This document shows, piece by piece, positions 1-64,000 of a stretch of DNA of 64,000 nt. Both the position numbers and the translations under genes were made by a program. The DNA is taken from NCBI RefSeq assembly GCF_002854065.1, contig NZ_CP024147.1. One strand, written 5' to 3'. Numbering within the stretch: position 1 is the stretch's first letter; each line of letters starts with the position of its first letter. The notes below the pieces were generated by a model that saw only the letters and a program-made list of their open reading frames with translations, ran no database searches and had not been told where the DNA came from. Source of the stretch: Escherichia coli (GTDB taxonomy: Bacteria; Pseudomonadota; Gammaproteobacteria; Enterobacterales; Enterobacteriaceae).

Positions 1-1
1 G

Positions 2-352
2 GACCCGGATGCACTCTCTATCAGCGGTTTGCACAACTATGTGAAGTATCTGAAGTCGAGCGGTCAGGATGCCGGACGTTATCAGCTCAACATGTGGAGC
101 AAAATCTTCCAGCCGCTATCCGTGGCGGTGATGATGCTGATGGCGCTGTCGTTCATCTTTGGCCCACTGCGTAGCGTACCGATGGGCGTGCGTGTGGTCA
201 CTGGTATTAGCTTCGGTTTTGTCTTCTACGTACTGGACCAGATCTTCGGCCCGCTGACGTTGGTTTACGGCATCCCGCCGATCATCGGCGCACTTTTGCC
301 AAGTGCCAGCTTCTTCTTAATCAGCCTGTGGCTGTTAATGAGAAAATCGTAA
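2..352 (+). CDS. lptG: LPS export ABC permease LptG, 3' end (gene starts upstream of the window)
   Basis: Open frame from position 2; hydrophobic C-terminus ending LISLWLLMRKS; followed by yjgR and the idn genes as in E. coli. Confidence 0.8.
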   Translation, partial: DPDALSISGLHNYVKYLKSSGQDAGRYQLNMWSKIFQPLSVAVMMLMALSFIFGPLRSVPMGVRVVTGISFGFVFYVLDQIFGPLTLVYGIPPIIGALLPSASFFLISLWLLMRKS

Positions 353-366
353 CCTGATGAACGAAT

Positions 367-394
367 AAAGGGAGCGAAAGCTCCCTTTATTATT
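367..394 (+). terminator. Rho-independent terminator after lptG
   Basis: Inverted repeat aaagggagc/gctcccttt followed by a T-run, 15 bp after the lptG stop. Confidence 0.6.
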
Positions 395-512
395 GTTAGC
401 AAAGTGTGCTTCGTTCATGCCTGAAAAATCATGAAAATTCAATATATTGCAGTGGTGTGGGCATGATAAGGCGCGCCAGCGTCGCATCAGGCAAAGACAA
501 ATCGCACCTGGC

Positions 513-2015
513 TTACCTTCTTCTCCCCCCCAGCAAACTCCCCAACATCCCGCGCACAATCTGATTCGTCACCTGGCGGGCGGCGCTTTTTGCCATTGTC
601 TGCACCACACCATCTTTCTTCCCGCCGCGTGGTCCAGTAGTGCCAAACAAAATATCCTTCAATCCACCGAGAATACCGTCATCCACCGCCACCTCTTTCC
701 CTTTCGCGGGAGGATTATTTTGCTGCTCGGTACTGGCCTGAAAGCCTTTTTGCAACATCTCATAGGCGGATTCACGGTCCACGTCATCCTCGTACTTGCC
801 ATACACCGGGGAGTGATTAATCAAGCCGTTACGCTCATCTTCCGTCACCGGCCCCATTCGCGAACAAGGCGCGATAACCATCGCCCGTTCCACCACTGAA
901 GGACTTCCTTTCGCATCGAGAAACGAGATTAACGCCTCACCGGTCCCCAGTTCCTGGATTGCCTTTTCGGTATCAAACGCCGGATTGGCCCGCATGGTTT
1001 GCGCCGCAGCTTTTACTGCTTTCTGATCTTTGGGCGTAAAAGCCCGCAAAGCGTGTTGAACGCGATTACCTAGCTGCCCGAGCACATTATCCGGAATATC
1101 TGACGGGTTTTGCGAAACGAACCAGACGCCCACGCCTTTTGAGCGAATAAGCCTTATCACCTGCTCAATCTTATCCAGCAGTACCTGTGGCGCATCGTTA
1201 AACAGCAGATGTGCTTCGTCGAAGAAAAACACCAGTTTTGGTTTCTCCAGATCGCCCGCTTCAGGCAATTGTTCATACAACTCTGAAAGCATCCACAGCA
1301 GGCTGGCGGCGTACAGTTTCGGCATCTGATAAAGCTTCTCGGCGCTGAGGATATTGATAACGCCTTTACCGTTGGCATCGGTACGCATCCAGTCTTTGAT
1401 ATCCAGCATCGGCTCACCAAAGAAGTGTGCTGCGCCTTGCTGTTCCAGCGATAACAGCCCGCGCTGGATGGCACCAACCGATGCGCTACTGATATTACCG
1501 TACTGATTCTGGAAGGATTTGGCGTTATCGCCGATGTACTGGGTAATTGCCCGCAGATCTTTAAAGTCGAGCAGTAACAGCCCCTGATCGTCAGCAATGC
1601 GGAAAATGATATTCAGCACGCCAGATTGCACATCGTTGAGATTCAACAGCCGCGCCAGCAACAGCGGCCCCAGATCCGAAACCGTCGCCCGCACCGGATG
1701 GCCCTTCTCGCCAAAGATATCCCACACCACCACCGGATTAGCATGCGGTTGCCAGTCATTTACGCCGATATTTTTAAGCCTTGCGAGCAGTTTTTCCGAC
1801 GCCGTTCCTGCCTGCGCGATGCCGGTCAGATCGCCTTTCACATCGGCCATAAACACCGGAACACCGATTTCCGATAGAGACTCCGCCAGTTTTTGCAGCG
1901 TGACAGTTTTACCCGTCCCCGTTGCGCCAGTAATCAGCCCGTGACGGTTAGCCATTCCCGGCAGTAAAAATAGTTCTGTGTCCGGCGTGCGGGCAATTAA
2001 CAGGGGTTCGCTCAT
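513..2015 (-). CDS. yjgR: YjgR, DUF853-family P-loop NTPase
   Basis: 500 aa ORF; Walker A GATGTGKT near the N-terminus; conserved position between lptG and idnR. Confidence 0.85.
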
Positions 2016-2092
2016 GAGATATCCTCCAGTTTCCTGCCTGGAGTATAGGCAACGTCCGGCAAAGAGAATACGTGTAATGAAGAGAAAATAAC

Positions 2093-3091
2093 CTAAAGCG
2101 TGTTGCCGTGATAAATCTGATACCCGAGGTCAACAGTGTTGTGGTTGTGATCGTTATTTTTAATTTTGCTCAGCAACATTTGGGCGGCCATCCGACCAAT
2201 ATCAAAACGGGGAGTAATTACGCTGGCGAGGCTTGGGATCATTTGCCTGCCAATCTCCAGCCCATGAAAACCCGCAATGGAAATTTGTTCTGGCACGGCG
2301 AGGTTTCGCTCGCGGCACAGCAGAAGCGCACCCATCGCAATATCGTCATTGGTGCAAAATACACCGTCTAAATCCGGGTTTGCGCTAAGGGCATCACGCA
2401 TTAACTGCATTCCTAAATGAATGGATGAGATGGCGCGTGGATTCATGCGTAATGGGGAAAGATTATGCAGCATCATCGCATCGCAATACCCCTGATAACG
2501 CTGTTCATCGCGGGTGTCATCTTTGGAACCGAGATACAGAATTTTGTGCCTGACTCGCTTCTCCAGCATGGTACACACCATGTCAAAAGCGGCCTGCCGA
2601 TTATCAAAACCGACCTCCATATCCAGCCGTTCTCCCTGTACATCCATCAATTCCACGACCGGAATGGTGGCTGAACGCAGAAATTTCACCGTCCTGATGG
2701 TGTGATATTTTTCCGAAAGTATAATCCCGTCAATGTTATAAGAGAGCAGGTTAATCACCGACTCTTCTTCGGAATCGCGATCGTAATTGTAATTAGCAAT
2801 AAGGGTCTGATAATTATGCTCAGAGGTGACGGATTCTATTCCCGCGAGAATGTCAGCGAAGAGTTGATTTTGAAATGACGGAATCAAGATACCGAGGGTA
2901 TAACTTTGTGCATTCAACAACATGCCGGGAGCGCGATTAGGGATATAATTGATCTCTTCCATAATTTTGGCGATGCGCTCGCCTGTTTCCTTTGCCACCT
3001 TTTTCGGCGAGCGGATATAACGACTCACGGTCATTTTTGTTACGCCAGCCAGCGTAGCGATATCCTGTAAAGAAATTCTGTGATTGCGCAT
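2093..3091 (-). CDS. idnR: LacI-family transcriptional regulator of the idonate operon
   Basis: N-terminal HTH ([21 protein letters not shown]) and periplasmic-binding-like fold; internal Met gives the 332 aa product. Confidence 0.85.
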
Positions 3092-3157
3092 AACTTCTCC
3101 CAACGTCGGGGGAATCTTCAATCTTCCCCCGAAACTACATCACAATATTTTATTCTT

Positions 3158-4477
3158 TCAGTGCAATACGGCGTTAATGGCTAACACGCCCAGCAAACCC
3201 ATAATAGAAATAAGGGTTTCCATCACCGTCCAGGTACGCAACGTTTCACCAACCGTCAGATTAAAATACCCTTTAAATAGCCAGAAGCCAGGGTCGTTTA
3301 CGTGTGACGCGATCACGCTGCCCGCACCGGTTGCCAGTACCATTAAAGCGGGATCGGCATGGGTAACGTTGATAATCGGCAACACCACACCCGCGGTGGT
3401 AATGGCCGCGACGGTGGCAGAGCCCAGAGCGATACGCAACAGCGCCGCAACAGTCCAGCACATCAATAACGGCGAAAGCGTAGTTCCGGTCATTAAGTGT
3501 GAAATATAGTGCCCGACACCGCTATCTACTAATACCTGCTTAAACGCGCCGCCGCCAGCGATAATAAACACAATCATCGCGATAGCGCCTATAGAATCCC
3601 CAATGATATCCATGATTTGCTCGATGGTGCGTCCATTACGTCGGCCCAGTGTGAAAATCGCAATAACAATGGCAATAAACAGCGCAACGGCAGGGTTACC
3701 GACAAATTCAAAGAAGAGGCGCACGGTGTTAGTTTTCGGTAACGTAATTTCACAAACGGCGGCGATAGCCATCAGGATGACCGGGATCACGGCAGCGAAA
3801 ATACTGTTCCAGAAGGAGGGCATCTCCTCTTCGCTAAACAGATGAGGATTAAATAAGCCTTCCGGTGGTGCTTTCTCAAAGCGAGTTAGCAGTTTAGAAA
3901 ACAGCGGTCCTGCGACAATAACTGTCGGAATGGTAATGATAAATCCATACAGTAAAGTCGTTCCGAGATTAGCCTCAAAGATAGTCGCGATGGCAGTAGG
4001 CCCTGGATGTGGCGGCAGAAAACAGTGGGTTACAGAGAGCGCTGCTACCATTGGTACGCCAACATACAACAGGGGTAATCCTGATGATGCTACGATGGTA
4101 AATACCAACGGCAACAGCAGGACAAAACCCACTTCAAAAAACATGGCGAGGCCCACAACCAGACCAGTGATCACTAGCGCCCATTGCACGCGTTTTTTAC
4201 CAAAAGTAGCAATCAGCGTAGTGGCGATACGTTGTGCCGCACCCGTATCAGAAATCAGCTTGCCTAACATGGCCCCGAAACCGAGGATCATTGCCAGCCC
4301 ACCGAGCGTGCTGCCGATACCATTTTGTATAGAGTGCAGGACGGCCTGTGCATCCATCCCTTCGGCAAATCCGACGACGGCAGCTACCAGAACGAGGGCA
4401 ATAAAGCCGTTAACTTTAAAGCCGATCATCAGGATAAGAAGCAGCGCGACGCCTGCCGCAATAATGATTAATGGCAT
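3158..4477 (-). CDS. idnT: GntP-family L-idonate/5-ketogluconate/gluconate transporter
   Basis: 439 aa polytopic membrane protein; C-terminal motif [16 protein letters not shown] typical of the GntP family. Confidence 0.85.
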   Translation of the reverse strand: MPLIIIAAGVALLLILMIGFKVNGFIALVLVAAVVGFAEGMDAQAVLHSIQNGIGSTLGGLAMILGFGAMLGKLISDTGAAQRIATTLIATFGKKRVQWALVITGLVVGLAMFFEVGFVLLLPLVFTIVASSGLPLLYVGVPMVAALSVTHCFLPPHPGPTAIATIFEANLGTTLLYGFIITIPTVIVAGPLFSKLLTRFEKAPPEGLFNPHLFSEEEMPSFWNSIFAAVIPVILMAIAAVCEITLPKTNTVRLFFEFVGNPAVALFIAIVIAIFTLGRRNGRTIEQIMDIIGDSIGAIAMIVFIIAGGGAFKQVLVDSGVGHYISHLMTGTTLSPLLMCWTVAALLRIALGSATVAAITTAGVVLPIINVTHADPALMVLATGAGSVIASHVNDPGFWLFKGYFNLTVGETLRTWTVMETLISIMGLLGVLAINAVLH

Positions 4478-4541
4478 AGTCTTTATCTCTTATTAGTGCC
4501 AGAAAAGCAGCGCTTTCGCGCTGCACGTAGGGTAGTAGGTG

Positions 4542-5306
4542 TTAAACAGCCACTAACATGCCGCCATCAACAAACAACAGGTGGCCGTTTACGAAATCAG
4601 AGGCTTTTGAAGAAAGGAACACCGCAGCACCAATCAGTTCCTGCGGATCTCCCCAGCGTGCGGCGGGGGTCCGTTTGCACAACCAGGCGGTGAAGGCTTC
4701 GTCCTCAACCAGTGCTTTAGTCATTTCTGTTTTGAAATAGCCCGGCGCAATACCGTTGACCTGAATATTGTGGCGCGCCAGCTCGACGCACATGCCGCGG
4801 GTGAGCATTTTTACCGCCCCTTTCGATGCGGCATAAGGGGTGATGGTGTCACGTCCCAGTTCGCTTTGCATCGAGCAAATATTAATAACTTTACCTGCCT
4901 TGCGTTCAACCATGTGACGAGTTACTGCTTGCGATACCAGGAACACGGCGGTCTGGTTTACTGCGATCACATCATTCCACTCTTGTTCAGGGAACTCAGT
5001 AAAAGGATGACGGCGCTGGATACCGGCGTTATTCACCAGCACATCAATGGGGCCGATGTCCTTTTCGATATGTTCAACGGCGGCATCAATTTCATGTTTA
5101 TGAGTAACATTAAAAGGTGCGGCAACGGCCTGAATACCCTCCTGGTGGAGTTTTTCTACAGCAAGTTCTGCGCGTTCGGCAGTAATATCATTAATAATTA
5201 TTTGTGCGCCATATTTACCCAGGCCGGTTGCCAGTAAAAAGCCAATGCCCTGTGCTGAACCGGTAATCAAGATATTTTTTCCTGCCAGTGAAAATAGATC
5301 GTTCAT
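4542..5306 (-). CDS. idnO: 5-keto-D-gluconate 5-reductase (SDR family)
   Basis: 254 aa; SDR glycine-rich motif ITGSAQGIG; operon position. Confidence 0.85.
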   Translation of the reverse strand: MNDLFSLAGKNILITGSAQGIGFLLATGLGKYGAQIIINDITAERAELAVEKLHQEGIQAVAAPFNVTHKHEIDAAVEHIEKDIGPIDVLVNNAGIQRRHPFTEFPEQEWNDVIAVNQTAVFLVSQAVTRHMVERKAGKVINICSMQSELGRDTITPYAASKGAVKMLTRGMCVELARHNIQVNGIAPGYFKTEMTKALVEDEAFTAWLCKRTPAARWGDPQELIGAAVFLSSKASDFVNGHLLFVDGGMLVAV

Positions 5307-5329
5307 TGTATTATTCCTTTATTTATCTC

Positions 5330-6361
5330 TTAGAAAACAAGCTGGACTTTTGCTGCCTGGGTTTTATCACCGGCGAAACGTAGCGCCTCTTCCAGGTCAG
5401 TGAAGGGATATTCAGCACTCAGTAAAGGCAGTGGATTGATAACGCCATTCGCCAGCCATGACACTGCGGTATTAAATTCGCTGGTAAAACGGAAAGAGCC
5501 TTTGAGTGAAATCTCCTTACCAATCAATGTCATCATTGGGAATTCTGCCATCGCGCCTCCCATACCTACCTGCACCATTACGCCGCGTGCACGAGTGACC
5601 TCCAGACAGGTATTCACTGATGAAGGATGACCGGACACTTCAAAGCTGACATCGAAATAGCCTTTTTCCGCTTTCCAGTGATCCATGTCGTCGTTTTGTG
5701 GGTTTACGAGCACATCCGCCCCCATCTCTTTACCCAGCGAAAGGGAACGGGGACTCACATCGGCACAGACAATTTCCGCGGCCCCCAGTGTTTTCACAGC
5801 ACTGACAATCAGGCAGCCAATGGGCCCAACACCAGAAATAAATACTCGCTTGCCCTGTAACTCGCCGGCCTGATGTGCGGCATGAATCGCGACGGCTAAA
5901 GGTTCGGCAAAAGCCATAACCTTTTCGTCAGCTTTGGCCGGATAAGGGACACATTGCGACGTTTCGACCATTTTATAACGGGTAAAACCACCATCAACAT
6001 GAGGGAAATACATGGCACTGCCAAAAAAACGCATATCTGTACACTGATTCTCGTTATGTTCAATGCAGTATTTGCAGTGACCGCACGGTTTAGACGGATT
6101 AATGGCTACCGTTTGCCCTTCATGTAATTCTGATGAGTCGCTATGAATAACTTTACCGATAACTTCATGACCTAACACCATCGGTGCCTTTATCATGAAA
6201 TTACCTACTTTTCCTTCCTGATAATAATGTAAATCGGAACCGCAAATTCCACCTCGGGTTATTTGTACTAATGTTCCATTATTATTCCAATCTATCGTCT
6301 GCTCGGTAACGGCAACAGTTTTCTTGCCCGCAACAACGCAGGACTGTGTTTTCACTTGCAT
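5330..6361 (-). CDS. idnD: L-idonate 5-dehydrogenase (zinc-dependent ADH family)
   Basis: 343 aa; GHE...CGxC zinc-ADH motifs (GHEVIGKV, CGHCKYC). Confidence 0.85.
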   Translation of the reverse strand: MQVKTQSCVVAGKKTVAVTEQTIDWNNNGTLVQITRGGICGSDLHYYQEGKVGNFMIKAPMVLGHEVIGKVIHSDSSELHEGQTVAINPSKPCGHCKYCIEHNENQCTDMRFFGSAMYFPHVDGGFTRYKMVETSQCVPYPAKADEKVMAFAEPLAVAIHAAHQAGELQGKRVFISGVGPIGCLIVSAVKTLGAAEIVCADVSPRSLSLGKEMGADVLVNPQNDDMDHWKAEKGYFDVSFEVSGHPSSVNTCLEVTRARGVMVQVGMGGAMAEFPMMTLIGKEISLKGSFRFTSEFNTAVSWLANGVINPLPLLSAEYPFTDLEEALRFAGDKTQAAKVQLVF

Positions 6362-6577
6362 AAATTCCTCACTGGTCAGGTAGACACCTCGGAAGCATTT
6401 AAGCGGTTTTAATTGTTATTATTTGTGATGAAGATCACGTCAGAAAATTGTTACATTACTATGTTACGCATAACGTGATGTGCCTTGTAATTCTTATCAG
6501 CAGAAATAAAAAAACGTGAAATTATTATGCCACCAGGCGTAGTATCGCAGCAGGTAAGATGATTCAGGAGATTTTAA

Positions 6578-7141
6578 ATGGCGGGTGAAAGCTTTATTTT
6601 GATGGGCGTTTCAGGGAGTGGTAAAACATTAATTGGTAGCAAGGTTGCCGCGTTATTATCTGCTAAATTTATTGATGGTGACGATCTTCATCCAGCCAAA
6701 AATATAGATAAAATGTCGCAGGGTATTCCATTATCTGATGAAGATCGACTTCCCTGGCTGGAACGCTTAAATGATGCTTCATACAGTCTTTATAAAAAGA
6801 ATGAAACAGGATTTATTGTCTGTTCATCATTAAAAAAACAGTATCGTGATATTTTACGCAAGGGTAGCCCCCATGTTCATTTCCTCTGGTTAGATGGCGA
6901 CTATGAAACTATTCTCGCGCGAATGCAGCGTCGGGCTGGGCATTTTATGCCGGTAGCGTTACTAAAAAGTCAGTTTGAGGCACTGGAGCGTCCACAAGAA
7001 GATGAACAGGATATTGTGCGCATTGATATCAACCATGATATTGCCAATGTCACTGAACAATGTCGGCAGGCTGTGCTGGCGATACGACAAAACAGAATAT
7101 GTGCGAAAGAGGGCAGCGCCTCAGATCAGCGCTGCGAATGA
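6578..7141 (+). CDS. idnK: Gluconokinase (thermosensitive, GntV)
   Basis: 187 aa; P-loop GVSGSGKT; divergent from idnD across a 216 bp promoter region. Confidence 0.85.
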   Translation: MAGESFILMGVSGSGKTLIGSKVAALLSAKFIDGDDLHPAKNIDKMSQGIPLSDEDRLPWLERLNDASYSLYKKNETGFIVCSSLKKQYRDILRKGSPHVHFLWLDGDYETILARMQRRAGHFMPVALLKSQFEALERPQEDEQDIVRIDINHDIANVTEQCRQAVLAIRQNRICAKEGSASDQRCE

Positions 7142-7144
7142 TTT

Positions 7145-8164
7145 TCAAAAATCGGCTTTCAACACCACGCGGTAACGCGCCTTACCGTCGCGCACATGCT
7201 GGATGGCGTCGTTAATTTTCGACATCGGGAACAATTCGGTAGTCGGCGCAACCTTGCTGCGGGCGGCAAAACGCATCAGCTTACGCAACTCATAAGGCGT
7301 GCCAGTAGCAGAGCCAGAGACACTGCGATCGCCCGCAATTAACGTAAAGGCCGGAACAGACAGCGGCGTGAGAACCGCACCGACCGTATGGAAATTACCG
7401 CCATACGTCAGCGCCTCAAAATAAGGCTGCCAGTCGAGGCTGACGTTCACAGTATTGATAATGAGATCAAACTGCCCCGCCAGAGTTTTCAGTGCCTGCG
7501 GATCGCGGCTATTCACCACTTTATCGGCACCCATCGCCAGTACTTCCTGCTCTTTCGCCGGATTTGAACTAAAGGCTGTCACCTCGCATCCCATTGCGTG
7601 CAGAAGTTTTATAGCGATATGCCCCAGCCCGCCAATACCAATTACCCCAACGCGGCTGGTAGCAGTGATATGGTGCATCAATAGTGGTTTAAAGACCGTG
7701 ATACCGCCGCACAACAGCGGCCCGGCGGACTCGATATCAATATTTTCTGGCAGTGGAATCACCCATTGCCAGTCCGCACGCAACTTCTCGGCAAAGCCAC
7801 CGCGATTCATAATCGTCGGCACCGCACCTTGCTCGCAGTTGATCTGATTACCGCTAATACAGGCGTCGCAGTGACCACAGCTACGCGCCGTCCAGCCAAT
7901 CCCGACACGCTGACCGACCTGCAAACCTTTATCCTGCGCGGCGCTCCCGAGTGCCACCACGCGCCCAATCACCTCATGCCCGGCAACCAGCGGATACTGT
8001 GAAAATCCCCATTCGTTATCGATCATCGACAGATCGGAATGGCAGATCCCGCAGTAATCCACCTGCACTTCAATATCTTGTGGCTTCAGCTCACCGGGAT
8101 CGTACTCATAAACTTCCAGTTCGCCGCCCGCTTCTTTTGCGGCATAGCTTTTTATCATCGACAT
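7145..8164 (-). CDS. ahr: NADPH-dependent aldehyde reductase Ahr (YjgB), zinc-ADH family
   Basis: Zinc-ADH motifs ([15 protein letters not shown]); start placed at the internal Met (MSMIKSYAA) giving 339 aa. Confidence 0.8.
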
Positions 8165-8359
8165 TTTTTGGTCCTTCTCTGGTGTTGTCTGGGAAGTGTA
8201 GAGCATGGCAGGGCGGGGTGCCTGGAGTGTGACAAAGGTTACACATCGCGGTATGCAATGCTGAAAATTTCAGCACTTAGCGAGGTGCGAGCAAGCTGGC
8301 GCTTGCATGGTGGTGCGTGACAGGTATAATTCACAACGTTTTCCGCATACCTCTTCAGT

Positions 8360-8444
8360 GCCGAAGTGGCGAAATCGGTAGACGCAGTTGATTCAAAATC
8401 AACCGTAGAAATACGTGCCGGTTCGAGTCCGGCCTTCGGCACCA
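8360..8444 (+). tRNA. leuX: tRNA-Leu (anticodon CAA)
   Basis: Sequence GCCGAAGTGGCGAAATCGGTAGACGCAGTTGATTCAAAATCAACCGTAGAAATACGTGCCGGTTCGAGTCCGGCCTTCGGCACCA read directly; anticodon loop TTCAAAA; long variable arm. Confidence 0.9.
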
Positions 8445-8458
8445 TCGGAACATTAATA

Positions 8459-8481
8459 GACGTCAACGGACGTCTTTTTTT
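8459..8481 (+). terminator. Rho-independent terminator of leuX
   Basis: Hairpin gacgtc-aacg-gacgtc followed by a run of seven T. Confidence 0.6.
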
Positions 8482-8642
8482 GTGCCTGAAATCCAGTATC
8501 CGCAAGGCTTTCCTCGCTTTTTCACTCAACCTAAGTCAACCTGATTCAATTTACATCAACTTACTGATGCGGGTACAACTGCGGGTATATCGCGGTTCGA
8601 TAATGTTTGTACCCACACAGAACCCTTGAAAGGATACTCATC

Positions 8643-9899
8643 ATGGCTCTGAGTGATGTGAAGGTTCGTTCGGCTAAGCCTGAAGCAAAAGCCTATAAAC
8701 TTACTGATGGTGACGGTTTGGTTTTGCTGGTTCACCCGAATGGCTCAAAATACTGGCGGCTGCGTTATCGTTTTGGCGGTAAGGAGAAGATGCTGGCGCT
8801 TGGGAAATACCCTGAAGTGTCGCTGGCGGATGCCCGGGCACGCCGGGATGAAGCTCGTAAGCTGTTAGCTAATGGCGTCGATCCCAGTGAGAACAAGAAA
8901 GCCGTTAAGGTAGAGCAGGAGCAAGAGGCGATAACGTTTGAATTGGTTGCCAGAGACTGGCACGCCAGCAATCAGAAGTGGTCTGCATCGCATAGAGCTC
9001 GAGTATTGAAAAGCCTCGAAGATAATCTCTTTGCTGCTATCGGTAAGCGGAACATTGCAGAACTGAAAACGCGAGACCTACTTGTACCCATCAAAGCGGT
9101 GGAATCATCCGGGCGACTCGAAGTCGCCGCCCGTTTACAGCAGCGAACTACTGCGATTATGCGCTTTGCCGTTCAGAGCGGCTTAATCGACTATAACCCC
9201 GCACAAGAGATTGCCGGTGCGGTAGCTACGGCGAAAAGACAACATCGTGCTGCTCTGGAACTTAATCGCATTCCTGAATTACTTCACCGCATTGATCACT
9301 ATTCTGGCAGGCCGTTAACTCGACTGGCGGTTGAACTCACTTTGTTGGTTTTCATCCGTTCAAGCGAGCTGCGTTTTGCTCGCTGGTCAGAAGTGGATTT
9401 TGATACTGCCATGTGGACGATTCCAGGGGAGCGTGAACCGCTGGAAGGCGTTAAACATTCTCAGCGTGGTTCAAAGATGCGGACTCCCCATCTTGTTCCT
9501 TTGTCGCGGCAGGCTCTGGCTATTTTGGAAAAGATCAAAAGCATGAATGGGAGCCGTGACCTGATCTTCGTAGGAGATCACGATCCGCGTAAGCCAATGA
9601 GTGAGAATACGCTTAATAAGGCCTTGCGAGTAATGGGCTATGACACGAAAACGGAAGTGTGTGGGCATGGTTTCAGGACGATGGCGTGTAGCTCATTGAT
9701 TGAATCGGGTTTGTGGTCGAGAGATGCGGTGGAAAGGCAGATGAGCCATCAAGAGCGTAGCTCTGTGCGTGCGGCGTATATTCATAAGGCGGAACATTTG
9801 GGAGAACGCAGGTTGATGCTGCAGTGGTGGGCTGATTTTCTTGATGCAAATCGTGAGAAGGCGATGAGTCCATTTGATTTTGCCAAACTTAGGCGGTGA
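8643..9899 (+). CDS. P4-like tyrosine integrase (site-specific recombinase) of the leuX island
   Basis: Lies immediately 3' of the tRNA; N-terminal SAKPEAKAYKLTDGDGL...WRLRYRFGGK motif typical of P4-family integrases; C-terminal HxxR and catalytic Tyr region (HGFRTMA...AAYIH). Confidence 0.85.
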   Translation: MALSDVKVRSAKPEAKAYKLTDGDGLVLLVHPNGSKYWRLRYRFGGKEKMLALGKYPEVSLADARARRDEARKLLANGVDPSENKKAVKVEQEQEAITFELVARDWHASNQKWSASHRARVLKSLEDNLFAAIGKRNIAELKTRDLLVPIKAVESSGRLEVAARLQQRTTAIMRFAVQSGLIDYNPAQEIAGAVATAKRQHRAALELNRIPELLHRIDHYSGRPLTRLAVELTLLVFIRSSELRFARWSEVDFDTAMWTIPGEREPLEGVKHSQRGSKMRTPHLVPLSRQALAILEKIKSMNGSRDLIFVGDHDPRKPMSENTLNKALRVMGYDTKTEVCGHGFRTMACSSLIESGLWSRDAVERQMSHQERSSVRAAYIHKAEHLGERRLMLQWWADFLDANREKAMSPFDFAKLRR

Positions 9900-10229
9900 T
9901 TAATTGCGGTTTCTCCCACATTATGCGGAGGGGGACGATGTATTGGTTAAAGCGGTCCATCCGAAGGAGACCAGTAGTGCCAGCAGTAATGCTGTTACTG
10001 CTGGTTAATGACATGCTTTTTTTTGTCTATTTTTCAATCTGCGTTATGTCTCTCGGAGGTAACTCTGTGTTAAATATTGATAGGGCTAGTTTGCACAATG
10101 AAGAACCGAACAAAGTATTGATTTAACATTAGTATTTACTTAGCTGTTCTGACCGGTTTCTGCGATACAATGCTACCAAGTATGTAACTAATTCTAAGCA
10201 AAGGTGCTTTATAATCGAGAGGCGATTGA

Positions 10230-13200
10230 ATGGATGCTTTAAGGGCTACAACATCGACAAATTTCAGTTTTCTCGCTGAACATGACCCGCTGTTTCTACA
10301 AATCGCCACTGCTGCAGAAAACGCCTTCTCAGGCGATCCCAACACCACCTTGATTAAGTTGCGCCAACTAGGTGAAGCCTTAGCACAACATATTGCTGCG
10401 CTGGTCGGGATCACGTTTGATGAACCGCCCACTCAGGCTGATTTACTCTACCGCCTCAATCGCGAGCTAAAATTTGAACCCACGGTACTCGAGCTATTTC
10501 ATCTATTGCGGATAGAGGGCAACAAGGCCACTCACCAGTTCAAAACCAAGCACAAAGAGGCGCTAGATGGCTTAAAAGTGGCGCGAGCGCTAGCTATCTG
10601 GTTCCACCAATCTTTCGGCAAGCAGGGCGCGGCCTTTAAACCCGGCGCTTTTATTGCTCCTCCAGACCCGAGCAATCAGCTTAGGCAACTCCAAACGGAA
10701 ATCGATCGCCTCAAAAGTGAGCTCACTACCGCCAACATACAGCTAGATTCCAGCCAACAGCTGCAAAATTTGCTGGTGCAGGAAAAGAGTGAATATGAAG
10801 CGCTGGCGTTAGCCATGGATGATGAAACTAAGGTGTTAGCATCGCAGGCGAAAGAGCAGGAAATTGCACTCGAACAGCTTCGACAGCAATACGAAGAAAA
10901 ATTAAAAATCCTGCAAGCGCAACTGACCGAAAAAGATGAAAAGCAGGCCCGAACACAACGGCGAGAGTTTGCCCAGAAGAGCCGCCGTGCCAGCCAACAT
11001 ATCGCGTTAAATGAAGAACTCACCCGTATATTGATTGACCAAAACTTAAATGATGCGGGCTGGCTTGCTGACAGTCAGGAACTGACCTGGGCTAACGGAA
11101 CTCGCCCTGAAAAGGGGATAAACAAAGCCATTGCCGAATGGCCTACGGAGTATCAGGGTAAAAAAGGTCGCGCTGATTACGTTCTATTTTGCGGCTTAAC
11201 TCCGCTGGCCACGGTCGAAGCCAAAAAAGAAAACACCGATGTTGCGGGAAAAATTCCGCAGGCAGAACGCTACAGCAAAGGCTTCAAAATCACGTCCCCC
11301 ATGATTGGCGCATGGGAGCGGGAAGGCCGAACCATTGCATGGGCGGATGAGACTGACGGGCATTATATTATCCCGTTTGTATACTCCTGCAACGGTCGCC
11401 CCTACGTGCCACAGTTGGCTGAGTCATCAGGAACTTGGTTCCGGGACGTGCGCGAACCGTCCAACATCCGCCGTGCGCTGCAAAAGTTTCATACCCCGCA
11501 AGGCTTGCTGGATAAACTCGAACGCAGCAAAGACAGCGCCGAACAGAAGCTAAAGCAAGAAGGCTTCGCTTACCTCCGGTTACGCGATTATCAGCAAAAG
11601 GCCATTCTCGCCGTTGAAAGCACATTGGCGCAAAACATCCGCAATGCCCTTCTGGCGATGGCGACCGGCACCGGGAAAACACGCACCATTGTTGGTCTAA
11701 TGTACCGTTTTCTGAAAACTGAACGCTTCAAGCGCATCCTCTTTCTGGTTGACCGTACGGCTTTGGGCGAGCAAGCCACGGACACCTTCAAAGAAGCGCC
11801 GTTGGAGCAAAACCAGACGCTGTCTCAGATTTACAATATCGCTGAGCTCGGCGATATGGCTACACAGGCAGAAACCCGAGTACAGGTCGCGACGGTACAG
11901 GCCATGGTTAGCCGCATTTTTTCCTCGGACACACCACCGCCGGTGGATGAATTTGACTGCATCATCGTTGATGAAGCCCACCGAGGCTACACCTTAGATC
12001 AGGAAATGACTGAAGGGGAACTCTCGACCCGCGACGCCAGCCAATATCTCTCCAGCTACCGTCGGGTGCTCGATTATTTCGACGCGGTAAAAATCGGCCT
12101 TACCGCCACTCCGGCGAAACATACCAGCGATATCTTCGGCAAACCGATTTACATCTACTCCTACCGTGAAGCCGTGGCGGATGATTGGCTTATCGATCAT
12201 GAACCTCCAATCCGTTATGAAACGCTGCTGACGCAAAATGGCATCCACTTTGACAAAGGGAGCCAGGTGCATGCCATTAATATCCACACCGGAGAGGTTG
12301 AGATTGATCAGCTAGAAGACGAAGTGGATTTCAACGTTGATGCATTTAACCGTGGCGTCATCAGTGAAAACTTTAATCGGGTTATTTGCCAACAGCTCGT
12401 GAAAGAGCTCGATCCCTTTGGCGAAGAGAAAACGCTGGTTTTCTGCGTTACAGACAAACATGCCGACATGGTCAAACGCTTGCTGGATGAAGCGTTCTCT
12501 GCTGAATATGAAAACTATAATCAAGCGGCCGTCGAGAAAATCACCGGTGAAAGTGACAAAGTCAAACAGTTGATCAAACAGTATAAAAATGAACGCTATC
12601 CGAATATTGCAATCACCGTTGATTTGCTTAGCACCGGCATTGACGTGCCGAAGATTTGTAATCTGGTTTTCATGCGTCGGGTGAAGTCACGTATTTTATT
12701 TGAACAGATGATAGGCCGCGCAACACGCCGCTGTGATGACATTGGCAAAACGGTCTTCCGTATTTACGATCCAGTAGATATTTATGAGGCTCTCAGTGAC
12801 GTTAACACCATGAAACCGCTGGTCAAAGACCCCAATATCACACTTGAACAATTGGTCGGCGAGCTAACCGATACTGAACAGCTCGAAAAAGCGCTCAACA
12901 GCCCCGGTGAACATACAGGTGAAACTCAGGCTGATGTGGTGCTCAGCCAGTTAAGCCAAAAGGTGATGCGCATCCTACGTAAGGCGGAGAAACGGGCAGA
13001 AAATCGCCCAGTGGTGAAACAAAAATTGGCTGACCTCCATCAACTGTGGGGCGTTGAGCCAAAACAGCTGCATCAACATCTGCATCACTTAGGGCCGCGT
13101 CAGGCGGCAGCCTTCATCCAACAACAGCAAGGGCTAATCTGCCAGCTCAACGAGATAGCTACATTACTCGGAAGTGAATACCGGCCGATTATTTCTGAGC

Positions 13201-13754
13201 ATCATGACCAACTACAGGAACGTAACCAGAGCTACGGTAGCCATCAGCGGCCAGAAGATTACCTGGAAAGCTTTGCGGATTTTATTCAGCAGCAGCTTAA
13301 CCAATCCACTGCGCTGGCCGTGGTTGTCAACAAACCCCGCGACCTCACTCGTGAACAGCTTAAAGAGATCCGCTTATTATTAGACGGTGCGGGCTATTCC
13401 GAAGCTAATCTACAAACCGCCGTGCGTAATCAAACCAATCAGGATATCGCCGCCAGCATTGTCGGCCACATTCGCCGTGCTGCACTAGGGGAGCCTCTTG
13501 TGCCTTTTGCACAGCGCGTATCACAGGCAATGATCAACATTTATAACAGCCGCGCATGGACAACCCAGCAACGAAAATGGCTGGATCGTCTGGCAAAACA
13601 GCTGGTTCATGAAGTGATCATTGATCACCAATTTATTAACAATAGTTTTGCTGATGATGGCGGCGTAAAACAGCTCAATAAGATATTGGTAGACCAACTG
13701 GACAGCGTGCTGGATGAACTTAACGGTGCGATATGGCCACAACAAAGCGCCTGA
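10230..13754 (+). CDS. hsdR: Type I restriction enzyme R subunit (EcoKI family, type IA)
   Basis: 1174 aa; PD-(D/E)xK nuclease motif (RADYVLF...VEAKK), SF2 helicase motifs (LAMATGTGKTRT, DCIIVDEAHRGY, QMIGRATRR); collinear with remembered EcoKI HsdR. Confidence 0.9.
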   Translation: MDALRATTSTNFSFLAEHDPLFLQIATAAENAFSGDPNTTLIKLRQLGEALAQHIAALVGITFDEPPTQADLLYRLNRELKFEPTVLELFHLLRIEGNKATHQFKTKHKEALDGLKVARALAIWFHQSFGKQGAAFKPGAFIAPPDPSNQLRQLQTEIDRLKSELTTANIQLDSSQQLQNLLVQEKSEYEALALAMDDETKVLASQAKEQEIALEQLRQQYEEKLKILQAQLTEKDEKQARTQRREFAQKSRRASQHIALNEELTRILIDQNLNDAGWLADSQELTWANGTRPEKGINKAIAEWPTEYQGKKGRADYVLFCGLTPLATVEAKKENTDVAGKIPQAERYSKGFKITSPMIGAWEREGRTIAWADETDGHYIIPFVYSCNGRPYVPQLAESSGTWFRDVREPSNIRRALQKFHTPQGLLDKLERSKDSAEQKLKQEGFAYLRLRDYQQKAILAVESTLAQNIRNALLAMATGTGKTRTIVGLMYRFLKTERFKRILFLVDRTALGEQATDTFKEAPLEQNQTLSQIYNIAELGDMATQAETRVQVATVQAMVSRIFSSDTPPPVDEFDCIIVDEAHRGYTLDQEMTEGELSTRDASQYLSSYRRVLDYFDAVKIGLTATPAKHTSDIFGKPIYIYSYREAVADDWLIDHEPPIRYETLLTQNGIHFDKGSQVHAINIHTGEVEIDQLEDEVDFNVDAFNRGVISENFNRVICQQLVKELDPFGEEKTLVFCVTDKHADMVKRLLDEAFSAEYENYNQAAVEKITGESDKVKQLIKQYKNERYPNIAITVDLLSTGIDVPKICNLVFMRRVKSRILFEQMIGRATRRCDDIGKTVFRIYDPVDIYEALSDVNTMKPLVKDPNITLEQLVGELTDTEQLEKALNSPGEHTGETQADVVLSQLSQKVMRILRKAEKRAENRPVVKQKLADLHQLWGVEPKQLHQHLHHLGPRQAAAFIQQQQGLICQLNEIATLLGSEYRPIISEHHDQLQERNQSYGSHQRPEDYLESFADFIQQQLNQSTALAVVVNKPRDLTREQLKEIRLLLDGAGYSEANLQTAVRNQTNQDIAASIVGHIRRAALGEPLVPFAQRVSQAMINIYNSRAWTTQQRKWLDRLAKQLVHEVIIDHQFINNSFADDGGVKQLNKILVDQLDSVLDELNGAIWPQQSA

Positions 13755-13833
13755 TTCTGGTAAAATTCGCTAGCGAAACACGCCTTTTTAATCGCGCTTG
13801 CGGCATATTTCGCGAGCGAATGCAGGAAAAATA

Positions 13834-15402
13834 ATGAGTAATAATAACGATATCGTACAAAAACTGTGGAACCTGTGTGATGTACTGCGTGATGACGGCA
13901 TCAACTACAGCGATTACGTCACCGAACTAGTGCTACTACTGTTTATCAAAATGGTGCATGAAAATACCGAAGCAGAATTATTAGATCAGCACACTTTACC
14001 GCAGGGCTGCCGCTGGAGCGATCTCAACAGTTTATCGGGCCTCAACTTGCTTAACCATTACAAACAAATGCTGTTGAAGCTCTCCAGCGGCAAAGACGCT
14101 GAAGGTAATTCGGTTCATGCTGACCCGCTGATTAGCGCCATTTATGACGATGCGCAGACCCGCCTGCGTGAGCCTCGTCATCTCGAACAGATGATCCGCA
14201 CCCTCGACCAAATTGACTGGTTTAGTGCTAAAAAAGACGGTCTCGGTGATCTTTATGAAGGTCTGCTGGAGAAAAACGCCGGAGAAACAAAATCTGGCGC
14301 AGGTCAATATTTTACGCCGCGGGCCTTAATTAACAGCATGGTACGCTGCATTAAGCCACAGGCTGGAGAAGTGATCCAAGATCCCGCTGCGGGCACCGCA
14401 GGGTTTTTGATTGCCGCCGATCAATACATCAAGCAACAAACTGACAACCTCTACGACCTTACTGCCAAAGCGAGAACCTTTCAAAAAAATAAAGCCTTTA
14501 TTGGTGTGGAACTGGTTCCGTCTACGCGCCGCCTGGCACTGATGAACTGCCTGCTACACGGCATCGAAGGGGATGACGAAGGCGTCGTGCATCAGGGCAA
14601 CGCGTTGGGCATGGTGGGTGCTAGCTTGCCCAAGGCCGATATCATTCTTGCTAACCCGCCGTTCGGTACGGCGAAAGGCGGTGAAGCCAGCATTACTCGT
14701 GATGACTTAACCTACCCAACTAGTAACAAACAGCTAGCGTTTTTACAGCATATCTACCGTAACTTAAAACCGGGTGGCCGTGCAGCTGTGGTGCTACCCG
14801 ACAACGTCCTGTTTGAAGCGGGTGTTGGCACCGATGTACGCCGCGACCTTATGAACAAATGTAACCTGCACACCATTTTACGTTTACCCACCGGGATTTT
14901 TTACGCCCAAGGGGTGAAAACCAACGTTTTGTTCTTCACCAAAGGCAGCGCCAACAACAAACATCAGGATGAAAATTGTACCGAAAACGTCTGGATCTAT
15001 GATCTGCGTAGTAACATGCCAAGCTTTGGCAAACGCACCCCGTTTGGTGAGCAACATTTAAAACCCTTTGAAGCGGTTTACGGCGACGATGCCAACGGTC
15101 AAAGCCCACGCAGTGAAGGGGAATGGAGTTTTAACTCCGACAAACTTGACGTGCCCGATAACGCCGAAAATCAGCACGTTGACAACCGCATGGCGACCAG
15201 CCGTTGGCGCACATTCAGCCGTGAATGGATCCGCGATGTTAAAGGTGATTCATTAGATATTGCATGGCTGAAAGATAACAACAGCGTTGATGTGACTAAC
15301 CTGCCTGAACCTAGTGTATTAGCGATTGAAGCAAAAGAAGAATTAACCACTGCTTTAGCAGAACTGGATGCTTTATTGACTTTATTAGGAGCAACTCGCT
15401 GA
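13834..15402 (+). CDS. hsdM: Type I restriction-modification N6-adenine methyltransferase subunit
   Basis: Strong collinear similarity to EcoKI HsdM (SGAGQYFTPR, DPAAGTAGFL, NPPFG motifs); start at the internal ATG 13834. Confidence 0.9.
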   Translation: MSNNNDIVQKLWNLCDVLRDDGINYSDYVTELVLLLFIKMVHENTEAELLDQHTLPQGCRWSDLNSLSGLNLLNHYKQMLLKLSSGKDAEGNSVHADPLISAIYDDAQTRLREPRHLEQMIRTLDQIDWFSAKKDGLGDLYEGLLEKNAGETKSGAGQYFTPRALINSMVRCIKPQAGEVIQDPAAGTAGFLIAADQYIKQQTDNLYDLTAKARTFQKNKAFIGVELVPSTRRLALMNCLLHGIEGDDEGVVHQGNALGMVGASLPKADIILANPPFGTAKGGEASITRDDLTYPTSNKQLAFLQHIYRNLKPGGRAAVVLPDNVLFEAGVGTDVRRDLMNKCNLHTILRLPTGIFYAQGVKTNVLFFTKGSANNKHQDENCTENVWIYDLRSNMPSFGKRTPFGEQHLKPFEAVYGDDANGQSPRSEGEWSFNSDKLDVPDNAENQHVDNRMATSRWRTFSREWIRDVKGDSLDIAWLKDNNSVDVTNLPEPSVLAIEAKEELTTALAELDALLTLLGATR

Positions 15403-16778
15403 TGAGTAAGATTATTCTACCTGAAGGGTGGTCCAATTGTACTCTTGCAGATATTGCTGAAGTTAACCCTAAAAAAATAGAGGCTGAACCTGACATAATT
15501 GCAGGCTTTGTTCCTATGTCTCATGCCCCAACAAACTATTACGGGAAATTAGAGTTTGAAGAAAAGACTTGGGGTGAAATTGGTAAATCTTACACTAACT
15601 TTAAAAATGATGATGTGATTTTTGCAAAAGTAACGCCTTGTTTTGAAAATGGTAAAGCAGCAATTGTAAAAGATATGCCAAATAATATCGGTGCAGGCAG
15701 CTCTGAATTTTATGTTCTACGCGCTCGTAATCAAGAGATACCAGCCAGTTATTTACTTGGGATTATTAAGACCAGAAAATTTATGCAGGAAGGTGCAGAA
15801 AATATGACAGGTGCTGTTGGTCTGCGCCGTGTTCCAAGGGCTTTCGTTGAAAGCTTTCCTTTGATACTTCCCCCTCTTGCAGAACATAAAATCATCGCCG
15901 ATAAACTCGATATTCTGTTAGCACAGGTCGAAAGCGCCAAAGCACGCCTTGAGCAAATACCACAAATCCTGAAGCGTTTTCGTCAAGCGGTGTTGGCATC
16001 TGCGGTGAGTGGAAAATTAATACCAAAGGATCAAAAGTCCAATGTACGATTTGATGTCTCAGTTGGTTCACTTTGTATAACTTCGTTTGATGGCCCTTTT
16101 GGGTCAAAATTAAAAACGGCTGATTATACAAATGCGGGTGTTCGTGTCGCTCGACTAGAAAATATTGGTCATTTAACATTTAATGATGAAAAAGAAACGT
16201 ATATCAGCGATACAAAATTTAATAGCCTAAAAGGAAATAAGCTCGAAAAGGATGATGTGTTATTCTCATCATTTGTAGATGAAGATGTTCGTGTATGTCT
16301 TTTTCCACATAACGATAAAATTTTTATAAACAAGGCAGATTGTTTTTGTTTAAGGATCAATCAAGAAATAGCATCACCAAAATATGTAGCTTTAACATTA
16401 GCAAGCAGAACTTCGTATGAACAAATTAAAGCACAGGTTCAAGGTGTAACACGACCTCGTATTAATTTAAAGACGTTAAGGTCTTTGTCGTTTACGTTTC
16501 CTTCTCTACAAGAACAAAACGAAATTGTTCGCCGCGTAGAACAACTCTTCGCCTATGCTGATGGCATCGAAAAGCAGGTACACAACGCCCTTGAGTGCGT
16601 CAACAACCTCACACAGTCGATTCTGGCTAAAGCATTTCGTGGGGAACTCACGGCGCAATGGCGTGCAGAAAATCCCGATTTAATTAGTGGTGAAAATAGC
16701 GCACAAGCATTACTGGTGAAAATTCAACAGCAGCGCAAAAACATAAAAAATATCAAACGCAACAAGGGTAATAATTGA
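15402..16778 (+). CDS. hsdS: Type I restriction-modification specificity subunit (two target-recognition domains)
   Basis: 458 aa; start overlaps the hsdM stop (TGATG); central and C-terminal conserved repeat regions between two variable TRDs. Confidence 0.85.
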   Translation: MSKIILPEGWSNCTLADIAEVNPKKIEAEPDIIAGFVPMSHAPTNYYGKLEFEEKTWGEIGKSYTNFKNDDVIFAKVTPCFENGKAAIVKDMPNNIGAGSSEFYVLRARNQEIPASYLLGIIKTRKFMQEGAENMTGAVGLRRVPRAFVESFPLILPPLAEHKIIADKLDILLAQVESAKARLEQIPQILKRFRQAVLASAVSGKLIPKDQKSNVRFDVSVGSLCITSFDGPFGSKLKTADYTNAGVRVARLENIGHLTFNDEKETYISDTKFNSLKGNKLEKDDVLFSSFVDEDVRVCLFPHNDKIFINKADCFCLRINQEIASPKYVALTLASRTSYEQIKAQVQGVTRPRINLKTLRSLSFTFPSLQEQNEIVRRVEQLFAYADGIEKQVHNALECVNNLTQSILAKAFRGELTAQWRAENPDLISGENSAQALLVKIQQQRKNIKNIKRNKGNN

Positions 16779-18481
16779 TGCGACTGATTTCTTTAGATTT
16801 GAGAGGCAGCTACAAAGGCTTGAAAGATCAATTCTTTGACTTCAGTTATGCCCAAGATAATATAATTGCATTGATTGGCCTTAATGGTTCTGGTAAATCT
16901 CAATTGCTTGAGTTAATCGGAGAAACTTTTGCTTATCTAGAGCGATGGCAACGTGCAGAGTTCAAAAATAAAACATCGTTAGGTTTTAGCGTCGCGGTAC
17001 ACTATCAATGGGATCTTAGAAATGATAGTGCTGTTATATCTTACCCAGACGAGCTCATGAATCATGGTGAGAGCATTGAGCTAAAGGTAACTATTGAGCT
17101 TGACGGCGATGTGTTTTTAAATGTTCGTGGTACTTATGAGTGGCATGTAATACAGCTTGGTGAGCGCCATTTCCCCATCCCTCTCGTGGTTGGTTATGCT
17201 TCGGGGCTAAACGAAAATTTACAGCGAAGTTTTATGAAAAATGCTGTGCAATATTTTGAAGTCCGTCGAATTAGTAGCCAGCGTCTAAAAATGCTATCAC
17301 GAGAAATTAATGATGAACAGTTGGCTGAAATCAATAAGAAGTATCTTAAAAAATACCCACACATATTTGATCCTTTATCAGAAGGTGATTTTTTTCCAAA
17401 TTATCACCTGAATTTGAGAGAAGTGAATCCTGCCCCTAGCAATTTTAACTATCTTGATTACGATAATATTGGGCTCTTAATTTTATCGCTATCGATTCTT
17501 CCGGCTGGGACAGTATTTCAACTATTAGATGAAATAACATATAAACATCCTGTCAAAGCTGTACTTCATTACGACTTTCGTTCTGGCATCATAGAAGATG
17601 ATGCCATTCGTGATGTGAAAATGTTGATCCGTATAGCAGGCTCCGATCAAGTAAGGCCAACAGGAGGCCGAACTACAGATAACCAGTATGAACTTTATGA
17701 GTTAGAATATCTGTCTGGAGAAATCACTCTCGAATTAAGTGATGAGGCTGTTTTAAACCGACTTCGTGAAGATAACTACTTTGATTCTTTCGCATTATTT
17801 AAAAGACTTAATAATATTCAACAGCTTGGCATAAAGAACTGGGATCGTACATCTCGTTTGAAATTGATGAAAGATGATTTTATAGGTACGGTAAAAAAAC
17901 CGCTTCAGTCAAGGTTACCTTTATCTGTTGTTGAGTTATTAATGGCTAATGAACAGGGCGATACCGTGAAGTTTGATGATTTATCTGACGGTGAAGCTCA
18001 ATTGATTCAGGTTGTTGCCGCAACAAGGATATTCAGTCAGGTTCAAGCGCTATTTCTTTTTGATGAGCCAGAAACACACCTTAATCCGTCTTGGCGTACC
18101 TATTTTCATCAGCGTTTAACTGAAGCATTTACACCTGGAAATGAGAGGAAAGGTCAATCGCAATTCTTTCTATCTACTCACTCACCATTCATGATTTCCT
18201 CGCTCAAACGCGAGAATGTATTTTTCTTCGAGCGTAGTGATATGGGTTGTATCAGTATGGAACCGGTGTCCAGCCAGACTTATGGCACATCATTTGATGT
18301 CTTGGTTAAGAACCACTACGGTCTGCGTTCCCTTATTTCACAGACAGTGGTGAAGGATGTTAAAAATCGATTACCAGAAGATAATAATCCTGAAGCAGTT
18401 ATAGCTGCGCGACTCTGGATTGAGGAAAATCTGGGAGAATCAATGGAAAAGGCTTATCTGCTAAGGAAACTAGATAGCTAA
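16778..18481 (+). CDS. ABC-type (AAA_15/AAA_21-like) ATPase, PtuA-like, coupled to hsdS
   Basis: Walker A GLNGSGKSQ near the N-terminus, Walker B LFLFDEPETHLNP and H-loop LSTHSPF near the C-terminus, with a long insert between; ATG overlaps the hsdS stop (TGATG). Confidence 0.6.
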   Translation: MRLISLDLRGSYKGLKDQFFDFSYAQDNIIALIGLNGSGKSQLLELIGETFAYLERWQRAEFKNKTSLGFSVAVHYQWDLRNDSAVISYPDELMNHGESIELKVTIELDGDVFLNVRGTYEWHVIQLGERHFPIPLVVGYASGLNENLQRSFMKNAVQYFEVRRISSQRLKMLSREINDEQLAEINKKYLKKYPHIFDPLSEGDFFPNYHLNLREVNPAPSNFNYLDYDNIGLLILSLSILPAGTVFQLLDEITYKHPVKAVLHYDFRSGIIEDDAIRDVKMLIRIAGSDQVRPTGGRTTDNQYELYELEYLSGEITLELSDEAVLNRLREDNYFDSFALFKRLNNIQQLGIKNWDRTSRLKLMKDDFIGTVKKPLQSRLPLSVVELLMANEQGDTVKFDDLSDGEAQLIQVVAATRIFSQVQALFLFDEPETHLNPSWRTYFHQRLTEAFTPGNERKGQSQFFLSTHSPFMISSLKRENVFFFERSDMGCISMEPVSSQTYGTSFDVLVKNHYGLRSLISQTVVKDVKNRLPEDNNPEAVIAARLWIEENLGESMEKAYLLRKLDS

Positions 18482-19647
18482 TGTTATTTTCACTTAATCC
18501 ACAGACGCCTCAATGTTCGGTATTTGCATTTCTTAATGCTGAATTTCTTCATTTTTTGCAAGCTACTATTAATGCTGATGTATTCTCAGAAAACTTATTC
18601 CGCACTTTTCCTGAGATGATTGAAGATACAGAAGTACTTGTCCCTAGTGTATGTTGGAGTAATGAGCCCACAAGAGAGAAATTTCTTGGGTTATGGGAAG
18701 CGCGGCCTACGACCGTTGCGCAGCGACGGGAGTTGTCAGACCAAATAAGTCAGGCTCAGGATATTAATGTATTTTTCAACAATACCCAAGCTGTATTGCC
18801 GCAATTAGTACCAGCCTCTTTATTCGAAGCATGTAAGGCGTTAACAACTCATTTGTTTACACGTACCAAAGATCTAGCTCAAGCAAAGTCACAATCCAAT
18901 AGTTCTATTGAAAAACATTATCAGAATTTCGTCAGAGAAAATAATAATAGCCATCTATGTCCTATTTGTGGCACTGCACTTCTCTCTCAAAATCGAGAAA
19001 GCGTAGCAGAGGAAGAACAATGGCGATCAGATTATGACCACATTCTTTGCAAAGATAAATATCCAGTTTACAGTGTCCATCCAGGAAACTTCATTCCGAC
19101 TTGCCATATTTGTAATAGTAAAGCTAAAGGGGCAAGGGACTTACTGAATACTGTTGGTCTCCAGAGACGATTAGCATTTTATCCACTTCCCCCATCACAA
19201 GAGTCATGTGAGCAATTTGTTGTGGTATCGCTTCACCTCAGTGACCGTAGAGATTTAATTGTGAATAGTTGGGAAACACCGTTGGAGTCAGCATCCATTT
19301 TATTCCCCAGAGCTCCAGCTGACATAGTAGATAAAATAGGTGTATGGAAAGAAGTTTATAAAGTACCAGAAAGAGTTGAACAGCATCTTAAGGTCAACTT
19401 TTGCGAGCGTATAGCCGCTGATCTACGACCAGTAAGCTTTGATGATTTCTGTGAGCAATTACATAGATATTCGAGACAAATGCCAGCAGACTATAGAAAA
19501 TCGGAATGGAGGTTTTGGTGGCAGAAAGTCTATGAATTCTTATCAGATCAAAATAGAGACTATTTACACGATGTGTGGATATTAATTGCCTGGAAATTAA
19601 GGTTATCAAATGATGCTGATATGGCTGATACGTTTAATCAAATTTAA
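18481..19647 (+). CDS. HNH endonuclease, PtuB-like partner of the ATPase
   Basis: HNH motif CPICG...DYDHI...NFIPTCHICNSKAKG; start overlaps the ATPase stop (TAATG). Confidence 0.6.
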   Translation: MLFSLNPQTPQCSVFAFLNAEFLHFLQATINADVFSENLFRTFPEMIEDTEVLVPSVCWSNEPTREKFLGLWEARPTTVAQRRELSDQISQAQDINVFFNNTQAVLPQLVPASLFEACKALTTHLFTRTKDLAQAKSQSNSSIEKHYQNFVRENNNSHLCPICGTALLSQNRESVAEEEQWRSDYDHILCKDKYPVYSVHPGNFIPTCHICNSKAKGARDLLNTVGLQRRLAFYPLPPSQESCEQFVVVSLHLSDRRDLIVNSWETPLESASILFPRAPADIVDKIGVWKEVYKVPERVEQHLKVNFCERIAADLRPVSFDDFCEQLHRYSRQMPADYRKSEWRFWWQKVYEFLSDQNRDYLHDVWILIAWKLRLSNDADMADTFNQI

Positions 19648-19675
19648 ATTTTACTTCAACAGGGTGAGAGTATTG

Positions 19676-20848
19676 TTACTCTCCCTTTTTAAAATACATT
19701 GTAGAAGGTGCGCTTATTACTACGCAACCATCAATGCCTTTTATCTTCAATACCCCTTCCTTGAATTTAACATGTTCTTGTGTTGCTCGAGTGCAGTCCC
19801 ACAGGAAGCTGATGATATACGAATCCTTATATTTTTCGTCGACACGATAAAGTGACGCATCTTCTGCAATTTCTCCTATTAGTGCAGGAAACGATTTTTT
19901 TGTATCTTTTCGGTATTTTACTTCAATAATTGTGTGCAGTGATGGCAGATAAAGGTCTATGCGGGGGTTTTTTTGTCCGACAGGCTGAAGATTCACCTCA
20001 TCTGCAATATCGTTGAATATTGGCGCAAGTAGGATATAAAGCAGATTCTGAACATGATATTCATTTTCAACTTGCCACTTTACGGGCTCTGCGCCTCTGG
20101 TTCGACCTGAGTCCTCCCATGTCCATCGTTTTAACCCTGCAGGGATATGTTCCAGAAATCCTAGCAGGTCATCCAGTGTCCATCCAGACGGTGGAGCAAT
20201 GGCAATTTCCTGATTAATTTGATTAAAAACGTAAAGCATTACACACAAGAGAGTAACTGAAGGATTTTCTGTAGCTTGTGCTTGAAATTCGCTCATGAAA
20301 CGTCCGACAAGAGAAAGTCGGTTCTGATGACTATTGATCTTCAATAACTTTCGATAATGAAGGAAGAGTGGTATGCAGGCACTACTAAAGGAGGCTGATT
20401 CGCTGTTACCGACATATGCCGCGATATCTTTCTCGAAGATACTTAGATGGTTGCTTTCAATTTGCTGAGCCAGAAACCCTGAAATCCACTTTTCGAACTC
20501 GTGATTTATGCTCTCATCTTGCATCTGTGCCGTTAGCCATTTCACTGCCATTACACCGAACATATCCGATACCCAAGGTCTCGGTGTTGAATCAATCTTG
20601 GGAGCTTGTCCGAGCAGGCGAGAGACATCCTGGACCGAGACAGTTTCATCTAGAATACCTAAACCTGAAATTGCACAGCGTTGGTATAAAGATAGGTCCG
20701 CAAAGCTAAAATTCGTAATGCAGCTTTTATCTCCTTCCAGGAGACTAAAAAAGCAGGACTTAAATGGATCAATGTGAGCGGATTCGATCACCTTACTGTG
20801 AAAATAGTCGCGTAGCTGATAAACGTTTTCTTTCTCTATAGGAACCAT
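19676..20848 (-). CDS. PD-(D/E)xK-type nuclease-like protein, candidate pAgo-associated effector
   Basis: 390 aa; C-terminal motif PRIDLYLPSLHTIIEVKYRK (D...ExK); start overlaps the end of the pAgo reading frame by 13 bp. Confidence 0.5.
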   Translation of the reverse strand: MVPIEKENVYQLRDYFHSKVIESAHIDPFKSCFFSLLEGDKSCITNFSFADLSLYQRCAISGLGILDETVSVQDVSRLLGQAPKIDSTPRPWVSDMFGVMAVKWLTAQMQDESINHEFEKWISGFLAQQIESNHLSIFEKDIAAYVGNSESASFSSACIPLFLHYRKLLKINSHQNRLSLVGRFMSEFQAQATENPSVTLLCVMLYVFNQINQEIAIAPPSGWTLDDLLGFLEHIPAGLKRWTWEDSGRTRGAEPVKWQVENEYHVQNLLYILLAPIFNDIADEVNLQPVGQKNPRIDLYLPSLHTIIEVKYRKDTKKSFPALIGEIAEDASLYRVDEKYKDSYIISFLWDCTRATQEHVKFKEGVLKIKGIDGCVVISAPSTMYFKKGE

Positions 20849-21271
20849 TGTGAATGCCCTATTTTTCCAATCATGACTGAGTCACTCCAGCCCGGAAGCT
20901 GATTCAACCATCCTAAATTATGGGCGATAAGATCGGAATAAGTGATGGTAACTGGCATGGGATTGGGGAAGTAACTACGCCAGGAGTGTGATGCGAAACT
21001 GTAGAGCTGAGCACTCAAATACTTAATATCTTTGAAGGTCGAGTCTTTATGAACGTTGACGATCACACCACGTGGATGACCGTCCGTTTCTTGTCGTAAT
21101 TCACGTTGGCCGATCAGGTAAACAAGCATTTCGTTTTTAGAAAGCTTAAACGTATTTCCGCGATGTGTCGCCAGGCGTCCTAGACTGGCCCCCTGAATCT
21201 CCAGACAACCAATATCACTTAAATAAGTGATAGTCTTAATACTAGTTTTTAGACTAGTCATTGGAGAACAG

Positions 21272-21637
21272 ATGATTGATGTCTTAGGGCCGGAGAAACG
21301 CAGACGGCGTACCACACAGGAAAAGATCGCAATTGTTCAGCAGAGCTTTGAACCGGGGATGACGGTCTCCCTCGTTGCCCGGCAACATGGTGTAGCAGCC
21401 AGCCAGTTATTTCTCTGGCGTAAGCAATACCAGGAAGGAAGTCTTACTGCTGTCGCCGCCGGAGAACAGGTTGTTCCTGCCTCTGAACTTGCTGCCGCCA
21501 TGAAGCAGATTAAAGAACTCCAGCGCCTGCTCGGCAAGAAAACGATGGAAAATGAACTCCTCAAAGAAGCCGTTGAATATGGACGGGCAAAAAAGTGGAT
21601 AGCGCACGCGCCCTTATTGCCCGGGGATGGGGAGTAA
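21272..21637 (+). CDS. insC: IS2 transposase OrfA (InsC)
   Basis: [33 protein letters not shown]... matches IS2 InsC. Confidence 0.9.
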
Positions 21638-22500
21638 GCTTAGTCAGCCGTTGTCTCCGGGTGTCGCGTGCGCAGTTGCACGTCATTCTCAGACGAACCG
21701 ATGACTGGATGGATGGCCGCCGCAGTCGTCACACTGATGATACGGATGTGCTTCTCCGTATACACCATGTTATCGGAGAGCTGCCCACGTATGGTTATCG
21801 TCGGGTATGGGCGCTGCTTCGCAGACAGGCAGAACTTGATGGTATGCCTGCGATCAATGCCAAACGTGTTTACCGGATCATGCGCCAGAATGCGCTGTTG
21901 CTTGAGCGAAAACCTGCTGTACCGCCATCGAAACGGGCACATACAGGCAGAGTGGCCGTGAAAGAAAGCAATCAGCGATGGTGCTCTGACGGGTTCGAGT
22001 TCTGCTGTGATAACGGAGAGAGACTGCGTGTCACGTTCGCGCTGGACTGCTGTGATCGTGAGGCACTGCACTGGGCGGTCACTACCGGCGGCTTCAACAG
22101 TGAAACAGTACAGGACGTCATGCTGGGAGCGGTGGAACGCCGCTTCGGCAACGATCTTCCGTCGTCTCCAGTGGAGTGGCTGACGGATAATGGTTCATGC
22201 TACCGGGCTAATGAAACACGCCAGTTCGCCCGGATGTTGGGACTTGAACCGAAGAACACGGCGGTGCGGAGTCCGGAGAGTAACGGAATAGCAGAGAGCT
22301 TCGTGAAAACGATAAAGCGTGACTACATCAGTATCATGCCCAAACCAGACGGGTTAACGGCAGCAAAGAACCTTGCAGAGGCGTTCGAGCATTATAACGA
22401 ATGGCATCCGCATAGTGCGCTGGGTTATCGCTCGCCACGGGAATATCTGCGGCAGCGGGCTTGTAATGGGTTAAGTGATAACAGATGTCTGGAAATATAG
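21595..22500 (+). CDS. insD: IS2 transposase OrfB (InsD, DDE integrase domain)
   Basis: 301 aa ORF overlapping insC in the -1 frame; DDE transposase. Confidence 0.9.
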
Positions 22501-24987
22501 GGGCAAATCCACGTCCTTTCGACATAGTCGCCGTTGAAGAGTCGAACATGTGGAGTCCGTGATTCTCTGAGATTTTTACGAAGGCATACTCGATCTGATA
22601 ATCTCTATACTTGTCGATTACCGCACGGACTGCCTGAATCTCTTCCTTATTGAACTTTTTGACTTGTACATGGAAAATTAAGCGAATCGTATCGCCTTTC
22701 TGCCAGTTCATTCGCCTTTGTATTTTTTCTATATTCTCGGCCAGAACAGAGGTTAGAGCGTCGCAGTAAGCTTCCGGTACAACGGCTTTGGACGTACTCG
22801 AGACAATGTAACTACCGTCTCCCGAAAATACGGTGGTGATTCCCATAATGCGCTGATTATGGGCACCACGCTCTTGGACTATATTTGCACTGCCAATACC
22901 GATCACGAGTTCATGGGATAGTGTTGGCGATGATTTGAGTAGCCACGGGACTCCACCCATCTTCGCATAGCAGGCCAGTGACATGTTATTAAGCGAGTAG
23001 CCGAGTGAATAATCAGACTGCGTTAGCAGCTCTATTGTGAAATCCTGTACAGGAACTTGGTGCAAGTAAAATAGGCTTTTACCAAGATAGTAAGGATTAT
23101 CAGCAACTTTGAGTTTTTTAAATGACTGCCGCACCTGTACGAGGGCCAGATCCCAACGTCCTCCTTCATCAGCTTTTTTGCGTATTGCAGCTTCGATGGC
23201 ATTTTTGTATGCATCGACGCTGTCTGTGGATGTTTCGAACACTTCAACACGACTGGTTCCAAGTGCAAATTTACCCTCAAGGCCATTTCTGAAATATTTG
23301 CTATTAGCAATGCCTTTCAGAAGCTTACGGACGAACTGCTCGACTCGCCCTTTGTCATGTTGGGCGCAGATCACGCAGATTGATGGATCGTTCCTATCGA
23401 AGGTACGCTTTGTATAGGGGCCATTTTGTGTAAGACCCTTCTCAGTCCAATCTGCTTCACCGTTATCGTTGAAGACGAACACCGGCTTTTGCATCTGTGC
23501 ACAATCTTTTTGAATATCGGATGGATCCTCAATTTCGATACGCGTTCCATCGAGCAGCGAGATGTTTGTCGCTTGGATATACTTCTTAAGGGCGTCGATG
23601 CGGTCTTTTTTATTCTCGCCTCCGTTGAAAATGGAAACGGACTGCCGAATATGTTCGACAATGGAGTCTTTCTTCGTACCATGCGTATGAAGGATGTAGT
23701 CGTCAAAATTAGCTCGACTAGCTTCGAGATAAACGTCTTTAGCCTCAGCATGAACTGCTTGGCCGTCGGGACGAATGACACTCAGAGTTCTCCCTTCGTG
23801 GCAGCTTTCTACAAACCCTAAAAGTTTTCTAAATCCGTCGTCCTGCTCGGTGACGACGTAGCGACCAATAACATTGAATCCGGTTTTTAGGAAAAACAGG
23901 CAGTTCTCTTTTACTACACGACGTGTTGAGCAATCAATTATAAGACACGGCTGACCTTGGACAGTACGAGTGTCGATTGAATACTTGGCACAAATTTTTA
24001 AGGGATAAGCCTCACCAAGAATTGAGGCTAAAAGATTGTCTTTTGGTTTGGCACTTACCACCTCGATAGGATTGAAGCCGCAAGGAGTTCGACCCAATCC
24101 AGCGAAGTGCTTGAGCAGACCATCTTTAACCAGAGAGCAAAAGGTTCCCAAATTATCCTTTAGTTGCAGTGTCTGCGGTGTACCAGGTTTGGGGAACGTA
24201 CCATCACTCGAAAAAATCTGAATATTGTCACCCTGACGCCGGAAGACGTGCGTCACTTTATGGGAGGAGCGGAGGCTATCTAGAGTCGTCTTGTCGTAGG
24301 GGATCTGGACAAATTTCAACTCCAATTCAGGGATTTTCAGTGGAAACGCATTCAGGACAATCGGCAAGACCCACCCCTTTTGTGTTAGTGAAAAATCCAA
24401 CATACTGCGTCTCGATAATTATTCCCAGTCAGGGATGTGCTGGCACCTGACTGGCGCTCGCTGTGGGTTCCCTCCATCCGACTCTGGAAATAACTGTTTC
24501 AACAATTAATTTTCCTACACTGTAGCGTAAATTTTCTTAAGGCTCCCAAAGCGATTATTTAACTCTTTAAACTAATCTAATGTAAAGACTAGGGAAATGA
24601 TACGAGTGTAGTCTATGTCTTCGCTGTGATGAGGATCTATTCTTCGGTGTACATAGGGGTACTTAAGTTCCGATATAACACTCAACCAGCCTAAATTACA
24701 TCTGCAGGATCTCATGATTAAAATGATCTATGTGGTAGGTCATTAAATGGAGTAACCGGTCTCTCATAGGCAGGCGTAAGCCACCCCTGAGGGGCAGACA
24801 GATGCCATGCAGTTGAATGGTTTAAAGGGTTTGAGAGGGTGATAGTGCTGCGGTTGTCACACTATAGAGTTCTGGCGTAAAAACAGTCAGGCATCTCGGC
24901 ATTTATCAACTCGTCCAACGCTCCTCTGAAATTTGCGGGATCGGTTTAGTTTCAGGTGGGGGCGCTGAGGCCCCCGATTTATCGTAC

Positions 24988-25380
24988 TCAGGATTGTGCG
25001 GTGTAATAGACCAAAGCCAGCTTGTTGCCATCGGGGTCTCTAACATAAGCGCTGTAGAAACCTTCGCCGTAATGCGGGCGCAGGCCAGGTGCTCCCTCGT
25101 CCGTGCCTCCTTGGTTTAAAGCGAGCGCGTGAAGCTGCTGGATATGTTCGGCAGTGCGGGCAATCAGGGCGACCATCACACCATTTCCGGTTGTGGCATC
25201 CTGTTTATCAAAAGGTATGCCGATACCCAGTGCCGTCGTGTTATTACCGTTGAAAACGCCCAGCTACGCGACGTCCTCATTCCTGCCACAATGGGTATAG
25301 CTCTGCATCTCCATGAACGGATAGTCGAATGTGAGGGCATGTGGCTGGTAGTTTGTTTTAAGCATAATGTAAGAAAACAT
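24988..25380 (-). pseudogene. VOC (glyoxalase/bleomycin-resistance) family gene remnant
   Basis: Paralogous to the intact VOC gene at 28022-28414 (same MFSY start, HIQQLHALAL and YVRDPDGNKLA motifs) but interrupted in frame. Confidence 0.5.
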
Positions 25381-25427
25381 GGGCTCTCCTTAATGGATTC
25401 AGGGGGAGTGACTATAATCAGCTCAAA

Positions 25428-25679
25428 TCACTCGTCCGCTTTATGAGCCCAGGCGGGCATTGCCGTCAGATAACGTTTTGCCCGCTTCAATGCTTCTTCC
25501 GGGCCGACTTTTTGCCAGGAATCAAGGAAGCTGGCTAAACCTGATACCGCTTCTTCCCAGGGTTTGAGATTGCCGTTGCTGTCGCTGCAGTACGCACAAT
25601 AGTGATCGCTTGCACTGTGTGCATCGGGTGCCGACATCGGCATTCCGCAAGCCTGACAGAACTGTTCATGTTGTGACAT
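25428..25679 (-). CDS. Small zinc-ribbon protein
   Basis: 83 aa with two CxxC pairs (CQAC...CAYC). Confidence 0.45.
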   Translation of the reverse strand: MSQHEQFCQACGMPMSAPDAHSASDHYCAYCSDSNGNLKPWEEAVSGLASFLDSWQKVGPEEALKRAKRYLTAMPAWAHKADE

Positions 25680-25806
25680 AAGATGCTCCTTATGGCGACG
25701 TGCTGATTAATAAACATACTGAATATGCATTGTGCAGGTGATGCATCAGATCAAAGCAAAGGCGAAGCTCCCGGTATCTCCAGTCAAAAATACCGGGAAG
25801 CTATTG

Positions 25807-27079
<1,273 letters not shown>

Positions 27080-27400
27080 TCATCATGTGCAAAACGTGCA
27101 AACACACAGCGGTGTCCGCATTCGATTTCGGCGCATTGATAATCAGTCCGGCCTGAAAAGGTCGGTAAGCTGATTATCGGATGATTACATTCTCCAGCAT
27201 CAAAGCCTCGGGTTGAGTTGAAAGGTATTTACGGAGCGAATAGTAACACGTAGTTTTAGGAGGGATATGTTTCAGTAGAAAAAGTGTGATGTACTTTGGA
27301 AATTGAATGCCAACCCATATACTGGGAAAGGCAGATGACACTGACGAATGCATGTTGAAGTACGTCAGAAATGGCCTCATCGGCTTTTCCCCTCCGGACG

Positions 27401-27907
27401 TTATTCTCCTTTTGTTAAATCCAGAACATAAATATGCTCACCCTCTTCGATGCCTGAAAAATGAAAGCCAGTCCTGATAAGTAATTTTATTGAAGAGGTA
27501 TTCTCCGGATCCACACCGGCTTTGATGAGTGAAAAACCGTTCTCCTTTATCCAGCCGATGGTGGCGGTAATGGCTTCAAATGCATATCCCTGGCGAGCAT
27601 GAGCGGGGCTGATGGTATAACCGAGCCAAAATACATCGCATTGCTGACGTAAATAGATATCACCAATCAAAACCTGCGTCAGCTTGTTGACGATGGCCAA
27701 TTGAATTCCCTGAGTAAGCGTAAGAACGCCCAGCAATGCTGATTCATAGTCCTCTTTTGTTAGACCCTTAAACCCCTGATATTTCATCCACTCCGCATCA
27801 TTGCGATACACCATAAAACTATCGATTTCGTGTGGCTGAAATGGCCGAATAATGCACCCTGGCGAAATTATTTGCATAAGACTTCCTTTTAAATGATTCA
27901 TCTGCAC
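27401..27907 (-). CDS. GNAT-family N-acetyltransferase
   Basis: Acetyl-CoA binding motif region (RQGYAFEAITATIGWIKENGF). Confidence 0.65.
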   Translation of the reverse strand: MQMNHLKGSLMQIISPGCIIRPFQPHEIDSFMVYRNDAEWMKYQGFKGLTKEDYESALLGVLTLTQGIQLAIVNKLTQVLIGDIYLRQQCDVFWLGYTISPAHARQGYAFEAITATIGWIKENGFSLIKAGVDPENTSSIKLLIRTGFHFSGIEEGEHIYVLDLTKGE

Positions 27908-28021
27908 CAGTCTCTGCGACCAAAAGAGTTACCGCCTGATGCTATGCCCGACAGCCGCTCCCTGACTATGTCCGGTGCGTCGCCGCTTTCATACACAACA
28001 CGAAAACTGTCAGTTTAATGT

Positions 28022-28414
28022 TCAACCCTCATCGGCATAGAACACAAAAGCCAGCTTATTCCCGTCCGGATCGCGTACATAAGCACTATGGAATCCCTGT
28101 CCGTATTGCGGCCTGTGCCCCGGCGCACCTTCATCCGCGCCTCCCAGACTAAGGGCAAGCGCATGCAACTGCTGGATGTGTTCAAACGAGCGGGCGTTCA
28201 GCGCCACCATCGTGCCATTACCAGCCCCGGCGGGTTGCATGTCAAAGGGCCTGCCGACGCACAATCCGATGGTATGGTTATCGCTGAACGTCCCCCAGGA
28301 TGCGCCTTCTTCATTTCGGCCTGCCTTTGGATACCCAAGCAATTCCATCAACGGATCGTAGAATCGGATGGCTCGTGGCAGATCGTTAGTACCCAGCATC
28401 ACGTAAGAAAACAT
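28022..28414 (-). CDS. VOC (glyoxalase/bleomycin-resistance/dioxygenase) family protein
   Basis: 130 aa, single VOC domain. Confidence 0.7.
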   Translation of the reverse strand: MFSYVMLGTNDLPRAIRFYDPLMELLGYPKAGRNEEGASWGTFSDNHTIGLCVGRPFDMQPAGAGNGTMVALNARSFEHIQQLHALALSLGGADEGAPGHRPQYGQGFHSAYVRDPDGNKLAFVFYADEG

Positions 28415-28423
28415 AAACCCTCC

Positions 28424-29695
28424 TTACTCACTTTTGTATTTTTGTTGCAGACAGCCTGCCGGTGATACTGACAGGCTCTGATGCTGCCCACGCAGTTTAA
28501 GCAGGCGGGCAACTGATATGATGACGGCTATACCGGCCAGCAGAGCCGCGCCGTGGAAAGCAATCCTGCCGCCGGCATGTAAGTAAACCCAGCGGGTTAT
28601 TTCAATGCTAAGGGCAATTATGCCAAGCGCCAGAATATTCAGCGTGGCAGAAACGGTGCCTTTTGGCAGGTTATGAGAAAAGAGCGTGAAGCGAAACAGC
28701 ACCGGATAGAGCAGTCCAATACCCAGGGCATAAAAGCTCGTTCCCAGTACTGACCATAGCCAGACGTGTGGCCATAGCAGATTGCCGACCAGCAAAGTCA
28801 GCAAGCCAGCAAGCTGTATCGGGACAGTCCCCCAGATAAAACGCGGTGAAGTCGGGTCTTTGATAAAATTCGCTACGATCGCACTGGCGATAATGATCCC
28901 ACTAAACACGGGCACCTGTGTCCAGGCATAGGTTCCGGGAGACATACCCCCGTGCTCAATCAGGATCACGGGTGAGAGCGCCACCCAGGTGATGATGGGC
29001 AGGTTGCCAAAAGCAACTGCCAGTGAGCCGGTCAGCACCACTGGATGGCGAAATGCCGCGATGAAATCTGACAGCACTTCACCCGGTTTGAATTCTCTTC
29101 CCTGAGATATAACTGTTTCCGGCATTTTGAGCAGTAGTAAAAACCATGCTACCAGACCAAACACACCGATGATGGCAAAGAGCAGTTTCCAGTGAATGAA
29201 CGCCATCAGCGCAGCGCCGGCCACAGGCCCGATAACTGGGGCGAGCAGAACAATAGAGGTCAGCGTAGCCATGATTCTGATGGAATCCATTTCACCAAAC
29301 GCCTCCTGAATTGAGACGTAACCAACGGTTGAGATAAAACAGATGCTGGTGCCCTGAATGAAGCGGGCGACGAAGTATTGTTCGATCGAGGTGACAAACA
29401 GCATGCTTAGACTGGCAAGGGCAAAGATCATTGCACCAGTGAGCAGGACAGGGCGGCGGCCAATCCGGTCGGAGAGTGGCCCCAGGAGCCACTGTAGCGC
29501 CAGTCCGCCTGCCATATACAAACTGACTGATGCTGGAGCCAGCGTCACATCCGCCTGTAGCTCATTTATAATGCTAATGACGCCCGGCTGAATAAGGTCC
29601 GTTGTCAGGTAGGCTGAAAAATCGTAGATGATCATCGCCAGTGGAAATAATAGAACGCCGCCATACCTGCTAAGGCGTCCCGAAAATGGCTTCAT
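28424..29695 (-). CDS. MFS multidrug efflux transporter, MdfA/Cmr-like
   Basis: Collinear similarity to E. coli MdfA (LLFPL...[24 protein letters not shown]-like motifs). Confidence 0.8.
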
Positions 29696-29733
29696 AAACG
29701 GGTTCTCCGTTTTTTATCATTGAATGGTTTTAA

Positions 29734-30309
29734 TCAACTCAGATCGTGCAGTTCTTTATCCATTGCAGGAGTCAGTCTGAGATCAAGAAATTCTACCTCC
29801 AACCCCTTGCGCTGAGGTGTACAACACATGATGCCCGTTTTTACAGGGCCCGTAGGGAAATGGCATAAGCGAAGTAATGGCCAGTGCTGTCCATCTGAGG
29901 AGTACTGCAGTCGTAACGCATCTTTTTTACGGGTCAGACGCAGCCAGAATTCCTTCGGATCCCCAGGAAAGAGTCCTGTAGCCCAGTCGGAATATCCCTG
30001 CGTGAGTACACTCCCGATTGCAGGTGTGCCATCGTTGAATTCGATGCCAGCTTTGAGCCAGTGCTGTTCGTCAGAGAGAATCATAATTCCGGCCTGGTCA
30101 TAGAGTGTGGTGAAGTTTGCGCGGATCCTGACCTGAAAAGTAAAATCACCTGTTACATCAGTAGCGTAGATGTGGCCGGTAAAACGCTCAAACCCGTACC
30201 AGGTACGGCACCAGAAATCAGTATGCTCATCTGTGATTACCGACAGGGCGTTATTTTCGTAGCACCATACGGCGGGCTCATTGATCCATTCAAACCTGCA
30301 ACTCATCAT
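29734..30309 (-). CDS. DUF1349-like protein (concanavalin-like fold, function unknown)
   Basis: 191 aa; family call from remembered similarity only. Confidence 0.4.
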   Translation of the reverse strand: MMSCRFEWINEPAVWCYENNALSVITDEHTDFWCRTWYGFERFTGHIYATDVTGDFTFQVRIRANFTTLYDQAGIMILSDEQHWLKAGIEFNDGTPAIGSVLTQGYSDWATGLFPGDPKEFWLRLTRKKDALRLQYSSDGQHWPLLRLCHFPTGPVKTGIMCCTPQRKGLEVEFLDLRLTPAMDKELHDLS

Positions 30310-30346
30310 TGTTCTCCTGTCATGCGGAACGCAGCATAACGATAGT

Positions 30347-31165
30347 TTAAAATGTCAGTTCCATTTCAAACTGGCATAACGGTTCAGCCTGATAACCCGC
30401 CGCAGTAAATAATGGTGCCAGCGTTTCTGGGATCGCGGCTGATGTACCTATGCCAGGCCATCTGGCATTGATTTTCTTAAGCATTGTTTTAGCCCGTCCC
30501 TGGTAACGATACGCCGGTTCCACAAACAAACAGCGGAGCTGAGGTTGTCCCATGAACTCGGCGACAGCACACCATGCATGTTCGTTATCCCTGAGGATGT
30601 CACAGGGAATAGACAAGAGCTGCAGGGGACTGGCCAGCCAGGGAAGATCATCATCTGGTGCAGACCAGACGGTACGCAGGAAGTCATCAACAGACTTGGA
30701 TTCCATAGCCCCTGAAGATATTTCCAGATGAGACTGTGGATCTCCCCGGTATTTGCACAGATGTCGGCGAACCTGAAAACCGAGCGCGTGATAGAGAGCG
30801 ATGGCCCGGGTATTTTCGCGCATCACTTCCAGCCTCACGCTGGAAAACTTTTTCTCTTTTAAGGAGGTAAACAGAGGAGTAAGCATCTGTTTTGCCAGTC
30901 CCTGGCTCCGGTACTCGGGTAACACACCAAATGCGGCCAGACGCGCTTTGTCCATTCTGCGGGTTACGATGGCTATTGCCGCCGGGTTATCATTGACCAG
31001 CCAGACAAACGAGTCTTCAAGACTGAGTCCTTCGGAAATGAAACGTAAGGCAAACATTTCCGGTGGCAACGCAAACGGTGTCATTGATTCATTAAAGCTG
31101 TCTGCAAGAATACGGCACAGCTCAGTAATGCTGCATTCAAGGGCTGATACCGGAATAACGTTCAT
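30347..31165 (-). CDS. GNAT-family acetyltransferase (possibly tandem GNAT domains)
   Basis: 272 aa; motif RLEVMRENTRAIALYHALGFQ. Confidence 0.6.
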   Translation of the reverse strand: MNVIPVSALECSITELCRILADSFNESMTPFALPPEMFALRFISEGLSLEDSFVWLVNDNPAAIAIVTRRMDKARLAAFGVLPEYRSQGLAKQMLTPLFTSLKEKKFSSVRLEVMRENTRAIALYHALGFQVRRHLCKYRGDPQSHLEISSGAMESKSVDDFLRTVWSAPDDDLPWLASPLQLLSIPCDILRDNEHAWCAVAEFMGQPQLRCLFVEPAYRYQGRAKTMLKKINARWPGIGTSAAIPETLAPLFTAAGYQAEPLCQFEMELTF

Positions 31166-31225
31166 AGATAAAGCTCTCCATTGCGGTTACCGGGAGCTAC
31201 AGGGGAAAATATGCTCCCTGTTTTC

Positions 31226-31660
31226 TCAGACAGTGAAGCTGATTTCTACAGAGCGGGCACTGCGATCACCCTCACCATGGTAAACAGCTTCGATGTTGTT
31301 ACCGTCCGGATCCAGAACAAAAGCGGCATAGTATCCGGGATGATAGGTTCGTTCGGCAGGTGCGCCGTTATCACGTCCGCCATGATTTAGTGCTGCGTGG
31401 TAAAACGCGTTCACCGATTCACGGTCTGCGGCCTGAAAGGCCAGATGGTGCCGTCCTGTAGGCACTCCGCCAGACTCCGAACTTTTTACTGACGAAATGA
31501 CCAGTTCGTCAGCCCAGATATAATCGTCATCGGTAATAACCATGGGGATCTTAAGTTCCGCCAGAACAGCAGTGTAAAACGCTTTGCTTGCGGCAAAGTC
31601 GTTTACCACGAGCTGGATATGGTCGATAAGTCTGCCACGATGCAGCGTATAGTTATCCAT
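31226..31660 (-). CDS. VOC (glyoxalase) family protein
   Basis: 144 aa, VOC fold motifs (HIQLVVND, VLDPDGNNIE). Confidence 0.7.
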   Translation of the reverse strand: MDNYTLHRGRLIDHIQLVVNDFAASKAFYTAVLAELKIPMVITDDDYIWADELVISSVKSSESGGVPTGRHHLAFQAADRESVNAFYHAALNHGGRDNGAPAERTYHPGYYAAFVLDPDGNNIEAVYHGEGDRSARSVEISFTV

Positions 31661-32629
31661 GGTTCATTTCCTTATTCAGATTCTGTCAGTCAGATCTTTA
31701 CCTGTGAAACTCAACAGAGGCACAACTCTACGTAATGATTGTGTTGTTGGAAAAAAATACATTAAGTTTTGTGCTCTGAACCCGACAGATATCAGAAAAT
31801 CATTCCAGATTTGGTCTTTGTACAGGAACTGCTATTCCGTTATTCGCTTATGACCAGGCTCTCAATTGCCAGTTGTAATATAACGAGCAGGGATGAGATA
31901 AGAGCAAGCCATTTTAAGGGGCGTAGTTTACGTTCAGGTATAGAGAGCGTGTAGAGTATGGCATGACGCTTCATTTTATTGAGTGGCATGCTGCCTCCTG
32001 AAAAAGAGCCGCCTGCACAGGCTGCTACACAATGAAAAAAGAATCATTCCACAAGCAAGGCACTTATGAGCAAGGTTAGTTGCCCTGGTGCTAACATAAC
32101 GGTTAAGGCGGTAAGAACAAGCCACTAGCGGCTAAACGTTTTCCTTCCGAGTTGACAGTTTCCTGCTTGAGAGCTGCTCGTTTGTTAGCCAGAACAGGTT
32201 AACGGATAAAATCAGTATATCCATAATAAATAAATAGTTGTTTAGCATTTATTTAAATAATGCCTTCCGAATAATACGCACTAAAATAATAAACAAGCTA
32301 GGACTATCCAGTACTGCTAATTGATAGGCGCTCATGAAAACTGGAGAGATAATTGCTTCTGATTAGCCATCAATGCAATTACATCCTGGTCTGGGGATTC
32401 CCGGGGGTTAAGTAGCGTGATTAACCATCATAAATATTGATTGAACTCATTTACCTAAAAAGCGCCATTTTGATAGGCTCGACTTAACTCGTTGACCATT
32501 TACAGGATTGTAACGTTGGAAATCTTTTTTTAACCCACTGAAAAGTATCTCTTAAATATTTTTCATACATAAAAATTCATGGTCCGTTCAGTACGGATCC
32601 GATTTTGTATGGGTTAAAAAAGGTACGTT

Positions 32630-33238
32630 ATGAAAGTTACATGGACCGTCACGCCTGTGGGGTATCAGCGCATCGCGAAACGATGCCCTTCATGCAACAT
32701 TAAACGGGACTTCACGCCGTCAGGTGCATTTCGGGTTAATTCACAAAAGAAGGTGCTGGACGTGTGGAGTATCTATAAATGCACACACTGTGATTACACC
32801 TGGAATATCTCCCTGTTTTCGCGTCTGCACGTCAGCAAAATTGACCGCCAGCTTTATCATCGACTAATGACAAACGATGCCGCCACGGTGCAGCACTTTG
32901 CATGTGATATCGCGATGCTGAAGCGGAACAATGCAGAGCTATCGGGTCGGCCTGATTTTCACGTTCAGGAGCGCTGGCCGGTAAGCATCACCGCCCACCA
33001 GCGGGTTCGCGTTAGTGTCAGGATCTCCCGTTCATTTCAGGTAAGTCTGCTGTCGATTTTGAAGCAGCAGCTCATGCTGAGCGCTGGTGAGATTCAGAGA
33101 ATGGTGGAAGCAGGGCATATAAGTGGCGTTACACTGAAGTTGCTTAAATCGAGAAAGCTGAAGGCAGCGGAATATCACTTTCAGCTGACTGCGGAAATGT
33201 TATATGCCCGGCGCAGGATCGTTCTGACGCATCGTTAA
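32630..33238 (+). CDS. Hypothetical protein with N-terminal zinc ribbon
   Basis: 202 aa; CPSC...CTHC pairs; isolated gene after about 900 bp of AT-rich ORF-free DNA. Confidence 0.4.
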   Translation: MKVTWTVTPVGYQRIAKRCPSCNIKRDFTPSGAFRVNSQKKVLDVWSIYKCTHCDYTWNISLFSRLHVSKIDRQLYHRLMTNDAATVQHFACDIAMLKRNNAELSGRPDFHVQERWPVSITAHQRVRVSVRISRSFQVSLLSILKQQLMLSAGEIQRMVEAGHISGVTLKLLKSRKLKAAEYHFQLTAEMLYARRRIVLTHR

Positions 33239-33454
33239 AATATTAAGCTCCCCTGAGGTAATAAACGCCCGTGTGGCAGCGGTTCAACATAATGCCAGAT
33301 AGGCCAGGGATAGGGGAGCTTCAGTTTTTCGGCTTCTGAATTGAGAACTTTAGTGAATGGGGTGATAGAGGATATCGCTTGAATTGTGCCGAGTCTAATG
33401 GTGCTTTAAGGATTGGGATATCGGGAAAGGTGTAGCTTAATTGAATGGGTTGTA

Positions 33455-33733
33455 TCAATGACCGCGTGAATCGGCAATGCGTTGCTGTAACCATAATTCG
33501 ACTTCACTTTTCTTCCAGCGGGAGCACCGGCCCAGCTTAATTGGCTTCGGGAACAGTCCGTCTTTTATCAACTTATAGAACCATTTATCCGTCAGCCCCG
33601 TTAGCTTTGTGATGAAGCGCATATCCACCAGTTGGTCATCAAGCAAAGAAATTTGTTCTGTCATGATGCTGTCTTCCATTGTGGGATTATCCTGAGCTGG
33701 TGGTTGATTGCTCGTTACTACCAGCCCTTCCAC
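33455..33733 (-). CDS. AlpA-family phage/island transcriptional regulator
   Basis: HTH-containing C-terminus (ITKLTGLTDKWFYKLIKDGLFPKPIKLGRCSRWKKSEVELWL); the true start may be the internal Met near 33664. Confidence 0.7.
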   Translation of the reverse strand: MEGLVVTSNQPPAQDNPTMEDSIMTEQISLLDDQLVDMRFITKLTGLTDKWFYKLIKDGLFPKPIKLGRCSRWKKSEVELWLQQRIADSRGH

Positions 33734-33771
33734 ATCAATGGATTGATACGTAAAAAAGTGCAGAACGTGAG

Positions 33772-34350
33772 TTATAGTGAGCGAGGACGCCCCAGTCCGC
33801 TGGGCGGCGGTACCTCACTGGCTCCGTAGTGATAGTGACCGTGCTTTTGCTCTTCTTTGGCAAGGTAGCTGATGATGTAGCGCAGGTTATCGATGGCTTC
33901 GGTATCATCGTAGTTCACCGGCTTATCAATACTGACGTCATAAGTAGGTTTGTATTCGCAGCGGTTGTAATAGCCTTCTCGTTGCGTTATTTCCCGCCAT
34001 ATTGTTCCGACTCTCTCAGCTATTGGGTAGGTAGCCTGGTTAAGGTGCCTGTCGAGATAGAACACGATATGAGCATGGCAGCCGTGGTCTACAGAGCTCT
34101 CCAGTACCCAGAAATACCCTGCCAGATTTGTGTGCTGCAGGGTGCGTTCAACCAGCATGCGTACCTCTCGCTCTGTTTCGTTCCATGAATGACGTTTAAA
34201 GCGCTCTGTACCTTTCTGATAGAACAGGTCGAGTCGGAGTGCCTGTATTTGGGAATATCGGTTCAGTAGCTGATTCAGGTGGTCATTGAGTAGAGACAGT
34301 AGAAACCAGTTCATCGTGTATCTGGGGTTAAATGGGTAAGGTGTATGCAT
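33772..34350 (-). CDS. Inovirus Gp2-family protein (island backbone)
   Basis: Family recognised from the conserved core (HAHIVFYLDRH); start uncertain, the longest ORF extends to 34539. Confidence 0.5.
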   Translation of the reverse strand: MHTPYPFNPRYTMNWFLLSLLNDHLNQLLNRYSQIQALRLDLFYQKGTERFKRHSWNETEREVRMLVERTLQHTNLAGYFWVLESSVDHGCHAHIVFYLDRHLNQATYPIAERVGTIWREITQREGYYNRCEYKPTYDVSIDKPVNYDDTEAIDNLRYIISYLAKEEQKHGHYHYGASEVPPPSGLGRPRSL

Positions 34351-34755
34351 TGATTTATCCTTTGTCAGGTGGAGTACAAAGGATTGGGATGGGATGTAAT
34401 TTTTAAGAGAAGCAGAGATACAGGGAACTGCGTATCCAGGGGAATACAGGCAGGGTTGCTTGTTGGGGAAGGGGCTATGAACAGAGTGGTATAGAAACAG
34501 GGAGTCCCCCTTAATTATACTAAAAACCCAAATGTTCATATCTGCTGTTGAACGATGCTAATGAGGTGAGCACAGGAGGATTGTAGGGTGAAAACAACAG
34601 GAATAATGCAGTAAAATGTCAGGCTTTTATCACAATTAAATCAGTAGGATATCAGTAAAAAATCAGCCATTCCTCAGCCTGTGACCCACCTCCCTCTACC
34701 TAAAAGATGCTCATGCTAATCTGTGTTCAGGAGCCAGAATTAGAGGGAGGAGACG

Positions 34756-35673
34756 ATGTTGCATTACGATATGATCCGCTATGAAATAATGTACCTAAAA
34801 ACGCTGGACAGGCATTTCAATACAGATCACTCGTTACTGTGCAGTACTTATGATAGGCCCGATGATTTTCGACGCTTGATCTCTCAGATACTTGAACGGC
34901 ATTTTCTTGGCGATCAGGACAGAATCAAAATTGCGCGGAAAACACTTAAAGAATGGGCTGACCTGCAACTGATTGATAAAGAATATTTTGATTGTTTCAA
35001 AGGCACACCAAGAGCATCGTGGTTTGCTCACCATTATATTTTTGAATACCCAGTATTACCTGCAGGGTTGAAACTTGGTGGGTTGGGGAATGACGTCGGT
35101 TGTTCAGGTGGTTTTAATTCTCTTTTAATGAACGATAATATCTTCACAAATCTTGATTTCTCTAATTTGAATATCGACCTGGACGATATAGATTGGGACC
35201 TGATAACAAATCCACAGGCCACTGCTTCGAAAAAAACGAAACGCGTTTTCTCCCGATTTTATCTGAACGCGGGAGCAAGTACCGATCTGTACAACCCCAC
35301 TCCGGTAACTGAGCGTGAACTCATCAATGGTGTGATGAGGTACATTGATGAAGCACCATGCTCACTTGGAGATAAGATCACTTATTTCAAAAAACTGCAT
35401 GAGCGCTGGCTTGAGCAATATGATTTTTTTCTAACAGATTTTGACTGGATGTCACGTGATGATGAAACTCAGTTAGTATATCTCTGGGACTATCTCAAAG
35501 GAAAGGGACGAATAGCGAGCTATCTTCGCCCTTATAATACGTCTATGCGTTATGACATGATTATTGCGGCTATGGATGTGTGGAACGCCCAACCTGAAGA
35601 GAAGCTGGAGTTTATTGAGAAGATGAAACATGCCTGGCAGGCAGCGAAATCTTACCGGAAATCTGCTAAATAG
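34756..35673 (+). CDS. Hypothetical protein
   Basis: 305 aa ORF with no recognised motif; reasonable coding length and context. Confidence 0.35.
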   Translation: MLHYDMIRYEIMYLKTLDRHFNTDHSLLCSTYDRPDDFRRLISQILERHFLGDQDRIKIARKTLKEWADLQLIDKEYFDCFKGTPRASWFAHHYIFEYPVLPAGLKLGGLGNDVGCSGGFNSLLMNDNIFTNLDFSNLNIDLDDIDWDLITNPQATASKKTKRVFSRFYLNAGASTDLYNPTPVTERELINGVMRYIDEAPCSLGDKITYFKKLHERWLEQYDFFLTDFDWMSRDDETQLVYLWDYLKGKGRIASYLRPYNTSMRYDMIIAAMDVWNAQPEEKLEFIEKMKHAWQAAKSYRKSAK

Positions 35674-36035
35674 CGTTGTGATCGCAGTGATGTCTTGGTC
35701 TGATTTCTCAATGTAGTCATGAATCTGAGTCGACCCAGGGTCCTCTAACTATCTTTTCCTTGTCCCGTTAGGTACAAGCACATACTGTTAAAGATTAATA
35801 TGGCGGGGTATGGACGTCGGAGCTATGCCTACCTTTTAGATCGTTTGCTTCTGACTCGAAGCTTACAAGCTAGCTGATCTGAAGGTCCACTGTGAGCGAG
35901 GAGCGGACACCACGACTCACCAATAACTTGCTGCCCGCTTACGACCCAAAACCACCTATTGTATGTTAATTAATCTAGCAAACAAATGTTTAGCTTTTTA
36001 TCCGGCGAATGAAGCAAGAGAAATTGAACCCATTG

Positions 36036-36512
36036 CTAAGTATTACTGGGATTATTAAAAGGGATAATACTGGCCAATCCGTCATCTACATCAAGACCAT
36101 AGGCAACTGCTATTTCTGCCACAGAGGTACCACACTTTTTTCGCAGTTTAAAAAGCGCTCGCTCAAGCATAGATACTTGCACAGGATGATCAAATCGGAT
36201 GAACTGAGGGGAGCCAACACTGTCACCGAATTCTTGGCATGCCTTTCTCATTTTCCTTAATTGATTTGCTAAATATGAATCGCTCGGTAAACCTTGTAGG
36301 ATTTTAGTCAATTCAGATCTAATGCTGATAACACTCTGAATGCAATGACTAGTATCCTCCATATCGACAGGATTGAAAAGAACTCGCTTGTCCTCAAGAA
36401 AAATGACGATCTTCTTCGCTTCGTCAGCTTCTATTATTGGAGCATTCCACTGAATCCCGAATATAGGGCAGCTAAGGCCTGTAATATTTTTATAGATTCG
36501 TTCAAATTTCAA
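36036..36512 (-). CDS. Hypothetical protein
   Basis: 158 aa ORF convergent with the preceding gene; no recognised motif. Confidence 0.3.
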   Translation of the reverse strand: MKFERIYKNITGLSCPIFGIQWNAPIIEADEAKKIVIFLEDKRVLFNPVDMEDTSHCIQSVISIRSELTKILQGLPSDSYLANQLRKMRKACQEFGDSVGSPQFIRFDHPVQVSMLERALFKLRKKCGTSVAEIAVAYGLDVDDGLASIIPFNNPSNT

Positions 36513-37085
36513 AACTCACTCCTTTGATGGACACATAACGCCTATACAGTCATGATGAGAAACGGACTCGGTTCGAGTAATCTGTTAGATAGCATCACTC
36601 GTAACTACTGTAAAAATAGTTGCTATCATGCTTATTGTCACTATAAATATTACTTAATGTCAGTCAGTTAAGAACGATTATTATCCCCCACAATATAAAA
36701 TGTGTGTGGGGGCTATTTTTTCCAAGAGGTAGGCTTCATCAAAGATAAACTACATGAGAAGAACGCCTTAACTTGCTCAAATGGATTGTGTTACAACAGT
36801 CTTGGTAACGTTTGCTATTGGCACATAGCGGGTCTTCAACCCAGTTAGCTCGCCCATTCTGTGCAAGTAGTGGACAATGAATGAAAAGATATTGGGTCGG
36901 ATTAACCTTGCGAAGGCCATCTAAGTCTGTGACGAACATTTCTTCAAGCATCTGAGGCCCTCAGCTCGCACCTAGAATTTTAATTTTGATGCATTTTGCC
37001 TTAGCTTGAGCATTGGAATGTGGCCTGATAACCGGTGTTTTCTTTTACTGGCCGTCCACAGACTCGATGACGCATTTATTCCCGA

Positions 37086-38903
37086 CTACCTTAAACCTGC
37101 CCCTCTCATTCGCTCCTCCAGTTCATCCAGAAATGGGGAACGCCCTAGACGCATAGGGCCGTAGCGACCATCAACAAAACCGGAATACAGCATATGCACC
37201 TCGTCCCGTGCGCGGGTCAGCCCCACATAGAAAAGACGTCGGCTTTCACGCAGCTTCTCTGGCGTCTCATTACGCCACGGCAAATTCCCCAGATCTAAGC
37301 CGACCATGATAACCACGTCATATTCGCAACCTTTGGCTGAGTGAAGTGTCAGCAAATTGAGGTGCTCAGGTGAACCGTCACGACCACCTAGGCTCGTGAT
37401 ATCCAACATCGCTAACGCACCGCCTTCGGCAAGTGCTGCAGTCATGCGATCTAGTTGCTCAGCCTGATCAGAAAGCGTTGGTTCAGTTGCCAGCAGGGAA
37501 TCAACGAGACCGTTGCGCAACGACGCGACAAAATCGGATGCAGAATGTTGGTCGGCACGAAGTGCCCAAAGTAGCCTGGTTAACTCCTGCCCCTTACTCC
37601 GGGCGCATGCATCATCCAGCCTTGCCCGATGAAATGCCAGATAACGGTCTATAAGTCCGCGCAGTTGAGGGCGCCCGATACGCCAACCGCCAGCACACCA
37701 TGCTGCGCAATCCTCCACCCAGCTCGTCAAGGCAACTTTGCGATAAGGTGCTGCGGTATCCACACGAATGTAATCAAAACCGCTAGCTGTCACCGCATCG
37801 GCCACAACATCGCCGGCACGGTAGTCCTTGTACAGAATGGCGATATCACCCAGTGTTCGGCCCGGCTTAGCAGCCAACGCAGCAGGAATAATCTGCTCGA
37901 CAGCATAGACAGCCTGATCCCCCAAGCCATCCGGACACAGCTGGAACGCAATGGTTGTCTGGCGGTTTGGGTCGTTTGCGCGATAACCACGAACCTCACC
38001 CAACACCATCTCCGATGCATTCACGATGTCCGCTCCTGATCTATAGTTCAACTGGAGCCGGACTGTTTCAACGTCTCTCCTGCCTGCCAGTTCTAGTAGT
38101 AACGCACCATCGGCACCAGTGAAACCGTAAATAGATTGGTCTGCATCACCCACTGCAAATAAGCGTACGCCTCCCTCGAAAGCCAGACGTTTGACCATAC
38201 GATGGAGTGCCACGCCCAAATCTTGATATTCATCTACCGCAAGGATCGGAAATTTCGCCTGTACTAGGGGCAGAACCCAATCATGCTCAATTATCAGACG
38301 CTGACCAAATATCACCATATCGTCGTAGTCTATCAGCCCTTGCTGCCGCAATGCAGCTTCGTAGGCCTCGGCCCATGCAGCGAGTTCCTCCTCTGTACGC
38401 CAGGCAACGCTGTTGCGATTCAACACCGAACGGCGATGCCGTCCGAGATCAATAGCCTTATAGGGATGGTTTGCGCCAAAGAGACGGTCACCAGATTGTC
38501 GAAGTAACCGTTCGCTCTCGCGCTGAGACGCTACTGACAGCGGAAATGGGATTGGCAGATCGGCCAGTCGCCCATAGGGCATCAACAGATGGCGCAAGCA
38601 GAACCCATGAACGGTTCCAATAAAGAGATTCGGTGCCTCTCTAAGCCCCAGCGCTTCGAGACGACGGGTTAGCTCGCGTGCGCATTCTTGGCTATATGTG
38701 ATACATGCCGCACCACGTGGAGCTTGAACATCCTCAGCTAGGATTCGTGCCAGCTTCAGCACAAGCGTCTTTGTCTTACCACTCCCCGGGCCCGCGAGCA
38801 CCACGCAGTGTCCCTGGGAGTGATACGCGGATAACTGGCCCGGATTCCCGGCCAGCTCGGCAGCCTGAGCTAAGTAGGCTGCACTGACACTACGTGACGG
38901 CAT
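37086..38903 (-). CDS. gajB: UvrD/PcrA-family SF1 helicase, GajB-like
   Basis: Motifs VLAGPGSGKTKTL (Walker A), ILAVDEYQDLG (motif II), AVGDADQSIYGFTGA (motif III); start set at the ATG overlapping the upstream gene by 14 bp. Confidence 0.7.
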   Translation of the reverse strand: MPSRSVSAAYLAQAAELAGNPGQLSAYHSQGHCVVLAGPGSGKTKTLVLKLARILAEDVQAPRGAACITYSQECARELTRRLEALGLREAPNLFIGTVHGFCLRHLLMPYGRLADLPIPFPLSVASQRESERLLRQSGDRLFGANHPYKAIDLGRHRRSVLNRNSVAWRTEEELAAWAEAYEAALRQQGLIDYDDMVIFGQRLIIEHDWVLPLVQAKFPILAVDEYQDLGVALHRMVKRLAFEGGVRLFAVGDADQSIYGFTGADGALLLELAGRRDVETVRLQLNYRSGADIVNASEMVLGEVRGYRANDPNRQTTIAFQLCPDGLGDQAVYAVEQIIPAALAAKPGRTLGDIAILYKDYRAGDVVADAVTASGFDYIRVDTAAPYRKVALTSWVEDCAAWCAGGWRIGRPQLRGLIDRYLAFHRARLDDACARSKGQELTRLLWALRADQHSASDFVASLRNGLVDSLLATEPTLSDQAEQLDRMTAALAEGGALAMLDITSLGGRDGSPEHLNLLTLHSAKGCEYDVVIMVGLDLGNLPWRNETPEKLRESRRLFYVGLTRARDEVHMLYSGFVDGRYGPMRLGRSPFLDELEERMRGAGLR

Positions 38904-40674
38904 CGCAGATATACTCCAGTGCTTCACGAATGTAATCCGGGCATACATCCTCCGACACCGAGGGTGCCAGCGCTTGGGCGAACCGCCCTTTGCCAATTCG
39001 CTCAATCAGTTTCAACAACCGGACATTATCAAGCTGGTCCGTGTCATCCACCCACGCCTGTATCCTGTTCAGAGTAGCTCGTCTAGGAGACAATTCCTGC
39101 TCGATAACCAACTTCATGGCTTCGCCCAGTCCACCGGTAAACAGCTCTGGCTCCAGAGTGGTCTCATTGACGAAGCATCCAAAATCTCCGGCACGTGCAA
39201 TCACCTCCTCGGTAGTCATATCATCATGATCAACATCGCTCTCAAGCACGTCTAAGATATTGATAAATCTCTTACGAACCAGCGGCTCTCCATCCTCCTC
39301 AGGATCGCGGTCTGTCAGAATCACATGTGGAATATTGAGTCCCCGCGGCCCTAGGAGCTTCACATACGGAGTGAAATTTGTTCCACCGATCGAGCACACC
39401 GTGATCCCAAGCATATCTAGGGGAATATTAAGAGCATCAGCGAATGCTGGGACAAGAAAGCGTTCAGCATCCCCTTCCACCAAGATCACCCCACGTGAAA
39501 AGAATATTTCGCCGCGAGTGACATCGATATAGCGCTGCAGATCATCTTCGTCCCGCGGCGTAAACGGTGCGTTTGCCGTTGAAACCGCAATCGTCTTCCC
39601 TCCCTCCGGATCATGGCGCAGCAAAACGATGGATCTGATTGGTGTGACGCTGGCGATATGCGGGGAATGGGTGGTCAGGATCGTTGTCAACGGTGTTCCT
39701 TCATCACCATTGTCTCCGTCAGTCCCTAGGAAATAACGGTAAACCAGGCGCTGTACGTGCGGATGTAGGTGCGCTTCCGGCTCCTCGACTACGAAAAACG
39801 TATGGTCTCGTTCTCCGTCATTAACAAGACGATCAAGTTCGAGGCTTTTTAGGGCAAGAAAAATCAGATTAGCTGTCCCCAGACTGGCATCGCCAATGCC
39901 ACGAATGCCACTATCAAGCAGCAAACGCAGGCTACGTAGCAGCGCATCAACGCGAGTCGGTGCAAGTCCGAGCGATACCGGAACGGCATGTTGCTCACCT
40001 GCGATAGCTATCAACCTTTCGCTAATTCGTTCGGCTGTCGCTGCCACCTCATCATGATCAGCCAGTTCCCGTTGAGCCTCATCAACTTGGGTTTGAATCT
40101 CCTCACGAGTCTCGTCGTCCAGAGATGCGGACAGTTCTTCAATAAGCGGTCTTAAGGGTGAATTACGCCAGCTTGAAAGGTCCTTCTCGGCATCACGCAA
40201 CGCGCCTTGAACATCAATGGGCAACATACGGCGAAAGGCACCACCAATATGCATGTCAGGATCAGCTCCACCGAAGATCACATACTCATAATCTTTTAAC
40301 GATTCAGGAGCTCGATTTAACGCGGTTTTGGGCTGAAAGCGGTAGGTAAGACGGGCCACCATCGGAGGCCCCGGATTTAGGACACAGTCATTCAGATGAG
40401 CCATCAATCGGGGATCGTCAGTGAACTCAGTAAGATCCACTGAAATTTCGATGGTCTCCCCCAGTTTGTCTTCGCCCAATCCATCCCAAAAATGTTCAAA
40501 ACCCAGTTGACGGTCACGCTCAGACAACCCTGGGTCAAGAATCAGCTGCAGGCCGCGAATAAAATTGCTCTTGCCAACCTTGTTTTCACCAACAATAACA
40601 ATACTCTCACCCGTTTCAACATCAACATCGGAGAAGTTGGCGAAATTAATTAACCGGATTCGGGAAATCCGCAT
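38890..40674 (-). CDS. gajA: OLD-family ATPase with C-terminal TOPRIM nuclease domain, GajA-like
   Basis: N-terminal ABC ATPase (IRLINFANF, GENKVGKSN, VVEEPEAHLHP, LTTHSP) and C-terminal TOPRIM (VILVEGDAERFLVPAF). Confidence 0.7.
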   Translation of the reverse strand: MRISRIRLINFANFSDVDVETGESIVIVGENKVGKSNFIRGLQLILDPGLSERDRQLGFEHFWDGLGEDKLGETIEISVDLTEFTDDPRLMAHLNDCVLNPGPPMVARLTYRFQPKTALNRAPESLKDYEYVIFGGADPDMHIGGAFRRMLPIDVQGALRDAEKDLSSWRNSPLRPLIEELSASLDDETREEIQTQVDEAQRELADHDEVAATAERISERLIAIAGEQHAVPVSLGLAPTRVDALLRSLRLLLDSGIRGIGDASLGTANLIFLALKSLELDRLVNDGERDHTFFVVEEPEAHLHPHVQRLVYRYFLGTDGDNGDEGTPLTTILTTHSPHIASVTPIRSIVLLRHDPEGGKTIAVSTANAPFTPRDEDDLQRYIDVTRGEIFFSRGVILVEGDAERFLVPAFADALNIPLDMLGITVCSIGGTNFTPYVKLLGPRGLNIPHVILTDRDPEEDGEPLVRKRFINILDVLESDVDHDDMTTEEVIARAGDFGCFVNETTLEPELFTGGLGEAMKLVIEQELSPRRATLNRIQAWVDDTDQLDNVRLLKLIERIGKGRFAQALAPSVSEDVCPDYIREALEYICDAVT

Positions 40675-41229
40675 TACTGCCTCCCTATCTTTTTAATTAT
40701 CTTCCCAAAATAAGAGTAGAACTCAAACCACAAGAGACTGCCTGGCACGACCAAATTTGCTGAGGGATACGGTTGCGATCAGAACGGTACTTGGTCATTG
40801 CACATTTTTTACTGTTCAAATCTATGCGTCCAACGAAGGTAACAACCTATCGTAACAGAGAGCTAAAACATGCCTATGATCCATCTCACATAGTGGCTGT
40901 TTGTCGTCACAGTCTTACAATGCACTCTGTGCAATGCATTACTCCCATTGGCCGACCAGACCGATGAACTGGCACGGCGGTGTGCTTCACACACTCTAGC
41001 GATACGGCACAATATCAACAGACACTGACTGGCCTCGTCAAAATAGTACAGTACAGACTTAGCACCGTCTGACTTTGGCGCTAAGCGGAGATCTTTCAGT
41101 CTTGGACTGCACAAAGTCCTTTGCGTTAATCTAAAATTCCAAATAATTTCAGACAGATATTATCTCATTGAATCCCCGCCTTCCTGACTGGATCGCGGGG
41201 TTTTTAATTTTTCACGCTGAGACTTCTGT

Positions 41230-42105
41230 ATGAATAAACCTGACGGCCTTCAGGCCTTTGAACAACCGCTTGCGTCGCTTCCGTGCACACTTCGCCAGCT
41301 TATTCTTGAACGTATCCAGAACCTGACCCATTACGAGCCGGTGATTGGAATCATGGGCAAAAGTGGTACAGGTAAATCCTCTCTCTGCAACGAACTTTTC
41401 CGGGGCGAGGTGTCCCCGGTGAGTGACGTGAATGCCTGTACTCGCGACGTGCTGCGTTTCCGGTTACGCAGTGGGCGTCACAGCCTGGTGATTGTTGATT
41501 TACCGGGCGTGGGCGAAAACGGGCAGCGGGATCAAGAATACCGTGCCCTGTACCGTCGAATCCTGCCGGAGCTGGACCTGGTGCTGTGGGTCATTAAGGC
41601 CGATGATCGGGCACTAACCGTGGACGAGCAGTTCTGGCACGGTGTGATGCAAACTTACAGGCAAAAGGTACTGTTCGTGATTAACCAGGCCGACAAAATC
41701 GAACCCTGCCATGAATGGGATACCCTCACCAGCAAACCTTCACCGCACCAACTGGGAAATCTTAAAGCGAAGCAGGCTGCGATTATGGTGATGTTTAAAC
41801 CGCATCATCCGGTCTGTGTGGTGTCAGCCCGCACTGGATGGGGCATTGAGGAGATGGTGGCAGCCATGATGCGCTGTCTGCCTGACCGCGCCACCAGCCC
41901 GGTGGTGACACAACTGCACAGGAAACTCTGCACAGAGCCGGTAAAGTCGCAGGCTCGTGACAGTTTCGGTGAAGCTGTGGGCCGGGTTTTCGATACCGCA
42001 GAATCATCTTCGTTCCTGTCTACATCGCTGAAAACGGTGATTCGTAGCGTGCGTGATGCGGTGGTGTCGGTCGCACGGGCCGTCTGGGACTGGATATTCT
42101 TCTGA
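41230..42105 (+). CDS. YfjP/YkfA-family GTPase (prophage CP4-57-like)
   Basis: G1 motif GKSGTGKSS, DLPG, NQADK. Confidence 0.75.
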   Translation: MNKPDGLQAFEQPLASLPCTLRQLILERIQNLTHYEPVIGIMGKSGTGKSSLCNELFRGEVSPVSDVNACTRDVLRFRLRSGRHSLVIVDLPGVGENGQRDQEYRALYRRILPELDLVLWVIKADDRALTVDEQFWHGVMQTYRQKVLFVINQADKIEPCHEWDTLTSKPSPHQLGNLKAKQAAIMVMFKPHHPVCVVSARTGWGIEEMVAAMMRCLPDRATSPVVTQLHRKLCTEPVKSQARDSFGEAVGRVFDTAESSSFLSTSLKTVIRSVRDAVVSVARAVWDWIFF

Positions 42106-42348
42106 TATCGCAATTTTCTCTGCGAATGATGAACTTGTTGTTAATGATGTGTTGATTGTGGACACGTCCTTTCCATTGCGTTTTATCATCAACAAAATCA
42201 GGAGAAGCATCATTATCTGTCAGACGAGCGCTCACAAGGCCGGGCTGCTCATAAAAAATAGTTCCGATGTTGTCCATACCCTGTCCACCCCTTCCTTTAA
42301 AGTAATCATTATTAATTCAGAGAGTTAACTTCTCAGGAGAAATCTTTC

Positions 42349-43065
42349 ATGACGCTTCAGGAGCGGCGACATGACCGGCTTGCCGTCAGGTTGTCGTTGA
42401 TTATCAGCCGCCTGGTGTCCGGTGAAACTCTGTTTATTCGCAAACTGGCAACTGAATTCGGGGTGTCAGAGCGCACGTTACGTCGTGACTTTCGGGAACG
42501 TCTGATGTATCTCGACCTGGATTATTACCAGGGGCAGTGCAGTCTGCGCTCGGATATTCACAGTACGCGGCAGGAAATAGATATTCTGACCTTTGCTCAC
42601 CGTACGGGGCTGGCCGGGGTTTTCCCGGGCTTTGACCGGCGACTGGTCAGCAGCCTGCTGGACTGTGATGATCGACCCTGTCTGGTATGGCATCAGGACA
42701 GACCTCATCCCCCGGCAGGAAAGCTCTCCTTCTACAGGCTGGTCAGAGCTATTTCTGAATGTCAGCGCATCACCATTCTGACTGAAGGGGAGCGTCATGA
42801 GGCCGTTGCACCTTACCGGCTAATCGCTCTGGACGGTTACTGGTATCTGGTCGCTGAACATAACAGGCAATTACGTGTCTTCCGGCTGGATGAGATTCAT
42901 CTGGTAAGGCCATCGCGGGAAACATTTATTCGCAGTGAGCTTCTCTATCAGCTGTCGGAGGATAAACATTTTATCTCTGCCTTACCTCATTTCCGTTTTA
43001 TTCAGCAGTCGCTGAATTCATTTTCTCCCTCAGAAAGTCGGGGGCAATCCGGACAAACTGATTAG
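42349..43065 (+). CDS. WYL-domain transcriptional regulator (YfjR-like)
   Basis: N-terminal HTH ([14 protein letters not shown]) and WYL-like region (DGYWYLVA). Confidence 0.65.
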
Positions 43066-43100
43066 AGATGGTCTCCATAATTAAATGTAAGGTTAATCTA

Positions 43101-43553
43101 ATGAAAGAATTGAAATTGTTGTCTTTACTGCCAGTCATATTGTTCCCCTTACTTATCGCAGGTAATGCTCACGCAGCACGTCCTTATAGCGGATTCCTGC
43201 CTGCAGCAGTGAATAATAAGAGTGGGAATATATTCTGGTGTGATGCCCACCGCCAGGTCAGAAAACTGTGTACAGCGACGGAAGTGGATTCAATGGGATG
43301 GTTTATTGTTGTTCGCTCGAAACCTTCCAGAGATTGTCCGGGGGGCCTTTGGGGGTGGATCACTCCCAGTAAAGACGATGTAGCAACAGGGTATACCATT
43401 ACGCCAGGTAAAGAATTCAATCTCACCATGAAGGATATGTGCAGTCCCGATATGAAAGTAACGTTCCGCCCGAATAAAAAGGACCCTCGTTATGACGATC
43501 TCGTCGGGATTTATGCAGGGAAAGAAGCTTTTCGCTACAAACAAATAAAATAA
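43101..43553 (+). CDS. Lipoprotein/secreted protein (YfjS-like)
   Basis: Signal peptide MKELKLLSLLPVILFPLLIAGNAHA. Confidence 0.5.
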   Translation: MKELKLLSLLPVILFPLLIAGNAHAARPYSGFLPAAVNNKSGNIFWCDAHRQVRKLCTATEVDSMGWFIVVRSKPSRDCPGGLWGWITPSKDDVATGYTITPGKEFNLTMKDMCSPDMKVTFRPNKKDPRYDDLVGIYAGKEAFRYKQIK

Positions 43554-43624
43554 TCCAACTGTTTTTTCGTTACTTTATTGTTTTAAACAACAAAAGCCTT
43601 ATTACATGATTTGAGGACAACATT

Positions 43625-44098
43625 ATGCGACTGCCTTACGTAATATTTACATTAGCTATGCTGGCTTCTGTATCAACAGCACAGGCTATTCCCAATATGT
43701 GGACGAGTGGTTTTGGGATGGGCGTGACCGAATATATTATTACCAGCCCGGAGAAGGTGGTGTTTAATCTGAACTGTACTGGCAATCCGGATGCGCAGAA
43801 TATTCTGCAACACGGTGTTGATCTCACCCTGCCTGATGGAACATCAGTAAGCTCTCATGACGACGGAACGGAAATCACGGTCGTCATGGATAACAGTCAG
43901 TATCCGTTACCGTCATTCCTCGGCTGGCGAAACGGTGACAATGCCTGGGTGTCATTTATTGACGCCCTGAGCCAGTCTGCGAATTTTGATGTTTACGTCA
44001 ACGATAAAAAAGTCGGCACCTTCAGTCCGGGGCTGAAGAATACGCAGAAAGAGCTGTCTGACCTCAGTGAGTGCCGGACCACACACTACAGCGATTAG
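43625..44098 (+). CDS. Secreted protein (YfjT-like)
   Basis: Signal peptide MRLPYVIFTLAMLASVSTAQA. Confidence 0.5.
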   Translation: MRLPYVIFTLAMLASVSTAQAIPNMWTSGFGMGVTEYIITSPEKVVFNLNCTGNPDAQNILQHGVDLTLPDGTSVSSHDDGTEITVVMDNSQYPLPSFLGWRNGDNAWVSFIDALSQSANFDVYVNDKKVGTFSPGLKNTQKELSDLSECRTTHYSD

Positions 44099-44218
44099 TT
44101 ACTTACATTTCAGACCTCTCCAGCCCGCTACGCACCAACACCAGATAGCAACAGGCCATGCTCCTTCGGGAACATGGCCTTTTTTGTTTTTATTTGATTA
44201 TCAGATAAGGAGTTAGCT

Positions 44219-45040
44219 ATGCGACTAGCCAGCCGCTTTGGCCGTATAAACCAGATACGCCGTGACCGGCCTCTGACCCACGAAGAGCTGATGAGTCATG
44301 TACCCAGCGTGTTCGGGAGTGACAAGCATGAATCTCGTTCAGACAGGTACACCTACATCCCGACCATCACCATCCTCGAAAGCCTGCAGCGGGAAGGCTT
44401 TGAGCCGTTCTTTGCCTGCCAGACAAAAGTTCGCGACCAGAGCAAGCGGGAGCACACCAAGCACATGCTTCGACTGCGTCGCTCCGGGCAACTGACCGGG
44501 CATCAGGTGCCGGAAATCATTCTACTTAACAGCCATGACGGCTCATCAAGCTACCAGATGCTGCCGGGCCTGTTTCGTGGCGTCTGTACCAACGGCCTGG
44601 TCTGCGGTCAGTCATTCGGAGAAGTGCGGGTACCGCATAAAGGGAATGTTGTCGAGAAGGTGATTGAAGGGGCTTACGAAGTGCTCGGTGTGTTTGACCG
44701 GGTGGAGGAGAAGCGCGATGCAATGCAGTCACTGGCACTGCCAGAACCAGCCCGTAACGCCCTGGCGAATGCCGCGCTGAAGTATCGCTTTGGTGAAGAC
44801 CACCAGCCGGTCACGGTATCGCAGTTGCTGACCCCACGTCGCCGGGAGGACTACAGCGATGACCTGTGGACCGTATACCAGCGCGTGCAGGAGAACCTGA
44901 TGAAAGGAGGTCTGTCAGGGCGAACCGCTCAGGGGAAAAGCAGCCGCACCCGTGCTGTTATCGGCATTGACGGCGATGTGAAACTCAATCGCGCCCTGTG
45001 GATTATGGCAGAAAACATGCTCGAATTTTTCGGGCGTTAA
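44219..45040 (+). CDS. DUF932-family protein (YfjQ-like)
   Basis: 273 aa; matches the remembered CP4-57/CP4-44 family and gene order. Confidence 0.6.
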   Translation: MRLASRFGRINQIRRDRPLTHEELMSHVPSVFGSDKHESRSDRYTYIPTITILESLQREGFEPFFACQTKVRDQSKREHTKHMLRLRRSGQLTGHQVPEIILLNSHDGSSSYQMLPGLFRGVCTNGLVCGQSFGEVRVPHKGNVVEKVIEGAYEVLGVFDRVEEKRDAMQSLALPEPARNALANAALKYRFGEDHQPVTVSQLLTPRRREDYSDDLWTVYQRVQENLMKGGLSGRTAQGKSSRTRAVIGIDGDVKLNRALWIMAENMLEFFGR

Positions 45041-45070
45041 ACAACCGTTCCGGCATAAGGAGATAGTTTA

Positions 45071-45511
45071 ATGGATACCCACAACCCTGAGTTTGCTGAG
45101 CAGGCAGCAATTACTGCCTCGGTAGTCCCTGACGAGTTACGTATCGGCTTCTGGCCAAAGCGCTTTGGATCTATCCCACAATGGATAACCCTTGAGCCCC
45201 AAATATTTGGCTGGATGGATCGTCTGTGCGCTGATTACAGCGGCGGCGCCTGGAGCTTTTACACACTCAGCAACGGCGGCGCATTTATGGCTCCGGAGCC
45301 CGACGGTGAGAAGTGGACGTTGTTCAACCCGATGAATGGAAACGATGCGGAGATGAGCGGAGAGGCTGCCGGTATAGCGGCCTGCCTGATGGCATACAGC
45401 CACCACGCTTGTCGCACCGAATGTGACGCGATGACTGAGCACTATTATCGCTTACGTGACTACGCGCTAAACCATCCGGAATGCAGCGCCATTATGTATC
45501 TAATCGACTGA
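45071..45511 (+). CDS. Antirestriction protein, ArdB/KlcA family (YfjX-like)
   Basis: 146 aa; family call from the conserved core (FYTLSNGGAFMAPE). Confidence 0.65.
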   Translation: MDTHNPEFAEQAAITASVVPDELRIGFWPKRFGSIPQWITLEPQIFGWMDRLCADYSGGAWSFYTLSNGGAFMAPEPDGEKWTLFNPMNGNDAEMSGEAAGIAACLMAYSHHACRTECDAMTEHYYRLRDYALNHPECSAIMYLID

Positions 45512-45523
45512 GGAATACCTGAC

Positions 45524-46066
45524 ATGAATATCGCATTATCCCCGGTATCATCGCAGCCTGAACTCTTTCCGCTGGCGGTTATGGCCCAGCATAGTTGCCT
45601 GCTCCCCGCGACCTCCGGATTGACACCTTATGCCCAACGGACCATTCGACGTGCTATCAACCTGCTGGATAAATATCTGCGCCAGCCCGGCATGTCCTTT
45701 ACCTCAAGCACGGCTGCCCGTGACTGGCTTCGGTTACAGCTGGCAGGACAAGAACGGGAAGTGTTTATGGTGCTCTATCTCGATAACCAGCACCGTTTAC
45801 TGGAGAGTGAAACGCTATTTGCCGGTTCGGTTAACCATGTCCAGGTCCATCCCCGTGAGGTGGTGAAGTCAGCGCTTCGCTTCAATGCTGCTGCTGTTGT
45901 GCTGGCGCATAACCATCCATCCGGTGATCCGGAGCCCAGCCAATGTGACCGCAACATTACGGGCAGGCTTAAAGAAGCGCTGGCACTGGTTGATGTGAAC
46001 ACTCTCGATCATCTGGTTATCGGTTCAGATGGAATTGTGTCGTTTGCAGAGCGAGGCTGGATATGA
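45524..46066 (+). CDS. RadC-like JAB/MPN domain protein (YfjY/YeeS-like)
   Basis: JAMM motif HNHPSGDPEPSQCD. Confidence 0.8.
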   Translation: MNIALSPVSSQPELFPLAVMAQHSCLLPATSGLTPYAQRTIRRAINLLDKYLRQPGMSFTSSTAARDWLRLQLAGQEREVFMVLYLDNQHRLLESETLFAGSVNHVQVHPREVVKSALRFNAAAVVLAHNHPSGDPEPSQCDRNITGRLKEALALVDVNTLDHLVIGSDGIVSFAERGWI

Positions 46067-46076
46067 GGGCACTTCA

Positions 46077-46418
46077 ATGAAATCTACTGACTCAGAGAAC
46101 GATTCATTTCTCAAGTGGGGTCTGAATCGTAATGTGACACCTTGCTTTGGCGCTCGTCTGGTACAGGAGGGAAACCGGCTGCACTATCTGGCTGACCGGG
46201 CCAGTATCACCGGTAAGTTCAGCGAAGCAGAATGTCTTAAGCTGGATATGGCATTCCCGCATTTTATTAGCCAGATGGAATCGATGCTGACTACTGGTGA
46301 AATGAATCCTCGCCATGCCCACTGTGTCACCCTGTACCACAATGGTTTCACCTGCGAAGCCGATACCCTTGGCAGTTGCGGCTACGTATACATCGCCGTT
46401 TACTCCACCCATCGTTAA
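46077..46418 (+). CDS. Type IV toxin-antitoxin antitoxin, CbeA/YeeU/YfjZ family
   Basis: Conserved [22 protein letters not shown]...CGYVY region. Confidence 0.8.
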
Positions 46419-46438
46419 CTACTTTCACAAGAGCAAAT

Positions 46439-46780
46439 ATGAAAACTCTACCTGCAACAAATCCGCAGGCGGCGAAGCTATGTCTGTCGCCCGTGGCTGT
46501 CTGGCAAATGCTGCTTGCACGCCTGCTGGAACAACATTATGGCCTGACACTCAACGACACGCCATTCAGTGATGAAACGGTAATTCAGCAACATATCGAT
46601 GCCGGTATATCTTTGGCCGATGCCGTTAATTTTCTGGTGGAAAAGTACGGGCTGGTTCGTATTGATCGCAGGGGATTCGACTGGCAAGAACAGTCCCCAT
46701 ATCTGCGGGCAGTCGATATTCTGCGGGCGCGACAGGCAACTGGTTTATTGAAAAGAAATCGTATTAGCGCGGCACGGTGA
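46439..46780 (+). CDS. Type IV toxin-antitoxin toxin, CbtA/YeeV/YpjF family
   Basis: 113 aa immediately downstream of the CbeA-like gene. Confidence 0.75.
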
Positions 46781-47043
46781 ATATTGGGAATAGCCTTCCT
46801 GATTCACACTGCAGCTTTCCTTACTTATTTAATTTACTCATTCCAAAAAGCACCTGCCGATGCTGGTTGGTGCTTTTACTTATATGGACGAAATATCATG
46901 CAAATAGAAGCTGTAATTTTAACTGGGCACATTATCGCAAGTACAATCCGGGAATGCTGGGCCGTCGTTGTTGATGGTTTTGACGCATGCGGCGAACAAG
47001 CTTATGATCCAGCTTAATTTCTTTTCCTCATGAAGGGACGGGT

Positions 47044-48051
47044 ATGGGCAACAGAATGTGGATGATTCGCGGTGACGGCGGCAAGCTCTATGACGATTTT
47101 CGCGATAAGCAAATTGTAGGCATCGGTTGGTCTCAGCTGGCTCCATTAGTCAAACCCGGCCTGTCCCGAGCCCAGTTACTCGCCTTATACCAGGAGGCAG
47201 ATCCCTTAACAAAGCTGGGAACAGCCCGTTCTGGTGCATCGCAGGTCTGGCGTTTTGTGAATGAGATCCAAAAGGGTGATTGGGTTATTACCTATTCGCC
47301 AGCCAACCGTACTTATTTGCTAGGCAAAGTCACATCCGACTTCCAATATCATCCTGAATGGGTGGAAGAGGGGATGGGGATCGCTCGGCAGGTTAAATGG
47401 AATACTCAAGAAATCGACCGCGATAGACTGTCTGTTGCTACCAAAAACACATTGGGTTCTACGCTGACGGTTTTTCAGCTTCCAGAATATGCGCTAGAAG
47501 AGCTTTTGCAGGATAAGAAACCCACTATAGATGTAATTACTCAGAATCCAGTTGCAATGGATGAAGATGAGGTCGTTTCTGATCCGCTTCGCGATATGGA
47601 AATGCTGGCGTTTGAGGGTATCAAAGATCGTATTAACTCTCTTGATTGGGACGAGATGCAAAATCTTGTTGCCGGAGTTTTACGCAGTATGGGCTATAAA
47701 ACGCAGGTTTCACCTGCGGGAGCCGATCGGGGTAAAGACATCATTGCTTCACCTGATGGGTTCGGTTTTGAAAATCCGCGTATTATCGTTGAGGTAAAGC
47801 ACCGCAGGGAACAGATGGGAAGCCAACAGATACGCAGCTTTATCGGCGGTCGCCATAAAGACGATCGCGGGCTTTATGTCAGTACAGGGGGTTTTACGAA
47901 AGATGCTCGATATGAAGCCGACCGTTCGACGATACCACTGACGCTCTGGACACTTGATGATCTCGTCCGTGCGCTTATTGAGAACTACGAACAAGTTGAT
48001 ATCGAGACTAAACTTTTGGTGCCTCTGAAGAAAACTTTCCTGCCTGCCTGA
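47044..48051 (+). CDS. Mrr-like restriction endonuclease (Mrr catalytic domain) with an uncharacterised N-terminal domain
   Basis: C-terminal core GADRGKDIIA...RIIVEVKHRR...GLYVSTGGFTKDA resembles the Mrr catalytic domain. Confidence 0.6.
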   Translation: MGNRMWMIRGDGGKLYDDFRDKQIVGIGWSQLAPLVKPGLSRAQLLALYQEADPLTKLGTARSGASQVWRFVNEIQKGDWVITYSPANRTYLLGKVTSDFQYHPEWVEEGMGIARQVKWNTQEIDRDRLSVATKNTLGSTLTVFQLPEYALEELLQDKKPTIDVITQNPVAMDEDEVVSDPLRDMEMLAFEGIKDRINSLDWDEMQNLVAGVLRSMGYKTQVSPAGADRGKDIIASPDGFGFENPRIIVEVKHRREQMGSQQIRSFIGGRHKDDRGLYVSTGGFTKDARYEADRSTIPLTLWTLDDLVRALIENYEQVDIETKLLVPLKKTFLPA

Positions 48052-48211
48052 ATCTTGCTTTGATAGCCATATCGGTGTTCTACTGGTATGGCTTTATACC
48101 CACTTGCAATGTCTATTTTTTATACGGACTTTAACTTGTGGGTACAAGTGTGGGTATAACTATTTATTCCTATTTATAAACTGCATTGATATCAGTCTGT
48201 TAGGTGTGAAA

Positions 48212-48430
48212 TTCGAGTCCGGCCTTCGCACCTTCGCACCTTCGCACCATCGGAACATCAATAGACATCAACGGACGTTTTTTTATGACTGAAATCCGCG
48301 CCACACAAGGCTTTTCGCTATTTTTCGCTCAACCTAAGTCAACCTACATCAACTTACTGATGTGGATACAGCTACAGCTGCGGCTATACCCCGATTCGAT
48401 AATGTTTGTACCCACACAAAACCCTTGAAA
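48212..48430. repeat. Partial direct repeat of the leuX 3' end plus integrase-upstream region (island right boundary / older att site)
   Basis: About 220 bp imperfect direct repeat of 8422-8640 (shared strings ttcgagtccggccttcg..., ...cggttcgataatgtttgtacccacaca.aacccttgaaagg). Confidence 0.75.
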
Positions 48431-49014
48431 GGCTACAAGGCTGAAATTGTCTAAACCATAGAGATGATTTTTATGATCCAGTCTTTCTCTTGTTGAGATA
48501 GTTCCAGTTTGCTCACTCGTGTTAAGAAGGTATTGATCACCTGAACATCCGAATTGGTGAGCCTATTTAATAGAGCGGGTGGTATACCTTTACTAACAAT
48601 CGCTTTGCGGTGACTTTCGTAGTTTTTATTACTCATTGTTGATCCTAAAAAATCATTGTATGGCGGCATTGATCGTTTCCAGCAACCTTTACTTACTCAC
48701 TTCGAACTGCATCCTCGTAGACTGTTCCACTACAATAATCGAAAAGGCGCGGATGTCCATTCAGGTATCCCGCTAATACGTATAGCAATAACAATGGCTT
48801 ATGCGGCGCGCGCTGTTCACCCTTGTGCCAGATTTTTATATTGGCAATTGCCTGCTGTAGCGATTTACTGGAAGCTATTGATATCCCTGGCAGTGAAATA
48901 ATTGCGATCATGCTCGCAAATTTTCTGCTGTTCAAGCCTGCAAGTGAAGATATATTACCTTGATCTCATTTGTTTTTTTGCTGCCTGTTCTGAGAACGTA
49001 TAAGGACATTCTCC

Positions 49015-49665
49015 ATGAATAAACTCCCTGATCATCTTCCGCGGCGGTATATCATCGAAGCTATCCATTTATGGGATGCGGGAGAAACTCATCAGTTCCA
49101 GCCTGCGCGGTTGTATGAGATTGAATATCATGGCCGACGTTACCCCTCGAAGGCGATTGCTGGCATCGCAGCGACATTGATGACGGGGACGCAATTTACC
49201 CCTGCGGATTTCACCGGCGGAATAAAATCTAAATGTGTCAAGCTACTCATAGAGCAGGGATTTCATATTCATCTGGATAAAGCCGCTGCGGCTCCCATAG
49301 CCGACGTTCTGTTCCCGGATGAGTTGCCGTCGCAGGAGACATACCTTGAAGGTGCGGCGATAAAGGTGACAGTAAACCGCTATGAACGCGATAAAAAGGC
49401 CCGAGATAAAGCGGTCGAACATCATGGATGCCAGTGCAACGTATGCGGTGTTGATCTGGTGAAGATCTATGGTGATATCGCTGAAGGCTTTATCCATGTG
49501 CATCACCTGGTGCCGCTGTCAGCCATTAAAGAGGATTACCAGCTGGATCCAGTTAATGATTTGCTGCCTGTGTACCCTAATTGCCATGCGATGTTGCACC
49601 GACGCAAACCACCGTTTACGCCGGAGCAGTTAAAAGCGCTGATGGATGCGAATAAATCAAATTAA
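49015..49665 (+). CDS. HNH endonuclease, possibly a modification-dependent restriction enzyme
   Basis: C-terminal HNH motif CQCNVCG...HVHHLVPL...NDLLPVYPNCHAMLH. Confidence 0.55.
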   Translation: MNKLPDHLPRRYIIEAIHLWDAGETHQFQPARLYEIEYHGRRYPSKAIAGIAATLMTGTQFTPADFTGGIKSKCVKLLIEQGFHIHLDKAAAAPIADVLFPDELPSQETYLEGAAIKVTVNRYERDKKARDKAVEHHGCQCNVCGVDLVKIYGDIAEGFIHVHHLVPLSAIKEDYQLDPVNDLLPVYPNCHAMLHRRKPPFTPEQLKALMDANKSN

Positions 49666-49672
49666 TGAACGC

Positions 49673-50680
49673 TCACCTTTCGCGCCAAAACTGCAAAATT
49701 GCTTCTACAAACTTGTCAGAAATAATCCCCCGACGGGCTGCCGTGCTGAAATGACTGCTTCGCAGTGCCGTCGTCCAGTTCTCCGGTGACCGGTACGCTG
49801 AACCGTAATATCCCGTGCTTAAATCGTCCGGGTCTTCATCAGGCGCGTTCGTCAGTCCTCTTTCACCTTGTTGCTGGAAGTCGACGAAAATAATATTGGC
49901 TAAAACATTATTTTGATAATTGCCATAAATAACTTCATACGCATGAGGGAAATTTTCTTTCCAGTACCAGGTGGTATCGCCGCAAAACCACGGTGCGTCA
50001 GTAATATTATTAAGCTGAGAATGGTATTGTTTTAGATCCCTACGAAAGGCTTCAACCATATGATTAAAGTGTTGAGGGTGTGACGCGTAGTCACTGGTCA
50101 TTAAGTCAAATTCGCCTTGCATCCAGCATACGCCGAGGAATTTGTTATGCGGATTTTTTGCCAGTGCGGCTCGCGTTCTGCTGACTAAATCCTGGTATAG
50201 CGGAGTATCCGTTCCCCAACGACAAGCATCATGGCTGGCTCCGTGCCGTTCTGAATATGTTCCTTCGCTGCCCGCGGTAAAAGCCGATCCGCCACGGCAA
50301 CACGGAACGATGAGAACCCCTGCATTATCAGGAATAAAGGGCAGTAATTTCCGTGCTATATGCAGTGCCTGGCCAACGGTGCCGTACTGTGTTTGATGAT
50401 TCGTTGCCAGAGGATGGTGATAACCCTGCATATCCTGAACATCGTGTGGGCAGTGAGTCAGTGGAATAATGTCGTTAAAGTGACATGACGGGCCTCCGGG
50501 ATGCGTATGCGCAAATCTCGCTAATTGTTTAATTCTGGGATGAGGCGCATCTTCCCTGTCCGGTAATGGCAGTCCTTCGCCATACGCCATGGCATTAGAC
50601 TGACCAGCAACGGTAAGAATATAGTAATAATCAGGCGATATTATTGCGTTCATATAAATTTCGCGTAATTGAAATGACAA
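49673..50680 (-). CDS. nanS: Sialate O-acetylesterase NanS
   Basis: 335 aa; conserved position upstream of nanM and nanC. Confidence 0.75.
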   Translation of the reverse strand: MSFQLREIYMNAIISPDYYYILTVAGQSNAMAYGEGLPLPDREDAPHPRIKQLARFAHTHPGGPSCHFNDIIPLTHCPHDVQDMQGYHHPLATNHQTQYGTVGQALHIARKLLPFIPDNAGVLIVPCCRGGSAFTAGSEGTYSERHGASHDACRWGTDTPLYQDLVSRTRAALAKNPHNKFLGVCWMQGEFDLMTSDYASHPQHFNHMVEAFRRDLKQYHSQLNNITDAPWFCGDTTWYWKENFPHAYEVIYGNYQNNVLANIIFVDFQQQGERGLTNAPDEDPDDLSTGYYGSAYRSPENWTTALRSSHFSTAARRGIISDKFVEAILQFWRER

Positions 50681-50717
50681 ATTGATAGCAGGGCCCCTTT
50701 ACCGGGGCCCTGAAGCG

Positions 50718-51824
50718 TTAGTTTTGTACTGTGACTTTATTATCCTTCACAGAAATTAAAACTGAATCCATCACTGCTTTGCCGCCTGCAGTTTCACCGC
50801 CAATAATTAATAAACTATTATTCCAGGGCAATGATACTCCGTAGGCCCGACCTTGCGATAATTCACCCGATTTATCCCATTTCCCGTTATACCAAAGATG
50901 AATATCAACGCTATATGATTTTTTCAGGCCTTCATGCGCATAGTTCTTACCGTTCTGGTAATTTTCTCGTGAACCTTTGAATCCGGCCCCTCCAGCAAAT
51001 ATAAGAGAATCATTGCTTATCCCCGCAAAACCGCCAGCGACGCCATCTGGTGATGAGACGGGATCAAGCTTATTCCATTTTAAATTATCACCGGTGAAGT
51101 CAAGTTCAAATACGGCATCCGTTCGCAATCCTGGTTTGGCTTCGCCATTAATAAGCCAGGTTTTATCACCTTTATTCACAACCGCCGCACCAGCCGTTCC
51201 GTACCAGGGAGATTCGCCAGCGTAACTCCATTGCTGTGTTGAGGGATCAAAAGACAACAGAAACTTATTGAAGAAATAATCTTCTGCTTTTTTGTCAAAA
51301 TAGTAGGCGTTGATTTTATCTATAGCGGTTGAATCTTTTCCAGCTTCGTTGAGATCTTCAAAATAGCCATTGAAGATATTCTGGTTAACACCGCCAGTAA
51401 CATAAGCCTTGCCGTTGTGTACAAAAGTCACATGGCCCGCCATGCCCATCGGCGCGTGCGACATCAATTTAACCCAGCTATTGGTTTTGGGGTTGTATTT
51501 GTGTACGTCATTAAATACCTGAGTCAAGCCCTCGCTGTTTTTGCCAATGCCGCCAAACACATACAGATTGCCATCAATAAATGCAGAGGTTGCTTGATCT
51601 CTCGGTCCGCCAGGGAATGCAGCTAACGCTGTCCATCTTTTATCTTTGGCCTGTGTATCCAGCTTGTACCATGCCGTACCTGCGCTACCTAAACCAATGT
51701 AGACAGTGTCGTTATCAATTGCTCCGGTACCACTTTTAAATGGCACAGGAGTTTCCGGTAATACAGACGCGTTTGCGGCAAATGAAGCCATTATGATAGT
51801 AAGCGCCGTTATTGTTTTATTCAT
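50718..51824 (-). CDS. nanM: N-acetylneuraminate mutarotase NanM (Kelch repeats)
   Basis: Signal peptide plus repeated Kelch-like blocks; internal Met start gives 368 aa. Confidence 0.8.
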   Translation of the reverse strand: MNKTITALTIIMASFAANASVLPETPVPFKSGTGAIDNDTVYIGLGSAGTAWYKLDTQAKDKRWTALAAFPGGPRDQATSAFIDGNLYVFGGIGKNSEGLTQVFNDVHKYNPKTNSWVKLMSHAPMGMAGHVTFVHNGKAYVTGGVNQNIFNGYFEDLNEAGKDSTAIDKINAYYFDKKAEDYFFNKFLLSFDPSTQQWSYAGESPWYGTAGAAVVNKGDKTWLINGEAKPGLRTDAVFELDFTGDNLKWNKLDPVSSPDGVAGGFAGISNDSLIFAGGAGFKGSRENYQNGKNYAHEGLKKSYSVDIHLWYNGKWDKSGELSQGRAYGVSLPWNNSLLIIGGETAGGKAVMDSVLISVKDNKVTVQN

Positions 51825-51843
51825 TGTGACTGTCTCCTGTCTA

Positions 51844-52560
51844 CTACAGTTTAAATGACACACCAATGCGATAACTGTTTTCCGATAAATTATCTCTGCC
51901 GTTGTAAACACCCTGACGGTCAAGGTAGTCATATTCTATGTATGGCGTAATATCGGGCGTCATATGGTATTGTAGAACAAATGCATTTTCCGTCGCCCAT
52001 TTCTTATGGTTTGCATAGCGATAATCGTTCTGTTTACTGTATAGCGTCGTTTGCCATGCGAAGGTGAAATCACTATTAATATGGTAAGTGACATATCCAT
52101 CCCAACGATGAACGTTATCACGAGACATATCACCAGATAAGTCTTGTTGTCGGTAAGCTTTCCAGTCGTAACGATAGCGAATGCCAAAATTAAGATCTTT
52201 TGTCGCGTCCCAGGACAGTTTTACGTAGGGTCCGTAGCGTGTGCCATTGCTGCTAAAATGCGTTAACATTCCCGGGCGCACCGTCCATTGATCATCAAGT
52301 TTAATCGCGTAATTAACTTCAACCTGAACATCATTGAGTGCGGCATTTTCCTTTTTATTATCATGAATGGTATTCCAGGTATTACTTTCCATGCTTGCCC
52401 ACCATCCATTTTGCCATCCCTCACTGACTTTGAGTCGAGTCTCATAGGCGTGGCTTCCACTACGATATCCACCACGTACGTCCAGTGTCGCAGCCTGAGA
52501 AATTAATGGGGACGAAAAGCACAGTAATAATACGCTAGAAAGTATTTTAGCCTTTTTCAT
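51844..52560 (-). CDS. nanC: N-acetylneuraminic acid outer-membrane channel NanC (KdgM family)
   Basis: Signal peptide and beta-barrel porin composition; 238 aa from the internal start. Confidence 0.8.
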   Translation of the reverse strand: MKKAKILSSVLLLCFSSPLISQAATLDVRGGYRSGSHAYETRLKVSEGWQNGWWASMESNTWNTIHDNKKENAALNDVQVEVNYAIKLDDQWTVRPGMLTHFSSNGTRYGPYVKLSWDATKDLNFGIRYRYDWKAYRQQDLSGDMSRDNVHRWDGYVTYHINSDFTFAWQTTLYSKQNDYRYANHKKWATENAFVLQYHMTPDITPYIEYDYLDRQGVYNGRDNLSENSYRIGVSFKL

Positions 52561-54013
52561 AAATTTCACTCATTTGTAGGATACAGAAAGCAATACAAAG
52601 CCCGCATAAACAATTAGCATTTATGTTGTGTAATATTTTTTTGCCAGGCTTATAGTGTCTTTGGCAACCGGTAGCTGTATTTTATATTTTTTGTATAATA
52701 TCTCCTGTGAAAAATCTCTTTCCACATTATTTAAATAAACAGAGGGCCAGATTAAATACCTGAGTATAAAATCTCTGCTGATGTTTAATTGATTTGAATT
52801 TTCGTAAGCTATATCGCTTACTCAATCCATTTTACCCAGAGTCATAAAATAGAGTGTCTGTTGATCTCATTTTCATATTCCTTTCAGACTGAAGTGCGTT
52901 TTCATCACCCGATGAGAAAGAACTGAAGTGATGTTTGCCATAGATTACGAGATGCCCAGTCTCATTGACTATCGCGGTGCACCTTTATACCTGTTATACC
53001 AGATCAAAAATCACGCAATCCATACAACAAAACCAGATTTGCAATTCGTGTCACAAAATATGTCGATCTTTTCCTAAGAAGCAGATGCCATGTGAAGCCA
53101 GACGAACACTTGCATTGGTCTTCAAAAACTAAAGGTTTTCTTTTAACAATCTGTTTTGTAAATAATTTATTTAGAATCTAAACAAAGAAAGCTTTGCAAG
53201 CTAACTCAGTGAGCTTGGTGAAAATAAGTGTTTACCCGCCATCAGGCTGAGTATAATTCTCATCATGAAATATGTTTCTTGGTTTGTGGCTTGTAACTGG
53301 TCACTCCTGATGTCGATCTGGAGAGGCTTGTTGATGTTGGTGTTTTCAGGATGATGTTTCACTTAGTTTGTTTGCCGTATCGCCCGGCGAATAGCTGTGA
53401 TTGAGGAAGGTTTAAGTCGTAGTGACCAAAGCCATAGTTACCAACGGATGTAGATGAAAAAGCGTCGCCTGCGTTCCCCCATATCTCCAGGATAAAAGGG
53501 AATGTAACAATCTCATGGCCTAAGCTGACGAACCAGGCAGGAATAATCGCTAGGGATCTAAGAATTAGCATGATAATAGCCACTAAGAAATTACTGCGTT
53601 CCATGAAATAGCCATTTTGTGGCAAATGCAGTTGACTAATAATGTCATATGTGAGACGGCTAGTTGAACGAATATTAAATTTTGCTGAATTTTTTATGTT
53701 GATTTTACTTGTTACAGAACATATCACATGATATATAGATAAGATTAGTTGCATTAATGATGAGGGTTATTATTCGATTCGTATCAGATTTATAAATATA
53801 TAAAGGTACATAGCATGCAAGAGCATGGCGTTTGTATGGCAAAGTTATTATAAGTAACTATCGCTACTCCATTTAAGTTCACTCAGAAGAACTGGTCCAC
53901 TTACGTTAGTTATTAAGCAAACGTTCGCTTTTATAAACATAATCAGGATTAAAATGTTGGATTATTGCTAACCCAGCACAGCTAGTGCGCGTCTGTAATT
54001 ATAAGGGAAAACG

Positions 54014-54616
54014 ATGAAGAATAAGGCTGATAACAAAAAAAGGAACTTCCTGACCCATAGTGAAATCGAATCACTCCTTAAAGCAGCAAATACCGGGCCT
54101 CATGCAGCACGTAATTATTGTCTGACTTTGCTTTGTTTTATTCATGGTTTCCGGGCGAGTGAAATTTGTCGATTGAGGATTTCGGATATTGATCTTAAGG
54201 CAAAGTGTATCTATATCCATCGATTAAAAAAAGGCTTTTCAACAACGCACCCGCTATTGAACAAAGAAGTTCAGGCTTTAAAAAACTGGTTGAGTATCCG
54301 TACTTCGTACCCGCATGCTGAGAGCGAATGGGTATTTTTATCGCGTAAGGGGAATCCGCTTTCTCGGCAACAGTTTTACCATATTATCTCGACTTCCGGT
54401 GGTAATGCCGGGTTGTCACTGGAGATTCATCCGCACATGTTACGCCATTCGTGTGGTTTTGCTTTGGCGAATATGGGAATAGATACGCGACTTATCCAGG
54501 ATTATCTTGGGCATCGCAATATTCGTCATACTGTCTGGTATACCGCCAGCAATGCAGGGCGTTTTTACGGCATCTGGGATAGGGCCAGAGGACGACAGCG
54601 TCACGCTGTTTTATAG
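54014..54616 (+). CDS. fimB: Type 1 fimbriae switch recombinase FimB
   Basis: 200 aa tyrosine recombinase; HxxR...Y motifs (HMLRHSCG, YLGHRNIRHTVWYT). Confidence 0.9.
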   Translation: MKNKADNKKRNFLTHSEIESLLKAANTGPHAARNYCLTLLCFIHGFRASEICRLRISDIDLKAKCIYIHRLKKGFSTTHPLLNKEVQALKNWLSIRTSYPHAESEWVFLSRKGNPLSRQQFYHIISTSGGNAGLSLEIHPHMLRHSCGFALANMGIDTRLIQDYLGHRNIRHTVWYTASNAGRFYGIWDRARGRQRHAVL

Positions 54617-55092
54617 AGATAGTTGAGATACCAGGGATGGTGTTAAAAACTACATTATTCTTACGATATATCAAAAATGATTAACCATTTATTAATTGAT
54701 GTTATTGTAAGTGTGATTCTTAATTATAATAATAAACATTAAGTTAACCATATCCATACAAAATACAATGGTTTATGTTCTTCAAAATAAATAAACAAAA
54801 TCATTCATAAATTTACACATCACTTAAATTCATCTGTTTTCACATTTTTTCTTTATTTTTTAAGCAACTGGAAGTTAATCCACTGCAATCTATTGTTATA
54901 TTGAATCAAATCAATGAAAATAGATGTTATCACATCAGTGATATTTTATTTTTGTATGATATTTAATGTAATTGACTGATAGCCACATCACTTCGTGTGT
55001 GGTTATCTTTTTATCTATTGGGCTAATTTTGACCGATTGAGGTTTCCTATAGGTATTCATTCAAATATATCTCAGTCAGGAGTACTACTATT

Positions 55093-64000: not shown

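Follow-up and report, generated by a model that had tools for sequence, protein, structure and literature searches.

The anti-restriction proteins YafX and YfjX of Escherichia coli K-12 and ORF14 of E. coli CFT073 were reported in 2009 to relieve restriction by EcoKI, EcoAI, EcoR124I, and StySBLI 10- to 9250-fold in vivo, with little anti-modification and independently of ClpXP (PMC2836571). EcoKI is the type I enzyme relieved most by YafX and YfjX, and K-12's own EcoKI is relieved several-thousand-fold when the two proteins are expressed from plasmids (PMC2836571). ArdB bound neither EcoKI nor the EcoKI methyltransferase in vitro (PMC2836571). EcoKI was not inhibited in vitro in the 2009 work; other enzymes were partly or fully inhibited in vitro in reports of 2023 and 2025. 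The action of ArdB from plasmid R64 does not depend on the recognition site, and BREX and type III restriction-modification (RM) are unaffected by it (PMC10149784). Deletion of D141, the C-terminal residue of this ArdB, abolishes activity; in a 30-fold excess the protein inhibits BlihIA in vitro (PMC12429846). AcrIC11, a homologue of KlcA, stops a type I-C system at the Cas3 step but does not block Cascade binding (PMC10810201).

Expression of these genes has also been studied. Deletion of native klcA or ardB from plasmids brought no measurable change in restriction, because the activity depends on the expression level (PMC11602122). Transcription of the type IV toxin–antitoxin genes in the K-12 module operons is weak (PMC5371832); MqsA represses lfgA, and H2O2 induces the yfjXY-ypjJ-yfjZF operon (PMC10846083). 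EcoKI acting on unmodified chromosomal sites is controlled by ClpXP-dependent restriction alleviation (PMC2836571; PMC11109961).

The window analysed here is the whole stretch of 64,000 nt of an E. coli chromosome (contig NZ_CP024147.1, assembly GCF_002854065.1), and the genes and sites given with coordinates below lie on its plus strand. It carries a leuX island of about 39.8 kb, which holds both an ArdB module and a complete hsdRMS system. The gene of tRNA-Leu(CAA), leuX, was located at 8360–8444 by ARAGORN, Rfam, and exact pattern match, and its 3' end at 8422–8444 is the left attachment site. It is followed by a P4-type tyrosine integrase at 8607–9899 with Arm-DNA-bind_3, Phage_int_M, and Phage_integrase domains. 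The right attachment site, attR, at 48,212–48,249 is a degenerate leuX 3' end; it contains an indel, and the 8-bp unit CCTTCGCA stands in it three times in tandem. It was detected only through alignment with strain XJ23PTE1 and afterwards confirmed; when a second leuX 3' end was sought by 23-mer and 18-mer patterns with up to three mismatches, none was found. About 190 bp beyond attR are ~82% identical to the sequence 3' of leuX and are what is left of a second island in tandem. The final gene of the island, ahead of attR at 47,044–48,051, encodes an Mrr-type restriction endonuclease (Mrr_cat, 1.9e-24; PADLOC candidate PDC-S02, 1.8e-81). Across all of the window, Rfam matched the tRNA alone, and the window contains neither a relaxase nor conjugation genes.

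Both ArdB and hsd genes lie between leuX and the degenerate leuX 3' end, and therefore inside one att-bounded island. From the ArdB gene, hsdS ends at a distance of 28.3 kb and hsdR starts at 34.8 kb, so the first-pass annotation, which had placed the two about 30 kb apart on the same element, was correct. The island is a mosaic, in which the integrase-proximal cargo and the ArdB-bearing distal backbone differ in history. An IS2 insertion disrupts the neighbouring pAgo gene.

The ArdB-family gene at 45,071–45,511 encodes 146 aa (RefSeq WP_001757892.1, "antirestriction protein"). The ORF is intact, from ATG at 45,071 to the stop codon ending at 45,511, and is preceded by a Shine–Dalgarno sequence AAGGAG at 45,057–45,062, 8 nt 5' of the ATG by direct sequence reading. 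The protein matched Pfam PF03230 over profile positions 2–92 of 92 with 127.3 bits and 2.5e-37 (gathering score 25) and PHROG 10132 "anti-restriction protein" with 6.8e-56. No NCBIfam model matches it, which is uninformative as to the family. At the sequence level, residues 13–146 align with PDB 2WJ9 (E 1.1e-71, ~80% identity) and residues 10–146 with KlcA, PDB 2KMG (E 6.2e-23). The K-12 paralogues YafX and YfjX are 68% and 70% identical, respectively. The C-terminus ends in YLID; YafX and YfjX share this D146 in the alignment, and 2WJ9 and KlcA have their last Asp at the same position. With 16.4 kDa, pI of 4.58, and 20 Asp and Glu versus 8 Lys and Arg residues, the protein fits in size and acidity the tested members of the family (~134–157 aa, pI ~4.6–5.1; Table 1, PMC2836571).

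Against alleles at dS of 0.5–0.9, dN/dS is 0.095–0.158, which shows purifying selection on the gene, and the 146–147-aa form is found with 80–90% identity in Klebsiella, Enterobacter, Salmonella, Serratia, and Pantoea. By all these comparisons the gene is recognized as a real but ordinary anti-restriction gene of ArdB type, already annotated in RefSeq. The ORF and the PF03230, PHROG 10132, 2WJ9, and KlcA matches thus agree with its first description as ArdB/KlcA-like. The reading that it is an inert leftover in a cryptic element undergoing decay, and no longer has a function under selection, is disfavoured and scarcely credible, as the degenerate attR with its indel and triplicated unit, the IS2 in the pAgo gene, and a frameshifted antitoxin in strain A41 stand against dN/dS of ~0.1 across these alleles, an intact ORF with a good ribosome-binding site, and the conserved form in five other genera.

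The surrounding module lies at the integrase-distal end of the island and has the order GTPase-WYL-DUF932-ArdB-RadC-CbeA-CbtA. Its first gene, at 41,230–42,105, encodes a YfjP/YkfA-like GTPase (MMR_HSR1, Dynamin_N; "GTPase family protein" in RefSeq) and occupies the ykfA position of CP4-6. It is followed at 42,349–43,065 by a YfjR-like regulator with WYL and HTH_DeoR domains; in RM9513, the equivalent position holds a "WYL domain-containing protein" with 50% identity to it. The K-12 YfjR is a regulator of its own operon (PMC8249747), and the YfjR-like protein is a candidate repressor of the module. The DUF932 gene (YfjQ/YafZ-like; PF06067 at 8.8e-50) at 44,219–45,040 is directly 5' of ArdB; its stop codon is 30 nt from the ArdB start, and both genes are probably co-transcribed. 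Only 12 nt 3' of ArdB is a RadC/JAB gene (YfjY/LfgB-like; PF04002 at 1e-44) at 45,524–46,066; LfgB of K-12 is described as a protease of the lfgABCDE operon (PMC10846083). A type IV antitoxin of the CbeA/YeeU family (46,077–46,418; PF06154 at 2.6e-54) and a toxin of the CbtA family (46,439–46,780; PF06755 at 3.2e-62), both with RefSeq coordinates mapped from L001, complete the module, which stops about 1.4 kb short of attR.

In a consensus scan of 40.6–48.3 kb, promoters and terminators were as numerous as in shuffled sequence, and no terminator-like site was found between the DUF932, ArdB, RadC, and toxin–antitoxin genes. The ArdB region has G+C content of 54% in the base-composition profile and is not AT-rich; therefore, composition gives no support for H-NS silencing of ArdB. 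The same backbone order recurs in CP4-6, CP4-57, and islands at tRNA-Ser and elsewhere, and the Pfam gene order compared with these islands bears out the placement of ArdB in a CP4-57-like module.

The type I RM system of the island comprises hsdR (10,230–13,754), hsdM (13,798–15,402), and hsdS (15,402–16,778), all intact and full length according to Pfam and full-length PADLOC profiles. HsdM is 59% and HsdR 40% (full length) identical to the proteins of K-12 EcoKI, and the conserved regions of HsdS 47%; hsdM DNA is ~69% identical to that of EcoKI, and the architecture is alike. This similarity is well below that usual within the classical type IA family. The system is classified on these identities as EcoKI-like, a distant relative resembling type IA. 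Assignment to type IB, suggested by an HsdR match to PF08463 (EcoEI_R_C), was rejected, since both HsdM and HsdR are related to EcoKI over their full length. The stretch at about 15–20 kb of the window, from hsdS through the pAgo-associated nuclease gene, is AT-rich, with 37–43% GC.

Downstream of hsdS, at 16,775–19,647, are a PtuA-like ABC ATPase (to 18,481) and a 388-aa zinc-finger HNH protein (18,481–19,647). The ATPase matched Pfam AAA_21 and AAA_15, PADLOC PtuA PDLC00293 at 5e-44 with many other PtuA models, and, more weakly, AriA. The HNH protein has an invariant motif CxxC..DH..N..CxxCN. It matched PtuB profiles weakly (1e-7) and candidates PDC-M62B and PDC-M01B better (3e-12), had no Pfam match and nothing meaningful in the PDB sequence search, and is longer than the PtuB of Retron-Eco7 (216 residues). 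Overlapping start and stop codons couple the pair translationally to hsdS. The ATPase/HNH description in the first-pass annotation is upheld by Pfam, PADLOC, and motif. The order hsdR-hsdM-hsdS-ATPase-HNH is kept in unrelated Gammaproteobacteria, L008 and L011 (Fic inserted), and is conserved from 56% down to 31% identity of the HNH protein. Rheinheimera (L009) keeps hsdM-hsdS-ATPase-HNH, and Methylomonas has a decayed remnant. In three distant taxa, hsdM-hsdS precede the pair, which is not an autonomous two-gene Septu. The pair behaves as a Septu-like accessory of an EcoKI-like RM subfamily, not as a stand-alone system.

ArdB homologues were found in 4937 of 5426 complete E. coli genomes (~91%), with a median of three copies, and 13,759 of the 13,777 copies are chromosomal. 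AntiDefenseFinder lists 3132 ArdB/KlcA instances in Escherichia. The hsdS-ATPase-HNH segment is present in one of the same 5426 genomes. An identical ArdB module occurs in four records with another type I system and TIR/WYL cargo, and in strains XJ23PTE1 and 744 the identical backbone goes with a type I system unrelated to the present one. In strain A41, a related backbone (~94% identical DNA), its antitoxin frameshifted, adjoins a third type I system. No type I system is in view on the ArdB islands CP4-6, CP4-57, RM9513, O157, and RM8082, and no PF03230 gene is within 9 kb on either side of RM-ATPase-HNH in Vreelandella and in a metagenome scaffold. The ArdB module and hsdS-ATPase-HNH are found apart, and therefore the two modules are not co-inherited.

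A type I system is on the same or the adjoining island at four of nine ArdB loci inspected, a small sample, of which three alone were picked without bias and which is partly skewed to leuX islands. With so few loci, a weak non-random association of ArdB with type I RM is conceivable. The unusualness of ArdB and type I RM on one island, implied when the locus was first described, finds no support in view of the 91% of genomes with ArdB and the other type I pairings. Co-residence of the two is common and already studied, and it does not signal special cross-talk. ArdB probably shares the island with hsdRMS because these islands consist of variable integrase-proximal defence cargo and a constant distal backbone.

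The most probable reading, with a probability of about 0.72, is that this is an ordinary ArdB gene of the island backbone, which has a role at entry and shares the island with hsdRMS incidentally. As a YfjX/YafX/ORF14-type protein, ArdB is small and acidic but not a DNA mimic. In sufficient amount it would block the HsdR-dependent step of restriction by type I enzymes, presumably with that step as its target, whatever the recognition sequence, and methylation would be largely spared. Its selected role is most likely to shield the unmodified island, or DNA transferred with it, from type I systems of the recipient on entry. Once the island is established, ArdB is probably too weakly expressed to disarm resident type I enzymes; for this strain, we infer transient expression at entry and silence in the steady state. 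ArdB and hsdRMS would then not be a dedicated functional pairing. From the present analysis this reading takes the family, the intact and constrained gene, the module, the island bounds, the modular independent inheritance, and the ubiquity; from the papers on homologues it takes anti-restriction against types IA–ID without anti-modification, the dependence on expression level, and the low or repressed state of the K-12 operons.

It is unlikely, although consistent with several observations, that ArdB helps its own RM system to become established, a burst of it in a naive host letting HsdM/HsdS methylate the chromosome before HsdR is active. The homologues are strongly anti-restriction with little anti-modification (PMC2836571), the four of nine loci have type I systems on or next to the ArdB island, and the island RM system is similar to EcoKI, the enzyme most relieved by YafX and YfjX (PMC2836571). 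However, the ArdB module is equally found where no type I system comes into view, and one backbone goes with three type I systems that are unrelated to each other; co-adaptation is thus absent. Moreover, ClpXP-dependent alleviation already controls EcoKI, and a dedicated helper is therefore not required.

A domesticated or broader role, in a stress operon of lfg type or as an inhibitor of Cas3-like helicase-nuclease defences, with the anti-type-I activity secondary, is also improbable. The K-12 operon yfjXY-ypjJ-yfjZF, induced by H2O2 and repressed by MqsA (PMC10846083), fits such a role, as do the inhibition of type I-C Cas3 by AcrIC11 (PMC10810201), the low-frequency passage of Cre-YfjX through the F type IV secretion system, and the strong purifying selection on long-resident chromosomal copies. 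On the other hand, the phenotype of the lfgA deletion was not complemented and was ascribed to polarity on lfgB (PMC10846083), enterobacterial ArdB proteins are not known to act against CRISPR, and ArdB(R64) had no effect on BREX and type III RM (PMC10149784).

The first-pass annotation saw in the ATPase/HNH module a possible anti-restriction sensor. By analogy with known guardian systems, the type I complex could restrain the PtuA-like ATPase/HNH pair, which would fire when an ArdB-type protein inhibits the complex. The translational coupling to hsdS, the conserved gene order, and the invariant HNH motif are compatible with this, precedents exist in PrrC-EcoprrI with Stp, PARIS with Ocr, and Ronin and EcoR22I, and PtuAB are releasable effectors in retron systems. 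Such cross-talk is nevertheless very unlikely. The described triggers are Stp for PrrC-EcoprrI, Ocr for PARIS, and ArdA, Ocr, and Aop1 for Ronin and EcoR22I, and no guardian is reported in the literature searched to respond to an ArdB/KlcA-type protein. The known triggers, DNA mimics and Stp, bind the enzyme, whereas ArdB bound neither EcoKI nor its methyltransferase in vitro, and the signal described for stand-alone Septu is ATP depletion rather than anti-restriction. RM-ATPase-HNH occurs elsewhere with no PF03230 within 9 kb, and in 5425 of 5426 E. coli genomes the ArdB module is found with no such system; each is found alone, and the pairing in the window is therefore incidental.

It is accordingly a far-fetched proposal, made by analogy, that the EcoKI-like RM system and the ATPase/HNH pair could form a two-layer unit that fires when ArdB/KlcA-type proteins block the HsdR step. 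If true, no guardian known before would sense anti-restriction proteins of the non-mimic class. The island would then need to silence its own ArdB, e.g., through the WYL regulator, or ArdB would serve as a self-addiction trigger by which derepression or loss of the element is penalised.

The outcome is mostly a useful negative result, as an anti-restriction gene beside an RM system seems paradoxical, yet is normal for genomic islands of E. coli. As YafX and YfjX relieve K-12's own EcoKI, the restriction-relief check first proposed for this gene was essentially done on proteins 68–70% identical to it, and this main experiment was published in 2009 for proteins 68–80% identical to the ArdB of the window. 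Interest lies at the level of the family, in the way a non-mimic stops the restriction step of all type I families, and the Cas3 step in the case of one homologue, and in the way chromosomal copies spare resident systems. The locus is a natural test bed, because ArdB, an intact EcoKI-like system, and the RM-coupled ATPase/HNH pair share one strain. Its sequence offers no argument for an interaction of the three.

In comparison with known systems, the nearest structure is PDB 2WJ9, which we take, from its paper's description, to be ArdB of E. coli CFT073 PAI-II (ORF14, NP_752219). ORF14 is chromosomal and island-borne like the ArdB of the window and relieves type IA, IB, IC, and ID restriction (PMC2836571). 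The window ArdB is N-terminally shorter than ORF14 (146 versus 157 aa) and does not have its three-residue Asp insertion. YfjX (LfgA, CP4-57) and YafX (CP4-6) have flanks as here, with RadC/JAB and a CbeA-CbtA-type pair on the 3' side and GTPase, WYL, and DUF932 on the 5' side. The K-12 modules also carry DUF905 and DUF987 genes, both absent from the module of this island, and DUF932 is several genes from ArdB in K-12 but directly upstream in the window. K-12 CP4-6 and CP4-57 have no type I RM within 6 kb on either side of the ArdB paralogues, and the EcoKI genes of K-12 are at a separate chromosomal locus beside mrr and mcrBC.

KlcA (IncP plasmids pBP136 and RP4; 2KMG) and ArdB of plasmids pKM101 and R64 belong to the same Pfam family; for KlcA, ~35% identity is estimated from the 2KMG alignment. 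These plasmid proteins resemble the window ArdB in the C-terminal Asp, size, and acidity, but their genes are in plasmid contexts, whereas the window ArdB is in a chromosomal island module with a WYL regulator upstream. In pKM101, dedicated regulatory sequences reportedly control expression of the plasmid anti-restriction genes, to judge by the title of the 1993 paper. PrrC is embedded in EcoprrI, and the ATPase and nuclease of the window are likewise physically coupled to type I RM genes. The candidate effector of the window is an HNH protein with a weak likeness to PtuB, while those of the guardians are a HEPN anticodon nuclease, a Toprim nuclease, and the small membrane protein RonA.

There is nothing out of the ordinary about the ArdB gene at 45071-45511, which belongs to a well-characterised family, has been annotated before, and sits where such genes are usually found. 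It lies on the plus strand, starts with ATG and has 146 codons; AAGGAG is placed 8 nt 5' of the start, and the gene itself begins 30 nt past the DUF932 stop codon. The first-pass annotation had named an ArdB/KlcA-like anti-restriction protein here, and this was borne out by matches to Pfam PF03230 'Antirestriction protein' (127.3 bits, cutoff 25, entire profile) and to PHROG 10132 'anti-restriction protein' (6.8e-56). Among the solved structures searched, 2WJ9 was matched at E 1.1e-71 over residues 13-146, with about 80% identity as read by eye from the alignment, followed by KlcA (2KMG, E 6.2e-23). The product is acidic (pI 4.58) and is 68% and 70% identical to YafX and YfjX of K-12, respectively. 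An identical protein, WP_001757892.1 of E. coli VTB96935v, carries the RefSeq label 'antirestriction protein', and the 146-147-aa form is kept at 80-90% identity in Klebsiella, Enterobacter, Salmonella, Serratia, Pantoea, and other genera. The G+C content of the gene is 54%, i.e., it is not AT-rich. Its dN/dS was 0.095-0.158 against the alleles of strains A41 and RM9513 (dS 0.5-0.9), values that clearly indicate purifying selection, so the gene is no decaying relic.

The window is a segment of the E. coli chromosome in which tRNA-Leu(CAA) leuX (8360-8444) is followed by a P4-type integrase (8607-9899). The 3' end of leuX recurs in degenerate form (attR) at 48212-48249, and therefore the island extends over about 8445-48249 (about 39.8 kb), with nanM, nanC, and the fim operon on its far flank. 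The island contains hsdRMS (10230-16778) as well as the ArdB gene, 28.3 kb apart when measured to the hsdS end and 34.8 kb to the hsdR start, which agrees with the earlier placement of both on one island about 30 kb apart. The attR at 48212-48249 reads TTCGAGTCCGGCCTTCGCACC, then two more CCTTCGCA units, with A as the last base; CCTTCGCA stands three times in tandem in the window (48212-48460 region) and once in strain XJ23PTE1. The roughly 190 bp that come after attR share about 82% identity with what lies downstream of leuX; they are the remnant of a second, tandem island, from its integrase-upstream region. The integrase of that second island survives in XJ23PTE1 and in strain 744; together with Hachiman cargo it is present in both and deleted in the window. 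On the other side of leuX, idnK/idnDOTR presumably lie between yjgR and ahr (2093-7141), going by ORF sizes and the K-12 map. These genes are absent from VTB96935v, the best-matching complete genome, and the window would therefore derive from another strain, although VTB96935v is 100% identical to it over the island segments compared (44000-47000 and 15402-19647).

Next to the integrase is a five-gene operon (10230-19647) of hsdR, hsdM, hsdS, an ABC ATPase gene, and a gene for a 388-aa protein, with overlapping start and stop codons. Then come a class II pAgo and its associated nuclease, and after them small metabolic and toxin genes (yjhP, yjhX, and others). An IS2 copy (21182-22512, 1331 bp, 5-bp target duplication CGTCC) sits in the 3' part of the pAgo gene and cuts its ORF to 689 aa, while VTB96935v has the intact 743-aa gene; the window pAgo gene is split off from its REase-domain partner at 19676-20848. 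A complete Gabija system, with strong PADLOC matches for GajA (38890-40674, minus strand) and GajB (37086-39005, minus strand), lies immediately upstream of the GTPase gene, the first of the ArdB module, and is divergent from it. The final gene before attR encodes an Mrr-type endonuclease (47044-48051, plus strand) with an Mrr_cat domain, matching PADLOC candidate PDC-S02 at full length (1.8e-81); each of the four leuX island variants examined has kept it.

An anti-restriction gene beside a restriction-modification (RM) system had been presented as a paradox, and this did not hold, since the arrangement is the norm in E. coli. By sensitive blastn, homologues of the ArdB gene were found in 4937 of 5426 complete E. 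coli genomes (median 3, maximum 13 copies), and 13,759 of the 13,777 places are chromosomal. AntiDefenseFinder lists 3132 ArdB/KlcA instances in Escherichia, and in K-12 yafX and yfjX coexist with EcoKI. A type I system was present on the same or the adjoining island in four of nine distinct ArdB loci inspected. Of three loci chosen without bias from a ranked list, M8 has one about 9 kb from the ArdB gene and the other two have none. In A41 (locus L012, 24453-30450) and M8 (locus L016, 4843-10839), type I systems adjoin CP4-like ArdB modules at different chromosomal sites and have identical gene lengths (hsdR 3117 bp, hsdS 1206 bp, hsdM 1557 bp). From gene lengths, our guess would be one and the same system, in which case this island family would repeatedly carry type I cassettes as cargo.

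The ArdB allele was found at at least 99% identity in eight records, the identical 3-kb ArdB module in four, and the hsdS-ATPase-HNH segment in one of the 5426 genomes. XJ23PTE1 and 744 share the distal backbone of the window, running from yjhP through Gabija to ArdB-CbtA-Mrr, and neither has the hsdS-ATPase-HNH segment. In XJ23PTE1 the leuX integrase is adjoined by an unrelated type I system (25-27% identity) with WYL and TIR genes. A41 has the backbone and a third type I system just past the island end, and RM9513 carries different cargo (a DNA methyltransferase, DEAD/DEAH- and SNF2-family helicases, an S8 peptidase, and an AAA ATPase). Gabija is kept with the backbone in XJ23PTE1, 744, and A41. 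Co-residence of ArdB with type I systems is thus frequent, involves unrelated RM systems, and reflects island architecture, with variable defence cargo at the integrase and a constant distal module.

For close homologues, the question was already addressed experimentally by Serfiotis-Mitsa et al. (PMC2836571), who placed YafX, YfjX, the CFT073 island ArdB (ORF14), two KlcA, and a Legionella ArdB on uninduced plasmids and scored relief of phage lambda restriction. Restriction by EcoKI (IA), EcoAI (IB), EcoR124I (IC), and StySBLI (ID) was relieved 6160-, 10-, 251-, and 1650-fold by YfjX and 9250-, 27-, 7510-, and 1080-fold by YafX, respectively. Anti-modification was low in most gene-system combinations, ClpXP was dispensable for the anti-restriction effect, and the purified proteins neither inhibited nor bound EcoKI in vitro. 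The action of ArdB(R64) does not depend on the recognition site; BREX and type III RM are unaffected by it, and EcoAI and EcoR124I are inhibited in part in vitro (PMC10149784). At 30-fold excess, ArdB(R64) fully inhibits BlihIA (PMC12429846). The KlcA homologue AcrIC11 blocks Cas3-dependent degradation and leaves Cascade binding unaffected (PMC10810201). As a whole, the results suggest an action of the family on the helicase-nuclease step and not on target recognition.

The island hsdR, hsdM, and hsdS are intact, with full-length profile matches. EcoKI is a distant relative (HsdM 59% and HsdR 40% identity over full length) and was the type I enzyme relieved most by YafX and YfjX (PMC2836571); by this analogy, ArdB made in quantity would be expected to disarm the island RM. 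In K-12, transcription is weak for the type IV toxin-antitoxin genes that belong to these operons (PMC5371832), MqsA represses and oxidative stress induces the lfgA (yfjX) operon (PMC10846083), and the WYL regulator YfjR controls its own operon (PMC8249747). When klcA or ardB was removed from the plasmids that naturally carry it, restriction did not change measurably, since the activity varies with the level of expression (PMC11602122). The data on relatives point to low expression in the established state, where the ArdB gene would be silent or weakly expressed, and it might be derepressed upon entering a cell without the regulator. A promoter scan of the ArdB module region was uninformative.

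The earlier description of an hsdS-coupled ATPase/HNH module is accurate. Both genes overlap hsdS and one another, and the ATPase matches the PtuA profile (PADLOC, 5e-44) and, more weakly, AriA. The 388-aa protein has a zinc-finger HNH signature (C160-x2-C163, D186-H187, N203, C208-x2-C211-N212) that is invariant in 13 homologues, down to 28% identity; its best profiles are PADLOC candidates PDC-M62B and PDC-M01B, then PtuB. The hsdR product is a long form of 1174 aa with N-terminal DUF4145. The full gene order recurs in Vreelandella (HNH protein 56% identical) and, with a Fic gene inserted, on a metagenome scaffold (31%); Rheinheimera retains hsdM-hsdS-ATPase-HNH (47%), and Methylomonas has a decayed remnant. 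The recurring order marks the pair as a conserved accessory of this RM subfamily; Payne et al. list accessories of this type as 'embedded' candidates. The operon is a candidate RM-coupled second-layer defence and, although outside the ArdB gene coordinates, the most interesting object nearby.

A guardian role for the pair, as an anti-restriction sensor, is conceivable by analogy with PrrC/EcoprrI-Stp, PARIS-Ocr, Ronin, and EcoR22I, and with PtuAB, which serve as releasable effectors in retrons. However, the triggers reported for these guardians in the literature searched are Stp, Ocr, ArdA, and Aop1, and no ArdB-type protein is among these; ArdB bound neither EcoKI nor its methyltransferase in vitro (PMC2836571), and the RM-ATPase-HNH system and the ArdB module were clearly inherited independently. 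We consider cross-talk between the pair and ArdB very improbable, and island architecture remains our reading of the co-residence.

The plus-strand gene order of the module is GTPase, WYL-HTH regulator, two secreted/lipoprotein-like proteins, DUF932, ArdB, RadC/JAB, CbeA-family antitoxin, CbtA-family toxin, and Mrr-type endonuclease. It has the order in common with K-12 CP4-6 (ykfA ... yafZ ... yafX-ykfG-ykfH-yafW-ykfI) and CP4-57 (yfjR ... yfjX-yfjY-ypjJ-yfjZ-ypjF), and the term CP4-57-like module was well chosen. Unlike both K-12 elements, the module is without DUF905 and DUF987 genes.

Follow-up and report, generated by a model that had tools for sequence, protein, structure and literature searches.

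The stretch of Escherichia coli DNA analysed here (contig NZ_CP024147.1, 64,000 nucleotides, hereafter the window) contains an intact open reading frame on the plus strand at positions 47044..48051, which begins with ATG and, according to the listing of open reading frames in the window, encodes 335 amino acids followed by a stop codon. This complete coding sequence is a predicted restriction endonuclease gene, and the RefSeq entry for a 100% nucleotide-identical gene of strain VTB96935v (WP_001757896.1) carries the name ‘restriction endonuclease’. A Shine-Dalgarno-like AAGGGA (47033..47038, plus strand) can be read from the sequence 5 nt upstream of the ATG. On the same strand, at 46980..47008, lies a sigma-70-like promoter candidate, TTGACG-17-TATGAT, which has 10 of the 12 consensus positions and ends 36 nt upstream of the ATG; it is a consensus match only, and such sites are not above the shuffled expectation in this region.

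Relative to E. coli K-12, the window carries an insert of about 21 kb (approximately 27737-48734) in place of the short yjhR region, and the gene is the last intact one of this insert. Homology to K-12 returns at 48735, about 680 bp past the stop codon, and continues into nanS-nanM-nanC-fim. The original prediction had placed the gene at the edge of an island, and the end of the insert at 48734, shortly 3' of the gene, agrees with this. The leuX gene is found in the window at 8360-8444. The same island encodes a Gabija system (GajA, 3.7e-233; GajB, 2.3e-258), and the region 3' of the gene contains a remnant of a phosphorothioate-DNA-binding endonuclease gene. The matching island of strain VTB96935v, which has the same layout as the open reading frames of the window, has no annotated methyltransferase.

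E. coli and Rahnella invariably have the gene directly after the conserved backbone of a CP4-57-like island, comprising GTPase, HTH, DUF932, antirestriction, RadC and YeeU/CbtA genes. The defence cargo on its 3' side is variable and includes a type I restriction-modification (RM) system in strain A41 and, in an ST80 strain, an intact gene for a phosphorothioate-DNA-binding endonuclease. In Xanthomonas the gene has a ParE toxin gene on one side and a type I RM system on the other. In Burkholderia the two flanks are occupied by Schlafen-AlbA and a type III RM system, and in Pseudomonas the gene adjoins an integrase and an HNH gene. The gene is thus surrounded by type I or III RM systems, integrases, toxin-antitoxin modules and Gabija, that is, it resides in defence islands. 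No neighbour is conserved across the loci examined in these five groups, and none of these loci contains a dedicated methyltransferase, the nearby ones being parts of complete type I or III systems. A type II enzyme that has lost its methyltransferase is unlikely, since the gene stands alone in all contexts examined and a type II enzyme against which the host DNA is not protected would kill the cell.

The protein consists of two domains. The C-terminal one, a PD-(D/E)xK nuclease domain delimited by Pfam Mrr_cat and the secondary structure of the model, comprises residues 181-335 (47584..48048, plus strand). The Mrr_cat (PF04471) match itself covers residues 198-310 (nt 47635-47973) with an E value of 1.9e-24 and 86 bits against a cutoff of 21. 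Conservation identifies the predicted catalytic aspartate of the PD-(D/E)xK fold as D232, in the sequence GKD-IIA (codon 47737..47739, plus strand), and the predicted catalytic ExK motif as E250-V251-K252, in the sequence VEVKH (codons 47791..47799, plus strand). The residues D232, E250 and K252 are invariant in an alignment of 30 close homologues. In a diverged set of 33 full-length sequences, consisting of the query and 32 representatives of 50%-identity clusters, D232 and K252 are each kept in 31, and position 250 is occupied by glutamate in 28 and by glutamine in four. These Q250 variants agree with the QxK motif known from the MspJI family (PMC12707154). The catalytic motifs of Mrr that had been noticed in the C-terminal half are therefore confirmed.

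The N-terminal part is of a different nature. Residues 1 to approximately 190 match no Pfam family at E<=10 and hence contain no Mrr_N (PF14338), and an NCBIfam scan of the whole protein returned no match; the K-12 Mrr protein, scanned likewise, yields both Mrr_N (3e-20) and Mrr_cat. In a BLASTP comparison with K-12 Mrr, residues 234-325 alone align, at 31% identity, and there is no alignment of the N-terminal regions. The Mrr_N domain is usually described as a winged helix. The fold predicted for the N-terminus of the query is a PUA-like barrel and not a winged helix, so that the original prediction of some 150 N-terminal residues unlike those of K-12 Mrr holds, and the alignment check for an ordinary Mrr N-terminal domain found none. 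The description ‘Mrr-like’ is consequently appropriate for the catalytic domain and fails for the N-terminus, and the protein is not an ordinary Mrr, as Mrr_N is absent.

Residues 1-157 (47044..47514, plus strand) form an EVE/YTH-like domain of the PUA superfamily, a predicted reader of modified bases, which corresponds to Pfam DUF8426. This name is taken from the precomputed annotation of close homologues (99% identity and lower), which carry PF28530 (DUF8426) together with PF04471. The structural model of the domain (pLDDT 94.7) is a PUA-like pseudo-barrel that in fold comparison resembles solved EVE, YTH and ASCH domains; the matches include EVE proteins, ASCH, THYN1 bound to 5mC DNA, and also the N-terminal DNA-reading domains of archaeal McrB. 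An independent Foldseek search with the domain model placed YTH domains on top (E about 5e-5, TM 0.5-0.6). Profile-profile comparison points in the same direction: hhalign aligned DUF8426 with 14 EVE domains from the supplement of Bell et al. 2020 (PMC7641849) at 93.9% probability (E 1.6e-7) over 125 columns, that is, over the whole domain, while reversed, column-shuffled and unrelated Mrr_cat controls gave no more than 1%.

The relationship is visible by fold and profile-profile comparison only. EVE is the only Pfam family that recurs among the relatives, weakly and in six of 37, and these sub-threshold matches cover the core formed by the helix, the GD motif and strands beta-3 and beta-4. 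The Pfam EVE (PF01878) threshold is not reached: the query has no match, and the best E value among relatives is 0.0039, with scores such as 13.9 bits, where the cutoff is 23. The query is also below the Pfam YTH threshold, and sequence searches of the PDB with the single protein or the N-domain profile gave best E values of 0.014-0.2, which is chance level. The DUF8426 domain is a divergent EVE-like domain, and its sub-threshold Pfam scores indicate a distinct family within the superfamily. The suggestion that the N-terminus might be another modified-base reader, of the EVE, SRA or YTH type, is thus supported by the profile comparison in favour of a putative EVE-like reader.

The hhalign alignment is interrupted by a gap of about 32 residues (35-66; 47146..47241, plus strand) between beta-2 and the conserved helix, which represents an insertion of two helices (42-52 and 58-74 in the model) that is absent from canonical EVE domains. 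Elsewhere, W6 is aligned with the tryptophan of the EVE motif ‘YWLxK’, G78-D79 with the invariant ‘GD’, and STLTVF (residues 139-144) with ‘RLSVxP’. The residue W29 (codon 47128..47130, plus strand) falls on the tryptophan of the EVE motif ‘W-GVRN’, at column W26 of the EVE alignment, and Y84 (codon 47293..47295, plus strand) on the tyrosine of ‘FYHS’; they are conserved in 28 and 31 of the 33 diverged homologues, respectively. In proteins of known structure the walls of the pocket around flipped 5mC or 5hmC are formed by W22/P24 and W82 in VcaM4I, and by W26 and Y82 in the EVE protein 2eve (PMC7897488). Judging by these motifs, W29 would be equivalent to W26 of 2eve, and Y84 to Y82 of 2eve and W82 of VcaM4I. 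By analogy with these two proteins, W29 and Y84 are candidates for the walls of a pocket for a flipped base, a placement taken from the alignment. In homologues with less than 50% identity the conserved residues include, besides D232, E250 and K252, also W6, R9, W29, Y84, R89, W119, R126 and D127.

The two well-conserved domains are joined by a variable acidic linker (residues approximately 158-180; 47515..47583, plus strand), which is predicted to be disordered, with pLDDT below 50 at 158-179, and is gapped and unconserved in the alignment of close homologues. The full-length model, with its disordered linker, has a pLDDT of 78.8. Its best solved Foldseek matches are MspJI (4F0Q, E 1.5e-7) and AspBHI (4OC8, E 1e-4), and both span the two domains. 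The match to 4F0Q extends over 376 aligned columns with a low global TM-score of 0.31, which reflects either a different arrangement of the domains or the flexible linker. Both MspJI and AspBHI are modification-dependent enzymes composed of an SRA-like reader of the PUA superfamily and an Mrr-like nuclease (PMC12707154).

The query thus shares with the MspJI family (MspJI, AspBHI, LpnPI) the order of a PUA-superfamily reader followed by an Mrr-like PD-(D/E/Q)xK domain, and in neither case is there a partner methyltransferase. However, the N-terminus of the MspJI family is SRA-like; the query lacks an SRA reader and shows no detectable sequence homology to these enzymes, which rules out its membership in that family. 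With EcoKMrr it shares Mrr_cat, and both are solitary and found beside RM systems in mobile regions, but EcoKMrr has its own N-terminus, Mrr_N, in the place of the EVE-like domain. The VcaM4I/TspA15I group (PDB 6YEX) combines EVE with an HNH nuclease, whereas the nuclease of the query is a PD-(D/E)xK Mrr_cat. The reader of the query also differs from that of VcaM4I by the helical insertion of about 32 residues and its score under the Pfam EVE threshold, identity between the two being about 10%. The specificity of VcaM4I for 5mC/5hmC was measured, providing experimental evidence that an EVE domain can flip these bases (PMC7897488). YenY4I (PUA-DUF3427-PD-(D/E)XK; PMC6765204) falls into the architecture class of the query but contains the extra domain DUF3427 and a nuclease of another family.

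A type IV function has already been predicted for proteins combining EVE with PD(D/E)XK (Bell, Wolf & Koonin 2020, PMC7641849), and both the architecture and the functional prediction of this class match the query. It therefore belongs to the EVE-PD(D/E)XK class as a new member and is like Mrr and MspJI in design. The DUF8426 motifs (WMVRA, SQVWRF, VTYDP and others) were not found in the available portion of the EVE sequence supplement of PMC7641849, which suggests that, as far as this portion goes, the subfamily may be outside that census.

Homologues of the whole protein make up 3812 clusters at 90% identity, and homologues of the N-domain (residues 1-175) 1669 clusters at 50% identity, which puts the two-domain anatomy far beyond chance. 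The family ranges over proteobacteria, Firmicutes, actinobacteria and haloarchaea. Close homologues with 62-91% identity occur across Enterobacterales, Pseudomonas, Burkholderia and Xanthomonas, and full-length homologues are found on plasmids of Proteus, Haloarcula, Bacillus, Corynebacterium and others. Within E. coli, carriers amount to 42 of 5426 complete genomes, all with chromosomal copies, four of which are 100% identical at the nucleotide level and 38 at 80-99%.

The protein matches the PADLOC model PDC-S02 (PDLC04819) with an E value of 1.8e-81, residues 1-335 being aligned to model positions 1-330 of 334. This model represents a candidate class defined by genes embedded in BREX, DISARM or RM loci. 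The N-domain also matches the middle of another PADLOC model, ‘REase_II’ (PDLC03448, positions 283-416 of 857). The PDC-S02 and DUF8426 entries are labels only (‘candidate’, ‘domain of unknown function’), and neither states an EVE relationship or a mechanism. A literature search for DUF8426 and WP_001757896 found no mention of either, and no paper was found in which the family is characterised or DUF8426 connected with EVE. Papers that mention PDC-S02 do so only in census lists.

The N-domain occurs mostly with a nuclease. Among proteins of 300-400 amino acids containing it, 32 of 33 representatives have an Mrr-like C-terminus, and most other long matches are frameshifted or truncated. The exceptions include a protein of 1176 amino acids with DUF8426, GmrSD_N and Schlafen/AlbA_2 domains, in which the N-domain is paired with GmrSD_N, a domain of type IV enzymes; one protein with an additional topoisomerase-type zinc ribbon; and one (P0236) whose C-terminus looks, by eye, like a different PD-(D/E)xK domain. 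Rare EVE-GmrSD fusions were noted in the census of Bell et al. 2020 (PMC7641849), and such a fusion is seen here in P0257. Proteins of Streptococcus prophages (e.g. Javan74_0051) match the PDC-S02 model with their N-terminus (2.9e-17) and have an unrelated C-terminus with one strongly hydrophobic helix and no nuclease match. Thus, DUF8426 behaves as a portable sensor that is attached mostly to DNA-cutting effectors, since it is found on Mrr-like, GmrSD_N and other C-termini.

Taken together, these data make it fairly probable that the gene encodes a stand-alone, NTP-independent, modification-dependent restriction endonuclease of a type IV-like kind and is part of the defence cargo that lies distally in a CP4-57-like integrative island. 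By analogy with VcaM4I and MspJI, we infer that the protein flips bases, depends on modification and serves in defence. The EVE/YTH-like DUF8426 domain would bind DNA and flip the modified base into a pocket of conserved aromatic residues, for which W29 and Y84 are candidates. The flexible acidic linker would tether this reader to the Mrr-type PD-(D/E)xK domain with D232, E250 and K252, which would then cut the DNA near the modified base. The enzyme would probably act as a dimer or higher oligomer, as in the analogous MspJI and VcaM4I. Foreign DNA with the recognised modification, from phages or plasmids, would be destroyed, and under this mechanism the host DNA would lack the mark, so that no methyltransferase partner would be needed.

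The hosts of the gene restrict the choice of the target. E. coli strains are normally Dam+ and Dcm+, and G6mATC and C5mCWGG are therefore unlikely to be recognised. Other sequence contexts or hypermodified phage bases, for example 5hmC derivatives, are more likely targets. Two observations speak against a restriction enzyme acting on modified DNA: EVE/YTH folds also read RNA modifications and, in one system, a free nucleotide, and a PDC-S02 representative did not protect E. coli B against T4, T5 or T7.

The main rival explanation, which we consider unlikely, is that the protein is a sensor-nuclease of abortive infection. Here the EVE-like domain would sense a cue, namely phage RNA or DNA bearing modifications or a modified nucleotide freed in infection, and would release or activate Mrr_cat, whose unselective DNase activity would kill or arrest the infected cell in place of a selective restriction of incoming DNA. 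Because Mrr_cat is also an abortive-infection effector, the nuclease domain alone does not imply restriction; Lamassu, Avs, NLR-like systems and Epona use Mrr_cat as a non-specific effector (PMC9122126). Sensing of a nucleotide by a PUA-type domain likewise has a possible precedent, as PMC12871103 reports a PUA-domain system triggered by the free nucleotide m6-dAMP, and the Streptococcus prophage fusion looks like a sensor joined to a different effector. However, the closest structural matches of the whole protein, MspJI and AspBHI, are bona fide modification-dependent restriction enzymes, and VcaM4I, the closest characterised fusion of EVE with a nuclease, directly restricts modified DNA. The pairing of the N-domain with GmrSD_N, a module of direct restriction, and the lack of an oligomerisation, NTPase or other signalling domain in the protein also argue against abortive infection.

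Decidedly less plausible is a role as a factor of inter-element competition or addiction, which would involve the same modification-directed nuclease acting for the benefit of the island. Such a protein would keep out rival plasmids and islands with foreign methyltransferases, or stabilise the island as a toxin, and would not serve in phage defence; the explanation therefore differs from modification-dependent restriction in biological role only, not in mechanism. The constant position of the gene directly after the island backbone in E. coli and Rahnella would fit this role, as would its rarity in E. coli (42 of 5426 genomes), but the copies in Xanthomonas, Burkholderia and Pseudomonas lack the backbone and lie beside RM systems or an integrase, and no antitoxin-like partner is conserved. 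Two observations on PDC-S02 may also be considered in its favour. In isolates of P. aeruginosa, the presence of PDC-S02 is positively correlated with prophage number. E. coli B with a PDC-S02 representative from a cold-seep metagenome was not protected against the three classic phages T4, T5 and T7, although this representative may belong to another subfamily, and little weight attaches to a negative outcome in a heterologous host.

That the gene is a decayed relic, or its nuclease fold is used for non-catalytic DNA binding, is highly improbable: pseudogene remnants are present among the neighbouring genes and there is a weak secondary Pfam match to NA-iREase1, the ‘inactive restriction endonuclease’ family, at 24 bits, below the cutoff of 27, but the reading frame is intact and present in 100% nucleotide-identical copies in four E. 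coli assemblies, homologues are preserved at 62-91% identity across Enterobacterales, Pseudomonas, Burkholderia and Xanthomonas, the D/E/K residues never vary among close homologues and show about 94% conservation among distant ones, and purifying selection is evident on both domains.

Modification-dependent restriction is thus retained as the preferred explanation. A wider reading, more speculative and rather doubtful, is that DUF8426 is an EVE-derived reader with a specificity unseen among type IV enzymes and, at the same time, a portable sensor module for varied effectors. The 32-residue insertion and the Arg-rich surface (R9, R89, R115 and R126) could then recognise a hypermodified phage base, with 7-deazaguanine, derivatives of 5hmU or 5hmC and Mom-type adenine as examples, or else a cue in the form of modified RNA or a modified nucleotide. 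The effectors would comprise Mrr_cat, GmrSD, other PD-(D/E)xK domains and the putative membrane-helix effector of the Streptococcus prophages. If this reading is true, the family would offer a new enzyme for mapping a DNA modification and, in addition, a new class of phage-defence sensor.

Modification-dependent nucleases decide on the entry of modified phages and plasmids, and they are also mapping tools, the MspJI family being in use for 5mC/5hmC mapping. In the databases searched, the labels of the family described here are limited to ‘restriction endonuclease’, ‘DUF8426’ and ‘PDC-S02 candidate’, and the EVE/YTH assignment of its N-domain replaces these uninformative names by a mechanism that can be tested on specific residues. 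The architecture is already known, and the family is an abundant candidate for a modification-dependent enzyme. The EVE/YTH assignment also suggests that direct fusions of a PUA reader with PD-(D/E)xK are much commoner than the single YenY4I of Lutz et al. 2019 (PMC6765204). For E. coli, the gene represents a rare accessory function, predicted to be restriction, located next to Gabija at that end of CP4-57-like islands which holds the variable cargo.

The gene for the 335-aa protein combining an EVE-like reader with an Mrr catalytic domain (47044-48051, plus strand) is part of a segment of about 21 kb (27737-48734) which, in comparison with K-12, stands in place of the yjhR pseudogene region (L009:12730-14392 of the K-12 locus) and is located within the leuX-linked KpLE2 area. 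Besides this gene, the cargo of the segment comprises a YagK/YfjJ gene, a Gabija system, a GTPase, DUF932, an antirestriction gene, RadC and YeeU/CbtA. The Gabija system is complete and lies about 6.4 kb upstream of the reader-nuclease gene on the minus strand (37086-40674), with GajA encoded at 38890-40674 (PADLOC, 3.7e-233) and GajB at 37086-39005 (PADLOC, 2.3e-258). The GTPase-family protein of the island (41230-42105, plus strand) is YeeP-like and gives a weak partial match to LeoBC (PADLOC, 2.8e-7), which probably reflects generic GTPase similarity.

At the island junction, an 80-aa ORF on the minus strand (48693-48935) is what remains of the N-terminus of a restriction endonuclease that binds phosphorothioated DNA, matching positions 2-45 of the 284 in the NCBIfam model PT-DNA_restrict (1.7e-16). 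The endonuclease gene is whole at the equivalent place in the E. coli ST80 strain Es_ST80_L1_NDM_10_2017 (L011:9539-10411). Of this region, K-12 retains short fragments only. Between the junction and nanS, a gene on the plus strand (49015-49665) encodes a 216-aa HNH endonuclease; it is missing from K-12, where homology spans 48919-49043 and next resumes from 49670. No family match was found for the N-terminal 130 or so residues of this protein, and residues 65-149 give just a weak match to PT-DNA_restrict (E 0.0019). The HNH protein may be a further fusion of a reader with a nuclease. In other E. coli strains (loci L011 and L012), the position just downstream of CbtA is occupied by a type I restriction-modification system or a phosphorothioate-dependent endonuclease, and this stretch of the E. 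coli genome looks like a variable hotspot for defence cargo.

The reader domain (Pfam DUF8426) is also found outside the Mrr-type architecture. Residues 23-155 of the E. coli protein match positions 283-416 of the 857 in PADLOC model PDLC03448 (REase_II; E 1e-9), whose label reads 'Type II restriction enzyme'. Since the match falls mid-model, the same reader forms an internal part of a far longer enzyme that carries a type II annotation. The metagenomic protein P0236 (292 aa) has a DUF8426-like N-terminal domain and a C-terminus with no Mrr_cat match, which carries a PD-(D/E)xK-looking motif, FPD...IEFEYKS...CDIIVCWEHDW, as judged by eye only. In another metagenomic protein, P0257 (1176 aa, L008:524-4054), the DUF8426 sensor carries a different type IV-like effector, the reader being joined to GmrSD_N (DUF262) and a Schlafen/AlbA_2 domain.

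In Streptococcus phage Javan74, residues 27-194 of QBX31787.1, encoded next to the integrase gene (L010:2420-3499), match the PDC-S02/DUF8426-type reader (PADLOC, 2.9e-17), and the same match was found in several Streptococcus prophages. The C-terminal 165 or so residues of QBX31787.1 showed no relation to any nuclease model and include one strongly hydrophobic helix at about 262-282 (Kyte-Doolittle 1.73). This phage protein may represent the same sensor as that of the E. coli protein, coupled to a membrane-acting effector.

What the first reader, a model, noticed from the sequence alone, without database searches (positions are those of the whole stretch)
48212..48430. Second, integrase-less att/leuX-3' copy marks a decayed older island
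The repeat extends about 190 bp beyond the tRNA 3' end and covers the integrase upstream region up to the position of the integrase start codon, after which the sequences diverge. It also contains a local triplication (cttcgcac three times in tandem) where the first copy has a single unit. This looks like the left end of a previously resident leuX element whose integrase was lost, with the current island inserted in tandem.
Basis: seen in the sequence. Interest (0 to 1): 0.5.

Follow-up and report, generated by a model that had tools for sequence, protein, structure and literature searches.

The report
Integrase-less leuX attachment-site relic
The second leuX-like repeat is the leftover left end (core plus integrase-side arm) of an earlier P4-family island that lost its integrase; it bounds the present 40-kb defence island and recurs in about 13% of complete E. 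coli genomes, an ordinary case of islands stacking and decaying at a tRNA hotspot.

Summary
Window 8422-8637 and 48212-48436 are homologous: 185 of 206 aligned bases match, against about 46% in the flanks. Homology ends 6 nt before the integrase ATG (8643).

Copy 2 has the layout of a P4-family attL: tRNA 3' core, terminator, arm-type repeats, integrase-proximal inverted repeat. No integrase follows it. The same layout lies between tRNA-Leu(CAA) and a P4-like integrase in about 60 of 80 loci from other Enterobacterales species. So it belongs to the element, not to the chromosome.

- About 110 island-free E. coli genomes show the native flank, which resembles copy 2 for only about 60 bp.
- About 700 of 5426 complete E. 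coli genomes carry copy 2, to the right of unrelated elements.
- The older island's own right end is gone, and no intact relative was found.

Copy 2 lacks one G of the tRNA end, and that 8-bp unit (TTCGCACC) varies from 2 to 4 or more copies. The same deletion recurs in displaced leuX ends elsewhere and is unexplained. Integrase-mediated excision should therefore leave a broken leuX, as published for UPEC 536. This is a new member of a known kind, of modest interest.

The parts
8360..8444 (+). leuX, tRNA-Leu(CAA), intact. Its last 20 nt (8425-8444, GAGTCCGGCCTTCGGCACCA) equal the annotated phage P4 attP core.
   Evidence: ARAGORN. P4 record NC_001609, core annotated at 4078-4097.
8422..8438 (+). 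Copy 1 of the exact 17-bp direct repeat TTCGAGTCCGGCCTTCG, the attL core of the present island.
8445..8642 (+). P' arm of the present island (leuX-integrase spacer). It holds the terminator hairpin 8458-8475 plus T-run; four 10-bp TCAAY repeats 8526-8565; tandem arm-type repeats TGCGGGTACAAC/TGCGGGTATATC 8568-8591; and an inverted arm-type repeat TTTGTACCCACA 8606-8617.
   Evidence: Sequence. Terminator scan. Same layout as the annotated P4 attP arm repeats. Motif conserved in 83 loci.
8643..9899 (+). P4-family tyrosine integrase of the present island (418 aa).
   Evidence: NCBIfam NF007246, 1.3e-77. Annotated integrase in strain VTB96935v.
8445..48211 (+). The present ~39.8-kb leuX island. 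It carries type I RM, a Septu-like pair, pAgo plus REase (split by an IS), Gabija, a CP4-type right-hand module and a PDC-S02 candidate REase.
   Evidence: 99.7-99.9% identical to the island of strain VTB96935v apart from one insertion. PADLOC hits.
48137..48160 (+). P arm of the present island: tandem arm-type repeats TGTGGGTACAAG/TGTGGGTATAAC, 54 nt left of the core. P4 has 53 nt at the same place.
   Evidence: Sequence. P4 annotation. The same P arm occurs in Erwinia, Rahnella and Buttiauxella loci.
48212..48228 (+). Copy 2 of the 17-bp repeat, the attR core of the present island. Identity with the tRNA stops after CTTCG.
48225..48248 (+). TTCGCACC x3: an 8-bp tandem repeat built on the one-G-deleted tRNA 3' end. 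It is polymorphic, with 2, 3 or at least 4 units among genomes.
   Evidence: VTB96935v, L011 and L080 have 4.
48249..48436 (+). Relic P' arm of an earlier P4-family element. The terminator hairpin is weakened by a 2-nt deletion, one TCAAY repeat is lost, and the tandem arm-type repeats are mutated (TGTGGATACAGC, +TACAGC, TGCGGCTATACC; 48361-48390). The inverted repeat is intact (48405-48416).
   Evidence: Pairwise alignment. No terminator call here. This arm type was found only in E. coli relics.
48437..48737 (.). 300 bp of unknown origin between the relic arm and the restriction-enzyme fragment. It contains an orphan 72-aa ORF (48451-48669, minus strand) and may be a remnant of the older island's interior.
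   Evidence: Homologues are only E. coli hypothetical proteins of 61-72 aa. Found in ~970 genomes, always in this context. Absent from the native flank.
48738..48887 (-). N-terminal fragment (~50 codons) of a phosphorothioated-DNA-binding restriction endonuclease. This marks the distal end of the deletion that removed the older island.
   Evidence: NF045808, 1.7e-16, profile positions 2-45 of 284. Annotated as a pseudogene. Full-length in 536 and APEC O1.
49015..49665 (+). HNH endonuclease (216 aa, ScoMcrA_N domain), native neighbour of nanS.
   Evidence: Annotation. Pfam PF26345.

Best explanation
Copy 2 (48212-48436) is a fossil attL. It is the displaced leuX 3' end plus the integrase-side (P') arm of an earlier P4-family island that once sat directly on leuX.

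Proposed history (order of events inferred):
1. The earlier island integrated at leuX.
2. One or more deletions removed its integrase, its body, its own right end and about 4 kb of native flank, ending inside a restriction-endonuclease gene.
3. That left leuX, the relic arm, 300 bp, the REase fragment, HNH and nanS.
4. Later elements integrated at the leuX core. Each came to lie between leuX and the relic, so the relic became the constant right border.
5. In this window the occupant is a 39.8-kb defence island with an intact integrase.

How the site works now:
- The functional tRNA 3' end and terminator at 8439-8482 are supplied by the present island (inferred).
- Copy 2 holds the displaced end, which has lost one G and expanded into an 8-bp repeat (shown).
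- Comparison across genomes places the crossover within CCGGCCTTCG, to the left of that defect (inferred from the sequence comparisons).
- Integrase-mediated excision would therefore join the leuX body to the defective end and break the tRNA (predicted, not tested here).
For: Homology:
- It extends ~190 bp past the tRNA at 90% identity and stops 6 nt before the integrase ATG.
- The architecture matches the annotated P4 attP: core, two tandem arm repeats on each arm at near-identical distances, and an inverted repeat at the integrase start.

The arm belongs to the element:
- The motif TTCGATAATGYTTGTACCMACA was found in 83 loci, 80 of which were analysed (about 75 species).
- In about 60 of the 80 it lies ~150 bp after tRNA-Leu(CAA).
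- In about 70 of the 80 it lies 36-47 bp before a full or partial integrase 72-97% identical to the window's.

The native flank differs:
- About 110 island-free E. coli genomes (APEC O1 type) share only the ~60-bp terminator segment with copy 2.

The relic is independent of the occupant:
- The same relic lies to the right of CP4-like islands, true P4-like satellites and this defence island.
- Homology breaks exactly at 48212.
- About 700 of 5426 genomes carry it.

The integrase and the older island are gone:
- tBLASTn finds no integrase remnant downstream.
- The two tandem arm repeats are mutated and re-spaced.
- The REase gene is full-length in the native arrangement and truncated here.

Parallel cases:
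- Buttiauxella sp. B2 (integrase absent) and Erwinia sp. ErVv1 (only the first ~16 integrase codons remain) each have such a second copy on the same contig as the leuX-attached copy.
- Detached copies with a truncated or missing integrase also occur in Rahnella, Mixta and others.

Crossover position:
- The deleted-G and repeat state travels with the right flank, not with the element. 536 and L017 have the same P arm but different states.
- Host T-loop GATT against element GAGT places the crossover to the right of the T loop.

Excision outcome:
- PMC3202238 reports that re-integration of PAI II into the deletion mutant 536-21 restores the complete tRNA gene.
Against: - No intact element with this arm type (GCGCCACACAAGG...) was found in the 80 species loci analysed or in any fetched locus. 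The parent element is therefore inferred, not observed.
- No third core marks the older island's right end, so its former extent is unknown.
- The 300 bp at 48437-48737 has no identifiable origin.
- P' arms are mosaics that reassort at a conserved joint. Part of copy 2 could therefore have been acquired by homologous exchange rather than by the original integration.
Confidence: 0.85

Rival explanations
1. The extended similarity is only the conserved native sequence downstream of leuX (terminator and flank). No older island is needed.
For: The first ~60 bp after the tRNA (hairpin, T-run, TGNCTGAAATC) are shared by the native island-free flank and all P' arms.
Against: - Beyond CTGAAATC the native flank is unrelated to copy 2.
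- The remaining ~145 bp carry arm-type repeats.
- They also carry a motif that usually lies just upstream of a P4-like integrase in the 80 loci analysed from other Enterobacterales.
Confidence: 0.03
2. Copy 2 belongs to the present island. It would be a duplication of the island's own attL region, made at or after integration.
For: Both copies flank the same island, and both have window-type arm repeats (GGGTAYA).
Against: - Copy 2 is 97-100% identical across hundreds of genomes whose islands are unrelated.
- Homology breaks exactly at the core.
- It differs from copy 1 by 10% and eight indels.
- The arm variant is not that of any integrase-linked copy seen.
Confidence: 0.03
3. The relic is kept because it is useful. 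The broken tRNA end and the arm would act as a one-way valve or landing pad: excision breaks leuX, so cells that lose the island are penalised and re-acquisition is favoured. This view is compatible with a fossil origin.
For: - All 40 detached copies sampled on the native E. coli flank carry a 1- or 2-nt deletion, and all 20 attached copies are intact.
- The same deletion is seen in 11 of 14 detached copies in the species scan and in 6 of 6 P4-like satellites in IMG/VR.
- No genome among 5426 shows the leuX-plus-repeat excision scar, and only one shows an empty relic site.
- Published leuX loss on PAI II excision and repair on re-integration.
- An analogous imperfect attR at pheV (PMC11537424).
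Against:
- The arm repeats of the relic are degenerate, which argues against selection on the arm itself.
- leuX is not essential.
- Within E. coli the shared defect could be inherited once and spread with flanks by homologous recombination.
Confidence: 0.15

Closest known systems
Phage P4 attP/attL at leuX (Pierson and Kahn 1987, recalled from memory; annotation of NC_001609)
   Same: - The same target tRNA and the same 20-bp core.
- The integrase lies next to the P' arm.
- Two tandem 12-bp arm repeats on each arm, 53-54 nt (P) and 112-123 nt (P') from the core.
- An inverted repeat at the integrase start.
   Different: - The arm-repeat sequence differs: GGGTAYA here against GGGGGCAY in P4.
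- The arms do not align at the DNA level.
- Copy 2 has no integrase and has mutated repeats.
Right direct repeat of PAI II of UPEC 536, and leuX truncation on excision
   Same: - The same 17/18-bp repeat.
- The same position relative to nanS.
- The displaced tRNA end is defective immediately after CTTCG.
- Excision is reported to leave an incomplete leuX that re-integration repairs.
   Different: - In 536 the repeat is followed by the native flank (ACCA, terminator, then unrelated DNA), not by a P' arm.
- 536 has a 2-nt deletion and no 8-bp repeat.
- There the PT-DNA REase gene is intact and the HNH gene is cut.
Tandem accretion and deletion of genomic islands (ICESt1/CIME of Streptococcus thermophilus, Pavlovic et al. 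2004, as cited in PMC4891358; composite asn-tDNA islands of Klebsiella)
   Same: An island has integrated beside a resident one at the same tRNA site, and the resident then decayed by deletion.
   Different: - The relic here has lost its distal att site, so it cannot be mobilised in cis as a CIME can.
- It is a scar of ~0.5 kb, not a cargo-bearing element.
Imperfect attR of pheV islands with P4-type integrases (PMC11537424)
   Same: The attR lacks one G just before CACCA (TTCGATTCCGAGTCCGG-CACCA), which is the same spot as in copy 2. The authors suggest imperfect repeats may stabilise islands.
   Different: - A different tRNA.
- No arm relic and no 8-bp repeat are reported in the passages read.

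Membership tests
P4-family attL (tRNA-leuX core + P' arm + integrase) | The 20-bp core is identical to the leuX 3' end (GAGTCCGGCCTTCGGCACCA). | tested here: not met
   Copy 1 has 20 of 20. Copy 2 has the first 14 nt (17 counting TTC), then lacks one G and carries TTCGCACC x3.
P4-family attL (tRNA-leuX core + P' arm + integrase) | Arm-type repeats in the P4 arrangement: two tandem repeats plus one inverted repeat near the integrase start. | tested here: inconclusive
   Positions and repeat structure match P4 in copy 1. In copy 2 the inverted repeat is intact, but both tandem repeats are mutated and a 6-bp insertion separates them. Integrase binding cannot be tested with these tools.
P4-family attL (tRNA-leuX core + P' arm + integrase) | An integrase gene immediately follows the arm. 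| tested here: not met
   Copy 1 is followed by the integrase at 8643-9899. Copy 2 has no integrase similarity in 48200-54000 (tBLASTn).
P4-family attL (tRNA-leuX core + P' arm + integrase) | The arm sequence is element-borne: linked to the integrase across hosts and absent from unoccupied sites. | tested here: met
   Of 80 loci analysed, about 60 have tRNA-Leu(CAA) ~150 bp upstream and about 70 have a full or partial P4-like integrase 36-47 bp downstream. The island-free E. coli flank lacks the arm.
Tandem accretion of genomic islands | Two elements that use the same attB lie side by side, separated by an internal att core. | tested here: met
   Order in the window: leuX, island, core at 48212, relic arm. 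Analogous arrays occur in Erwinia ErVv1 and Buttiauxella B2.
Tandem accretion of genomic islands | A distal att copy closes the older element. | tested here: not met
   No third core in the window, even with 3 mismatches allowed. The deletion runs into the native REase gene.
CIME (cis-mobilisable element: att sites at both ends, no recombinase) | Two functional att sites flank the integrase-less element. | tested here: not met
   Only the proximal core remains.
Native leuX downstream flank | Sequence identical to that of island-free genomes. | tested here: not met
   Only the ~60-bp terminator segment is similar. The rest is unrelated.

The most novel reading that the evidence does not exclude
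The one-G deletion, and the 8-bp repeat built on it, may not be random decay. It sits at the right edge of the 10-bp segment (CCGGCCTTCG) to which the crossover can be confined.

It recurs at that same spot on at least a dozen different right flanks:
- 40 of 40 sampled detached copies on the native E. coli flank;
- 11 of 14 detached copies in the species scan;
- 6 of 6 P4-like satellites in IMG/VR, although phage P4 attP itself is intact;
- the same pattern is reported at pheV.

The reading is that it marks the integrase cleavage site as a repair scar, or is selected in cis. Either way excision becomes rarer and destroys the tRNA, giving a 'tRNA addiction' that locks islands into hotspots.
Probability: 0.25. 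Interest if true: 0.55.

Novelty: new member of a known kind. Interest (0 to 1): 0.27.

Why it matters
- **Island boundaries.** In about one complete E. coli genome in eight, the 'chromosomal' side of the leuX attachment site is itself element-derived. Tools that look only for the short tRNA repeat or for an integrase will miss this.
- **Turnover at a defence hotspot.** P4 satellites, CP4-like islands and defence islands all land against the same fossil.
- **A testable prediction.** Integrase-mediated loss of this island should leave a non-functional leuX carrying the 8-bp repeat. This matches the classic observation in UPEC 536 and bears on island stability.
- **Overall.** The phenomenon itself, accretion and decay at a tRNA gene, is well established.

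Tried and rejected
- **Intact parent of the relic.** The copy-2 arm signature occurs only in E. coli relics and one mis-binned MAG among all fetched loci.
  - The 72-aa ORF has only E. coli orphan homologues.
  - The 300-bp segment has no other context in 5426 genomes.
- **P4 homology at the DNA level.** BLASTN of the copy-1 region against phages found no P4. P4 attP against phages found only P4 records. The resemblance is architectural only.
- **600029-type attL as the relic's parent.** Megablast extended through it, but the alignment shows it is copy-1 type.
- **HCP6S3_I1 as a simple site-specific excision product.**
  - Its first ~65 bp after the tRNA are K-12/536 type and the rest copy-2 type.
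  - This is best explained by a deletion with its crossover in CTGAAATCC.
  - A naturally mosaic arm cannot be excluded, since L110 shows a similar joint.
- **Element-borne G deletion with a crossover in CACCA.** The repeat and deletion state follows the right flank, not the element.
- **Neutral decay as the cause of the G deletion.** This is considered unlikely. The other 19 core positions are almost always intact in detached copies.
- **Literature.** Full-text searches did not turn up a description of this relic arm.

Full report
**Locus.** The window is the E. coli yjgR-idn-ahr-leuX ... nanS-nanM-nanC-fimB region.
- ARAGORN finds one tRNA, leuX (tRNA-Leu CAA), at 8360-8444.
- A P4-family tyrosine integrase follows at 8643-9899 (NF007246, 1.3e-77).
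- A ~39.8-kb island runs to 48211. Its closest relative is in strain VTB96935v, at 99.7-99.9% identity apart from one insertion.
- To the right of the second repeat lie 300 bp of unknown origin and a ~50-codon N-terminal fragment of a phosphorothioated-DNA-binding restriction endonuclease (minus strand).
- After these come an HNH endonuclease (49015-49665) and nanS.

**Observation.**
- The 17-mer TTCGAGTCCGGCCTTCG occurs exactly twice, at 8422 and 48212.
- A gapped alignment of 8422-8642 with 48212-48441 gives 185 matches, 21 mismatches and eight indels. This is 90% over aligned bases, against 46-47% for the adjacent 200 bp.
- Homology stops at 8637/48436, 6 nt before the integrase ATG.
- Copy 2 carries TTCGCACC three times (48225-48248). 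The unit is the tRNA's TTCGGCACC minus one G.

**What the 190 bp are.** Phage P4 integrates at leuX.
- Its GenBank record annotates a 20-bp core GAGTCCGGCCTTCGGCACCA, identical to the last 20 nt of leuX here.
- The record also annotates two tandem 12-bp arm repeats on each arm and an inverted repeat at the integrase start.
- The window has the same architecture with a different repeat sequence (GGGTAYA):
  - P arm 48137-48160, 54 nt from the core (P4: 53 nt);
  - P' arm 8568-8591;
  - inverted repeat 8606-8617, just before the integrase.
- Copy 2 keeps the inverted repeat (48405-48416). Its two tandem repeats are mutated (GGATACA, GGCTATA) and separated by a 6-bp duplication. One of four TCAAY repeats is deleted, and the terminator hairpin is weakened.

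**The arm belongs to the element, not the chromosome.** A scan of one genome per species found the motif around the inverted repeat (TTCGATAATGYTTGTACCMACA) in 83 loci, of which 80 were analysed.
- In about 60 of the 80 it lies ~150 bp after a tRNA-Leu(CAA).
- In about 70 of the 80 it lies 36-47 bp before a full or partial integrase 72-97% identical to the window's.
- Island-free leuX loci exist in about 110 of 5426 complete E. coli genomes (APEC O1 type).
  - There leuX is followed by a native flank that shares only the terminator segment (~60 bp, up to CTGAAATC) with the arms.
  - It is then unrelated.
The distal ~145 bp are diagnostic of a P4-family element.

**The relic is older than, and independent of, the present island.**
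- About 700 genomes carry copy 2 with the DNA to its right (723 with at least 80% of 47900-49700; 699 with the 89-nt core-proximal query).
- The relic-adjacent 300 bp occur in ~970 genomes, and the HNH region in ~3200.
- To the left of the core, these genomes have unrelated elements: CP4-like islands, genuine P4-like satellites (Psu/Delta/primase, with a P arm almost identical to P4's) and this defence island.
- Homology breaks exactly at 48212.
- Relic copies are 97-100% identical to one another but 10% and eight indels away from copy 1.
- tBLASTn finds no integrase remnant downstream, and no third core exists in the window.
- In the native arrangement (536, APEC O1) the restriction-endonuclease gene is full-length and lies ~4 kb from leuX. 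Here only its first ~50 codons remain.
- The simplest history is integration of an earlier element at leuX, then deletion from its integrase start through its own right end into the native flank, then repeated occupation of the leuX core by later elements.
- K-12 lacks copy 2 and keeps only scraps of the REase and HNH genes before nanS.

**Parallel cases.** Detached core-plus-arm copies with a full, truncated or absent integrase occur in Xenorhabdus, Photorhabdus, Rahnella, Kluyvera, Morganella, Mixta, Buttiauxella and Erwinia.
- In Buttiauxella sp. B2 and Erwinia sp. ErVv1 the detached copy is on the same contig as the leuX-attached copy.
- The Erwinia array has a P arm nearly identical to the window's.
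- This is the published pattern of tandem accretion followed by deletion (Pavlovic et al. 2004, as cited in PMC4891358).

**Where recombination occurs, and its consequence.**
- The deleted-G and repeat state goes with the right flank, not with the element. The same P-arm type has ACCA on the native flank in 536 and the 8-bp repeat on the relic flank in L017.
- In genera whose leuX T loop is TTCGATT, the attached copy keeps GATT while the detached copy has the element's GAGT.
- The crossover is therefore confined to CCGGCCTTCG.
- Integrase-mediated excision should then join the leuX body to the defective end.
- This agrees with PMC3202238, where re-integration of PAI II into the deletion mutant 536-21 restores the complete tRNA gene.
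- Among 5426 genomes, none shows such a scar on the relic flank.
- A single genome (HCP6S3_I1) has leuX directly on the relic arm. Its first ~65 bp are K-12/536 type, so it is best read as a deletion with its crossover in CTGAAATCC. A naturally mosaic arm is not excluded.

**Unexplained.** The one-G deletion recurs.
- On the native E. coli flank, an evenly spaced sample of 335 genomes gave 20 of 20 attached copies full-length. All 40 detached copies were 1 or 2 nt shorter.
- In the species scan, 11 of 14 detached copies have it.
- Six of six P4-like satellites in IMG/VR have it on six different right flanks, although P4 attP itself is intact.
- The rest of the core is almost never altered.
- PMC11537424 lists the same defect at pheV (TTCGATTCCGAGTCCGG-CACCA).
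- Candidate explanations are an integrase cleavage-site scar, selection for cis-immobilisation or for a penalty on island loss, and, within E. coli only, inheritance with spread by homologous recombination. None was testable here.
- The 8-bp repeat varies from 2 to at least 4 units among genomes, consistent with replication slippage.

**Verdict.**
- The feature is a fossil attL of a P4-family leuX island and serves as the fixed right border for later islands.
- It is a new, well-populated example of a known process. Interest is modest, with one loose end (the recurrent G deletion) that could be followed up experimentally.

Noticed in passing
window 21182-22511: A 1330-bp insertion relative to strain VTB96935v, the size of IS2 and with a 301-aa ORF at 21595-22500, splits the class II pAgo gene of the island. 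The IS identity is inferred from size only; the ORF had no PADLOC hit.
   Followed up: partly
window 10230-24403, 37086-40674, 47044-48051: The leuX island is a defence island. It carries type I RM (hsdRMS), a PtuA/PtuB-like (Septu-like or PDC-M62) pair, pAgo with an Aga helical-REase partner, Gabija GajA/GajB, and a PDC-S02 candidate restriction enzyme as the last gene before the att core.
   Followed up: partly
window 48225-48249; loci L019, L024-L097, L107-L114: Displaced leuX 3' ends almost always lack one G (or GC) just before CACCA. This holds for 40 of 40 sampled on the native E. coli flank, 11 of 14 in the species scan, and 6 of 6 P4-like satellites in IMG/VR. tRNA-attached copies and P4 attP are intact. 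The same defect is tabulated for pheV islands in PMC11537424. The cause is unknown.
   Followed up: partly
L106 (APEC O1) 6461-11000; L019 (536): About 110 of 5426 complete E. coli genomes have an unoccupied leuX. The order there is native flank, a 587-aa hypothetical protein, a full-length PT-DNA restriction endonuclease, a truncated HNH gene and a truncated nanS. In the window the HNH gene and nanS are intact and the REase is truncated, so the two lineages decayed in complementary ways.
   Followed up: partly
window 8445-8500 and 48249-48300; L003, L020, L110, L111: P' arms are mosaics. Three terminator-segment types and at least four arm-segment types occur in many combinations, joined at the conserved TTTTTTTRTGNCTGAAATCC. 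L110 (IMG/VR) shows a third arm-repeat lineage (GAGTATA) with its own integrase, 72% identical over the 261 residues aligned.
   Followed up: partly
L003 (HCP6S3_I1) 3614-6265 versus window 513-8206: That strain lacks the idnK-idnDOTR cluster between yjgR and ahr, which is present in the window.
   Followed up: no
window 48451-48669 (minus strand): A 72-aa ORF in the 300-bp segment has homologues only among E. coli hypothetical proteins of 61-72 aa. It was not determined whether it is a gene or a chance ORF.
   Followed up: partly
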